A stretch of 64,000 nucleotides of DNA, from positions 1,496,928 to 1,560,927 of the forward strand of contig JAQTSV010000001.1 in NCBI GenBank assembly GCA_028711115.1, given 5' to 3'. Shown here one piece after another: positions 1-64,000 of this stretch. Numbering within the stretch: the first letter of the stretch is position 1; each line of letters begins with the position of its first letter. The position numbers were made by a program, and so were the translations under genes. This DNA is from Candidatus Omnitrophota bacterium. GTDB lineage: Bacteria; Omnitrophota; Gorgyraeia; Velamenicoccales; JABMQK01. The notes beneath the pieces were generated by a model. It did no database searches, was not told the DNA's origin, and saw nothing but the letters and a program-made list of their open reading frames with translations.

Positions 1-455
1 GCAACAACTTTTCCTTTATGAATTTTGAATATTCCTTTCTGCCATTCTTCTAAAATGCCACGGGATATGCCGTTACCTTGGTCTTTTATGGAAATTATAA
101 ATTTTCCGCCAGATACGGTAACGCTAACGCGTATTTCAAATTGAGATTCAACCGACTCCATCCTTCCCTGTTTTATTTCTTCATTAAAATATGCGTATAC
201 GGCGTCAATCGAATTAGGAATAATGTGCTGTATCATATCTACAATGACAAAATCTAGGTAAAAATTATTCTTTTGTTCTATTATGCGCATGCAGTATTTA
301 TATAATAGTTCTATTATTTTGCTGTAAGCATAAATATAGGAAGTAACTCTTAATTTACCTTTTATCAAACGATCTATCATCTCGGTTTTGCTGATTGACG
401 GGATAAAATAATAAAATATGGAAAAATCCATAACGAGGTTTTCATCCAAGTCGTT
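1..455 (-). other. Module: GHKL (histidine-kinase/HSP90-type) ATPase-like; its C-terminal end runs off the window
   Basis: Peptide IIPNSIDAVYAYFNEEIKQGRMES...ISIKDQGNGISRGILEEW has an N-box-like NSIDA and a DxGxG motif. It is a clear paralogue of 1494-2111. Upstream junction is SASSPM at 456-473. Confidence 0.5.
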
Positions 456-3400
456 CATCGGCGAGCTGGCGGATTGACTATGTCCATAACTATTTCTAAG
501 CGAACTATTTCGTGCAGCCCTTCTTGCATGCTGCCACTTATGCTCTGCTCCCTCTTGTAATTCTCTAATCCATGCACGTCTGCGGGACTCATATAGATCT
601 CTGCGTATACTATGAACATCTCCTTTAGCGCCTCCAAACACGAATGTTGCATGATCTGTGTAATATTCTTGCATATATTCATATACTTCCTCATCATCGG
701 GAAGACTAACGGCAAAATCTGGATGTAATCTCAATAATGCGTCTACTTCAGCTTTTACCCTTCTTAATTCATTAGCTCCCTCTGCTAAGTCTTCCATAGA
801 TACAGCATGATTCGTAAAACATTCTTCAGTAAAATCAAAATAATTTTCTCTATCCCTTATCATAGAATCCAGAGCCGATTCAACTTCTCTTTCATCTTCT
901 AGGAGGAGTGCAAAAAATAACTCATGTTTCCTGACAAGCAAATGCGTGTGAGCAAAGATTATCGCATGACTTATGCTTGTCAAATGAGCGCGCGCTAAAG
1001 CCTGCTCAAAAACCTCATGAGCAAAACTCGCTTTGCCGAAATATATCCCTTCTTGCGCCTCTCGCCGTGACATCTTCTCTCTGCAATAACAAATTATATC
1101 TGCATTGTCATCATAATAAAGCGCATCACTAGCTTCATCTGGTTTTCTTTCTATAGCGCCTATATGCTGTGCAAATACAAACTTATCTATTGCTCTTAAA
1201 TGCCTTATAGAACCTAATCTAACTATGTTTTCCCAACCAATATCCAATGCCTTCTCCCTTGCCTCTAAACTAAATATTTCAAGCGGTGAGCTGGAAGATT
1301 CAACCCCAGGCCCTTCTGGGAAAGTCCGGAGTTCGAGGGGCGAACTCACGGGCTCAAAGCCTGTATTAATTCGGCTTTGGGTTCCCAAAAGGACCTGGTT
1401 TTTCGCAAAAAGATTCCAGAACCTGCCACGGTAGGTGGAATCTTGCGAAATAAATCTATTTTTTGACATATTGAAATTAATGGGGCTGGAAGAAACATCC
1501 TTTCCTAAATTAATTATTAATCTGACTTCTGTTCCATGCGCGTCTTTGGCAGCATCGGATACATGCAAACTTTTCACTCCTTTTTCATCCTGAGTGAATA
1601 CAGAGCGTTTTCCTTTATGGTAAGTTTCATAGACAACTCTTATCTTGTCTCTATATGCTGGCCATAAGACGTGATCTTTAACCCCTATTCCTGCGCGACC
1701 CAAAGAAACACATCCTTCTTTATGACTTTTGAATTCTCCTCTAACCCAACCTTCGAGAATATCGCAAGATATACCAATGCCTTGGTCTTTTATGGAAATT
1801 ATTACTTGTTCGCCGGAGAGTTCGATGTTTATATCTATTATGAATGTGGTTTCTTCCGATTTCATCCTTCCTTGTTTTATTTCTTCATTAAAATATGCGT
1901 ATGTGGCATCAATCGAATTAGGAAGAATACTGCCTATTATATGTGTTATAACTGATGGCAATTCGTTATAAAGTTGACGCATTCTCAATAACATTTCCAT
2001 TTCTGTTAATACAAGAAAATTTAAATACAATTCGCCGTATTTCAAAGAAGAAACCAATTCTTCTGTGCTTATTAACGGGATATAACGCACGGCTAAGGAG
2101 AAATCATAACGCAGAGGGCTGGAGGAGATAGCGTGTAGCGGATAGCGGATAGCGGATAATTCAGAATCCTGACGGCTCATCCCTGTAGAGACGCCGCCTG
2201 AAATCGGCCAGTCCGAAAGCCCGCTGTTTAATCTTGACGCGGTTAATTGATCTAATATCGGCGAAGATGCGAGTGTCTTTGCAACCTGCGCCACAACCGC
2301 CATATCTTTGACATATACTTTTTTGATTCCGAAGAATCTGGATAGCGAATAGAAATTAATATTGCAACCCCACAATTGTCTTGTATCTGTTAAATGCCTA
2401 AATCCCCACTCTATATATTTTCGTTCATGGTCTTGATTAAAAGGAGTAATTACAAAACGACCTGAAGGACGGAATTTATTGTGTATGGAACAATTTTCCA
2501 ACAGCCTTTGAAAAACCATATTTATACTAAGATCTGTATTAATCATCACAAGATCATTAATAGAATGCTCGGGAAGAAACCACATAAATATTCCTATGTC
2601 GGCCTTAATAAGGCATACGTTTTCTCTGGGATTGGTTTGCGCTTGTAATAGACCGAGATCCCATTGCCGTGCTACGTATTGATATATCGGTCTAAAGCTT
2701 TCCGAAACTTCATCATACAAATCAATTCCGATTACGCCGAACTTTGGTTTCTGCCTGCCTATTTCATAAGCGACTTTGCCTTGGCCGGTCCCTGCTTCGA
2801 TAATAATAAGTTCTTTGGTTTGCAATATACGCATTGCTTTTTTGACATCGCTTTCCTTACCCCTATTCATCTTCATTAAATAATCTTCGAGCTTTTGCCA
2901 GGCTTCCTGCGGCGACTGTGTCTTCGAATCGGAAACCGGCGAGGAGGCTAACCCAGAATGTCTCTTGGTAACTAACACGCTCATATAATTACTTGCATTA
3001 AAGAATGCATCGAGAACTTTCTCAACATCGACATTTCCCAAAACATATGCCAAATCTTTCATGTGGCCCATAATCGCGGAATCACTTCTTATTTGATCCT
3101 CATGGACAAACTGACCGCCGAAATAATGACCGCCATTCAACCATGCTCCCTTGAGATCATTTCTCAGCCAGCCATGTTCGAGCGTACAATCCAGTCCTTT
3201 CCTTATCTCTTGCATCTGTGCTTCATCCTGAGCAACAGCTAAAGCCAAAAGCGCATTTTTTGTTTTTCTGCTTATATCTGAGCAATACACGAATCTTCCT
3301 CCTCCAAATGCCCGCTGGAAAAATTCCTCATGAGAAGTAATCGTAGCTCTCCAGCCTAACGCCCGAGCCACTGACTTTAATAACAAGGCGTTTACAGAAC

Positions 3401-6400
3401 CAGTCACATCTAATGCGATAGGCGCATGCGGTAAGCGATGAACAAAAGAATTCCTAAAATAGTCATATTTGCAAAAACAATCAATAATATAGTAATCAAA
3501 GAAATGCATACAGCCGTAAGGCGAAAGTAAACGCAAAGAATTCTCTAAATGCTTTAGTGCAACTAAATTGACAGGAATATAACATTTACTGACGCCGGAT
3601 AATTTTACATACCTCTTAATTAACCTGCCAAAAGGAAGGAGAGATATATTCGGTATCCGCCTATACTTGAATTCGTATTGAACATTCGCAAATGAAAAAC
3701 GTAAATCAAGTTTCTCAAGCTCTCCGAAATCTTTTTTTCGAAGTGCCTCCACAAAATGCTCTACAGGGACAACTCCACCATCCTTAGTTCTTACATCGCA
3801 GTTCTCTTTGATATATGCCCGCCACCATGCTTCATAGAATTCGCCATCATAGTAAAATAATTCCTGCGCTGGCAAATCATCGTAAAACTCATTAAAACGG
3901 ATAAGCATAGCCGTCCCTTCTTCTATTTCGGGTAGCTGCTCAAGCGCATCTCTCTGTAAAAATACAAGTTGCCCTAAATGTTCTTCGAGGCTGTAATTAG
4001 CACGTGCATCGTCTAACATTTTCTGAGAGAAATCACAAAGGAAATAGCGGATTCGCCTGTAATGCTCGGGATTTAATTCTTTGATTTTGTCCAGAAAATC
4101 ATGCGCAAAATCTCCTTTGCCAATGCCCCATTCGACAACGATGACCTGTTCAGGTAAAAGCCCTTCTATTTCGAGGTACTTTAGATGTTTATCAAATTCG
4201 ATGGCACAGGCTATTGCTGTATGCGGACTTCTGCTTGCCAATGTTATAAAATCACTATTAATCTCGCCACCGCGCAGGCGATAATAAAATCCATTGTTAA
4301 AACTAAATATGCTCTCGTGGTGCGCCGAGCCTTGCATCGGCACAAAATGTTCATCAAGATATACACGTTTTGGCCATCCAGAGACATCGTAACCAGCATG
4401 TTGAAATTCTGGCAATGAAGCATCACTACAATGATCATCTACTCCGCCATTTGGGCCGCTAAACCAATCGGGGTCAATTTGGTATCCCCATAAAAGGTTG
4501 TTTTGCACGTTGTCTATATCTGCATCTTCTTCATCCTGAGCAATAACATTCACCGGCGAGGAGGAGATTCCTGGCTTGTCATCTCCGCCTTCCATAAACA
4601 AAGGCAGCTGCCCAGGTAAAACTAATTGCTGGGTCGGTTGCTCCGGCTCTTTAATATAAGACTTTAGTACCCCGTCATATAATAATTCCGCCCCACTTCT
4701 TCTGATCACCAAGAAAAGACGCCTGTCGCTTTCATCGGTCTCAGGCTCTAAGACCCGTTCCAAAAGAGGATATCTAAGCTTAGCAAACCCAATTTTATAA
4801 AAGAAATCTCTTGCCTGCTTTCCTTCCTGCGCATAATCGCTGTCTTCCGCCGGATGGACTGCAACAATTCCCTTAAGGCCTTCTTTCATCTCGGGATCAT
4901 CTATACTTCTTTCGATTACTCTGGCAACAATGACTTTACCCAAACCGCGGCCTCTGTATATTTCTGAAATCTCCATATAATCTATCATATAAATTTCCAC
5001 CGGAGATTCATCGGCAAACATAAACAGGCCTTTATGATAATATGCAATTCCTAAAATCTGCCCGTCTTCTGAAACCAACTCCACAAGAAATCCCGAGAGA
5101 TAGTTCTCAATTGCACCTTTCCATTTGCTTCTTCTAAAATAATGCTCCCTGCCGGAGCCAAACCATTCGTCCAATATTTCCTGCATCTTTCTTTTGCCGG
5201 TTACTTCCTCCAAATGATAGATAATCTCGCCTGCCTGAAGTAGGCTGTGTTTTATAGTGTTTTTTACCGGCGAGGAGGCGGATGTCGGACTTCTCGGCGC
5301 GGCCGGCAATCTCATATAGAAACGGTATGTAAATCCACCGTTCCCCATATATTCTTGAATGGTTATCTCTTCTGGTATGATGCTCCATTTAAGAGGATCT
5401 AATGAAATACTTGGTTGCGCTGAATCATCAGTCATCTCATCAAATATGAGCCACTTATAATCTTCTAGCCCAAAACCAATTGCCAAAATTTCTAAGAAAT
5501 CCGCAGATTGAACCATCCTGTAAAAATCATCTTCGGTTTCATATGTAGATTCAAGAACTTGCATTAAGTGTCCAATTATTTGCAGGCACCGCCTGGCATC
5601 TGAATCACCCATATCCTTAAATTTGCCTATCTTGATAATTAATATAGGCTCATTGATAACCAATCCATGCTCGGATAACGAACCAATTTGTAATGTTGCT
5701 ATATAGTATCTGCCTTGAGCAAGCTGACTGCCAAAGAGCACATCTAAAAGCTTACTGTTGTGTTCATCGAGCGGTGAAAAATCATAACCATTACGCTGTA
5801 GCAATGGACTAAGGACAACAGCTGTTCTTTTTTCCGGGCGAAAATATAATATATTTTCATGTTCTTCTGGTGATAGCGAATAGAAAAATTCGAATTCCCT
5901 GCCGTAAAGTTCTTCTAATTTTGTTATCGGCGAGGAGGAAGTTTCTTCGGGCGAATTAGAACTACCAGAAGGAATAACCTGCCAGTACTGTGGATTATTA
6001 TTTGAAAGATCCACATAATAATCAACCGGATATTGCTGTGCATACTGGGCGAAACTAGGTACTAACGCCAGTTTATAAAACTTGCCTATACCCTCTGCTA
6101 CATCTGGAGACAATCTACCAATCCTTTGTTCAAACAGGAATGGCGACCGTTCATTTATTATACGATAGCGTAAATCAGAAATAGTACCGCGATTGGCATA
6201 ATTACCTTCAATAACAACTATCATTCTCTTGGTTAAACGGAAAGTACGAGTAGCATAAGTCTTCTGTCTATTATTAAAAGCATTTTCTACGGTAATCATT
6301 ACTTCATCCTCATTAGAACGTTTGAATCTCTCGATTGCTTTGTAAAACTTCAAAATGGCATCCCAATCGAAGAAATCCATATGATCGCAATATGGTTGTC

Positions 6401-9400
6401 CGCTTTCTATTATTTGTGCAGTCATCCTTTTACGCCATTCTCTATCTCTCAAAAACATATCCAGGCCAGGAAGATTACCTTGGTCATCTGACATAATTTC
6501 GTAACCCAAATCACCAAGTCGTTCACATAAAACGCCGCTTACTGCTGTCTTACCTGAACCTGAGATTCCACAAATAGTAACGACAAATGGCTTATGTGTT
6601 TCGGTGGATTTTGATAATTCAATAATCTGCTTACCCATAATCTTCGCAATTGACCCAAAAACAGACCTCTTAAGAGCAGAATATATCGCCAAACATTTTT
6701 TATCCAAAACTCCATCACTCTCAAATGAGAAATGAGAAGTCTTTACATCATTATCTATAAACAACCATTCTGCTTTGCCGCCTATGCCTAATTCAACAAT
6801 AGCATCTGCCGCAAGTTCATCAGATAGTCTCACGGTTTCACTTGAATACATCGGAATATTAACTGTGGCAAGTATCGCATCAATAACATCTTGGCGACTC
6901 GTAAGATACCCCGCATTGTTATTCGATACAATAAGAACTTCGGGATCTCTTACTTGAACATTTCTCTTAATAAAATCACTCACTGCTAATCGGACCTTAG
7001 TCATCCTTCTTGTATGTGAGCTAAATTTATTGTGTGCCTGCAATAAGGTAAACTTAACTTCTGTTTCCTGAAAGCTCTTGGATAGAAAGTCTTGAAAATC
7101 TTGAAATATAGTATTAGCCACAAAAACCTTGCATTGATGATGTGGACTCCCAGAATAATATTTAAATACTTCCACATCTTCAGCAAATCTTTTTCCTAAA
7201 AGACGCAGGGCATCAGAAACGCGAAGCCCTTCCAAAACAAAAACATGATTCTCTTCTTGTTTCAATGATTCCCTCGCAATCTCAGAAAAGATATAGCCTG
7301 CGAGCCTTACTCCATCTGCGACTGATATAGCCCCAGCGGCAACAGCAGAAGTGGTTATGCCAAAACTTTCTCCCGTATAGGCTTTGAATATTAAGGGTAT
7401 GTCTGCTTTTTGTGCTTTTACCTTGAAGTAAATTTCTAATGCCAAATTATGTACCATGAAAGCAGCTGCCAGGAATCCTTTTGCTTCCACTCTATCTCTT
7501 GGAATGTTTTTAGCAGAAAAAAACAGCTTCGTCGGGTCAGGGCGCCCCTCGCTGTCAGTAAGTTTTAATGCTTCGGCTGCTAACGTATAAAGCGATTGTA
7601 TTTGTGGTATGCCTGTATCATATAAAGAACTCCCTGATTCTCTATAATAATCTATACTGCCAAAACTTGGGAAAAGTCCGATAAATTGAAGTTGGATATC
7701 GCCACTTCTTATACTCTGTGATTTTGCCACCGGAGAAGAGGAGCGGTTGCGCGGCGCGGCCGGCAATCTCATATAAAAACGATGCATAAGTCCGCCGTTA
7801 GCTACACATTTTTGGATATCTACCTCTTGGGGTACAATATTCCATTTAAGAGGATTTAAGAAAATATTTATTTCCAGTGAATCATCCATCATTCCGTCAA
7901 ATATAAGCCACTTTTCGACTTCCAGCGCAGAATCAATCGCCAAAACTTCTAAGAAATCTGCAGATTGAACAATTCTGTCAAAATCATCTTCGGATGCATA
8001 TCCAAGGGTTTGCCTCAAGTGTTCAATTACGTCCGGACCAACGTCTGAATAAAACAGTTCCTCGAGATTGCTTATCTTGATAATTAATATGGGCTCATTG
8101 ATGATTAATCTACGTCCGAGCAAGGAACCGCGCTGTAACGTTGCTATATAATATCTGCCCTGGGCGAGCCGGCTTCCGAAAAGGACGTCTAAAAGCTGGC
8201 TGTTTTGCTCATCGAGCGGCAAGAAACCATGGTAATTGAGTTGTAATAATGTGCTAAATACGACCGCTGTTCTTTGCGCCCGGCTAAAATATAATGTATT
8301 TTCATACGCTGTTGGCTCCATAGAATAGAAAAATTCGAATTCCCTGCCGTAAAGGTCTTCTAATTTTGTTATCGGCGAGGAGGATGCTGAGGAAATAATG
8401 CTCTCGCATTCTTGTGATGTAGATAACAACAAATCCCTAACTTCGGCAACTATGCCGGTATTTTTAGAACGCCAGTTAATTACTCTGTTTCTGAAAGAAT
8501 GCGCCATACTTAATCTTATGTCTTCATATTCAGCCAGAATTGAATTGTCCAAAATCATTTTTAAATCTCTTCTTCCTCTTTCTTCCCATAACTTGGCTAA
8601 CCGGGACTCTGTTTCAGAAACTTTCGCTCCTGCCTTTACGCGATAATAGCTTAAAATAGCAGAATGCAGATACTGGATAACTCTGGCGATTTGCTCAATC
8701 TCATATATATCTACAAAAGCGTACTCCAGACGCACATAATCAATGCCTCTCAAAGGAATAACGGTTCCTTTTTTGCTTCTGATTAAAACAACTTTTTCTG
8801 TCTTTTTTATCTGCGCCCTGTTATCGCTCACAAACGCTATAACTATGGCAAACATCAACAAACGCGCATATTTGATAAATCCCTGGGCTGATAACTTATC
8901 CCAAACTCGTTTAGGAACTCCAATATTTATTTGAACAGAAACCATATCTTCATCCGAAATTTTCATTGCTTTCCTTAATTGCTCCAATATATATAACTGC
9001 GTCCTAAAGCTCCAAGACGGCCTGAATTTAAACTCCGGCAAACTATAATCATCCCCCTCATATGAATAATCATCGAATTCAAAAGGTATTGATTTGATAG
9101 CTTTGCGACTTCTTGCATCCAATTTGCCGTCTCCAATGATTGATAAATATATATCTTCGTAGTAATCCCATAATAATTCCACCTCAAACCCGACCGGCGC
9201 ACCTAATACTGACTCGCAGGACTCAAAGCCGCGTATAATCCTTGGTTCTCCGAAACGTACCGCGTCCTGCGCACCCGGCAACAAATCGCTCACTGGCGAG
9301 CTGGAGGCTTTAGTCGGAGAAACAGGACTGTCTGAATCAGAAATAACTCCGGAGGGCAGGCTAAAGAATTTCTGCTTCATCTTCTCGATTGTCGCTGAAC

Positions 9401-12400
9401 CAATTCCATCAACTCTTTTCTGTAAATCTTCCCAGGATTTAAATGCGCCATTGCTTCTTCTTTCTATTATTATTTTCTTTGCTAAAAATAAAACATCTCT
9501 TATCCTTAAAAGAAACAGACAACCGCAAATTTCCTTGCAATCCATTTCATTAAGATTTTTGGGCTTCTGAAACACCAAACTTTCTGCTTTCTCAGCGCAA
9601 TATTCAGCTATTGCCCTGCTTCTGCCTTTCCTATAGAAGAATTTTCTCGGAATCTCGACAAGCGCCAAAACTTTGAGCAGCCCCCTCTTGGCATTTATTT
9701 TCTGCAGCAAATCAAATTCCGCCTGCTCGTAGCTATTCCAACTACCGCTGTTAAAATGCCTTGCGATTTGTCCCTCTGAAACATAACCCACCACTCCTAA
9801 TGCGTAGTAATATCTTCCTGTGGAGGGATTTTGTATAACTTCTAAAATATAAGAAGGAATGTCGTATTCTTGTTTTACCCTAAGGGACATCTTTAAATCT
9901 GCTTCATTAACTCTAAGGTAAGTGTCTCTTCGCCCATAACTCTTACCATTAAACAAGGGATGAGTAAGCAAGGGATGGATATGCCCTCTGCCGAGTATAA
10001 ACTCCTGCTCGCCCCTTAAAAAGAATGCCACAAGATGTATAAGACTACATGCACAAGTATTGGAGCCTCTTTTTTCTGAAGGGGCTACATACAACTTAAA
10101 TGTTTTATCTGACTTAGAATAGGTAAGCACAAAACCGTATTCTTTTACGGGATCTCCTAAAATTTCTATTGCCTCTAATAAAACTGACGCCATATCTTTA
10201 TATTGCGGTTTAGCCGTGCCTGATAAGAAAGACGCATGCAGCGAGCCCGGTATCAGGCCTCCGGCGTCTATAATACTTAACACCGGCAATTCTAAATCCG
10301 GGATACTCTTTGATGTAACCAAAACCAAATCTATCCCTTTCGTCTCGATATATCGGGCCTTTATTTCGCCTTCGCCTATCGGTATCCTGACGAATCCGTG
10401 GTTATTGCCTTTGTTGTTATTATTTATACATCTGACCGGCGAGCTGGAGATAATCTGCGCTAATGGCACCAATTTCTGTTCTATCACCATTTGGTTTAAT
10501 GAGGACTCTAATTTCTGGAAAATAAGGTCTTGTGGTTTTGCTGTGTAACTTGATGTCGGGGAAAGAGATTTTTGTGGCTTAGCGACAAAACTTAACCTCG
10601 CCTCCTGGCCGATGAGATCATTGCCTCTTAAAACCGGCTGGCGTACATACATAACCTCAACCTCGTGCTCCGCTGCTCGCTCGACATTTAGAAGGCCTAT
10701 ATGGCTGCAAGTCCATGATTCATATCTTGAGCTAAGGCGCTGGATAATATCTTCTCTGGTAATCGGTTTACCGTCGACTCCTTCGTCATACACAGAAACT
10801 AATCCTTTATCAAAATTCCATGCCACCGCTATCATTCTATTGTTTCGCAGCCGATTACCGTGAATAATAGCATTTGTTATCATCTCATGGGTAATTCTCT
10901 GTACATAGATTAGCATTCCTCCTTCAGGGCGCCTTAGTTGTGCAAGCATACTGGCAATTTTTTTGGAAATTCTAATTGGATCGTATGGTTGTACAGCCCT
11001 TAAGAATTTTACACAATCAGGAATATATACGGCGCCGCGGTTCCTTAACTGCGCGGAATTAACGAAACTATAGAAATCTTCCGCGCTTCGCAAAGTAAAA
11101 ATATTTCCCGCGAAATTGCGTTCTATTTCTCTGCGCAATTCCACTCCTCTGTTTAGGCCTTTTTCAACTCTTGAGCGCGGATATACCTGGCGCTTAGGCA
11201 GTATTTCAGGACCCATCATAACCAAAGCAGATTGAGAAGAAACTTTTCTGCCGTTTCTGTAGCCTGCACGCGGATGCCCTGCCACCGGCGAGGAGGAGCG
11301 AAGCGGACTACTCATCGTGCCAAAAGAGGTAAATTCCTTTAACCTTAAAATCGCTGCTTCAAATTTTCCTTTCACACCGCTAGTGAGGACTTGCTTATCC
11401 TCTTGAAAACTCATTTCTATTTCCTGAACCAACCCCGACAGACCCTGCTTTACAGAATCCAATTTCCCTAAATCAACCTCGCCTGTTTTCACGCGGTTAA
11501 TCCTTATTTCCCGAATTTCTCTTATTCTATCCCTAAGCCTATATTCAAATTGACTTATCAATTCGTGCTTAGAGTAAAATTGACGATTGTTAATTATTGC
11601 AATTAATAGCATGACGTCTGCTTCTGCTGTGATTAAGATTCTCAACTCAGGAAAATCATGGAAAATCTGTTCGGCTGTCTTTCTTTCTTCTACGCTTTTC
11701 TTAATTTCATTTGTAGTAAAACCAAATCTGCCGATTATGGTGCAAAGAGTACATGGCTCTCTAGTTATAAATACATTTCTACTTTTTATTCCTGCTATCC
11801 CACCGAGAATTTCTTCTGTTAAGCCTAAATACGGGTAAATCTCATGAAGCTTAGACTGAATACCAGGCATGTCTTCGTCTTCTATTAATTCCATCTGCAT
11901 CGCTCTTTCTTGCGCCATCCCCAGGGCTCCCCATATACTATTTAATTCTTCCGGTGCAAATGCTGTTTCTCCGGATAATTTTCTGTACAAACAGTCCTCG
12001 CTCATTCCTAATCTGCTGCAAAATTCTTTTATAGAAAATCCTGCCAATGCGGTAACCTGGCGTAATCTTGTTTTGTCTATCGGCGAGGAGGATGTTTTGC
12101 GGCTTAAAGCAACCGCTTTCCCGGAGCTAAAAAATAAAATGCCCGGTGTAGCAAGGGGCGATGAGGCAGAAGCCGCTGCCAAACGCTCAACCTCAACAAA
12201 GATACTCTGAAGCGGCTCTTCCTCGTCATAATGAATCGCCCTAAATCTCTCTGTTGAGGATGGAATCCAATCCAAAGAAGATTCTGTAGTAATAACTACT
12301 GAAGGAATATTCAAAAGATAACCAATATGGGCGATAGAGGTGTCCATAGTAACTATACAATTTATCTTTCGTAAGAGCTCAATGGTTGCTGCCCTATTCT

Positions 12401-15400
12401 TCCAGTTTTCTTTTAACTCTGTTCTCCAGAATAATACCTGCGAAGATATCTCTGAGGACATTCTATATTGTATTGATTTGATATAGCTCCTCTCCCACGA
12501 ATATCCATTATCATTGACTATTACTGTATAACCTTTTTTCGCCAAGCCTTCTATAATTCCGACCCAATCTATTTTATCAATATAATGCTTATTAATATTT
12601 CCTAAAGGATTGAGGAATACACATTTTTTATTTTCTGCACCATGATCAGACAACCAAGTGTGCGCTTCTATTGATGGTGTATCATCTAGGCTAGGCGTTA
12701 ATAAAACAACTTCTTCATTAGGTACTATAAATCCTTTTCTGCGCAACGCCTCTCTGGCTGCCTGGCGATATACATAGCCTTGCGATAATAAATGTTTTAT
12801 ATCTGACCTAAGATCTAAAATATTTTTACCTATTAGGCATCTTGCAGATAGATTTATTACTAAATCGTAACTATCGGAAGAAGGATCTATATCCTCTGCC
12901 TTTTCTTCTAGAAAAACAACTCTTTCATCAACGCGCAACTCTTGATAAGAATCGAGATTAACTGGCTTAATCCTGTTATTAACTGTTCGTACGTTTGAAA
13001 GGGGACAAAGAGCATGCACTGCTAATTTGCCTTCCTCTCTTGAAGCCAGGCGAGGAAAACTATCCAAGCAGGCCCTGATGGTCACGGGGACAAGGCATAG
13101 CGCCATGCCCCAGGAAGCATTTCCCATATGAATAAGAACTTTTCTGGTGTTAGAAAAATCTATCTCCACCGGTGATGATGCGGCGCTCATTGTCGTTATA
13201 ATTAATTTTTCGCGCCTTATTTTCTTCGATTTTCCTGAATGCGGCAAATCTTGCGGCCTGGCTATGGTAAACGTTTCGTTCTTTGACCTTACTAAAACAA
13301 ATTCCTCATAGCTTGCGGTTTTTAACCCGGAACCTTCCATCGCAAACAGCATTGGCCTTTCCTGGCTTTCTGTTATGTAAACAGCGCAGAGCGCTTTAGG
13401 ATTATCTTGCCTTAGAAATGCTGCCGCTTCTTTTATAAATCTGGTTAAAGTCCTGTAATCCGGATCATAAAATGCGTAATCCAATTGGGAAACACCGAAA
13501 TGTTCCTGCGGTTTATTAAACCATGGTGGTGCGAATATAATTTTATCGAATAAATTCCTGTTATCCCTCAACGGATCAAATAAATCTCCTTCCAAAAGGT
13601 TTGACGGAAACCCAAAGCGCCTGAAATTTATCCTGGCAAGCGTTAGCGCCTCGGAATTTATATCCGTGCTTACAACATCACCCGCGCCTAATTGATACGA
13701 CCTTATGCCTAAGATTCCGGTGCCTGTGCCCATATCCAAAACCCTGTCGCCGGGCTCGATTATATTTTCCAGCTTCCAGGCGAATAATTCTCCCATTTCA
13801 GCGCAGTAGTGGTGCGGATCCAAAGCGTGCGGGCCAACCTGAATTTTCCCTCCCAGAACAGGAATATATTTTTTCTGCCAAGAGTGGGAAACAATTAAAG
13901 GAGAGGAAGTTTTCAAAATTAGGCTCTCCCCTGTCATTTCTTTGGGCTGCTGTTCGTTTATAACGCCCATAATATTCAACATATGAATCATTGTGGGCGC
14001 GACATCGCTTAAACCGCCGCCTTGGCGTAAGGAAATCTTTCCTAAACGAGCTGCCGGATCAACGACAAAACACGGAACCGGCGCAGTGCTATGGGATGTA
14101 TCTTCTTTACTGACTTTTTCTGCGTTGCCGTGGTCAGCAATACCCAATATAACGCCGCCGATTTCTTTATTGGCGTCCTTTAATATTCCAAAACATTTAT
14201 CTACCGCGGCAATGGCCTTTATGGTAGCCGGAATACTTCCGGTATGACCTACCATATCGAGATTTGATATATTAAGGATAATAACATCATACTCTCCGGA
14301 GAGCATCCGCTCTTTAATCTGTTCGGTAAGTTCGTACACGGACATTTCGGGTTTCAAATCAAAGGTTGCCACATTAGGCAAATCAACACATATAGTATCT
14401 TCACCCGGGAATTGTATATTTCTTCCGCCGTCAAAGAAAAAGTGCACATGAGGATATTTGGTAGTATCAGAACCGCGCAACTGCTTAAGCCCTAATTTAG
14501 AAATAAATTCACCGAATGTATTGGTCAATATTTGTCCCACAAATGCCACCGATAAATTTTTAAAGGCATCGAACTTTTCATCATACACTGTCATCGTAAC
14601 CCATTTGACCTTTGGTCTTACCTTACGCTCAAAACCTATAAAATTATCATCCATAAATGCCTCTGTTAACTGTATACCTCGTTCATTGCGATGGTTGACA
14701 AAAATCACCACATCATCATCGTGAATTACACATTCTTCGCCGATGAGCGTAGTAGGTATGATAAATTCATCCGTATCTTTATTTGTTTCCTTATCGTAAA
14801 AATATTCCAATACCTCTACAGGATCGTCTGTTTGTGCTCTATTTCCTTTTGCCTGAGTGAGCAAGTCATACATTACCTGTGTCCTATCCTTCCAGAATTT
14901 ATCTCTATCCATAGTATAGTATCTACCGCTGAGTGTCGCAATTATACCAATTAATATTTGCCGTATCTTTTCCTTTAATAAACGCATCCTCTTTGCTCCA
15001 TCTGTAGGCGGCGAATCACGCCCGTCGGTAATAGCGTGAATCAACACTTTGTCTTTATCAATGCCTTCTTTCTTGGCTAATTCCAAAAGGGCATAGAGAT
15101 GCTCATCGGATCCATGCACGACTGCGCGGCTGACAAGGCTTATGAGATGAACTTTGCTGCCTTTTTCTTTTGCAAAACGCATTGCTTCTACTAATGCCGG
15201 ATTTTTAAAGAATGACCCATCTTCGATTGCCCTATTTATCAACACCAAATTTTGCAGCGGTTTTGTGCCTGTGCCGATTGTCTTATGCCCGTCATTAGAA
15301 TTACCCATCGCGCCCTTGGGAAGCCCGACTGCTTCGCCCGATGCCTGCAGTGTAGTAAAAGGCTGACCTTTCATTACGCTGTCGAGATTGGGTGTGAGGC

Positions 15401-18400
15401 CTTGCTTGCTCGCTAAGTAAATAGGATTATCTTCGGCTTCTGGCCCTATTCCCATACCGTCGAATATGGCTAAAAGAAGTGTCGGCTTTCTAGATTTTGT
15501 TACTGGTGAAGAAGCTACTCCGTTGGCATCGGCTCGCTCAATCTTTCCTTTTGCCACAATAAGCGAGCCTTCGCGCAAACCACTTTCAATAACACTATTA
15601 AAATATAATTCAATATCATCCTGGCCGGCTACTGCATCGACAGGTAACATCTCTAATCCCAGGCGCTTCAGTTCAGAATTCAAAACTTTCGATATTGCCT
15701 GATACATATTACGCATAAATATTTCTGCTACTTGCAATTTACCGTGATCAAGAAGAACCGTACAATAACGAAGAGGCGTGTAGCCTGTCCCTGATTTAAG
15801 AATTCTTTGTATCTGGCGGCCAACAGCATACTCAGATAGCTCTTTGTCGGTAAAATATTCATCGAGATTTTTAAGATAGGTTAGCATTTGTAAGACGCGC
15901 GTTGCTTTATGTATCACCTCACGATTAGTGATAGAACCTTTTTTGGTATTTTTATCGAGCCTTACGTGGGCAGTTAGACCTGTTTTTTCTACTTCTACTT
16001 CAGTTATAAGCTCTAAGAGTTTAATGACAAAATCTAATCGACCTTGATGCACAGAGACAACTCCTTTATCAGTTACTTCAGTAGCACCCTCAAATTCCGC
16101 GAAATCGACCTCGACCTTTCGGTCGGCGGGAGTTATGTCGACAAAAACTTTGGCTGTATGAACCCCTAAGTCAACAAAGAACCACGCTTTTGTCCCGGCA
16201 AATATAGTGTACATATTTGTGCCTCTAAGTTTAGGTTGAATAAGGGCCACTTTAGAAGCAATCTCTCTTCCCACTGAAAATTCGCGACTAATGGTATCTT
16301 CTAAATCGATAACACGCACGTGCTCTGCATATGGAATTTCCGTCTTATCTTCATCGACTATAATACTTAAAAGACGGCCGGATATATGCCCAAGTTCCTG
16401 GCGCATCTTCAACCAATCACCTCCTATGGCCTGACGGAACACCCCAAAAATACCTTCCAAGATTTCCCTGTGTATGGAATTAACGAAGTGATTTAATCTG
16501 TCGCGACTTACATCGGACTGAATTTTTTGTAATTCTTCAAATTCTTTTGCATACTTACTCTCAATGCCCGCCATCTTTTCATGCTGAGCAAGCATTTCTC
16601 TAATAATATCAAAGATATTATTATAATTTAATGTATCTGCTCCGATAAGCCGAAGCACTTGAGAATTTAATTCACAGAATGCAATAAAATTAGCCACCCA
16701 ACCTTTTATTTTTGCTAAAGTTTCAACGGATGAATCTTCGACTACAACAGGTTGATAGGCCGTAAGGCAGCGTGTTAGTCTCGTAGTGCATCTTAGACTT
16801 TGTAACTCTGAAGAAATATCGTCTATAAGATAAGCCGGAAGATGAACAGGAGAAATATCTTCGGGGTCAGTAATAATATCCGTATATCGTAAAGTAGAAA
16901 TTATATCATTTGGCTTAACTGAAACAGTTTTGCCTCCCACATACAAAAACGTACCTAATTTAGAAAGTTGGATTAATATACTAACTTCTTTTTTAATCCT
17001 CTCTGCCAATTCCTGGGCGCGGGCGATAGTTTCTGCATTGAGTTTTTTATTTGCGGCAATTTCAGCCTTGCATTTCTCGGTATTATCGCTAAGTGCCTGG
17101 AGGTATGCAAAATCCCCCTCATTGGCAGCGCCTTCTAATATATCTTTTGTGGCGTCGCTTAATATATCATTGATTGTTTCATAAGAATTGTATGTTGATT
17201 CGGCTAAGACTGCTTCAGTGTGGGTTAATCCTTCAATGTGTTCGAGGAGTTCATGAATAATAAGCTGGGCAATAATATGCGGATATTTTTTGCCTGCTCT
17301 ATCGTAGTAAGCCTGCGTAATATTTATATGCAAAATAAGTTCGTTATTTTCTATAGTATATGTTGTGATTACGGGTATCGGCCTTCCGGACGATTTTGTA
17401 ATAAATCCTTGCGGCGTACCATAAGGAATGAGATTAACGCGGAACTGTTTAATGCGGGGGTTTTCTATTTCTTGTTTATCGATAATGACGTTTCTTTTTA
17501 CATCTACTTCCTCTGCGGCAAACAACCTTAAGATATTTGCAGGCGGGCCCTGAGGAATAATAATAGAGCCGACTAAATAGCTGATGATTTCGCTGTTTAA
17601 GGCAACTTCGCGTCCTTGGGCGCGGATAATCTGATTGATGTCAGCTACCAGTATATCTATTTCTCCCCGGACAATATCTCTGCCAATGGGTTTCTTGGCA
17701 TCAATTCCATATTGCCTGTTTGGTGTAATCGGCGAAGAGGATTTCTTGGGAAAAGCAGAAACCACTGACGATTTTAATGTAGGATCAAACCCTCTCACAT
17801 CCATCATTCCTATTCTAACTAATTCATCATCAGAGTAAGCCCTGTTAGTTGTTGAATTTCTTAAGAAATCCTTTATGGTAAAAGATTTATCAAGTTTACC
17901 TCTTAACCCACAGCCATATATATTAGCAAGGTCATCGGTAAGCAGGACATAGCCGTATTTTAATAGATGTATAATTGCCTGCCACTGGCTACCTGTCTGT
18001 CCTGTTATAGTCTTAATAATATGGCCAGGATATCCTATTTCATTCTTACCTTGTTTTTCTTTATTAAAAAACTGTATGAATGTCGGATCAACCAGATAAT
18101 GCTGTTTTCCATCGCTTACTACGACAAATGCATGTTGTTCTCCCTTAAATATTTCTTTGGCCTGGTGTGTTCTAATCTTTATATTCATACCCGATAAGCA
18201 GGTAATGCTAATTAAAAACTCTAGGCTTCTGACAATGTATGACTGTGCCTCACCGCAATAATCCTCAAGACTTTCAGCAGAAAAGATAGAATGTTTTCCA
18301 AGATTAGCATTTAAAGAAGCATCTTGTTTTGCTAGAGAATCTCGAAAAGCCGTTCTAAAATCTGCTACTGCTTGTTTAATAATATCCTCAAGGCTAACTA

Positions 18401-21400
18401 CCTTTTCAACACGAATCTTAGAAGTTGTGACTAAGAATGGTATTGTGTAGCCTTTTCTTTTAACTAATTCCTCAGTGTAAATATTAGGAGAATTCCTTAT
18501 GGCGCTCGGCAACCGCATTAATATAGTATCCCAACTGGTTTCCTCTCTAAATTTTTCGACTATCCAGTCCATCCAGCGCTGGTTGGCTTCCACGCCAAAA
18601 CCACCGGATAGAGCGCCAAGGTCTTCTCTTTCGCCTACGGATAAGAGCGTTATACCTTTTATGTTACGCAGCATATTATCATTGCCGCCTTCAAAGAGTT
18701 CGTTTCCGCAGAAGAGTATTGATTCTGGATTAAGGTTGTAGGTTTTGATGAAGTGCCTGGCTGAGCGTTCCTTGTCATTGCCGATTAAGACGAACTTTAT
18801 GCCTCTGGCACCCGGGAATGGTATGTTTATGCCGGCCTTGCCAAGATCTGAGAGGCTGTTGTTTTCCAAGAGGCGTTTCTTGGCGTATTCGATAAGGGCT
18901 TTGCGTACTCTCTTTGCCTTGTCTGTCTTGTAGGGTTCTGCCGAGGTATCTCCTAACATCATCCAGCTGGTTGAGCCGCCTCTAAAGTAGGTCTCGGAGA
19001 TGTCTTCGAATCCTTCTTGAACTAAGATCTTCTTCATCTCACCAAGGATACCTTGTTCTATATTGATAGGATTAATGCCTTGAGGTAAGGAAGAGTTATG
19101 TCTTTCCAGGAATTCTGTGCCTTCTTGTATGCGTTTAGCGATACGCTCATCTTCTAAGTTGTCTGTCTTGTATATGGCTGCCAGGGACTTTGCGTATTCG
19201 ATGCTTCCGATGACTGCAATGGCCTGGGCATCACTGAACAAACAGGCAAATTCCTTATCATAAGTCCACTTGCCTTCCTGGAAGTCATAGTAGTAGCGGT
19301 GGCTGCCGTCTCCGCCATAGAACATGACGTGAGTTAGGACATCTTTGGGCAACCTGTAGAGTATGCGTTTACCGAGTTTTTCAATGGCAACACCGCTCAT
19401 GGGTATCCAGGCAAGGTTATAACCCTTTAATATACGGATAAATTTGGCTAAACCTTTAATCCATTCATCGGTCGGAGAATAACCTGATTCAAGTACAGTA
19501 TCATCTATGTCAGTAAGTATGGCGCCGGTAAAGGCTGGATGGGTTATGGGGGAGGAAGAAATTGTAATATTCTTCCCCCAGGCAAACTGAACTCTGTATG
19601 GATCTCTGGTTAAATCCGGAGCAAATTCTATCCATGCTAAATCTAAAATAGCCTTATTAAGAATAAAATCTGAAATTCCGCTTAAACGATAACCTAAACG
19701 CCACGGCGCAACAGCATACACAGAAAATGCGTGGCCCGGATTAAAATGCTGCCATAATCTTAGTTGGGTTACTGCCGGTGTAATTAAAATAGTTTTTATT
19801 CCTTGCTGGCGCGCGTAATCTTCCAAAACCAAAAGCAACATTCTAACCCAATCTTTATATCGCTCTCGTAGATTAGGACCTAATCTTCTAAAGATATCCG
19901 ATTGGATATTGGTCGCGACAATCATATCGCCAATAATGCGAAATTCGACATACCCGAATGCGCCAGGCTTATGCCCCGAATACAAATCTTTGTAATGATC
20001 TTTCTTGCGTATAATCTTCAAATCCTCGTCAAGCGGAGATAAAACCAGTGCCAGGCGTTCATCGCGAGAGCCGCGTTCTTCAGGCAAAACGCTAAAACAG
20101 CCGCCAAAGAAATTTACATCGCCTTGCTTTTGTGCGCTTATTGTTTCCTGATAAAAACGGCTCCTAAACCAATCCTCATTTTTCATAAATGCCTCGGCAA
20201 CAGAACCGACATATCCCGACGCAATATCCCACTGCGTGAGTAACTTACGAACAATATTTTGATTGGTTCTTTGAACTGCAAACGCTACATCTCTAATATA
20301 CTCACTGGGAATACCCCACTCAAATATCAATTTTTCAACCATTTCTTTACCAACTGCTTGCACAGCTAAAGCGACACGCACCAGGCGCGATTCAGGTATT
20401 TTATATTTACTTTGCAATTCTTGGATAACATCTGCCCCTGCGATCTTACTTGCTTGGGCGGTTTCGGACTCCGAAGAAGATTTTCCTCCAACAAGAGGCC
20501 CTTTTCTTTCTTCGGACGGATATAATGCACAGGCAGCTTCAGCAATGCTAATTTTATTACTAATAATATAATCAACTGCTTCATCATTAAGGCCGGCAAG
20601 AGCAATAATTAACTCGCTTTCTTGTTCGGTATAGCCCGCCTGTATCAATCTGGCGCGCAGTTTAACAATATGTTCTATCGGACTGGAGGATAATTCATCT
20701 GCTTTTCCCGGCATCATCTTTAATATGTCATTCCACTTGGTTCCCTGTTGCAATTGTTCAATTATCCAATCCATCCAGCGCTGGTTGGCTTCTACGCCAA
20801 AACCTCCGTGTATGGCGCCCGGGTCTTCTCTTTCACCAACGGATAAGAGCGTAACGCCAGGAATATTTCTTAACATATTGTCATTTCCGCCTTCAAAGAG
20901 TTCGTTGCCGGCAAACAGCACTGACTCAGGTTTAATACCAAAATGTTTAAGCAGGTGGCGCGCAGAGCGTTCTTTATCATTTCCGATTAAGACGAATTTA
21001 ATTCCTCTGGCGCCAAAGAACGGTAGGCTAATACCTACTTTACCTAAATCTGAGAGGTCATTATGTTCTTTCAGGCGTTTGCCGGCATAATCAAAGAGTT
21101 CTTTTCTGGTATCTACTGCGTGAGGCTTCTGGTATGGTTCTGCAGCAATATCACCAAGCATCATCCAGCTCACTGAACCGCCTCTGAAATAAGTCTTGGC
21201 ATCTTCAGGTTTAAAACCGCGCAACTTTAAAATTTCCTTCATCTCACCTAATATGCCAATTTCAGGATTAATAAGTTTAATACCTTCAGCCAATCCAGCA
21301 TTATGTTTTTCGATAATAGTAAGGGCTTCTTGTATAGCTTCGGTGACACGAGAGTCATTTACATCTTCTATTTTTAATATCTTGGCAAGTGCCTTGGCAT

Positions 21401-24400
21401 ATGCCTTTACGCCGATAACAGCAATGCCCTGTGCATGGCTGAAAATACTGGCAAATGATGGATCAGAAACCCACTGCTTGGTCTTAAAGTCATAGTAGTA
21501 GCGGTGGCTGCCGTCTCCGCCGTAGAACATTACATGAGTTAAAACATCTTCAGCTAATTCGGCTAACCTATATAAAATACGTGGGCCAAGTTTCTCAATG
21601 GCAACACCGCTGACCGGTATCCAGGCGATTTTGTGTTTCTTTAAAATGCGGATAAATTTGGCCAATCCTTCAATCCATTCATCGCTGGGCGTGACTCCTG
21701 ATTCAACTGCTGTATCATCGATGTCGGTAAGCCAGACGCCATCCAACTTTACCACACCAAGCTCTCTTATTCTTCTCTTAAAATCAGCCTGTACACTATC
21801 CCTGACAGGGTCTTCCACGGGGAGGCCGCGGTCTGCGTAAGGGTCATTGATGCGCGCCAGGGCAGTATTAATGGATTCTTCCAGGCTACGTATATTATCA
21901 ATAACTAAAGTTTCAGTGAGACCTGCCATCTCAACCAACCGGTCGTGACTCTGCCTTATGGTTACAAATTTAGCCTGGTAACGGCCTGCTCCGCCTCGGG
22001 CTTCTCTTCCGGCATAGCGTAAGAAATGTTCCTCCTCATTACTGATGCTGGAGATAATCCAGACGATGTTCGCCTTTTCAAAATACTCCTCAGGCAACAG
22101 CCCTGGGATAAGCGGCACACCTTCGATAACTGCGGATGTTCCTTCCTTGATAAGCCTGTCTAAGGCAGCCATGACATTAACCATGGTCATAATGGAATGT
22201 TCATAGTACCACTCCAATTCAGGCTTATTAAAAGAAGAACCGAATACTTCAGGGAAGGCTTTTTTGGCGCGGTCTTTGCCCAAAAGCCAAATTGACGTCT
22301 TTCTAAAACCTTCTCTGGCACCCACGTCAGTGGAGAAACATGTTGGAATAGATAATCTCTTGGCAATGTGAGAAGCTATTTTAGACTTGCCTGCGCCAGA
22401 AGCTCCAGCAACAAGTATAATGGTGGGACGGGTAAGGCTTTTTACTTTTTTAACAGGATAAAGTTTCAAAAATAGCAAGCGCACGAAATAATAAAACTCG
22501 TCCTGTGAAATCTGGCTGAGCACTTTACCGGGTATATCAGGATATTCATAGAAAGATTTTTTAGCCCATTCTTCTGTACTCCACCATTTCTCCAGAAAAC
22601 CGTAGTAATCCTTTATCAATTTATCAACGCTATCCTCCCATGTTGATAAAGTCCGGCGCACATCTTGCACTTCATAAGACTTAAGCACATCTTCAGGCGG
22701 AAGCTTAACAATGAGACGTTCTAATGAGGCCTTTAAATCATCCAGAGTTTTATCATCGGCAAAAGCCTTCTCAACCAATGTAGATGCTATGCCATAGCGC
22801 TTCACTAAAACATCGCACAATTTCTCACGTGCCTCAGAAAAGAGAGTGCGTTTTAAATCTTGCCTTAATATTTCTAAATCGCGGACCTTAGCCCTATCCA
22901 TAGTCCTGATAGCTTTATACGCCTGACGACGTGCCGTATCATAATTAGAGCCCCTAAGGACAGCGAGCCTTCCCAAGAGCTCACAGTGCATACGCCTTAT
23001 CTGGCTAAGATACAAACTTATTTTCCCCAAGGTATTACTGTTATCCTGTAAAATCGCATGAATAACATCGCTGGGTATATCTCTGGCGGCAGCAATAAAT
23101 CTTTGCACTTGTTCTTGCAGAAATTGTTCTCTCTGGGTTTTGTCGGTTAATTCCTCGGGTGGTTCTATGCGTAACAATGCAGCGAGGCTTTTTGTATCTT
23201 TTGCAAGGAACCTATTAATTTCTTCCTGAACCCGTTCTACGCCTGGATGTTTACCATTGGTAACTGGGCTGCTGGAACCATTTTTGCCTTCTTCTTCATC
23301 CTGAATATAAATCACCAATTCTTCCCGTCTGCGGTCCAAATCAGCATTTACACTATCCCTGACAGGGTCTTTCACAGGGAGGCCGCGGTCTGCAAAAGCA
23401 TCGCTAACGCGCTCCAAGGCAGTGTTAATGGATTCTTCCTTGCTACGTATATTATCAATAACTAAAGTTTCAGTGAGGCCTGCCATTTCAACCAACCGGT
23501 CGTGACTCTGCCTTATGGTTACAAATTTAGCCTGGTAACGGCCTGCTCCGCCGCGGGCTTCCCTTCCGGCATAGCGCTCATAGTGTTTATCCGGATCGCT
23601 GACGCTGGAGACAATCCAGACGATGTTTGCCTTTTCAAAATACTCCTCAGGCAACAGCCCTGGGATAAGCGGCACACCTTCGATAACTGCAGAGGTTCCT
23701 TCTTGGATAAGCCTATCGATAGCGGCCATGACATTAATCATGGTCAGAATGGAGTGGCCGTAGTACCATTCCATGTCTGGCCTGTCGAATGAAGAACCGA
23801 ATACTTCAGGGAAGGTTTTTTTGGCGTGGTCTTCGCCGAGAAATAAAGAGAAAACCTTGCGGACTGCTTCGCGGGCACCAGCATCAGTAGAAAAACGGGT
23901 AGAGATGGATAACCTGCTTGAAACAAGTACCGATATGGTACTTTTGCCTGTGCCTGAAGCACCAGCAATTAAAACTACAGTGGGACGACTAAGATCCTTA
24001 AGGCGCGGGACATGATGAAAGCGCGGGAACAACCACTTAATAAGATCATGTAATTCTTCTATTGTAACTTGCTGGCGTATTTCTTCAGAAACAGAAGAAT
24101 CATTATAGAGCAATTCCATTTCATCTTTTCTGAAATCATCCCAAGCAGTAAGCAAAGAGGCATATCTTTCTATCAATTCATTAATTCCATCCTCCCAGCC
24201 ACGGATGATAACATCGCACCTAAGCTGCTCTATTTTTCTTTCTCCTTTCTTTACCGCTTTATTGATAATTCTTTGGGTAGCTTCTTTAAGTTTTACCAGC
24301 GTATCGGCATCTTTAAGCTGGCTTACTACAAATAGCTCGGAAACATTGCAATCCTCAACAAAGAATTTGCTGAGTACCGCTTTTAATTCCGGCAATAAAA

Positions 24401-27400
24401 TATTTTCGATATCCCTCAGCTCAGCTATGGTTCTCTCTACATCAACGGCCAATCCATTCTTTTCTTCTTTTTCGTCTTCTCCGTATTCTTCTTTATCTTT
24501 TTCCTCATGTTTTCCTTTTTTCTTTTCTAATACTTCTTTGGCAATCTTGCGCGCTTCATCATAATTATATTCTCTGAGCATTGCCAGACGCCTTACAATT
24601 TCATACTGAATAGCTCTAATCTTGATAAGGCTGTTTCTGGTATTTCGCAAATCGCCAATATGATTATTGAATAATTCCGCTATACATGTATCTGGTATAA
24701 GGCTGGCGATAGCGGCTTTTCTTTCTGACAATGCAGCAAAGCGGGCCTTTTCTTCCCTAATTCTACTTAGCGGCGGCGCCAAAATTCCGGCACCAGCCAT
24801 TGTCTTGACATCCAATACGCCTTCTGTAAGAACAAGCGGCCTGACCTGCACAACATACAACACGCCGTTTCTCTTGACTGCCTCCAGTTCGACAGGTATG
24901 CCGTATAAACGGTGGTAGCCGCGTGCCACTTTTGCCATATGCACCTGTTCTTTGTCTGTCAACACTGGCTTGTTTTGTTCTCTGCCGGCAACAGGAACTC
25001 TCGTTACGCCAAAACCATTTTCAGTATTGAATACAAATCTTTCTCTCTTTTGCGGTGCGGATCGAGTATAAGCTGTCTCTGTCATCAAATTAACTACATA
25101 TAAATCGCTGTCAACTTCTCCGGAGACTAATCCTATTCCGGCGCCGTATGCCGCGCTGATAACTGCTTCTTTCCAGTTTAATTCCATCGCGTTGATGGAC
25201 GAAACAACCATACTGGCATCAGCCTCGACCTGATGATGGATAAGAACTGGCTGCGTAGCGTCAACTCTGCCCATCTCAACCCAATAATAAGCTGAACACT
25301 TAAGGATGTGTCCTAATAGCAATTTACTTCCACGTATATAGGGATACGATATAAAACGGCCTGCCATGGCAGCTTCTGGTCTGTCTTCATATAGCGAAGA
25401 AGACCTAACCACCACAAATACGCCGCCTTCCCTTAAATAAGCATCGTGCAGCGCCTTCTTAAGATCCTTTTTAACATTCAGCGCCTGAATGATTTCTCCT
25501 AATGTGGCTGGCTGAGCTTCGCCTTTTTTATGTTTATCTATGATGGCACTAATGACTAAATCGCGTTCCTTGCCTGGCTCGAATGCAATATCAATAAGCC
25601 TTCTGATTTCTTCTATCTTATCCTCTAACGGAATAAGGCGTTCTAATTCATGGTATTTTACGGCAATTTCTTCTTCTGAGGGGTTAACCATTCTTAAGCA
25701 CAACTGCGTAATCCTAACAAGCTTTGCATTATGCGGAATGCTCTCTCTAAGAATTTTCTGTATCTCTTCCACAATCTTGGCATTCGTATCAAGAAGCTGC
25801 TGAATACCTAATCGCGTCATCACAAAACCATCAGGTATCTCTACGCCAAACTGAGTGGTATTGCGGATTTCCCCTATCTCAGCAGCTTTATTGCCAAGCA
25901 AGCCCGCCAAATAACTGCCTGCCTGCGCCAGACCTAATACGTTTCGGGATTCCGAAAGTTCAATCCGTGCGATTTCTTCTCTGATACAGGAGTCAACCCG
26001 CTCAGCCAACTGCCTTACTCCTTGGCCGCGATAAGTAATATAGGTATGTAAAGACTCCGACTGGCGGATAGCCCGTACTGCCCATCCAAAATCGCGCGGC
26101 TTAAGCTCGCCCCTGTCTAATTTTTGCTCAATGATTTTTAAATCTTCTATGGACTGCTCACGGAATATTTCTATCCTGTCTCTATAAAGATTTTGCACTG
26201 TTTCAATCTCGTCTGTGAAATCTCTGGGCGTAAACCCTAAGCGCTCTTTTAATAATCTGACCATTTTGTTAAAATCCCTTAAGTTGTTGCCTAACTGATA
26301 ATAAGTAAACACAACCTCGGTAAGATATTCTGTTTTGGGAATGCGCATTTGTGCTAATCTTATCCACTCCTGGACGCGTTGTTCATAGATACTTAGGGCC
26401 TGTACAATGTAATCCTTAATTTGCTCTGCAAGTTGCGGCACTGGATGGGAAATAAGCCGTTCGATAATGGCAGCTTTATACTCATCATTGGTCAGTATAT
26501 TCTCTATTAAAATCTGCTGAACAATAAACTTCATCAGTTCTATATTTCTTGTGGTAATGATAGCCAAAAGCAGTTGCTTCAAAAAGAAATTATGCTTTGT
26601 CTGTTCAAGGCGCACTAAGGCATTGTATATAGTTTGAACTCTGACCCTGAAATCCTGGGCGACATCAAAAGAGGCGCCAACCGCAGTCACTGACTTCTGG
26701 TAGGTGTTAATAGTAATTATGTCTCCTTCGTAAATAAACACTTTTACCTCGGCACCCGTATCATCCGTAGTAACAATCTCAAGGGCATATTCTTCGCCAA
26801 CTTTTACCCATTGTGCCGAAGGAACAATGACGCTGGGCCTGCCAGCTGACTTCAGGGTTAATTGTGCGTGGTCTAATGGCGCTCCACCGCGGGTTAATGA
26901 ACCTTTTGCCTCCATGGCCTTGCGCACATCGCCAGGAACTAATGTATCATCAAAGAATATAGCATCTCTAAAATCCTTAGGAAGTTTTTGACTGCTATTT
27001 CGCATAAGCCGACCAGTAGCAATTCCCCTAGATGATATAGTAACCTCGTGTATGGCTACACCTTTAGGCATTGACAGGCTGGCAAACGGTGAAACAAATT
27101 CTTTCCCAACCACAAAAGACGTATCGGATAAATAGCCGAATCCTTTCAATTTATTTTCTAAACGCGCGGCGTCATCGATAACATTTGACTTTCCGAAAGG
27201 CATTTCTAAATGCATGCCTTCCACAACAAAAGCAAATTCAATATCCCCCGATTCATAATCTCTTAAAACGTAAAATGTTGTTGTGATTGGTAAAGTTTCT
27301 AAAGAAACTGTCTCCAGGCGGCCTTCCGGTAATTCTCTTATAATCTTAAACTGATTTATGGATGGATCAATGCGGCGGGCGATTGCAGCACAAGATATAA

Positions 27401-30400
27401 GATGCTGTGTCATTGCTGCAGTGCCTAATAACTTTCTAAAATATTTAACCAGTTCATCTAACGACACCTGGCTTATCGGGCTGGAGGATTGCAAATTGCC
27501 TTTTAAAGCTTTAGGCCCTGTTACAGCAATAAAACCGCCATCTATATAGGTATCTTCCGGTATAGCCAAATCCTTGAATATTTCCAGGCCTTTCTTTTCG
27601 CTAAATTCCCATTTCGGCCTAAAGCCCAATGCGCAGCTAGCCAATAAAATATTGGCAATGGCTGCTCCTGTATCCAAGTAAACAAATAAATTCTCGCCGC
27701 GTTCCTTGGTTGTGGTGGAGTGTTGCGAAAGATCACCAACTCTCCCTGCTCTTTTTACGTTTCCGATTACATAAACACCAAAAGGAATCATCTTGGCATC
27801 CAAATCAAGAACACTGCATACACTTTTTGTCCTTTTTTCAGTAAGGATAAATTCCGAAGTCTGAAGATTTTTGGCAGTGGGCGCCCATCGCGCAGCTTCC
27901 AAAAGAAATAAAATATTCTTTTCAGATTCACGAGGATTGGAGTTGGCAAAAGCAGCGCAATGATTCATGAACAGACTGGAAACAAGCGCGTATCCGTCGC
28001 CCGTGTCAAAAGTATCAATACCATCCTGAAGGACCTTTCCAGTATGGCCATTCTTATACTCAAGCTGATTAACTTTTCTGGCTTCGGTTTCTACTGCGGA
28101 TAAATCAATTACGGTATTTTCCTGCCAGGTTTCATGATGCGTTCTTTCCGCAATGTCTCTTCTCTTGGCTACGCGCATAGGCTCAGCAGGATAACCTAAC
28201 GGTATAATCGCTATCGGAGTTAAATCCGGGTTCGTTTTTAAAATTCCTCTGACTCTCTCTTCATCAAAACTACTAATCCAGAGAGAACTCAGGCCGAACG
28301 ATGTGGCCATAAGCAAAATATTCTCTATGTAAAGCCCTGCAGAAAGCAAGGTTCTTTGCTTATCCCTGGCCAATGCTCGTTTCTCGGCAAGGAATACCAA
28401 AGAAACCGGCGCCTGCGCTGGTTGCGGCTGTTTACCTTTCTTTATATCTTTGCCTAATTTTTCCCTGCTTCGTTTATTTTCAACAATAGCTATCTCAAAA
28501 TCGCTAGGATAAATAAAATATGCTGACCATTGCCGCGCATATTCCAATATCCTTTTAACTACTTCCTCATCTACTCCTTTATCAGGATCAAATTTTCTCA
28601 CGCTTCTTCGCGAGAGAATAACCTTGCCGATTCTATCTTTCAGCTGAGCCGGCGTAAATACATCTCCCGTTGTCTGCGTAAATGCCGGCATAGCCCAGCG
28701 GAATATACTCGACAGTACTTCTGATTCTTCTTCCAGTGCGCGCTTGAGAGATTTTCTATCCATGCCAAGTATGCAATCAACCCAGACGCCGAAATTACTT
28801 AGTGTTTTTAATGTAACTTCGGGAGTAACCCTAATAACATCAAAAAGTGAAATTCCTGAATCTATTATTCTTCCAATTTGATTAAATACAAAATCGCGAT
28901 GGCTCTGTTTTATTTTCTTATCGTAGAAAATGTCATGGCAGAAATATCCGAAATAAGCTATATGGAAGCGGTAGTCTATGCCGCGCTTTGCATACGCCAG
29001 TGACCACTCCAATGACTTTAATAATACTTCCGGCCCCATATCCGAAAGTACATACCTATATATATTAAAATGAAGGAATGTATTGGAATCTCCAGTGCGC
29101 GATGTAACAATTTTCATATTCTTTCTTTGCAAAGTAAGTGCTATCTCCTGAACTAAATCCAATGCCCTAAAGAACTCTTCAAGAGTAAACCAACGGATAT
29201 GTTTATGATATGGCTTTCTGATTGGCAGAAAATCATAGAGCAGAAGATAGGGGTCAAATCCTGCGCGGCTTAATAAAGTTGCGTTTTCGGCTATTCTGTT
29301 CCAAACCAGCGGCTGTTCGCTTTCGCTAAACTGACTTACCATTTCTTCGTAACCTTCTTCTGTATAATTACCGAACCGATCTCCGAGAAGTTTGCGTATC
29401 TGCTCTTTTCCATAAACGATATAATCCAGCGATACAAATCCATCAAAATGCGCGTGCTTAAGGAAGTGTTGTTTTATTTCGTCTCTTCCCATTGGTTTGT
29501 AGTTATTGTTGTAACCGGTACGCCTTCTTTCCTCTTCGGTCAATAAATTCAGGCATTCGTCATGGCTATAAAGCGACATTACGACTGGCGCCCTGGCAAA
29601 AATATCCATAAAATGTTCATCGCGCAGGAAGGGCGCGGTTCCTAATAAAAGCGAATTATGTCGGCCCATTAAGCGCGCGGCAATAAAACGTCCGTAGAGC
29701 GTATAAGCAAAAACCATGATGCGTGGATCATTATATTTAAACAAAGGCGTCTCTTCCACGCGGAAATAATCACTGATCATCTTAATGCTATAACTCAGGC
29801 GAGCTTCAGCAAACACTGTCATAAACACATTGGTATAAGCGCTGCCTGTTGAAGGATAATTCAACAATTCCTGCGCAGCGGCAACCGCGCTGAGTTCATA
29901 TTTGGCAAATTCTTTTAATTGGCCTTCTGCGTCGCGGAAACCGGCTAATTCAAGTATTGACAAAAATCTCCTAAACTCATCGGCATAAATATGCAGGAAT
30001 TCTTTTGTATTGGCATTGTAAGCAAAGAAACCGGGGACTTTTTTCATAAGTTGTAAAAATTCTTTGCTTTCTTTAGTATGCCCGCTTTTTTTCAATTCTC
30101 CTGCCACGTGATTAATTAATCCCTGGTTAATGCGGCTAATATGAGAAACTTTCCAGTGATAGCGGCTTACTTCGTCATAGTGTATTAAATCTTTGGCCAG
30201 CCCTCCCATTTTAATCTCTCTGGAAGAATCATTTATCGGCGAGCTGGAGATCCACTCTTTTATCCGCAAATCAATTGGTTGCTGCAATACTCTAATGGCT
30301 TGGGCATTATCATCAAAAGCTATTACATTCTTTCTGGTCTGTCCACACTCCTGGCATCTATAAACAATCATCCAGCGTTTCTTATCACTATTATATTCGA

Positions 30401-33400
30401 CGCCAATCGGCTCCAATAATCCTTTGCATTCTGACGCGCGGTCTCCCGGCTTTAAATCATCAAGGTGCTTTGACCATAAACAAATCGTGCAATGATCCCT
30501 ATGGAGCCCTCTTTTGAAGGAAGGAACTTCTCTGCCGCAATGCTCACAAATAAATGCCGTATTATTCTTTATCGGCGAGCTTGCGGCTAAATCTTTCACC
30601 ACGCGCGTGCAGAGGCCGCCTTGGTCTATCTTTGATAAATTCTCAGGATTAGTGATTACGACTTCTTCAGCCGCTCCCAAATCAACCAATTCAATAGCCG
30701 CTTCTATTTTAGGCAGCATTGAGCCGGCGGCGAATTGATTTTGTTCGATATATTGTTTTAATTGGGCAGTTGTTACTACGAGGATTGGATCTTTGGTTGT
30801 CTTAAAATTAATGTAGGCGCAGGGGACTTCTGTGGAGATAATCAAACGCCTTACAGGCGGCCCGCGCTCAGCTAATTCTCTTACCAGGCGCGCGGTAGCC
30901 AAATCTTTATCAATGACTGCGGCAAGCCAGCTATTTACATTATTTATATCAACAGGGATTCCGCCGCCTCCGACGCAGATTACAATTTTTTCTTCCGACA
31001 ACAACTTGCATATTGAATCAATTGCGACAGTGCGTAAAGGTTTGGGGCTGGCAACTCTAGGCCTTTCTATCTTCTTTCCGGCTATATCAAACCTCTGCAA
31101 ACCAATTGGCTTTGTGGGATTGGTAAAACCTTTATCTTGGCTATCCACAGCTACGCGGGTAATTACTATACGTATTTTTTGCCTATCGATTCCTAAATTA
31201 ACCAGCGCCTCCAAAATATCGCGGCCAATCCAGATTTGCGTCTTCATTACAACATCGGCCAAATTGTTATTAATAAATTCCTGGTCTTTTGCCAAATCAA
31301 TCGGCCTTTCCAGCATTTTCTCAAGCAGCGCTCCTGCTTCTGGGCCGTTACCGTGAGTTACTATGCCACCGTTTCTTAATCCCCCGGCCATCTGTTTCAC
31401 TGTTTCCAAAACTCTTTCTCTTTGCAGGCGTTTAATTTCAACCCAATGGCTATCCAACCAAGGATATAGTTTACTTACGTCTTCCGCCAATAACAGCGAA
31501 TTCCCGCCCACAGTGTAAATTGTATCTACCTGCTTTAGCGGGCTGGAGTTTCTTGTCCCGCTATAACGTAATGTCTGTTCAACTATCTGATTAATATCGT
31601 CTGAATCCGCCATTACTAGATGAGTTATGTTGCCTTTTCTTATTATCCGATTAGCGGCTATCAATGAATTTATTTCCATTGCGTCTGAATAAGGATAAAG
31701 ATCTAATAAGTCCGATTCTTTTTTTGTTATTGGCTTACCTTTTGCAATACGATAAAGAAGGTCGTGATGTACGGGGCTGGTCTTTTCTTTAATATGACGC
31801 ATAATAGAATCATTCGTTGCTTCCCACAAGCCAAACTCCTGTAAGGCTTCTTTATATGGCATAACCACAATTAATCCTTCTTTTTCCAAAGGATAGAACT
31901 GCTGAAGCGTTGCATCAATAAATAAAACCTCCTGGCTATCCAAAATGAGCACTATCCAACAATGTTTAGTAATCCTTTCTATTCCGTGTTCATCAGGTTC
32001 CAAATACTTGAATCCTAATACCACTTCTAATCTATCTGGCTTATTCTTGCTTATTGGCAAACCAAATTTCTCCGAAATTATCCTGGCAAGGGCAAATGAC
32101 GAATGCATGCAAACAAAGGGATACTCTAACTGAGGCGAGTTAAATGTTGTCCTTAAGGTCCAATGATATCGGGAAGCTATGGAAGCAAGAAATTCCTCTA
32201 TTTGTTCAGAATAACCGTATTCGTGGACTTTGAGCGGTGAGGAGGATGAAGTTTTAATCCTTTTGCACACATCATCATGCAATTTCGCAAACTCTGCTAC
32301 ATAATGAGATAATGAATATTCCGTGCTTTGAATAATACGCATGGCTTCTTCACAGAGCGCTTTTAACCCGAATAATACTTCAACACTGGAATTTCCAGGT
32401 ACCGCATCTAATCTCTCCTTTATATTTGTAAACAAAGAAACAAGTGTATCGAATTCCTCGATTTTACCGATTTGTATGTCATGGCATATATCCAAAAGCA
32501 TATATGCAAATAAATCTATGCATAACAAGACGTTCAATTGATCTTTATCAAATTGAGCTGTCTTTTGGTATACAACATTTCCACACTTCAAGAATGGTAA
32601 CCCGGCCAAGCCTGCTTTCTCTAGAATAATCTTGGGTTCTTGTTCAGCAGAAAAAGCACAGAAAAACTCCAAACCTAATATTGAAGGCCTGAAAAACACA
32701 GTTGGATGTTTGACATATCTAATTAGGAATAAATCTCCTAAACTGGCTTCAGCGATAAATTTCTTATAAAAAGCCGGTAAACAAAGTTGTTGGAGATGAA
32801 GATGGCCTACAGGACAATCCAGGATATAAAGAGTTGGCTGATTAAATAACGTAGCGTTATTCACGTCGTAATAATTTTCGGTTATGGCTTCAAATTCTAA
32901 TTGCCTGCCTTTGGAACTAAAGAATATTCTGCCGTCTACAAGCGTAAAATCAGAACCCACAGCCTTGCCGAGATTATCTTGTAAAGCAGAAAGCGCACCA
33001 GAATCCACATCGTTAACAACAACCTTTTTAAGATTTGGCAATCTATCCAACAGCCTAACCAATGCTTGCGCGTCATCGCCAGACCCAGGATAATAAAGAA
33101 TCTCTATGCTGTTTAACATAACACCTGTATTTATTTTCTTATTTGCATAATCAATGACTTCTGAAACCGGTGGAACAGAGGAAGGCATTCCTGTTTCCAC
33201 AGGCAATATGCCAGAGGATTCTTCCGTAACAATCTGGGTTGGTAAGGGTCCTGTGATTTCTCTAGAAGAAGAAATTCCTAATGCCTCGTCTATTGAGGGT
33301 TGGTCTAAGGAAAATATCCCTACAGCTTTAACAGTTATTGGGCTTGAAGTAGAGTGTTCGGAGAAGAATTTTGATAAGTTATTATCCATTTCGCTTTTCT

Positions 33401-36400
33401 CCACCGGTGAGCTGGAGCGCGGCTGAGGATTGAGTTCCATCTTCATAAATATCAACGCGCCGCCTAAACCTGCGATTCTTTCATCGTTAACAACAGGCTC
33501 TTCTTTTGACCAGCGATAACCTTTTGTATAAATTACGAATTTATCAACACCTTCCATGGCTCTTAGGATTCCCATTCCATATCCCTGCCAACGCGTACCC
33601 GGTATAGTCGGCCTTACGACAAATCTGCCATTTTCTGCGATGCGCAAGACAGGTACGCCACTATTATCAGCATAAAAACCATCGCCTCTGTCCATAGCTG
33701 CCAGATATATCCAGCCATTTTCCCTGTCTATTCTGACGAATAATATGCCATCGTCACCGGCATACTTCCTAATATTCTCTGTTAAGCACATAATCTTAAA
33801 CATTATGTTTTCTAGTTTTGTTGCATCTTTATAAAACCAGAGACGGAATAAGGCGTGTCTTACCACCTCATCCAATTCGTGCTTTTTACCTCTTAAAACA
33901 ATATCCCCTTCTTGTCCTTCTGTTTTTATGGATTCGAGATTGCCATTAAATAATCTCCAGAGCTCCATTGCGTCGGAAATGAATCGGCCTTCATCTATGG
34001 GCGAAGAGGATTGTTCAACCCTAAACCTTTGAACCAATTTCTTAGTCCATTCAATGGCCTGTTCCTGAGGAGCAAAAAGCGGAGCAGTGGCAATTACAAA
34101 TGCTCCGAATGATACGCCAAGGCCGGCCAAAAATTCTGTGAGGCTGTCTGCTTTCTTATCAAATTCTGAATCCCTGCGCTCACTGCCTCTGGTGGCATAA
34201 TCCCATTCCAGGCTTCCGATGAGCTGGCTTCTTTCGAATCCGCGGGATTCCAAGAATGCCTTTAATTGACTTTCCGCTATTGTTATAACTGAAAATTCTC
34301 CTACTATTCTCATTGTGGGCTTAAGCGCCTCTTCTAAATAATTAACAGCTATGGATTGGTATTTATGCCACCTTGAATTATGTATTATCTTATAACGAGA
34401 ACCTGATGATTCTCCTGCATTAAACTCTTCAGGATTTTCATAATCATCCGGCTTAACATCGATAATCAATGTGATAAAACCTGTCAGTAGAGAAGGTGTA
34501 ATAAACCGCGATATGCCCAACAAAGCATTGTTATCTAGTTTCACAACCAATCTTACAATTTGATCCAAGTCCATTTGTGGAGAAATTATTTTGTCATCAT
34601 CTAGCCAATTCATATCTTGGTGATGATCAAAGCGCACCAAGACATTGCCCTTAGACCTTAGATTTCCTAAAAGCATGGAAAGATTTACGCACAAAAGCTC
34701 TTCATAGTGGTGATCAATTAAATATGTATTCCCTAATCGGCCGACTTGCGGAATGAATACGCTTGCCACTAATCCTTTTGCAAAAGCGGCTGCCATAGGA
34801 CAGGTAAGCCCGCCGCTCTCAAGGCCAAAGAACTTAAGCGAATCAGAGAGTTTTAAGTTTCCTTCGGTTCCTAAAATTAACCGTGGATAATTGCCTGCGA
34901 AATGCCATTTCTCATCTGCGCCGAGCCTGAAAAGCTGTTCAATTCCCAGCGGCGAAGAGGAATTTTCAGAAACACCGCGCGTATAAATTGAATAAGGTAT
35001 CAATACCGGATATGTGCCTATTTCGATTTCTTCATATGAAAGTTCTGAATCATCAGAGATTATTTCATATTCGGCGAATACAATAAACCTTGCGCCTGGT
35101 TTTAAGCCTGTCGGACTTATCATTTTTTCTCTTAAAACTCTGTTGAATTCCCTGTTTGTTCCGTAAATAGAGGGGACTGTATGATAGAAATACAAAACAT
35201 CGAATCTGCGAAGGTCTGCCTTTAAGAAATCGCAATGAACAAATTTGATATTGGCTACGCCTGGAATCTTACTTGTCAGCTGGGCTTGATTTTCTAAAGC
35301 AGCTTGGTGCAGAGAATTCTTCCATTCCATAGAAACAACACGGTCAAAATATCTTGCCGCCAAGAAAGCCCACTTGCCATTTCCGCCGCCAAGATCCGCT
35401 ACATTTGCATCAGGATTAAGGGTTCTTATATAATGCAAAATATACAATGCCCATAATGTGGGGGTCAGCTTGAATATACCGTATTTCTTATCGCCGTGAT
35501 TATCCACACACAACCATCTTGCCTGCTTTTCACATAACCGCTCTATAGTCCAAACCAAATAATGTGCGCTTTCACTACGCGCTTGCTTCACTATGGTGTC
35601 GTTATTTTCAACAACAGGCGAAGAAGAAATCTTTCCGAAATTGAATATACCATAGCCCCAGCCAGGGAGCTGAACCAGCAATTTCGGAGATTTGTCTTTC
35701 TCCGCAATGCCATATTTAACATTGGAAGAATGAAGCGCATCCAAAAGTTTTCCGGAAATTTGCCTTGGTGCTTTAGAGTCGTCTTTATAATAATCGAAAA
35801 CCGTATCTAACCCAACCATTACGATTTCTTCGCGCGGAGAATAATTTACAAAAACCAAAGAATCCCTATCGGCCGTATGCCTTACAAAAGAAACTATTCC
35901 GTCTCCTGATTCATGCCTCGCCCAAAGATCACCTCTCATAACAATTTGTAAAACAGATCCTTCAAATCCATACGGATTGTCTTTCGGTATAATACTCTGA
36001 ACATCTTCAAACCTTGTGCTATAGAGTTCTCCTTGCCTGAATACCGGCTGGGACAATAAAGGCAACAATTGTTCAAGCTCCGGTATAAATCTCTCATCTC
36101 CGGTTAATACATCCGGATATTTGAATGCATAAATGCCGGAATCAGGAGATTTGTCTTCCATTATCGCGCCTTCCGGAGTGCCCATACCCAACAACTGCCT
36201 CAAAGTCAAAAGCGGATAGCCTTCTATGGCAAACGAAATGACCGTTGCCGCCAATGCACGCTGTTTATTTCCAAATGCCTCGATAAACGGCTGCTCATCG
36301 TGATTTTCAGTAAAGTGGACGCACCTTGCCACAAATGCCCTTGGCGCATTTATAAACAAATACCCTCTTAAATCTCCGACATTTCCGCCTCGCAGAATAT

Positions 36401-39400
36401 CATAAACTTGCTTATGGTATGGAACCATGCCGAAACTCTGGAATGCGCCAGACCTACCCTGCCATGGGCTTTGCGTACTTTCCTTACCGTATTCATATGT
36501 TTCCGTAATCAACAACGTCTCGGGATTACTCTGTCTTGCTTTTTCGCTCATTTCCAGCCAAGGCTCACAAGGCATATACTTCTGAATAAACTCCTCCCAG
36601 CTTATTCCTAATGGCTTTGCCCATAAATCATAGATATGATACCTGAAAGCGGTATGTGCTAAATCTGCGCGCAGACCGCCGTTCAGCGTTAACTTTGCAA
36701 TCTTAGCCAACACTACATTAGCCATATATTGCCGCGCCACCGGGTCCATGTAATTTATCTGGGCCAAATTGCGCATATGATAATCGTTTACGCCTAAACG
36801 GGCATGGTGGATGACAAATCCGGGATTCATCCTCAAAATTTTTCTGCCGAACCTATAGAAAGGACAATTGCCTCGCCGCAACCAACTGGCTAATGACTTG
36901 TCTGAAAAACCCTGGATTCCAGGATATAATTTCCGCGCGACTTTGCAGAATTCATCAAAATCATAACTTAACACTAACCTTGGAACTCTGGAAATCTCCG
37001 GAGAATCAGCGGCAATATGATTGGTCACAAAATCAAATATAACGCTAATTCCTAATTCTTTCAGGTATTCGCAAACCTTCATAAATTCTTCATCGCTGTT
37101 TGCGAATACTCTGTCTAATTCATACCTGCGCACATCATATGCGGATGCCCAACGCTTAACCACCTGCTCATTGTGGCGCCTGCTGTAAACCTGCATAAAC
37201 CAGTTGGACAACTGGCTCTTCTCCCATACTCCCTTAAACCAAATCACACCCACTCCCAAATCAGCGATCCTCTTCCAGAATTCCTGCGGCACATTACCGA
37301 TTGTGCCGTAAGTTGCGGAAAGTGCGCGCGCATCAATTTCCAAAATTATTTTTGTGGAATTTGTTACGGGCGAACTGGCTCTCCCAGCATCTTCTAACTC
37401 TGAAGCCATTTTCTTAAACCAGCCCTTTTCTAATTTCTGGGCTGCACCACGAAGCATTAAATAATAAATCTGCGGCAGGAAAGATCTATGTTCATCTATG
37501 GCTCTGGCGATACTTTTAAAGAAGTTTCTGAATGGACGCGGGGTTGAAAACATCTGCGCTGAAATATTTCCGGTTTCCTGCGGCCTGTCCCATAAAGTGC
37601 GTAAATAGTCAACGGATTCTCTGCCTAATTTTTCTCCTATAAAAATATACAGGTCATAAAACGCGGTTGCCTGGAAAATCAGCCTCTCCCAGAAAAATGG
37701 CCTGCCGCTGGAAAGTAAATTAAGGTATAAAATATTTGCCAGATTATCCTGTCCGCTCACAACTGTAGGCAGGTCATCGCTATAAAGAAACAGTTCGCTG
37801 AAAAGTTTGCGCGGGACCGAATAATCCATAATGATTGTTACCTTGCTGTGTTTTGAAGCATTGAAAACCTTTAATTTCCTTGTCTTCTCGCTATAGATAA
37901 CCAGATTATAGCCATTGCTTTGTGCGATTTCTTTGATTCTCTGTTGTAAATCAGTGTTGCCTCTTCCGCACATGACAAAGAATGTCTTGTCTCCTTTTGC
38001 AAAATCAGGATCTTGTCGTCTGGCTATCTCAAATACCTCAAAATAGCTATTAACAGTAAAGGTTTCATGCGTATAAATAAAACCCCATTCTGAATTTACT
38101 GCTCTTTCAAGGCCGCCTCGCCCTAACAATGATTCCAAAACTTCCCACCCTTCAAATTTCTGAAGGATACGCCTGCGTTCGCCACGGATTCTCTCGTCAA
38201 CCCTCGGATACTTTTGGGAATACAATTTAGCACTCTGGGGTGACACGGGAGCCATACCAACGCAGTCATCTCCCAGCCCAATATGCGCATGGCCGGATTC
38301 CAAAGGATTCTGAAAAACATTCGTAAACCCTAATTCATGGACATAAATCTTTGTCTTGGCCCTGCCGCCCAATATGCTGTAATCAGTCCTGAATACTTCT
38401 CTTTCATTGCTTCCCAGCGCATAAATTATAGAAACGTCGTCTTTTCCAATAATCTTATTCTGGGCGATATACCATGGTTGACTCTCTAAATCTGTGTAGC
38501 CGTCTAATTCCGCTTCTTTTTCTCTAAATCCAAGGCTATATTTTTCTAAATTGATAATTTCTACGCCTTGAATATTTTGCCTTATTAAATCAGGATTGAC
38601 CTGAGGCAACAGTTTTGTTGTACAAAAAAGCCTGAAATCTCCATCTTTGTGGAAAATCACTCTCACTTTTTTGTTGGGGAAAGCGTTATGTAACGCTTGT
38701 GCTGCGTTCACTACGAAAACTATATCTCCCAATCCGGCATATCGTTCATAAAGCACAACATTAATTGCCCCGAAATGATCTGAATTCAAAAACAGATATG
38801 GAGAATCATACTGTATCCTCTGGACCGCCCTAGAGAAATCCCATCCCAAATCTCTTTTGAATATCCTTAAAAGTTTGGCAGCCTGCATCTGTTCAGCATG
38901 TTGTAAGTGTATATGCAATTCTTTTTCTTTTATGCTGACAAAATCTTTCTCTGCGTCAAAATGAATAACAAGTTTATTAAAATTAGCTATATTTTCGTGC
39001 CTTAATAAAATATTAATTGCTGTGAGGATATTTTCGTAAGCTGGCAGTAAAGCCCTTGCGCTCCTGTCAATCCTTTCTTCGTATTTATCGGAGAGATTAA
39101 ATTCTATAATCGGCGAAGAGCCAGATTCATGGGCGCTTTTATGTCCGCTATCATATTGTCTTTCGGACATTATCACAGGCGAGCTGGAGGACTTGATATA
39201 TAAAGATAAGGGCAGCGGTTTTCTTATAAGCGGCAAAGTAGTTAAATCTCCTAAAGCCACTCTTTGGCCTAACTCATGTGGGAATTTCCACCACCAATCT
39301 AAACCTCTTGCCTCTGGCGACTGCTCAGAAGTAAATATCTCTTCATAGGTTAATATTTCTGTTCCTTTAGAAAAACCTAAAGGATGTACAAAAAATGCTG

Positions 39401-42400
39401 CCAATCGTATCAAATCATTTCCTAATAATAAATACCTATCCACTAAGGATAAATTCTTTATTTCTTTATCAGAAAAACCCTTAGCATATAAATATGAGTT
39501 TTCATAAAGCAAGCTTGTTCTCGCAACTAGGAGCATACTTTCTAAATCAGTCAAACCCCCGAAAGAATATCCAGCCCCTGATAAATTTTTATGAATATTA
39601 TCTTGAGCGGGCCTTATTTCCGGGCAGCAATCAAATAATGAGGCATCTCCATAATCTCCCACAAAAATATTAAATACCACTCTTTTTTCTGGCGATATTT
39701 CCACACAGTGCCTGAGTTTTGCCATAATATCTGTAATATCCAACCCAACCACTCTGGGATATAAGAAGGAATATCTTATATGGGACTCATAACTCTTCAT
39801 CGGCGAGCTGGAGGAAGAACTGCCGCTGATTATCTCGCCTGCTTGGCGAACCACGTCATACGGCTGTCGGCTGGTTGTATCTATGAAAGTAATTGTTAAT
39901 CCCTCATATACGCGCTGGGCAAGATCAGCCATTCCTGTTTTATCGTCTAACTTGCTGACAGCCTCTGGCTTCATTTTTCTTCTGCTTGCCCTGACTTCGG
40001 GGCTGGCGGTTAACATTATATTTAAGTCCGCTTCTTCCCAGGGCTTTGTGCTCTTTATAATTACACCGTTAAACGCGCCGCTTGTTTTTACCTTCTCGGC
40101 TAATTCTATTACCAGGCTTTTTACCACAGTTGCAACGCTGGCGAGATTGGCAAACTTATAAAAGAGTAAAGTCATTCCTTCATTTTCGGCAATTTCCCTC
40201 TTTATCTTCATGCTCAATGAGCTTCCGCTTTCGTCAACCACTGCGGTATCATTGCCGTCTATAGTCAAAGGCTCAGAGCTCAAATCAAGCCTCCTGTCAA
40301 CCAAAAGGAATTTCTCTACATATCTGGCTATCCCTGTTTCAATTTCAGGATCATTTATGTTATCGGTATTTATTTTCTTAAATAATTCTGATTCCTTGGC
40401 AAAATAGTAAAATAACACCCTGGCAATAAAACCAAAATTAAGATACCGCAGGCCGTATTCGGCAGCCAAAGCCTTTGCGGCTATCCTTCTGCCTGACGCC
40501 ATAAGCCCGCAGGCGACAAATAACCTGCCTTTTTCAAAACCCTGCGGCAATGTTACGCCTGTTTTGGTGGGAATGCCATTGACCGGTAAACTCAACCTCA
40601 TAGTAAATCTTTTTGCCTTATCGCATGTTGCCTCTACTGTGCCTGCCACGTCTTCAAAATCCTGTTTTAACGCAGCCAGGCCGTAGTGGTAAGATTTTAT
40701 TCCGCGCGCATCTTTGCCTTGCTTTGCAGGAATAAATATTTCGTCTAATTCGCCTTTGCTCATAAATTCTTCGGCTAAATTGCTTACGCTTATCCATATC
40801 CTTCCGAATTTAATTCTTGCATTTATGGTTATTATTTTCTTGCCAGATTTATTTTCTGCGCAATGTTTCATAGCATTTAAAATTACCTCTTCGAGTTTTA
40901 TGGATAATATATCTACGTATGTGAATAAATTCTCATCCAATACGCTGGGTTCAATGCGGACATTAAATTCTATATTGTAGTCTTTGACAAGTTGGTGTTG
41001 TTTGAATTTGTTTATTATGCCTTTTATAAGCCCTCTTATGTTTACAGTTCTAGTTGTGAACCCAAGCCAAACAAAAGAAATCTCTTTAATCATAGTTATA
41101 GTTCTTTCAGTTTCTTCCCTGAATATATCCAGCATTCTTTCTTTTATATTGGCTCTTTCTTTGTTTGCCTCGATCCACTTCAACAATTCCATCTGCGCAA
41201 CAGAAAATACTTGAAGATTATTTTGTAAATAAGCCAATGCGGCCTCGGGGTGTATTGCGCCACCTAAAGCGTCCAACACTTGATCTTCTATCGCCTTATA
41301 GACATCGATAAATTCTTTCAATACGGATTCTTCTTCCGGAATTGCTCTGCTGAATGCGCCTAATGTAATCATGCCAACTGCCTGAAGCGGCTGCTTTATG
41401 TCGTGCAATAAATCTCTTAGCCTCTGTTCTTCCTTTATGGGGCTGGAAGCATTGTGTAATAATTCTATCCATTCCTCGTCCATCCAATCAAACGGCTCCT
41501 TAATTCCTAATTTAGCGATTAACTCTTTCTTGCTCTCTGTGGTTAACATATTGAGATGGCCATCTATAAGCCCTTCGTGAGAAATCATTACTTCACCGAC
41601 CTTGGCAACAGTTCTCGCATGCGAAACAAGCCCTGCTTTTTCTAACTTATCGTAATCAAAACTTATTATTATAGGCTGACTGCAACGGATTAAATCAAAA
41701 CCCTTACTAAAATTATCCGGAGAAAGGTAGTCGGCAACTTCTATTCTATCAAAACCGCCGCTCCCTTCTTCCACATAAGGCATGACTAAATCTCTTGCGT
41801 GCATTGCGGCAAAATCTTTGTTGGTACTGATTGGAATGCGGCCTTTATAAATCTTTCCATCTAAGAGAAGCGATCTCTGTAAAATAGGCGCTATCGTTCC
41901 ATGGTAGTATATCGGCGAGGAGGAATTGTCGCCATCCTGGCGCTCGACTTTCATTCTGAACCTATAATCCATGGCTCTCTTCTCTACTTTTAATGCTGCA
42001 ATTACATTCTCAATACCGCGATTAATTCGGGAAAGCAGATTTTCTAATCTTTCATTGATTACAGCATCATTAATTTCATTCTGCCTTACCAAACTAATGG
42101 CTTTGCTATGTAATCCGAGCGCCTGTTCGTATAAACTTAAAGCCCTTTCGTATTCAGCGCTGTCTAATTCCTGTTTAATGGCATCCTCGAGGATACTTTC
42201 TATTTCTTCTATCAACTTTTCAGTAGCTGCTAAAGGAGCTATAACGGCAAGGCCGCTGGCAATCCTTTGCTCTAACAATAAAACGCCTGTGGCATCCTCG
42301 CCCAAAACGCTAATCCTTGCCTGCGCCCTTTTATATAAAGTCTCCGCTTGCCTGTATTTTTTATCTTTCTGCAATTTTTCTGCCCTGACAGTATCGGCCA

Positions 42401-45400
42401 TTATTCTTCCTAAAACCAAACGGCGCCTATCGCGGCCGGGGTATTTTCTGAAATTTAATATTCTTTGCTGTATTAACGGATGCGAAATAAGATGCCTTAA
42501 GACAATAACTGTATCCTCTCTCGTAAATTCAGATTGATCCTTTAAAGCTTCATATCTTAAATCACCAACCTCGACTATATATAACAGAGCCGCTAATCTT
42601 TCTCTGATTTTTACACCGTTTTCGCCATCAACAGTCCTCCACCAATCCTTAAATAATCCCTCCTGGATATCCGGTAGGTGAGAATAATCTTCTACAATGG
42701 CATTCCATAAAACTCTATCTGACGAATAGCTCTCCATTAATATGCCCCTTACTGCGGAATCTGTTAATCTAGCCTGCTTAGCCATAAGCCCTTGAGCCTT
42801 CTGTCTGTTGGTTCTATATTCAATAACCTTGGCTGCGATATAGGGAATTTCGGCAAAATTTCTAAGATAAAGCAGTGTTTCACGCCTATGAGTCGACATA
42901 TCAGCACTACCTGCTACTTCCTGTCTTTCTAAGGCAATGTCGTTAATAAATTCGCCTTCGGCAATCCTTCTGAGTACTATACTTGCATCCGAAATTAATT
43001 TTAGTTGATCGTGGTAACGGCTGGGATTTATAGCTGCGGGAAATAGATTAATCCAACGCACAAGTTTTTCTCTTTCCGCCTCATCTTTATTCATCCAATA
43101 CAAAACCCAGGCTATATTAGTCCAATCGCCATCCTGCAGCTGTTCTACATATTGCGTTTCTCCTTCAAACAAAGAGACAGCTTCCTGGTATAAGCCAAGA
43201 ACTTCTTTATTTTCGGATAAAATACAATTTATCATTTCATCTAATGCCTTGTTAAATCGCGGCTTGCTTGTTTTAATTTCATAAGGCAATATGCTAAAAC
43301 TTATATCGCGTAAATTAACGATTCCTGAAATAATCCTATATTTATATTCATCCGCAGTAAATAAGGCTTCTGCTGCTTTGAATAACTCAGGGTAGCGCTC
43401 AGACAATATCCTTAAAAGCCACATCATGCGGTATCTCTTAAGTTTTTCATCTGTAACTTTCAAAGGCGAGGAGCAAGATAATCTGAAATCCGAAGGTAAA
43501 TTTTCGTAAAGCTTATAAGGCGCGGTGCGGCGCACAAAGCCATCAGTATCCAGTGCATACCCATGACGCTCAAAAAGTCTTTTATGCTTTTCTGTCGGTT
43601 TAACCTGTGCTGCATGAAAACCTGCCAGATACATCCAAATCTCTACGATATTTTCAATTCCTCTTAAGTCAACGCCGCGCAGATTAACCCGCTCTAAAAC
43701 AATGCTATAAAATACCTGAATTTCTTTTAATATGGCTGCTATCTCCCCAGGCTCTTTTAACAACCCAACAATCCCTGCGTCGCCTATCCCGTATATTCTT
43801 AAAAAGGCGCTGAGCACGTCTACAAAATTTGAGTAGCGTTTTGATAAGAAAATCCTGCTGCTTGGGTCATCTGCGTGATGCAGCTTTAAAACCATCCCCT
43901 TAATATTTCCATCATCAATAAATACATCATTAATAATAATAAAATTCGTAAGACCAAACCTGCCCAAATCTCCACGGAACCCTTTTCCTATTGCATAGAC
44001 AAGGCCCGGAATAGGCTCATTATTTCCGAAACAAATTAGATTATCCTTAAAGATTGTGGTTGATATACCCTGGGGATGTGACCATTTTAAATGTCCGTCT
44101 TCATAACATAAGACATATGAAGAATTGCCCAATAAAGACTCTATATGGCGGTCTTCGCAATCCTGGCAAGTACCTTCTCCCGGCCGCAATAAACTACTTT
44201 CAATTTTGCCTTCTGGGCCTAAGTAAATTCTCCGCGGATACTCATTTTCTGCCCGTTCATCCAAAAGCCCTAATACCAGCCTTGTCATTTCTTTAGCATG
44301 TTCTGAAACTTCCACCGGCGAGCTGGAGCATGGCAAGAATTCGCTTACAGATCTGAGGTCTTTCGGCATTAGCGACTCGGTGACATAAAGACCTTCTTCT
44401 TTTAATTTAACAGGCAATCTAACGGTAACTACAACACCTTTATTTTCATCACGACGATTGCCGATTTTAACACTGCCGCCTAATTCTTTTACAAAAATAC
44501 GATAAACAAAAATAAGACCGAGCCCTGTGCTTGGATATTCTCTTACGCTAAGTCCGGGCAGGAAAAGCAATGAGGGAACCTCTTCTTCGCTTAAACTTCT
44601 AATTTGCTCTTCAGGTATAAGCCTTTCTTCTATAGCAGCTTTAATGACTTTTTCATTATCAATCTGTTTGCCGTCATCTTTAAACGTTAATTCAATTTGC
44701 AAATTATCTTTGTCATCAATCAGATTCAAGTCGATTTCAAGGCAAGTAGTATTTTTATCCCCCCAGAATGCGTTCGCTACCAATTCCGCTATGACATCTC
44801 TAATCGTAGCTTCGCCTATGCCAACCTGGAAACCCGATATGCGTTCATCAATAAACAATTTTATTCCATTATAATGTTGTTCTACGGCTTTTAAGAAATC
44901 GTCTAAATATGCTGTATTTAAATATTCATAAAAACCTTCTGCTATTATCCTTCTGGTTTTAGCTTCAGATGGTCCTATTTTTATCTTTATTATAAGAGCG
45001 GTAATGACTAACAAAATATTTAGCGACAACGCTGCGGTTAAGAAATAAGTAGCCGGCAATGAAATCGAAAGCACATCGGCAATATGCGAAAATACGCTGG
45101 TTAGCGGCGAGCTGGAAAATTTAATACCAGGCCCTTCTGAGATAATCTGGCGCTCGAGGGGCGAGCTGACAGACTCAAGGCTATGTTTAATTCTGCCTAG
45201 GGTTCCCAAAAGGACCTGGCTTTTCGCAAAAAGATTCCAGAACCTGCCACGGTAGGTGGAATCTTGCGAAACAAATCTATTATTTAAGGTAATTGATTTA
45301 TTAAGATTTGATATTTGACTAATTGGGCTGGAGGAATTTGAATTGATTTCCTGACGGCTTGCCTCAATTGCGGAGGAGACGAGGCGGCCGCCTGGAATCA

Positions 45401-48400
45401 CGCCTTCGCTTCTGGGGCTCAATCCTGTTTCTGCCAGATAATCAATTATAGGATTATGGCTTAGCGGCGAGGAAGAAACGGTAACTCTTACATCATCATA
45501 ACCATAATCGCGCATCCAGTGATAAATTTCCAAATCCTGATCAATCTCTTTCATGCCAACCACGGATGCCCTTGCGGTGAGGCCGTATTGATTTTCTCCT
45601 GACAGAGGCGCGGGTAACTCCACTGTTGCAGTATAAACTCTCTGATTACCCTTTGCCGCGGATAAATACATATCTTTTATATCCCATGGCGAGCCGTAAA
45701 TACCATAGTGCAGTTCTACTTTCAGCCTTTCCGGCTCCAAATCTGAATCGACACAGATACGGACTTTATACATAGACTGCGTTTCTGCGATTTTAACACG
45801 GGTTAATCTGTGCATGCCGAAAATCCTGGCATCCTGCCTTATAAAATCGAAAACCCTGTCATAGTCTCTTACCATGCGCGTAATTGTCACTCTTTCATTC
45901 GCCATTAAATAGGACTGGAGCATCATCTCAAGTAGCCTGGGATTACCTGTCTCTCTATGCGCGTAATAAATTTCGGAGGCCTCCTGTAAATATTCGGCCA
46001 ACAGCTCCTGCGCTTTCTTTCTGAAAAATTCCACAATTTCTTCTTTCTGCGGAAATCCATCTTTTAGCTGCATTAATTTTACAATATCTTCAAACAAATA
46101 TTTGCTTCCTGCGAATACATCCATAAGCCAGCCATTGACGCGGTGTATTATATATTCCAACGGACCTGCTGTGAATGTGGCAATATTGAGTCCGCCGCCA
46201 AATGCCGGTCTTTGATCACTGGTACCAGCGGCTTCTCTGGTTGTACGCGGCATACTTACCCACACATTGCTTGCCTGCGTAGCAAGTTTCATTATTTCAG
46301 TTCCTGAGCCGGCAATAAAAATGAACTTTCCTCTGAGCGTTTCATCTTGCGCTATTTCTTTAAATTTCGCAACCCATTCCCTGCCGACCTTATCTCTTCC
46401 CACGCCGCCTACTAAAAGATTCATCCCCAGACCATTTTTCATTCCCCACGGCGTTTCATATTCTCTGTCTCTGTCTCCGGTAATCCAATGTATAAGTCCA
46501 AAAAGAATCCTCTGCTCCTTATAGGCCACGAACCTTCTTACAAGGCCGACTAACGGCCTTCCTAAATCAGAAAAACCATAGCCTACTGCTCGCTCAAGGT
46601 ATTCGTTTAATACCGGTTTTGCAGCTTCCCTTATAATAAATAAATCTTCGCCGGTTATATTTTCACCGCGGGACTTGCGCTCTCTTTCTTTTTCCTGTAA
46701 TTGCCTGCTCTTCCAGATTTTGGGGTCAGAACCGTTAAGTATGCCAATAATCTTTCTGGCAAATTCCGGCAATATCGCTAACTTAGTCACTTTCTTGTGT
46801 TCCTGCGATACACAATTTATAATAACAGCGCGCTCTGCCAGTCTTCTTGCCATATCAACTCTGTTATCGCGCACAATCCAATCAGGAACCATATCTTTTC
46901 CGATATATTCTTTAAGCCAAGCGATATTATCATATACAGGCAAGGCAGCTGCTTCCGGCGTATGCGAAGTTAATTCGACCTTTGTATTTATGTAAATACT
47001 TTTTTCTCCTTTGCCCTTAAAGTAATCGATGTCATTCTGCATAGCCACCAACGCAAATAACAGCTGCGGTTCATTTAGCCTTAAAATATCGGGAGCAACG
47101 CCAAAATATTTGAATAATTCCACATAAACCCTGCCTATAAATGCGAACTGAATAGCCCTATCCGGCTCTTCAGGATACATTACTTTGAATATGAAAGGTT
47201 CATAGGCCAATAATACAGGAGCTCCGTCTCTTTCCCCGATATAGAAATATACAGTATAATTGCAGCCGTTAAATGCCACGTTTATTTTTAACTGTTGGTC
47301 TCTGTCTTTTACTCTGACCATTAAAGGATTAACGCCTTCCTGCTTATTCCAATCAATTAAGTGCAAATTTCCATCGGGGTCTTTATAATGGGCATAACAA
47401 ATCATAAGCCCTAAGGCATTAACGCCTATCTGGCCATACCCGCCGAAAGTCTCTCCTGCCAGAAAACCTAATCCGCCGCTGGCCAAGGCCTGCTGCGCTA
47501 TGGGATTGGTGATTTCAGGCAGGAACGCCTCAAGTGTTACATCCGCCACAAATCTGCCGCTTTCTAATATTCTGGTTAAATTTTCATTTGTTAATACAAT
47601 TTTTTCTGATATCGGACTGGAGGATTGCACCTTTTCCACATATACCATTCTTAGGATTCTTTCTCCGCCAACAGAAACAATCTTAAGGCGGCGGGCTGAA
47701 CCCAGCTTCTGCCAATCCCTGTTTGCTTCTTTAGCCAATTTTATTAGTTCTTTCAAAGTCAAACCAGGAATATTAACCAGTTCTCTTAATCTATCTAATG
47801 AGAAATCCAATAATTCTATCTCCAGCGAACCAGAAGGAAGTTCAATATCTGAAGTATTCAGTTCTATCATTGTCTCTAACGCCAGTATTCTATTGGAAAG
47901 CTCATCCGGCCTGAAAATTCTTGCTATTTGCGCCAGTCGCTTTGCACCAATCCATTTCTGCGCCATAACCATATTTACAGTGAGGCGTTGTTTCTTTGAC
48001 TGCGAAATTATCAGTGAACGCAATGCCTTCTTTGCTCCGGGAGTCAGGGGCAATGAATCTATTTCTTCAACGGTTATGAGATTTATGTCCAATGGATACT
48101 TTTTAAAATATCTTATCTTAATACAATCGTTTATCTTCTGCAGCGCCTTTTCTTCAGTTTGGCTTACTGCTTCTCTTGTCATTTCATAACCTTTTTGCTG
48201 CCCAATCTCTTCTAAAGTATGAATAATACCATCCCTTGTGCCGTTTCTTAACTCCAGCACTTCTATTTCGCGCTGGCTTAATTCTGTAAGTTCGGTGGCC
48301 ATTTCAATGAGTTTACGATAATCTTCAGGATAATTTTCAGATAATAGTTTTAACGTAAGCGAATCAACTGTGGCAAGGGCGCTTATGCGTATCGCCTTTA

Positions 48401-51400
48401 CAATAGAAGCTATTTTTTGTGCATCTGTATCTGATTCTATCGGCGAGGAAGAATCCTGTTGCACAGCTGGGAATGTCCTGTAAGGAATAGCGTATCTTCT
48501 CTGTCCTTCGTCAAAAGGTATTTCTGTGACAGGGAACTGATATCTAAAGGTTTCTTTGTTGGCTGTGGCCCTTATTCCTGCCTTCAAATATAAAGGCATA
48601 TCTTTTATCGCCTCGTACACTTCTTCTAATAATTGTTCTGACGCTAATGCTTCTCTATTAGACAGGCGCAGCAGTAAATCTGTACTCAAAAATGCTGTTA
48701 AAATAGTTTTGGCTCTTTCAAGGCCGGGGAATTCTATAATTCCTCTGGCATTAATATCTAATGCTATGCCTATATTATTCAATAATTCTATCTGCCGGGG
48801 AGTTAGTCCTTTTATATCGTAGTTATATGGCTGGCCTCCATATAACAATTTTACAATCGGCTTGTGGCAATCTTCTGTCAATGCCAATATCAGATAATTG
48901 ACAAAAGCCCTGAATTCTTTCGATTGAGCACCTTTTCCAAACACCTTGTTTACACTCTGCCACAGAGATAAATCCCTCACGGAAAATTCTATACTGCCGT
49001 CTGCCTGGAATATAAATTCTACAGCATCGGGGCATTCATAATGTGGTATATCAATACCTTTTTCTAGTAAAAACTTCCTTGCCCTGCCTTCTTTCCAGAC
49101 AATTGCAAAATCTGAACACGACAACTCTACTCCGCTTTTTCTAAACATCTCCTGAATTTCTGACCAAAGCTCAGCCGTAGCCGTGTGGAGATGAGCAAAA
49201 TATCCGGCGGCGAAAACACGGATTCTTATATCTTTACGGATTAACGTTCTAATCACATTTACATATTGCTCTTTATAAATGGCTTTTGCTTTCTCTACGT
49301 CCCTTAGCGTTATTGGATAATAAAGATGAAAACTTAATTCTATGTTCATATCATAAGGCAAATTGGCTATGCGTTCTGCTGCGCGCTGGCTTATGAGAAA
49401 ATTCTTTCTCCACCCCTGCGTAATAATATTTATTTTAAAGTTGGCTCGATGAAGACTTTCTACCACATCCGCTAAGTCCGCATCCAATACTTCATCATAA
49501 TAATCAAAAGCGTCATTTGCATCATGAAGCAAAATATCGTAACAACGTCTTTCTTTCATTTTCTCTATCATCTTCAAAACAAAAGGATAAGGCATGCTAA
49601 TAGCCTTACCTTTAGCATCTACAAAACAAAATAAACATCCCCTGGGGCATCCCTTTGTTATTGCTAATACAGTATACCTATTACCACCTAATGACACGAC
49701 TTTAAAGAATGCCTCTTGTACGGCATCTGGTATAGAAGCCATAACATCCACAAAAAGCTCTAAATCCAAATCTGTCTTTGAGACGACTGAAACAATCAGT
49801 TTTTGTCTTTCATCTGTTATGTCTTGAGCGCTTAAGCCTTCTGTCTGCCACTTTATAAATTGCGCTAATAAGTCCTTTCCTCTCTGGCTTAATATATTCT
49901 TCTTATCGTATGCGCTTAAAATACGGATTCCTTCGCTGAGTTGTTTCAAAGAAGAATCTTCCAGCGGCGAGGAGGAACGAAGCGACGACGAAGCCTCGCC
50001 AATTTCTGTGGCGGGCGATGAGGAAGAGGGGTCAGAAAGATTTAAAAATGAAGAAGCATCATCATAAAGCTTATAAGGTGCGGCGCGCTGCACAAAACCA
50101 TTTGCGTCTACTGCATACCCATAGCGCTCAAAAAGCTGCCTATGCTCATCTGTGGCTTTAATCTGCGCTGCGTGAAAACCTACCAAGTACATCCATATCT
50201 CTACGATACTTTCAATTTCTCTTAAATCCACACCTCTCAAACTAACCCTCTCCAGGACGCTCTGATAAAATATCTGGATATCTCTTAGTACTTCTGCAAT
50301 ATCCTCGGGGTGTCGTAGCAATTCCACAAGCCCTGCCACATCTTTATCATTTATACCATGTATTTCTAAAAATGCGCTAAGCACATCTACAAAATTTGAG
50401 TGGCGTTTTGCTATGAAAACGGTGCGCTCGGCGGGATATTCTGGCTTATGCAATCTAAAAATCATTCCTTTAATATTTCTGCCGTCAACAAATACATCAT
50501 TAATAATGATTAAATTAATAAGGCCGTGTTTCTCTACGTCTCTATAAACGCCTTTTCCTATTGCATAGACCAATCCGGGGATTGGGTCGTTGTTCCTAAA
50601 ACTAATCAGGCGATGTTCAAAATTTGCGACACCCATAACATCGCGCTGCGACCACTTTAAACGCCCGTCTTCATAACACAAAACAAATGACGAATCGTCT
50701 ATAAGCGATTGGGCATGGCGATTTTCGCAATCTGGACACACATTTACTCCTGGTTCCAAAAAGCTCTTGTCAACTTTACCGGTTGGGCCTAAGTAAATTC
50801 TTCTTGGAAATGCTTGTTCTGCCCGGCTATCTAAAATCTGCAATGCCTCCATTATCCTTTTATCAACTGACTCTTCCAGCGGCGAGCTGGAAACAAATAA
50901 ATAACTACCAGGCCCTTTTGAGCGCTTATCTTTGAGGGGCAAAGATAAGCCATCATCTTGGGTTCCCAAAAGGACCTGGTTTGCAAAGTCTCCATTACCT
51001 GCCACGGTAGGATGGAAACTTCGCGAAAATCTATCTGTATTGCTGACCGGCGAGCTGCCAGTTGTTTTTCCTGATTTTATTATTTGGGCGGGAGATTGTA
51101 ATCTATATGACTTATGTTTTAAACTATCCACTTCTGTTACTAAAGCCAAGCACTCTTTTTCTAATCTTTGAATATCTCTTTTAAAATCGACCACTTCAGG
51201 GGCTCTTTCAATATCATCAATGATTCGCTGTTTGCACACTTCTATTTCTTGTTCTAATTGTTCTATGCGTTCCCTGGCATATGCACTATTGTTCTTTGAT
51301 GTTTTTAATTGATTTAATCTTTGCCTTATCTTTGGTAATTCACGTTGATATTTTTTATTGCTTTCTCTTATGTTAGCTCTTGCGCCTTCTAAGCCAGCCC

Positions 51401-54400
51401 TTGCTTGTCTTAACAGCTTCCTCGTCCGATCCAATTGACCTTGTTTCTGTAAAAGTAAAATTCCCGTGCTAAAAATTGAGCCGGAGATTTCGGCATTGTG
51501 CTCATCCGTTGATTCGGTGATCGGCGAAGAAACAATTATGTCATCTTTGTACTGTTCGTAAAATCTGACAAAATTTAATACGCGTTTTCTCAGAAATTCT
51601 GCGCTTCTGCCTCTGGTAGCAGCAGCATCCAAGAAAGCACAGGTAATCAAGAAGGCAATTACTTCCTGGGCTCTGCCTGGTAATTCAATCCCTCTTACAA
51701 AATTCTGGACTATTCTGAAAGGTATCTCTCCTTGCGGCATTGCGTAGAGCGCGCCGTGGATCCTTATGACTTCCAATAATAAATCTCTATTTGGTAAATT
51801 GCTGGCTAATTCCTCGTGTTCCTCCAGCATCATTACTGACTCGGCTTCGTGTCCCGGATAAGTTATTAGCTTTACGCCAATCTCATTAGTGACTTCTGTG
51901 GGTTTAGTTCTTATCTTTCCTATATCATGTAAAACAATAAATGATTCGTAGAATATTCTGTTCTCCCGAGCAGCCAACATTAGCCTATATCTTAAAGGAA
52001 GTTCTTTGTATTTATCCTGGTTATTGAAAATATCAAGCATGGCCTGGAGATGGTCTCTGAGCAAACGCCCTTCTGCATGATAATTTAAAGGATGATTGGG
52101 TATATTAAAATCAAAATACCGCCTTAATATTGCCGGGATATGTAAATCTATTAATTCTGAAATATCGGTTACCGGCGAGCTCGACTGCGCATCCTGTTTT
52201 AATGCCGCCTCAATGGTAGGTATTAAGCTGGCAGTGCCTTTGAGTTCATAAATCTGTATGTCTCTTTCCATATGGATTATTGGATAGCCTGCGCTCTGCA
52301 ATGTAGTCAGGATGATGTCGCCGCCGACTAATTCAGTGAACAGTGTTTTTGAGCCTTTTTCTGCTTCCCTGACATATACAGGTACGTTGTAAGTCGAAAC
52401 ATTCTGTAAGGCATCCAGCACAAAGGCATGGTTAAATGTGGCTATGGGCTGAGTTTCAAATTTAATGTCCTTGAGGATTCTCTGCAAAGCCAGGCTTTCC
52501 ACAAAGACAACTTCTTTTGTATCCCTGTTGTAGAGTATTGTGCCGCCTTTTTGTATGTGTTTGGGATTTTGTTTGACGTATTCGCCTGCAGCATATAACT
52601 GGCCGTTGGCAAACTGGGGATGGACCATAGCCAAAAAGCCTTCGTTCCAGGGATCCTGACCCCAAGGCCTTAAGTCGCCGATGGTGCACTGGCTGACAAA
52701 TTTAACTCCTCTTTTTCTGGCGTATTCAAGAGAGGAGATGTTGAGCTGATGCAGCCTTCCATCTTTAGGCATAATGATATAGCCTTTGCCAACCAGGGTT
52801 GTTTCAAGCAGAGGTACGCCGTTACCGCCTGCCTTAAATATGCCCGGGGCAATGCTTACTGCCTGGCGTGTGGCAAGCGTGGGCAAGAAGACGGGATTTT
52901 TGCCCTGGGGCTGGATGATAAAACAAGCCCTGTTATAGCCAACGTATTCGTTTTGGATTAGTTCTTGGGCGATCTTTTCTTCATCGCCTTCTGTGCAGCA
53001 GAGGATGAATGTCTGTCTGGCGCGGGCTGCTGCTGTATCAAAATAGCGGGACTTCTGCTCCAATATCCTGGCTAAGATGGAAATATTACGCAAATCATTT
53101 CTTCTGTCTTTTAATCCTCTTATAATATCTACCTCTTCGGGTTTGATTTCTCCCTTGGCTAAAGCTCTTTGGAAGGCTTTTTCCAAAGCCTCATCTGATT
53201 CAGGGCTTAAGAGATGCCTTATGTCTAACAATATCTTGGGTACGCCCAATCCTAACCTGGTGGCGTCTCCGCCTGCAGGAATAAGTACTGCCCATTCGCC
53301 ACCGTAGAGGGATCTTCTGAAGGCAATCCTTGCTGCTTCATCGACCTGGCCTCTCAATACTGCGTCATTGCCGGGTGTACCTGCTAAGCTGACCAGGTTA
53401 GACAGCTGGGGATGTTCATTGAGTTCATCCAGATGATCAAAGATACCTTCGCCGTATTGTGATACCAAAGACACCAGGAGCGCCTGGGTGGCTATAAGCC
53501 ATGATTTATCATTAGTGTAGGAGCTGGCTGAGATGACCAGGGGCGAGGAGGAGCGACGCGTATCGGGCATATTTGGCTGCAAATCTGATATTTTTTCACG
53601 AAGACGTATCTCGCTTTCTCTTAAATTATTTGCGACTAAGGCAGAAACCTCTTCACGTCTAAAATCTTTTAGTCCATCTTGACCTAAGACTGCTATTATC
53701 CTATCCCTATAAAACCAATCTAACCAATTTGTTTCTATGTTATTAACCACTGCGTCCAATAACCCTAAGTGTTCATTGTATCTGTCTCCGTAAAATCCGG
53801 TTAATTGCGGTTTGCCTGCCAGCTTCTTCTTTTCCAGCCCTAATTGCCTGAATACTGCAGTATATATAGGTACCAATCTACCTATCGTAGGATTTCCATA
53901 GTCCAATTCTATTTCTTCTGTCAGACTTAAAAAGTAATAACCGTGTGCATACTTGGTATTGAATTGCAACCACTGGCTTATCTGATAAGCCCTCAAATAA
54001 ATCCTGGCTACAAATTCTGTAAGTAATTTTCCTCCTGTTAAATAGGACTCAAGCCAGCAAGTATGTATGCTGGCAGCTGCCCTATCTAAATTCAGATTGC
54101 CTTTGCCAATCAGTATAGCGCCTGAGAAAAATTCAACCGTTGCCTCAAATTCATCTTCTGATATTTTTGAGATATTCCACTGCTCATCTATAGTATGACT
54201 AAGAATTAACGGACGAACCTGTTCTGATGACTTATCGTCGCTCACCGGCGAACTGGACTGTCTTGCCTTTGCATCCTGTTTTAATGCCGCCTCAATGGTA
54301 GGTATTAAGCTGGCAGTGCCTTTGAGTTCGTGAATTGTAATCGGCCTTTCCATATGGGCAATCGGGTATCCGGCATTCTGGAGCACTGTAAGTATTATGT

Positions 54401-57400
54401 CGCCGCCGACTAATTCAGTAAACAACGTCCTTCTTCCTTGCGAATCCCTGTTTCCTTCCCTGATATATACAGGTATGTTGTAAGTCGAAACATTCTGTAA
54501 GGCATCCAGCACAAAGGCATGGTTAAATGTGGCTAAGGGTTGATTTTCAAATTTAACGGTTGCAAGAATTCTTTTCATAGCCAGACTTTCCACGAATACG
54601 ACTTTTCCTGTAAAAGGATTGTAAAGTACTGTGCCGCCTTTTTGTATGTGTTCGGGATTTTGTTTGACGTATTCGCCTGCGGCATATAACTGGCCGTTGG
54701 CAAACTGAGGATAAACCATAGCCAGGAAATCTTCGTTCCAGGGATCCTGTCCCCAAGGCCTTAGGTCACCTATGGTGCACTGGCTGACGAATTTAACTCC
54801 TCTTTTTCTGGCGTATTCAAGAGAGGAGATATCAAGCTGACGCAATGTCCTGTCTTTTGCAATAATATAACCCTTACCGATCAAGGTTGTTTCAAGTAAA
54901 GGCACGCCGTTACCGCCTGCCTTAAATATGCCCGGGGCAATGCTTACTGCCTGGCGTGTGGCAAGCGTGGGCAAGAAGACGGGATTTTTGCCCTGGGGCT
55001 GGATGATAAAACAAGCCCTGTTAAAGCCAAAGTATTCGTTTTGGATTAGTTCTTGGGCGATCTTTTCTTCATCGCCTTCTGTGCAGCAGAGGATGAATGT
55101 CTGTCTGGCGCGGGCTGCTGCTGTATCAAAATAGCGGGACTTCTGCTCCAATATCCTGGCTAAGATGGAAATATTACGCAAATCATTTCTTCTGTCTTTT
55201 AATCCTCTTATAATATCTACCTCTTCGGGTTTGATTTCTCCCTTGGCTAAAGCTCTTTGGAAGGCTTTTTCCAAAGCCTCATCTGATTCAGGGCTTAAGA
55301 GATGCCTTATGTCTAACAATATCTTGGGTACGCCCAATCCTAACCTGGTGGCGTCTCCGCCTGCAGGAATAAGTACTGCCCATTCGCCACCGTAGAGGGA
55401 TCTTCTGAAGGCAATCCTTGCTGCTTCATCGACCTGGCCTCTCAATACTGCGTCATTGCCGGGTGTACCTGCTAAGCTGACCAGGTTAGACAGCTGGGGA
55501 TGTTCATTGAGTTCATCCAGATGATCAAAGATACCTTCGCCGTATTGTGATACCAAAGACACCAGGAGCGCCTGGGTGGCTATAAGCCATGATTTATCAT
55601 TAGTGTAGGAGCTGGCTGAGATGACCAGGGGCGAGGAGGAAATGACGCTTGTTTTTTCAAAATCCAGAGAGCTGCTTGCCGTTCTATTCAAACGACTGGC
55701 GGGGGTGGTGCCAATGGCAGCCTCCGGATTATTGTTTATTGCTTTGAAATCTTCCGCCACGGTGGAATTCAAAACAACTGGTAAAAATCTATTTGTTAAA
55801 TTATTATTGGTTATAGGTGAGGATGATGACGAGATGAATTCATTTGCGTAATCTGCGGTTATAATTCTGCGTTCTCTGTGGTTCTGACGGCCAGCCTCGA
55901 TGGGTGAAGAGGCGCCGCCTGTAATCGGCCAGCCACGGGCTGAATTGCGTTCCGAAACCAAACCTTTATCAAATGGACTGGAGGATTGCACTTCCTGCTT
56001 CAGCACCCGATAGGCTTCTTCCACTTGCTGTGGAATATTAACGTACACGAGAAATCCCCTGCCTTGTGGGCCATATACATCAGGATGCAAACGATAAACT
56101 TCGCCGATAGCCATAGCAAGCATATATCTGAATTCTTTCTCCTCCATTGCTGCAATATTAGATATTTGCGGAGTAAAGCTGATAAGCGTTAATTTCTGCC
56201 ATTTTCTATTCTCTGCTTCATTAATAATTTTATCAAACGTTGCCATTGCCCTTCTCTGGAGAGCCGGATGCTGCAAGACGACAATGCTTCTAACGGCCTC
56301 ATTGCTGCCTTCCAGGAGCGCTAATGTATTGCGGATATTTTCTTCGCTGTTAGTTGAAGTGGTGTCAATGGCTACAAAATCTTCTTCCGGAATTCCATAC
56401 AGATACAAAATATCCCGATAAATTTCTGCTTCTGATTTTTCTTGTAAGCCTGCTATTTTATCTGCATACTGAGAGCGCTGGATATTCTCTCTTAATAATT
56501 CGGTCTCTCTGCCAATGCCTCCAGCGATTAAAATCCTTCTCGTCAATCCTTGTTTGTGAATGCGCGCTGCTTCTTCGATAACTTCAAGACGGCTACTGCC
56601 CAAAATTAAAAGAATATCAGCGCTTTGTATGCCAAACCTTTCAAATAAAGCTTTTGCGCTCATCTGTGCAACATCCCGCTGCGTAAGAAAATCAAGTAAC
56701 ACCTGTGTCTTGACCCTTAAGTCCACTGTCGGGCTTGAGCTTGTGAAATTATTTCTATCATTTGCTCTGATCGGGCTGGAATTGGTAGAATCATTTCTGT
56801 TTTCTTTACTCTGATTTGTGAGCGGACTGGAGCTTTTCTTCTTTTCTTTATCTAGTAACTCCCGTTTCTTTGCTTTGGCTGCTCGCTTTACTGTTCGATC
56901 TGAATCGTTTAGCATAGCATCTGTGATTTCAATAGATTGGGTAGCAGCTTTGATCTCAACTATATCCAATATCTTCTTTACTTCTTGTAAAGCTTGTTTC
57001 AACTCAGCGTGTTTGCCGGCATTAAAGTAAATAAGCGCTTTGTGCATAAAAGAGTTAAACCTGACTCTATCGCGATCACTCATTTTATCTTTATTTTTCT
57101 CGTATTTGTTAATGAAATCTAGATTTAAGGCTGTTGTATATCTAAGAATATATACCGCTGCAGCATCTAAAGACTGCCTTGCATATTCATAAGACCCATC
57201 GCCAAACCTTATCAGTATATTATGGAAAAATGCCTGGAGAGTGTTTCTATCGGGATTATCCTTAACAGGCATATCATTTTCTTTGCTGGCGTAGTCTTTG
57301 ATAAGCGCTATATATTCTTCTTTCAATTTATTGGCTGTCTTAAGCTCTATAATTTTACCTATCGCAATAAACACTACTATTAAACCTCCGACCACTAATC

Positions 57401-60400
57401 CTATATTGCCCAGCGCGTTCATAGATATTTCTTCTACTATGCCTGGAGCAGGAATAAATACAAATAAATCAGGCGTAGGAACTATAACAAAGATTAAAAA
57501 GGCAAACATGGTTATTATAAAAAACCTAAAGAATATCCAAGTTATTCTTGATAAAACTTTATCTTTTATTTTGGAAACAACAAATAACATAATTATTGCA
57601 GCTATTGCAACAGGCCCCAAGAATATTGCAAAGTTAGCAATTAATACGCTTAATAGTTTTGTAGAAATTCCTGTGATAATAGCTCCTCTCAGAATATAGA
57701 GTAAAACTCCGCCTAAAAACATGCCAGCTACCCCTACAACTGCATCTCCCCAACCCTTCCATATTCTCTTACCAGGTTTTGCTCCGACTAAGAATGGGCC
57801 GATAACCATAGAAATGCCGAAGAAGTAAGAAATAAATAAGCAGATGGCATTGGTGAAATCCAAGCCTACTGCGAAAGCAAATATGGTAATAGAGCTGATA
57901 AAAACACCGAGTATAACCTCGCCTCTGAGAATATTAAGGTATCCGCCTTTCATAAACTTACCAATAAAAGGAATTCTGCCGGGAATAGAACTGCTCCCAA
58001 TAAGCAGACCTAAGGTTAAACAAATGGGGATCATAATAGAAACGATTGGCGCAACCGCACCGAATTTCATTGTAATAGCTATACCCGCGGCGAGACCAAA
58101 AATTGCGCCTACTATTGGCAGTATAATACTGCGCATCCAATCCGCCTTAGTTGGTTCTCCCATACTAGTATCTTTCTTGACTACCCAGTATTCCTTCAAT
58201 ACGTTGCAATTATCATAGCCTGCAATAGCTCCAGACGTTACAAATATCCAAGGCACTCCTTTATAGCTTCGTATTTGAGCCAAGGTTTCAATGGCAAAAC
58301 GATGAGCGAAAAGTAATATATCTCCGGGCCGCTCACTAAACCAGCGGGCAGTAGCCATCCAAGAATTCGTAAGCACAAGACCAAAGAATGCGAAAATAAT
58401 GATAGTGGGCCAGCTCGCTCCAACCACAAAAGCTAATAAGGCTGCTACAGTCATACCAACAAATGCTTTCCAGGTCTTTATGCCGGACATAGCTTTTGCA
58501 GTAGCGCCCAATCCGTTCAAAGCTGCTATCTGGTTAAATAATGTTCCGATGATAAGAAAGATAAATGAAATTCCTACGAATGGCAGTATATCTAAAATTA
58601 TACCCACAGGTATAAAAATGATATTCAATAATGCCAATGGCATAATCGCATAGAAATCTTGCACATTGCGCCTTGCCTCTTTTTCAAACCACGACTCAGG
58701 CCCTAATTCGCCTATATTCTGCAGAATAAAATCGCTTAACATATTGGTTAAGCCTTCTGACCAGCGCACTGTAGCACTGCCTTCTTCGCCAGGGCTAAGC
58801 CATTCCCTTAATTTAGACCATATAGCTTCTGATAACGCGAATTCCGGCCTCTGGCCTAAACCAATGGCATTATGTGTTTGTGCCCAGATATCAGCGGTAT
58901 CTTCGCTGGGATGCGGTAAGTGCGGGCCAAGGCCTATAATTCCGTAACGATACCAATCGGCATATTCAGAGAAATTATATATCGTTTGTGCATCTATTGT
59001 AATAGGCATAACAGGAAACATATAATTGAGCATTGCCGTTAAATATCCTTCCGGACCCTGATCCATCATTCTCTCGAAGTTACCCCAACCAGAGCACAAC
59101 TTATCGTTTAAAGACCACATAGAATATCCGTGCCCGCCTTCGACTAACCACGACATCCTGCCCATATGCATAAGCCTGTTAGAGGTATTACGGGAACTTG
59201 TCGTTAGAATAAGATTGTCGTTGCTCATCATCCTCTTTAAATCCCGGATAAATGCGGGTAAATCCAGGCAGTTACTATTACGGTCCATAATGGCTAAAAT
59301 CTTAAAATTCTTAACTATCTTGTGTGGCAATGTTTCCATGCTGACCATTGCTCCGGATTTAGCAGCAAATACAGTGAATGTATGTATAAAATAGCTGCTG
59401 CTATTATCATTGCCTAACAAATAATCCACCAGCTTCATCATCTTCATATAATTAGCAAACTGGGGTGGTACTTCTTTGCCTTTTTTAAACAATTTTTGCC
59501 AGTTTGAAGTAGGTATAAAACAGAAATTATTTCCCCAGCCTTGTGCCCTTATCTCTTTTAGCATTGCCATAATATTAACAAGCACATCGAATGAGCCCGC
59601 GCCTCCGCCTAACGGCTTTACACCGCCAACTTTGATAAAGAAAAATGTCTTTACAAAGAAGGCTATTTTAAGTTTCTCTTTTTGTGCTTTTTTAGTCTCT
59701 TCGTCGAATTCTTCGTCTAATTTGATTTTGCAATTCTCTGGAATTTTATCATCTTCTATCTGGTCTAAAATACAAAGATCAATCCCGGATGCTTTTTCTC
59801 TCTCGGCTAATAACTTAAGGCATTCTTCTATTAGCTTCCAGAAATCTTCATCTTTCATATTTGCCTGTAGGCCAAGCTTTATGGCTGCCCATTCTCTTAA
59901 TTGTTTTAGCGCAACTTCGGCGCCCAAATCGTCGTTTTCTAATAACCAGTTTAAAGCCCTGATTATAGATTCTGTATCTGTGCCGGCTCCATCGTTGGCG
60001 AGGAAATGACCGACGTAATTTAATAAAATCTTTTTACCATCGCGTAAAAAGCCCTTGATTTTATCTTCATCAATCTTTACTCTTTTCATTGGGCCAAAGA
60101 TTATACCGGTCAGATACTGTATCAATGACCATATACCATAATGCATAGTAGTCAAAATGAGCAGCGTAGTAAGGTTGGCGCCGATTAGCCTTGTAATCAA
60201 GCCGCTTGCGACGTGGTCTATAAACCAAGGCATACCCACCCAGAACATCAATAAACCCAATGCATTAAATATAACATTATGGGCGATAATCATGCCTATT
60301 GTCCTGTTTCTGCCCGGCCCGATTGTCGGTCTCCAATCACGATAGATAGAAAGGGCGATGACAGAATGTTTCCAGAATAAGTAACCATACGCTTCCAATG

Positions 60401-63400
60401 CGAATATCGTAAATAATATAGTTTTAAATAAGAACGCGCCTGTAGTTATCGCTGCCGGCAAATTAACGACTACAAGATAAGCAAATAACGCAAAAGTCAA
60501 TCCTAAGGCTATCCTTAATAGTCTTAAGAATGCATTTTTACCCATACCTAAATATCTGAACCGGGAAAGCTGGTTCCACTCTACTATTGAGGTAATTACT
60601 ATTAATACAAGCGCCAGAATTATAAACGGCTGGGAGATAAAACTTAAACCCATGGTATGAGTTAATCCCAAAAGAACGCTGCTGGTTAAACCAAGCATTA
60701 AGAAACGCAGGTATTTTGAAGCTATGAATAATGCGAAAGCATGGATGGACTTAGTGCCCAAGCCCAACATCCTCCTTATTGAACCAAATCTTAAATTTCC
60801 TAATTTCTTGAAACCATGCAAAGTAAAGAAGTTATTCATGTGCTCTTGGTTTACAGCGCCGTTAATAATACCCATTTCTGCAAGAACTTTTCCAAATAAG
60901 CCATTATCTTTTCTTCTTAAAGCATCTCTTAAAACTATGAAGGCATTGTCAAAATACGCTGTTAATTTAGCATAAATTTCGGGATCAGATGTGCCTTTAG
61001 CTTCATACACGCTATCTTTGGATCCACGCGAGAACTCAGCGCCTGCAATTCTTGATGCCTCTCGCAAATATTCATCAAAACCGGAAAGTATGCGTTCTTT
61101 CTCACTAGCGTCTTTTGTCTTAAGCCACTGTATGATTAACTTTAATACCTGTTCTGCGTGAGTAAAAAATTGGATGGTCGGATCGTTACAAACCACTGAC
61201 TTCTTGCCAACCGGCGTAGATAAAGGCGACGATGACTCTGTCTTTACGTCAAGAATCTTTCTTATTCTCTCATGGGCTTCTTCTACGACATCAGGGTCTA
61301 TGTCAGGTTTTCCTTTGTTGGGCTTGATTTGCGTCTCAACAAACTTCTCCCATCTTTTCTTATCTCTGAAGTGTTCTTTCAATAATATCAATATAGGTAT
61401 AAGGACTGAAATTACTAACAAAATGATAAAGAATGCACCTGTTGTTATGGACTTTACGGAAGGAACAAGGGCAGGCACGGATTTGCCGTATTCGTTAATA
61501 TGGACCATGCCGTTTTCCCAATAGTCACTGCCGAACCAAATATTAGCAGCTGACCAGTACTGATCCTCTCTGCCAGTTTGAGCATCATATTTTACCTTTA
61601 ATAAATGAGCGATTGGCTTTCCGTATTCATTGTATGCATCCGAAGGTTTCAGATATGGCACGCTTAAATCATAAATAACTCTTTTCTGATAAGGCAAGAA
61701 ATACCTTATTGGATGAGCAATCTTTTGTTCATATGTCTCGCCATATAAACGATTATATATAGTCACAAATTCCTGTATTTTTAAATTTCCGTTTTTAACT
61801 GAATAGAAGAACCCTTCTTCATTGCCTTCTCTGCCATATTTTTCGAAAGTTTTTTCTGTGCCTGGCTCAACCGATAACCAATTCAGATGGAATAATCTAT
61901 TGCGATTTAACCAATAGTCTTTAATTTTGAAACTTTTGATTCCAGGCAATATTCCGAAAGGAGCTCTATTGACGGAATCTTTCTCAAGCCACCACTGATT
62001 AAATGTAAGTTTCTTTTCGCTTTCGCTTACTATCCTGTTAGTCATAACCGACCTGCCCAGCGGATCGCCTGGGATAAGATATTCAGAGGTGGGTTTTCCA
62101 TGATAAATATCGGAGAAATATGTTTCGCCTGTAACTTCATCCGTTCCTTTGAAGAATGGCGTATCTCTGACTATTCTTAATTGCGAATTGCTTGTAATGC
62201 CTATCAGCGCTAAATCGCTCCAGATATCGCGGTTATATTCTTCAGAATAACTATTTACAACGCCAGAGGGTATTGCCTCTTGCATTCTTTCCATAGGCAT
62301 TGCATCGTAAACATTGGATATCTGGTCACCCAAGACTACTCTATAACTACGCAATGAACTCCTGATATCCCAGTTTACCGTTACAGATTTGTAGAGCTCA
62401 TGTTCTGAGCGGTCGGAAACCAATATCCTGCCGAACGGGTCGCCTGAAACTCTGTAATCAACCCAGTTGTTTGTTAATACGCCTTCCGGAAAATCTTGGC
62501 TATAGAAATATTGTGTGACTTCTTCGCGCTGCAATCTTGTCTGGTCGCCTATGGCCATACCTCTGTCTGTGGCCCAATCACTTCTAATGCGATAAGGCAA
62601 GTTAGCAACTGAACCCAGCACGCCTTCAACACTTGTTTCATTGGGATATTTTATTTCTAAGATAAGATTCCCTTCATAAGATACAGAAGCAGAATTTGGC
62701 AGTGTGGGATTATATCCAAAATGATTTTCTATAACCCATTCCCTAAAGCTACGCGTGAGCCTTAACCCCAAGAGATTATAGATATCTGTGCGTTTAATGT
62801 TCTCGATTAAATCTGTCGTCTCCCAAGTTGTCCTTCCGCCAACCATACCGCTGGTTCGTTTTGCTTTCTCAAATGGCACTAATTTTGGCGCCGGAATATT
62901 CGGGATATTGACGAAAACATCCAGGTCAAGGTATTTAGACTCGCTTGACCAGGCCATATTCAAGAATAAGGCAAATACTCTACCGTCATAATCATAAGTG
63001 GTACTACCGATAAGCCTGAAGTCTCCGGTTGCCGGGTTCCTCTGATAAGATTCTTCGCTAAGAACTGCACCTGTAGCCACATCAGTTATGCGCGCGAAGT
63101 TAAACATCTCATCGCTTGCGAGCTTTTTGACATTCCACTTTGTCTCGCCCATGTAAATTAGGTCTTCTCTGTTGCCTTCTTCATAAAGCTGCCAGTCGCC
63201 TGAAAATGCATCGGCAGAAGTCAATCCCTTGCCTTGGGCGCCTTGTTTATCGTAATAGTTCCATGACTTACTTGCGCGCCTCATATATTTCTGTAACATT
63301 ATCTTTTCATAATCAAGTTCGCCGCTGGCGTCATAACAAGTATAATCATAAACGCTCTTTATGCGCATATTGCCTTGCTGGGTGATTTCCCACAAAGTCG

Positions 63401-64000
63401 CGCCTGTCGAGAATTCCGTTACTCTTAAGAATTCCTTGGCTAATTTTGCTGGCTCACCGGAAATTTCCGGCATCTCAAACTGCTGCACGCGCCATACAGT
63501 AACTTCGCCGAATTGAGCATCATTCATAATGCCGCTTATCTTTGTGGCTTTCTCAGCCACATACTTTTTGTCGCCCACAACAAAGAATGTCCAGGATTCT
63601 CGGGATAAATTAAATGCCCTGTCAGAGAAATCTCCTCTGGAGCTCATAGTCCTCTGAGAAACTCTATCGAATACATCTACACTTGCTCCCTCTGTTGGAT
63701 TTACGCCGCTGTCGCCAAATGTATTTACTACCAGCCTGTGCATAAAAGGATGATTGGAATCGTCTAAGGCTTGTGGCTCAGGCAATTCAATTGCCTTGAG
63801 CTCATCAGGAATGTCTGTGTCGCGCTTATCAGGATGCCACTCTAAATACTGCCAGACTAAAGTCTGTTTGGGTATGGCGAACTTCGTATAAGTGCCGTCT
63901 GCATTTTCGCGCACCTGCATTCTGAAGTAACCATAGTTTTCTTCTCTGTCTGCGTCATGCTCGTAGTAGCTTCCGGCTTTATACCATTCGTCAATTGCCT
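1..64000 (-). CDS. Internal fragment of a single giant ORF (about 21,333 codons in the window, truncated at both edges); modular polyprotein-like chain
   Basis: The minus-strand frame with codons on plus triplets starting at 3k showed no TAA/TAG/TGA wherever I hand-translated it (both window edges and more than 40 internal stretches). The supplied ORF track has no entry in this frame. All 62 S-S-P-[VIL] junction motifs and more than 30 recognisable enzyme motifs share this one frame. Confidence 0.85.
474..1280 (-). other. Module of unknown function (269 codons)
   Basis: Bounded by junction motifs SSSSPL (1281-1298) and SASSPM (456-473). No family motif recognised. Confidence 0.5.
1306..1460. 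repeat. Structured in-frame nucleotide element, copy 1 (candidate RNA motif or in-frame palindromic insertion)
   Basis: A 155-nt core (CCAGGCCC...AAATCTATT) is shared with 45127-45281 and, as 128 nt, with 50908-51035. Helices are supported by compensatory changes between copies. The hairpin with the invariant AGGGG loop has stem GAGTTCG/CGAACTC at 1329-1347, GCTCG/CGAGC in copy 2 and GCTTATCTTTG/CAAAGATAAGC in copy 3. A second hairpin is AAAGCC/GGCTTT (1356-1378) here and AGGC/GCCT in copy 2. A long hairpin is capped by the invariant CCTGCCACGGTAGG (1422-1435). The element is bracketed by junction motifs at 1281-1298 and 1479-1493. Confidence 0.7.
1494..2111 (-). other. Module: GHKL ATPase-like (paralogue of 1-455)
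   Basis: ILPNSIDATYAYFNEEIKQGRMKS...ISIKDQGIGISCDILEGW...LGRAGIGV gives N-box-like, DxGxG and G-rich motifs. Bounded by SSSPL (2112-2126) and SSSPI (1479-1493). Confidence 0.5.
2127..2255 (-). repeat. Mini-spacer family W-P-I-[ST]-G-G...S-R-Q, copy A
   Basis: Peptide LDQLTASRLNSGLSDWPISGGVSTGMSRQDSELSAIRYPLHAI. The nucleotide blocks CTGACGGC and GCCGCCTGnAATC are shared with 45336-45461 and 55833-55970. It lies between junction motifs at 2112 and 2256. Confidence 0.55.
2271..2933 (-). other. Module: class I SAM-dependent methyltransferase-like
   Basis: Glycine-rich motif I, LIIIEAGTGQGKVAYEIG, followed by VIGIDLY (acidic motif II). Bounded by ASSPV (2934) and ASSPI (2256). Confidence 0.5.
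2949..4550 (-). other. Module: large Rossmann methyltransferase-like protein (possibly MidA/NDUFAF7-type)
   Basis: VVEWGIGKGDFAHDFLDKIKE...YFLCDFSQKML resembles the SAM-binding motif of DUF185/MidA-type methyltransferases. The family assignment is tentative. Confidence 0.3.
4566..5264 (-). other. Module: GNAT N-acetyltransferase
   Basis: EIYRGRGLGKVIVARVIE matches the acetyl-CoA-binding motif (R/Q-x-x-G-x-G/A). Verified from nt 4921-4965. Confidence 0.6.
5280..5924 (-). other. Module of unknown function, family X copy 1
   Basis: ITKLEELYGREFEFFYS...QGRYYIATLQ...INEPILIIKI...RFYMRLPAAPR is a paralogue of 7743-8369, with the same start and end peptides. Confidence 0.5.
5940..7727 (-). other. 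Module: FabD-like acyltransferase domain (about 6760-7727) fused to a uridine-kinase/PRK-like P-loop kinase domain (about 5990-6620)
   Basis: YTGESFGITTSAVAAGAIS resembles the GHSxG nucleophile elbow of malonyl-CoA:ACP transacylases (nt 7321-7380). PFVVTICGISGSGKTAV is a Walker A motif (nt 6541-6590). There is no junction motif between the two domains. Confidence 0.5.
7743..8369 (-). other. Module of unknown function, family X copy 2
   Basis: ITKLEDLYGREFEFFYSMEP...QGRYYIATLQRGS...INEPILIIKI...RFYMRLPAAPRN is a paralogue of 5280-5924. Confidence 0.5.
8385..9290 (-). other. Module of unknown function (302 codons)
   Basis: Bounded by SSSPV (9291) and SSSPI (8370). No motif recognised. Confidence 0.45.
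9306..10433 (-). other. Module: unknown N-terminal domain plus a C-terminal ComEA-like helix-hairpin-helix
   Basis: IIERRSNGAFKSWEDLQKRVDGIGSATIEKMKQ (about nt 9340-9480) matches the ComEA/HhH pattern. The N-terminal part is unassigned. Confidence 0.35.
10449..11282 (-). other. Module: GHKL serine-kinase/anti-sigma-factor-like ATPase
   Basis: ITHEMITNAIIHGN (N-box) and VSVYDEGVDGKPI (DxG-type) resemble the RsbW/SpoIIAB class. Confidence 0.4.
11298..12077 (-). other. Module: N-terminal XRE-type helix-turn-helix plus an unknown domain
   Basis: LRQVTALAGFSIKEFCSRLGMSEDCLYRKLSGETAFAPEEL fits the Cro/C1 HTH pattern. The module ends with a doubled junction, MSSPL-R-SSSPV. Confidence 0.45.
12171..13166 (-). 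other. Module: GT-B glycosyltransferase, family 9 (heptosyltransferase)-like
   Basis: CIVTMDTSIAHIGYLLNIPSVVITT (nt 12301-12360) resembles the GT9 C-terminal DSGxxHLAAAxGxPxVxLFG block. Confidence 0.45.
13182..13895 (-). other. Module: SAM-dependent methyltransferase of the (D/N/A)PP(Y/W/F) class (HemK/N6-adenine type)
   Basis: VLDMGTGTGILGIRS is motif I. KIIFAPPWFNKP is motif IV, verified at nt 13501-13560. Confidence 0.65.
13911..15500 (-). other. Module: 2,3-bisphosphoglycerate-independent phosphoglycerate mutase (iPGM), apparently full length
   Basis: LAIFDGMGIG, GAMGNSNDGHKTIGTG (verified nt 15281-15315) and GIADHGNAE (verified nt 14121-14145), with overall collinearity to GpmI. Bounded by ASSPV (15501) and TSSPL (13896). 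Confidence 0.8.
15516..17726 (-). other. Module of unknown function (737 codons)
   Basis: Bounded by SSSPI (17727) and ASSPV (15501). It has a coiled-coil-like middle. The HELLEH string is not a true HExxH motif. Confidence 0.4.
17742..19544 (-). other. Module: HAD-superfamily (type IIB-like) phosphatase domain (about 18500-19544) plus an unknown C-terminal domain (17742-18480)
   Basis: LTDIDDTVLESG is the DxDxT motif I, verified at nt 19491-19530. LFCGNELFEGGNDNML is motif IV. A possible degenerate junction, RNSPNI, lies at 18483-18497. Confidence 0.55.
19560..20675 (-). other. Module of unknown function (372 codons)
   Basis: Bounded by SSSPI (20676) and SSSPI (19545). No motif recognised. 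Confidence 0.4.
20691..23261 (-). other. Module: 2-phosphoglycerate-kinase-like P-loop domain (about 21800-23261) fused to a HAD phosphatase domain (20691-21760)
   Basis: RPTIILVAGASGAGKSKIASHIAKRLSIPTCFSTDVGAREGFRK (nt 22381-22440) resembles archaeal 2PGK (GGxSGxGKST...STDxxRE). WLTDIDDTAVESG and GGNDNML are HAD motifs. There is no junction motif between the domains. Confidence 0.5.
23277..27473 (-). other. Module (1,399 codons): PEP-utilising swivel-like domain, PPDK/PEP-synthase N-terminal ATP-grasp domain and a second 2PGK-like P-loop domain
   Basis: LTRGGAPLDHAQLTLKSAGRPSVIV is swivel-like (about nt 26830-26910). GGVFVVVRSSSLYEDRPEAAMAGRF is the PPDK_N signature, verified at nt 25381-25440. 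RPTVVLIAGASGTGKSTIS...STDAGAREAVRK lies at about nt 23900-24000. An acidic/lysine-rich linker sits at about 24440-24540. Confidence 0.55.
27489..30233 (-). other. Module: unknown N-terminal region plus tandem nitroreductase-fold halves (about 27489-28700)
   Basis: LSRRSVRKFDPDKGV (verified nt 28561-28620) and EAARWAPTAKNLQ are classic nitroreductase-family motifs. Confidence 0.55.
30249..30569 (-). other. Module: RNHCP-type zinc-ribbon domain (107 codons)
   Basis: FICEHCG...[28 protein letters not shown]...YRCQECG, verified at nt 30440-30500. Confidence 0.55.
30585..31535 (-). other. Module: carbamate kinase, apparently full length
   Basis: GGIVTHGNGPEAG (verified nt 31340-31375), VICVGGGGIPV (verified nt 30950-30985) and AAVIDKDLATA. 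Confidence 0.8.
31551..32231 (-). other. Module: transglutaminase-like / papain-like Cys-His-Asp fold (candidate peptidase)
   Basis: Codon-by-codon translation gives YPFVCMHSSFALARIISEKFGLP...(about 60 aa)...KHCWIVLILDSQEVLFIDATLQQF. This is the C...HxW...D arrangement typical of transglutaminase-core cysteine peptidases. Confidence 0.35.
32250..33335 (-). other. Module of unknown function (362 codons), possibly Rossmann-like
   Basis: ILYYPGSGDDAQALVRLL...VVVNDVD is weakly methyltransferase-like. A 17-codon spacer between junctions 33336 and 33402 precedes it. Confidence 0.25.
33417..33995 (-). other. Module: GHKL ATPase-like
   Basis: LAAMDRGDGF (DxGxG) and WQGYGMGILRAMEG (G2 box-like). Confidence 0.35.
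34011..34946 (-). other. Module of unknown function (312 codons)
   Basis: Bounded by SSSPL (34947) and SSSPI (33996). It contains RFDHHQDMNW. No confident assignment. Confidence 0.35.
34962..35612 (-). other. Module: class I SAM-dependent methyltransferase
   Basis: VADLGGGNGKWAFLAARYF is motif I, followed by VVSMEW. Confidence 0.5.
35628..37364 (-). other. Module: glycoside hydrolase family 13 (alpha-amylase superfamily) enzyme
   Basis: All four GH13 conserved regions are present in order: VIFDFVTNHIA (nt 37021-37056), NGGLRADLAH (nt 36651-36686), LITETYE and VHFTENHDE (nt 36291-36322). Three of these were verified at nucleotide level. Confidence 0.75.
37380..39107 (-). other. Module of unknown function (576 codons), possibly GT-B-like
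   Basis: [33 protein letters not shown] weakly resembles N-termini of GT-B enzymes. Not secure. Confidence 0.2.
39192..39797 (-). other. Module of unknown function (202 codons)
   Basis: Bounded by SSSSSPM (39798-39818) and SSSSPV (39174-39191). Confidence 0.4.
39819..41435 (-). other. Module: histidine kinase core (HisKA + HATPase) fused to a cytidylate-kinase-like domain with an altered P-loop
   Basis: The H-box is LRDLLHDIKQPLQAV (verified nt 41380-41430) and the N-box is ILNAMKHC. The kinase-like part is LFVACGLMASGRRIAAKALAAEYGLRYLNFGF (nt 40481-40525), where Walker A reads GxxxxGRR instead of GK[ST]. Confidence 0.5.
41451..41909 (-). other. Module of unknown function (153 codons)
   Basis: Bounded by SSSPI (41910) and ASSPI (41436). 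Confidence 0.4.
41925..43460 (-). other. Module: alpha-helical repeat protein of unknown function (512 codons)
   Basis: Helix-rich, Leu/Glu/Arg-rich composition with no catalytic motif. The plus-strand ORF 41971-42537 is its antisense shadow. Confidence 0.35.
43479..44312 (-). other. Module of unknown function, family Y copy 1
   Basis: RRIYLGPEGKIE...CQDCEDRH...LVYAIGKGFRGD...INDVFIDDGNIKGM...IWMYLAGFHAAQ is a paralogue of 50028-50876. Confidence 0.5.
44328..45101 (-). other. Module: N-terminal transmembrane helix plus GHKL ATPase-like domain
   Basis: The hydrophobic stretch is LPATYFLTAALSLNILLVITALIIKI (about nt 44960-45060). ELVANAFWG (N-box-like) and TGLGLIFVYRIFVKELGGSVKIGN (G2 box) follow. 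Confidence 0.45.
45127..45281. repeat. Structured in-frame nucleotide element, copy 2
   Basis: Same 155-nt architecture as 1306-1460: AGGGG-loop hairpin GCTCG/CGAGC at 45152-45166 and the invariant 14-mer CCTGCCACGGTAGG at 45243-45256. Bracketed by junction motifs at 45102 and 45321. Confidence 0.7.
45336..45461 (-). repeat. Mini-spacer family, copy B
   Basis: SHNPIIDYLAETGLSPRSEGVIPGGRLVSSAIEASRQEINSN shares CTGACGGC and GCCGCCTGGAATC with the other copies. It lies immediately upstream (in ORF sense) of element copy 2. Confidence 0.5.
45477..47609 (-). other. Module: GT35 alpha-glucan (glycogen/maltodextrin) phosphorylase-like, with the PLP lysine replaced
   Basis: ALASGGLGFLAGETF is the GGLG motif, verified at nt 47461-47500. 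TREAAGTSDQRPAFGGGLNIAT aligns with EASGTSNMK-LALNGA, but the Lys position is Arg (AGA at 46209-46211, verified). Confidence 0.6.
47625..48437 (-). other. Module: sigma-70 region 4-like HTH followed by helix-hairpin-helix (RpoA-CTD-like) repeats
   Basis: LSQREIEVLELRNGTRDGIIHTLEEIGQQKGYEMTREAVSQTEEKALQKI, verified at nt 48181-48240. Downstream are LPLTPGAKKALRS and similar HhH-like segments. Confidence 0.5.
48453..49961 (-). other. Module: radical SAM enzyme
   Basis: TKGCPRGCLFCFVD contains the CxxxCxxC cluster motif, verified at nt 49615-49660. Confidence 0.6.
50028..50876 (-). other. Module of unknown function, family Y copy 2
   Basis: Collinear with 43479-44312 (PRRIYLGPTGKVD...CPDCENRH...LVYAIGKGVYRD...IWMYLVGFHAAQ). 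Confidence 0.5.
50908..51035. repeat. Structured in-frame nucleotide element, copy 3 (shorter; lacks one hairpin)
   Basis: The AGGGG-loop hairpin has an 11-bp stem, GCTTATCTTTG/CAAAGATAAGC, at 50924-50950. The invariant 14-mer lies at 50998-51011 in a different codon phase from copies 1 and 2. Bracketed by junction motifs at 50877 and 51045. Confidence 0.7.
51060..51518 (-). other. Module: coiled-coil segment (153 codons)
   Basis: Heptad-like, charged sequence LRQARAGLEGARANIRESNKKYQRELPKIRQRLNQLK...EQLEQEIEVCKQRI. Confidence 0.4.
51534..52169 (-). other. Module: HD-domain phosphohydrolase
   Basis: FIVLHDIGKIRTKP contains the HD dyad, verified at nt 51901-51960, with an upstream His (NYHAEGR). 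Confidence 0.55.
52185..53537 (-). other. Module: UDP-sugar pyrophosphorylase (UDPGP-family nucleotidyltransferase)-like, copy 1
   Basis: WAVLIPAGGDATRLGLGVPK (verified nt 53250-53300) matches the L-x2-GG-x-G-T-R-L-G signature class. This is a tandem paralogue of 54258-55625. Confidence 0.55.
53553..54242 (-). other. Module of unknown function (230 codons)
   Basis: Bounded by SSSPV (54243) and SSSPL (53538). It sits between the two UDPGP-like copies. Confidence 0.4.
54258..55625 (-). other. Module: UDP-sugar pyrophosphorylase-like, copy 2
   Basis: 54904-55640 is almost identical to 52816-53552 (offset 2,088 nt). The C-terminal half is more diverged and contains a 2-codon indel. Confidence 0.55.
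55641..55811. repeat. Possible degenerate fourth copy of the structured element
   Basis: CTTCCGCCACGGTGGAATTC and AAAAATCTATTTGTTAAATTATT resemble CCTGCCACGGTAGGTGGAATC and ACAAATCTATTATTTAAGGTAATT of copy 2, and the peptide has (L)TNRF versus LNNRF. The 5' half is not recognisably conserved. Confidence 0.3.
55833..55970 (-). repeat. Mini-spacer family, copy C
   Basis: DKGLVSERNSARGWPITGGASSPIEAGRQNHRERRIITADYANEFI contains an internal ASSPI junction at 55899. It lies just upstream (ORF sense) of the degenerate element copy, the same order as at 45.1-45.5 kb. Confidence 0.5.
55986..56726 (-). other. Module: DUF218 / YdcF-SanA-like domain
   Basis: ADILLILGSSRLEVIEEAARIHKQGLTRRILIAGGIGRET...EAEIYRDILYLYGIPEEDFVAIDTTSTNSEENI fits the DUF218 pattern. 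Confidence 0.45.
56835..61220 (-). other. Module (1,462 codons): polytopic membrane protein with a large soluble loop resembling glucan-synthase (GT48/FKS-like) catalytic regions
   Basis: There are roughly 20 hydrophobic helices at about 57300-58700 and 60150-60800. The loop LPHPSEDTADIWAQTHNAIGLGQRPEFALSEAIWSKLREWLSPGEEGSATVRWSEGLTNMLSD (nt 58780-58960; SEDTADIW verified) resembles the FKS block SEDIFAG...GKGRD...GEQxLSRD. The family call is tentative. Confidence 0.35.
61236..64000 (-). other. Module (more than 920 codons; N-terminus beyond the window): beta-rich, aromatic/Gly/Asn-rich probable extracytoplasmic domain ending in a single TM helix
   Basis: The TM helix is ITTGAFFIILLVISVLIPILILL (about nt 61390-61460). 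The remainder lacks recognisable catalytic motifs. The downstream junction is SSSPL at 61221-61235. Confidence 0.35.

Follow-up and report, generated by a model that had tools for sequence, protein, structure and literature searches.

Two stretches of 737 nt inside one very large reading frame of an Omnitrophota genome are almost identical to each other. The question raised by this locus is whether they stem from a 2,088-nt unit that was duplicated in tandem very recently, as proposed in a sequence-only reading of the DNA, or whether an old pair of modules was made alike at a later time.

A doubled module in a giant reading frame

The window, that is, the whole stretch of 64,000 nt that was analysed, consists of one stop-free frame on the minus strand (3..63998). 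It comprises 21,332 codons without a stop and runs off both window ends, so that only an internal part of a protein of more than 21,000 aa is covered. Apart from an island described below, the DNA of the window is 100% identical over about 10.4 kb to an NCBI MAG contig that bears the name Candidatus Omnitrophica/Omnitrophota bacterium. At least 20 different Pfam families tile the chain without a dominant one; the in-frame matches include DUF218, radical SAM, HATPase_c, alpha-amylase, AA kinase, RNHCP, nitroreductase, PPDK_N, iPGM, methyltransferases and GNAT. Both the single ORF of more than 10,000 aa in an Omnitrophota genome and the variety of families resemble the 'multi-enzyme metabolic cluster' class of Omnitrophota giant genes, in which methyltransferase, HATPase_c, radical SAM, starch-synthase-like and HD domains occur with none dominating (bioRxiv 10.64898/2026.06.07.730766; also West-Roberts et al. 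2023, bioRxiv 10.1101/2023.11.21.568195). The gene is built of unrelated enzyme modules in series with a Ser-Ser-Ser-Pro-[I/L/V] junction between them. The SSSP motif was observed 43 times in the window, while 0.26 occurrences were expected, and its consensus was SSSP[I/L/V] in protein and TCC-(TCC/AGC)-TCG-CCG in DNA. An SSSP junction or linker is mentioned in neither of these two papers.

Four junctions on the minus strand delimit the repeated region. Junction J1 (55629..55640, TCCTCCTCGCCC) forms the start of copy A of a UDP-sugar-pyrophosphorylase-like module (54258..55640, aa 2787-3247, 461 aa). Junction J2 (54246..54257, TCCAGTTCGCCG) separates copy A from module X (53553..54257, aa 3248-3482, 235 aa), and J3 (53541..53552, again TCCTCCTCGCCC) separates module X from copy B, which also begins with its SSSP junction (52185..53552, aa 3483-3938, 456 aa). 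Copy B ends at J4 (52173..52184, TCGAGCTCGCCG), the start of the next module, which has a weak HD-like match and a coiled coil. J3 has the same sequence as J1, down to the less common CCC codon, which was found in 6 of the 43 junctions. Copies A and B share 92% of their amino acids. They are homologous from the very first base of the codons of one SSSP junction (55640 / 53552) up to the following junction (about 54257 / 52184), and the suggestion of a rearrangement at module scale agrees with both boundaries. The 12-nt junction motif offers microhomology only, and it probably served as such in the original duplication.

The doubled unit had been described as the module plus its junction plus one unrelated module. 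In a simple tandem duplication the whole unit would be present head-to-tail in at least two copies, but the 2,088-nt unit consists of A plus X, and X was found once. No paralogue of module X was detected in the window; alignments with the region after copy B (Y) and with the region before copy A scored below the shuffle means. Module X is an orphan without a Pfam, NCBIfam or database homologue, and its single-sequence AF2 model was unusable (pLDDT 36). Because module X is single-copy, the layout is A-X-B and not (A-X)x2, and only the UDPGP-like module is doubled.

Neither copy matched any Pfam family, PF01704 included, even at E <= 10, or any NCBIfam entry. The AF2 model of copy A (pLDDT 86, pTM 0.89) showed the UDPGP fold known from AGX1, UAP1 and USP, which has three parts and a nucleotidyltransferase (Rossmann-like) domain at its centre. 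The top 50 Foldseek PDB matches were all UDP-GlcNAc, UDP-sugar or UDP-Glc pyrophosphorylases (E 4e-15 to 2e-11), with alignments of about 410-497 columns, TM values of 0.5-0.58 and about 14-17% sequence identity. At the sequence level, only a profile of the module family reached UAP among PDB sequences, at E = 4.9e-8. The pyrophosphorylase signature loop, a motif from AGX1, reads L-x2-G-x-G-T-x-M/L-x4-P-K. Both copies have L-I-P-A-G-G-D-A-T-R-L-G-L-G-V-P-K at this site, so that Thr-Arg-Leu-Gly and Pro-Lys are present while GxGT reads GDAT. By its predicted fold the module is a divergent UDP-sugar pyrophosphorylase-like nucleotidyltransferase. It resembles the UDPGP family (PF01704; AGX1/UAP1, USP, UGPase) in the full-length fold alignment of about 460-490 columns, in the glycine-rich loop followed by Pro-Lys (IPAGGDATRLGLGVPK in the module, LILAGGSGTRLGFDKPK in the family) and in its YFG and GNG motifs. 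Unlike in the UDPGP family, Ala replaces the second Gly of GxGT throughout the module's own family.

Homogenised and diverged halves of the two copies

The near-identity was confirmed. The tract in copy A (54904..55640, minus strand) and its partner in copy B (52816..53552, minus strand) extend over 737 nt at an offset of 2,088 and contain exactly 2 mismatches (52936/55024 and 52943/55031), the same substitutions that had been quoted earlier. The identity breaks off abruptly at both ends. Within the N-terminal 246 codons there were 0 synonymous differences in the tract, 1 at the boundary codon and 2 nonsynonymous ones, corresponding to a dS of 0.006. The C-terminal 216 codons gave a dS of 0.66, a dN of 0.10 and a dN/dS (omega) of 0.16. 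From these values it follows that the duplication is old and that purifying selection acts on both copies.

The remainder of the modules (52185-52815 and 54258-54903) had been called more diverged, which is in line with the 78-86% identity found. Its details had to be corrected. Instead of a single 6-nt indel there are three, of 3, 9 and 9 nt, which shift the offset from 2088 to 2091, 2082 and finally 2073 (net 15 nt), and the patch 52189-52248 / 54271-54330, said to be identical, contains 1 mismatch. Silent differences were clustered even within the C-terminal half (runs test, p = 5e-5; longest identical run, p = 0.01), and over the whole module 0 of 20,000 permutations of the silent sites were as clustered. 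Silent-site divergence thus changes abruptly and not by chance, as is characteristic of gene conversion, and the identical N-terminal halves are best explained by a recent event of this kind. Silent divergence was also locally lowered in other paralogous module pairs of the same giant gene.

The sole two differences between A and B in the tract (55024..55031, minus strand) are both nonsynonymous; copy A reads NEYFGFN and copy B NEYVGYN. The site is a conserved [YF][YF]GF motif. As the homologues carry YFGF, YYGF or FYGF, copy B has the derived state. The two differences are 7 nt apart and may be mutations that followed the conversion or a tiny unconverted island.

The tract also contains a 76-aa ORF on the plus strand (53077..53307) with a twin at 55165-55395. 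The twins are identical, as had been reported, but as features in their own right they were not upheld: they lie antisense to the real gene, have no Pfam match and are by-products of the repeat rather than genes. Such identical antisense ORFs in both copies could be expected if selection at the nucleotide level, on an embedded RNA, an antisense gene or a regulatory element, held the 5' halves identical. However, no Rfam match was obtained in the window, and selection of this type would not give a step that coincides exactly with the limit of homology. Moreover, the second assembly described below tolerates 52 differing columns at the antisense ORF 55165-55395, which overlaps the island. The probability of this explanation is negligible.

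A second assembly and the 178-nt island

A second public assembly of the same strain (NCBI JAQTLW010000005.1, GCA_028714715.1) was compared with the window over 10,575 nt. All differences were located in an island of 178 nt in copy A (55116..55293, minus strand), and the other ~10.4 kb were 100% identical. In the window the island is identical to copy B, while in the second assembly (14014-14188) it differs in 52 alignment columns. Compared with copy B of the window, the island of the second assembly had a dS of 0.60 and a dN of 0.30. With this dS it is of the same age as the C-terminal half, and it is an unconverted remnant. Copy B was presumably the donor of the island to copy A, and a hypothetical third paralogue elsewhere in the genome could have been the donor of the island in the second assembly. 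The earlier view that the mosaic reflects gene conversion is supported by the step in dS from about 0 to 0.66, the clustered silent differences and this unconverted island.

The age assigned to the duplication itself was not confirmed. The dS values of 0.60 in the island and 0.66 in the other half of the module leave the homogenisation as the sole recent event. If the UDPGP-like module, its junction and X had been duplicated in tandem very recently and had diverged afterwards, this would account for the near-identity of the two 737-nt stretches and for their in-frame spacing of 2,088 nt. Such a duplication cannot yield one half that is saturated at silent sites and another that is identical, and nothing similar to X follows copy B or precedes copy A. 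This explanation is extremely improbable.

The near-identity of the 5' halves might also have been made, wholly or partly, by the assembler, the genomic copy A being like that of the second assembly or more diverged. Bubble popping, mis-threading through shared nodes and polishing with multi-mapping reads are possible routes. The two assemblies, identical over 10.4 kb, disagree exactly inside the repeat, as two assemblies of one dataset would. The second assembly ends exactly 127 nt into copy B, which is typical of a k = 127 de Bruijn graph break at a repeat, and short reads hardly span a perfect repeat of 737 nt. However, copy A of the second assembly shares with copy B of the window the 347 nt and 213 nt that flank the island, and the second copy in that assembly opens with an identical stretch of 127 nt. 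Most of the identity is thus present in two assemblies. A collapse would also erase the A-specific bases 55024 and 55031, which both assemblies carry. An artefact is therefore an unlikely source of the near-identity as a whole. The loss of the island in the window is a separate matter. As the window and the second assembly are identical elsewhere and may come from the same sample, it could result from assembly collapse or mis-threading; a real conversion variant, and hence a polymorphism, is somewhat favoured over an artefact.

Assembly duplication was rejected as the source of the A-X-B layout, because JAQTLW010000005.1 reads copy A, then X and then the first 127 nt of the second copy. These 127 nt of copy B are known from both assemblies and its remainder from the window alone.

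History of the module pair and its meaning

In six relatives the module was single-copy within the sequence at hand. It was 50-57% identical to A and B, compared with 92% between A and B, which are therefore each other's closest relatives in a thinly sampled database (17 module-family members among 1.8 billion representatives). The UDP-sugar-pyrophosphorylase-like module is also where several MAG contigs of related genes stop. The junction flanks the module in five relatives with differing neighbours.

Recombination at the level of junctions could instead have imported the second module from a different gene or genome, with partial homogenisation afterwards. In the relatives the module lies between xSSP junctions but has wholly different neighbours, which marks it as a mobile cassette, and its GC3 in the window (0.43-0.51) is higher than that of its neighbours (0.35). 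Nevertheless, even where they are unconverted, A and B resemble each other far more than they resemble any relative in the thinly sampled database, and the C-terminal halves have a dN of 0.10 between the copies, compared with about 55-60% amino acid identity to the relatives. Import is very unlikely.

An old junction-to-junction duplication to A-X-B, followed by purifying selection and later intragenic gene conversion of the N-terminal 737 nt, is the best explanation, with considerable confidence. The module would have been duplicated long ago, exactly from junction to junction, possibly by the unequal recombination that had been suggested as the mechanism of growth. Copies A and B now flank the single-copy module X, and purifying selection has kept both. 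As direct repeats spaced by 2,088 nt (696 codons), the copies could exchange sequence by non-reciprocal homologous recombination, probably gene conversion of the RecA type. The latest tracts would have wiped all silent differences from the N-terminal 737 nt, up to the junction at which the homology ends, while the C-terminal half has retained its old divergence apart from a few shorter identical patches. The pair is a case of ordinary repeat evolution within an unusual gene.

Gene conversion in bacteria is exemplified by surface-protein repeats and by tuf and rrn copies. Concerted evolution of intragenic or closely linked bacterial repeats by this process is reportedly covered in a 2005 review by Santoyo and Romero. 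The pair resembles such cases in its direct repeats a few kb apart, the abrupt switches between identical and diverged sequence, the homology-limited tracts and the clustered silent differences. It differs from them in that an entire enzyme module of 460 aa within one reading frame forms the repeat unit and only the nucleotide-binding N-terminal half is homogenised. Near-identical modules also occur in the mycolactone polyketide synthase genes of Mycobacterium ulcerans. Modular megasynthases have in common with the giant gene a very long ORF of enzyme modules, duplication boundaries at inter-module linkers and some modules with near-identical DNA. In the window, however, the modules are unrelated enzymes of stand-alone type that form no assembly line, and one pair is near-identical over half its length.

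In the published Omnitrophota giant-gene collection domain repeats inside one polypeptide are the rule, repeats at the nucleotide level are mostly dissolved, and the architecture was not ascribed to recent expansion (bioRxiv 10.64898/2026.06.07.730766). In contrast, the window has a 737-nt near-perfect repeat that is best explained by gene conversion of an old duplicate, a process not considered in that study. A view of giant-gene repeats as all ancient thus misses ongoing exchange. Conversely, nucleotide identity can misdate such repeats, since the near-identity found here reflects conversion and not recent birth. There is also a practical hazard, as two assemblies of the same strain disagree exactly within this repeat.

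The locus gives a base-pair view of how a giant bacterial gene changes: a module was copied from junction to junction, both copies were maintained by selection, and one half of each was homogenised afterwards. More speculatively, and with considerable doubt, the SSSP junction may be a breakpoint for the copying, loss and movement of whole enzyme modules within and between Omnitrophota giant genes, and the A/B pair with its assembly-variable conversion tract would then be a live snapshot of this process. The motif might also mark polyprotein processing sites, which were described as unknown in earlier work on these genes. If the junction does act as such a breakpoint, Omnitrophota giant genes would shuffle enzyme cassettes without introns.

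The giant reading frame and its junctions

The minus strand of the window contained a single frame without a stop codon from 63998 to 3 (21,332 codons, bacterial code), open at both window ends. Outside this frame the longest stop-free stretch in the window was 263 codons (47398-48186, plus strand); it lies antisense to the giant ORF, has no Pfam match and is probably a chance ORF. The Pfam matches in the giant frame were to unrelated enzymes and comprised DUF218/YdcF, radical SAM, sigma-70 region 4, HATPase_c (twice), cytidylate kinase, alpha-amylase, several methyltransferases, an amino-acid kinase with RNHCP, nitroreductase, PPDK_N, a zeta-toxin-like kinase, iPGM and GNAT. A second contig of the same strain, L001 (JAQTLW010000005.1, assembly GCA_028714715.1), lengthened the ORF by about 1,770 aa upstream of the window (L001 1-5306). 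As the start codon was still not reached, the gene must exceed about 23,100 aa. The sole product of L001, MDD5353147.1, is named from a Candidatus Omnitrophica/Omnitrophota bacterium MAG. Because of its ORF length, its range of Pfam matches and its DNA identity to an Omnitrophota contig, the gene belongs among the giant Omnitrophota genes described earlier (bioRxiv 10.1101/2023.11.21.568195), and it corresponds to the class termed 'multi-enzyme metabolic cluster' in bioRxiv 10.64898/2026.06.07.730766. The upstream N-terminal part of the ORF (L001 1-5306) was rich in repeats. A transmembrane stretch was present just ahead of the first SSSP tetrapeptide, followed by a large hydrophobic region without a Pfam match (56742-61235, minus strand), which is probably a multi-pass membrane region.

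The SSSP tetrapeptide punctuates the chain, with 43 occurrences in the 21,332 aa against 0.26 expected, and the following residue was I, L or V in 39 of the 43. The junction DNA has the consensus TCC-(TCC/AGC)-TCG-CCG, as at 55629-55640, 54246-54257, 53541-53552 and 52173-52184 (minus strand). At all four positions the codon choice departed strongly from the gene-wide usage for Ser and Pro (p from 3e-6 to 3e-30). The second serine is encoded by either TCC or AGC, so that at least part of the constraint is on the protein. In the form xSSP[LIV] the motif also borders the homologous module in relatives from other Omnitrophota. The junction may serve for processing, act as a linker or provide microhomology for recombination; it is not mentioned in bioRxiv 10.64898/2026.06.07.730766 or 10.1101/2023.11.21.568195, and no literature on SSSP in Omnitrophota was found.

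Two very short low-complexity segments between junctions (53 and 62 aa) were located just upstream of the repeat studied here (55641-55985, minus strand; aa 2672-2786), and similar segments of 16, 31, 47, 66 and 73 aa occurred elsewhere in the chain. P0006, a protein of a related giant gene, has modules at the corresponding position; the segments at aa 2672-2786 were rejected as remnants of these, the alignment score being below the shuffle mean.

Anatomy of the repeat

The near-identical repeat noticed in the sequence-only reading is real. The tracts 52816-53552 and 54904-55640 (737 nt) differed at only two positions (52936/55024 and 52943/55031), and the identity ended at once on both sides. 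In gene orientation the order was junction J1 (55640-55629), copy A (54258-55640, aa 2787-3247), J2, a module designated X (aa 3248-3482), J3 (53552-53541), copy B (52185-53552, aa 3483-3938), J4 and the next module. The homology of A and B started exactly with the junction codons, from their first base, and stopped at the next junction; the 24 nt upstream of J1 and of J3 matched each other no better than chance.

That the duplicated unit consisted of the module, its junction and an unrelated module was not borne out. Whole-protein self-BLAST gave only the trivial self-match, and tiled BLAST, used instead, detected no second copy of X in the giant ORF. As X is single-copy, the repeated unit is one module, and the 2,088-nt 'period' is simply this module plus X. 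A degenerate second copy of X after B or before A was also considered, and the local alignments scored below the means of shuffled controls. Module X (53553-54257, minus strand; 235 aa) is an orphan without a Pfam (E <= 10) or NCBIfam match and without a paralogue. No database homologues of X, or of the C-terminal half of copy B together with the next module, were found in a homology search that also missed MDD5353147.1, although three queries are 95-100% identical to parts of this protein. A single-sequence AF2 model of X was predicted as all-helical with a pLDDT of 36 and was unusable. The 76-aa plus-strand ORFs of the two copies were indeed identical, but they do not stand as features: they lie antisense within the identical tract, have no family match and are by-products. 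An embedded RNA or antisense gene in the repeat was likewise unsupported.

Age of the pair and probable gene conversion

In the 246 N-terminal codons there were one synonymous difference, in a boundary codon, and two nonsynonymous differences, corresponding to a dS of 0.006 (Nei-Gojobori). The 216 C-terminal codons gave a dS of 0.66, a dN of 0.10 and a dN/dS of 0.16 by the same method, and both copies are under purifying selection. The C-terminal halves (54258-54903 and 52185-52815) were thus more diverged, as had been noted, and were 78-86% identical, but they contained three indels of 3, 9 and 9 nt rather than a single one of 6 nt. A dS of 0.66 directly beside a near-identical tract of 737 nt means that the duplication is old and that the N-terminal half was homogenised recently; the initial description as a very recent duplication does not hold. 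Silent differences were clustered within the diverged half (runs test p = 5e-5, longest identical run p = 0.01, 20,000 permutations), as would be expected if shorter, older conversion tracts were scattered in it.

GC3 was 0.51 in the homogenised tract, 0.43 to 0.49 in the diverged halves, 0.35 in the neighbouring modules (X, and Y after copy B) and 0.39 gene-wide, and the GC skew flattened over 52185-55640. The raised GC3 of the tract may stem from GC-biased gene conversion; GC3 was at times also high in single-copy modules of relatives.

L001 comprises 5.3 kb of sequence from upstream of the window, followed by window positions 64000-53426. Among 10,575 aligned positions 52 columns differed, and all of them were inside a 178-nt island of copy A (55116-55293). 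In the window copy A is identical to copy B across this island, whereas the L001 version differed from copy B with a dS of 0.60 and a dN of 0.30; the island flanks of 347 nt and 213 nt were already identical to copy B. The island, with a dS matching that of the C-terminal half, is therefore an unconverted remnant of the older copy A sequence. This pattern is a prediction of patchwise gene conversion and confirms the old duplication. Together with the step in dS and the clustered silent differences, it upholds gene conversion as the source of the mosaic of identical and diverged segments.

L001 reads copy A, X and then the first 127 nt of the second copy (15752-15878), where the contig ends, so the A-X-B order is not peculiar to the assembly of the window. 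We infer that a stop at exactly 127 nt into the repeat is what a de Bruijn assembly with k = 127 would produce. The loss of the island in the window is, in our judgement, slightly more likely than not a real polymorphism caused by a very recent further conversion from B to A in the sequenced population. Alternatively, either an assembler or a curator threaded copy A through the version of copy B; no other difference occurred in 10.4 kb, which is compatible with threading and with real conversion alike. Neither copy B of the second assembly nor further assemblies of the strain were recovered: a single-protein scan of GTDB representatives had no match, and a 32-mer from the shared tract had no match in JGI metagenomes. 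Related giant genes were cut off inside the N-terminal part of the module in five independent MAG contigs, namely L001, P0005, P0006 and P0011 (C-termini) and L005, after 42, 204, 126, 68 and 283 residues. The region may be repeated in those genomes too and so break short-read assemblies.

Predicted identity of the module and proposed change by whole modules

Copies A and B had no Pfam match even at E <= 10 and no NCBIfam match. Among 1.8 billion representatives, searched exhaustively with HMMER, there were only 17 relatives, the majority being parts of multi-thousand-residue Omnitrophota proteins and a few being stand-alone proteins of 430-740 aa. Two copies per polypeptide were also present in distant family members. 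Against PDB sequences the family profile matched only UDP-GlcNAc pyrophosphorylases (E = 4.9e-8 to 1e-4), while single-sequence phmmer gave weak, suggestive matches (E 0.1-0.8). The AlphaFold2 model from the family alignment was confident (pLDDT 86, pTM 0.89); its best 50 Foldseek matches in the PDB were all UDP-GlcNAc, UDP-sugar or UDP-glucose pyrophosphorylases, with alignments spanning almost the whole length, TM values of 0.5-0.58 and E-values as low as 3.8e-15. The nucleotide-binding loop reads IPAGGDATRLGLGVPK in the module and LILAGGSGTRLGFDKPK in the Trypanosoma brucei enzyme. The label 'UDPGP-like' is therefore supported as a predicted fold and a distant family relationship, but not as membership in a curated model. 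The two differences in the identical tract both alter a conserved [YF][YF]GF motif, which is YFGF in A and YVGY in B; the relatives carry the A-like state. Against three outgroups, lineage-specific C-terminal replacements numbered 11 in B and 3 in A, 8 and 6, and 12 and 7; copy B carries somewhat more of them.

In five relatives (contigs L003, L005 and L006 and proteins P0006 and P0011) the module started directly after (S/T)SSP[L/I], and where visible its end was (G/S)SSP[L/V]. The modules beside it in these relatives were unrelated to its neighbours in the window. DUF218 was the only module common to the window and P0006, and the intervening content differed. Six further paralogous module pairs were present in the same ORF (minus strand) with 46-71% aa identity: 43464-44375 and 50013-50945, 1269-1493 and 45087-45335, 21651-23198 and 23205-24812, 18312-19526 and 20523-21740, 5223-5942 and 7695-8387, and 3-428 and 1707-2105. 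Three of the seven internal pairs in the window started exactly at SSSP in both copies. These pairs and the boundaries in relatives support the part of the earlier proposal by which change proceeds one whole module at a time, from junction to junction; unequal recombination would be a possible mechanism. The junction DNA might mediate the events, but its 12 nt amount only to microhomology, and survivorship alone could account for the boundaries, as selection would remove rearrangements that cut through a domain. The A-X-B arrangement could have arisen by duplication of A-X and junction-to-junction loss of the second X, by duplication of A-A and insertion of X, or by insertion of a copy of the module at a junction not next to it, and the data fit all three routes.

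The other paralogue pairs were mostly saturated at silent sites. Local dips in pS occurred, however: values of 0.6-1.0 fell to 0.14-0.34 at aa 13416-13536, and pS was 0.24 for a pair of 73-aa segments (aa 6222 and 20836) that lie 44 kb apart. Such dips suggest earlier episodes of conversion or duplication.

That direct repeats lying close together undergo gene conversion is textbook knowledge for bacterial genomes, and near-identical module duplication is known from modular megasynthases. The case of copies A and B is real, well resolved and conceptually ordinary, and the most interesting thing seen was the SSSP motif, not the duplicate pair. For Omnitrophota giant proteins, bioRxiv 10.64898/2026.06.07.730766 reports few exact repeats at the nucleotide level and concludes that their repeat architecture is ancient. 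The present pair fits 'ancient' and adds conversion that is still acting, and such ongoing conversion can mimic recent duplication.
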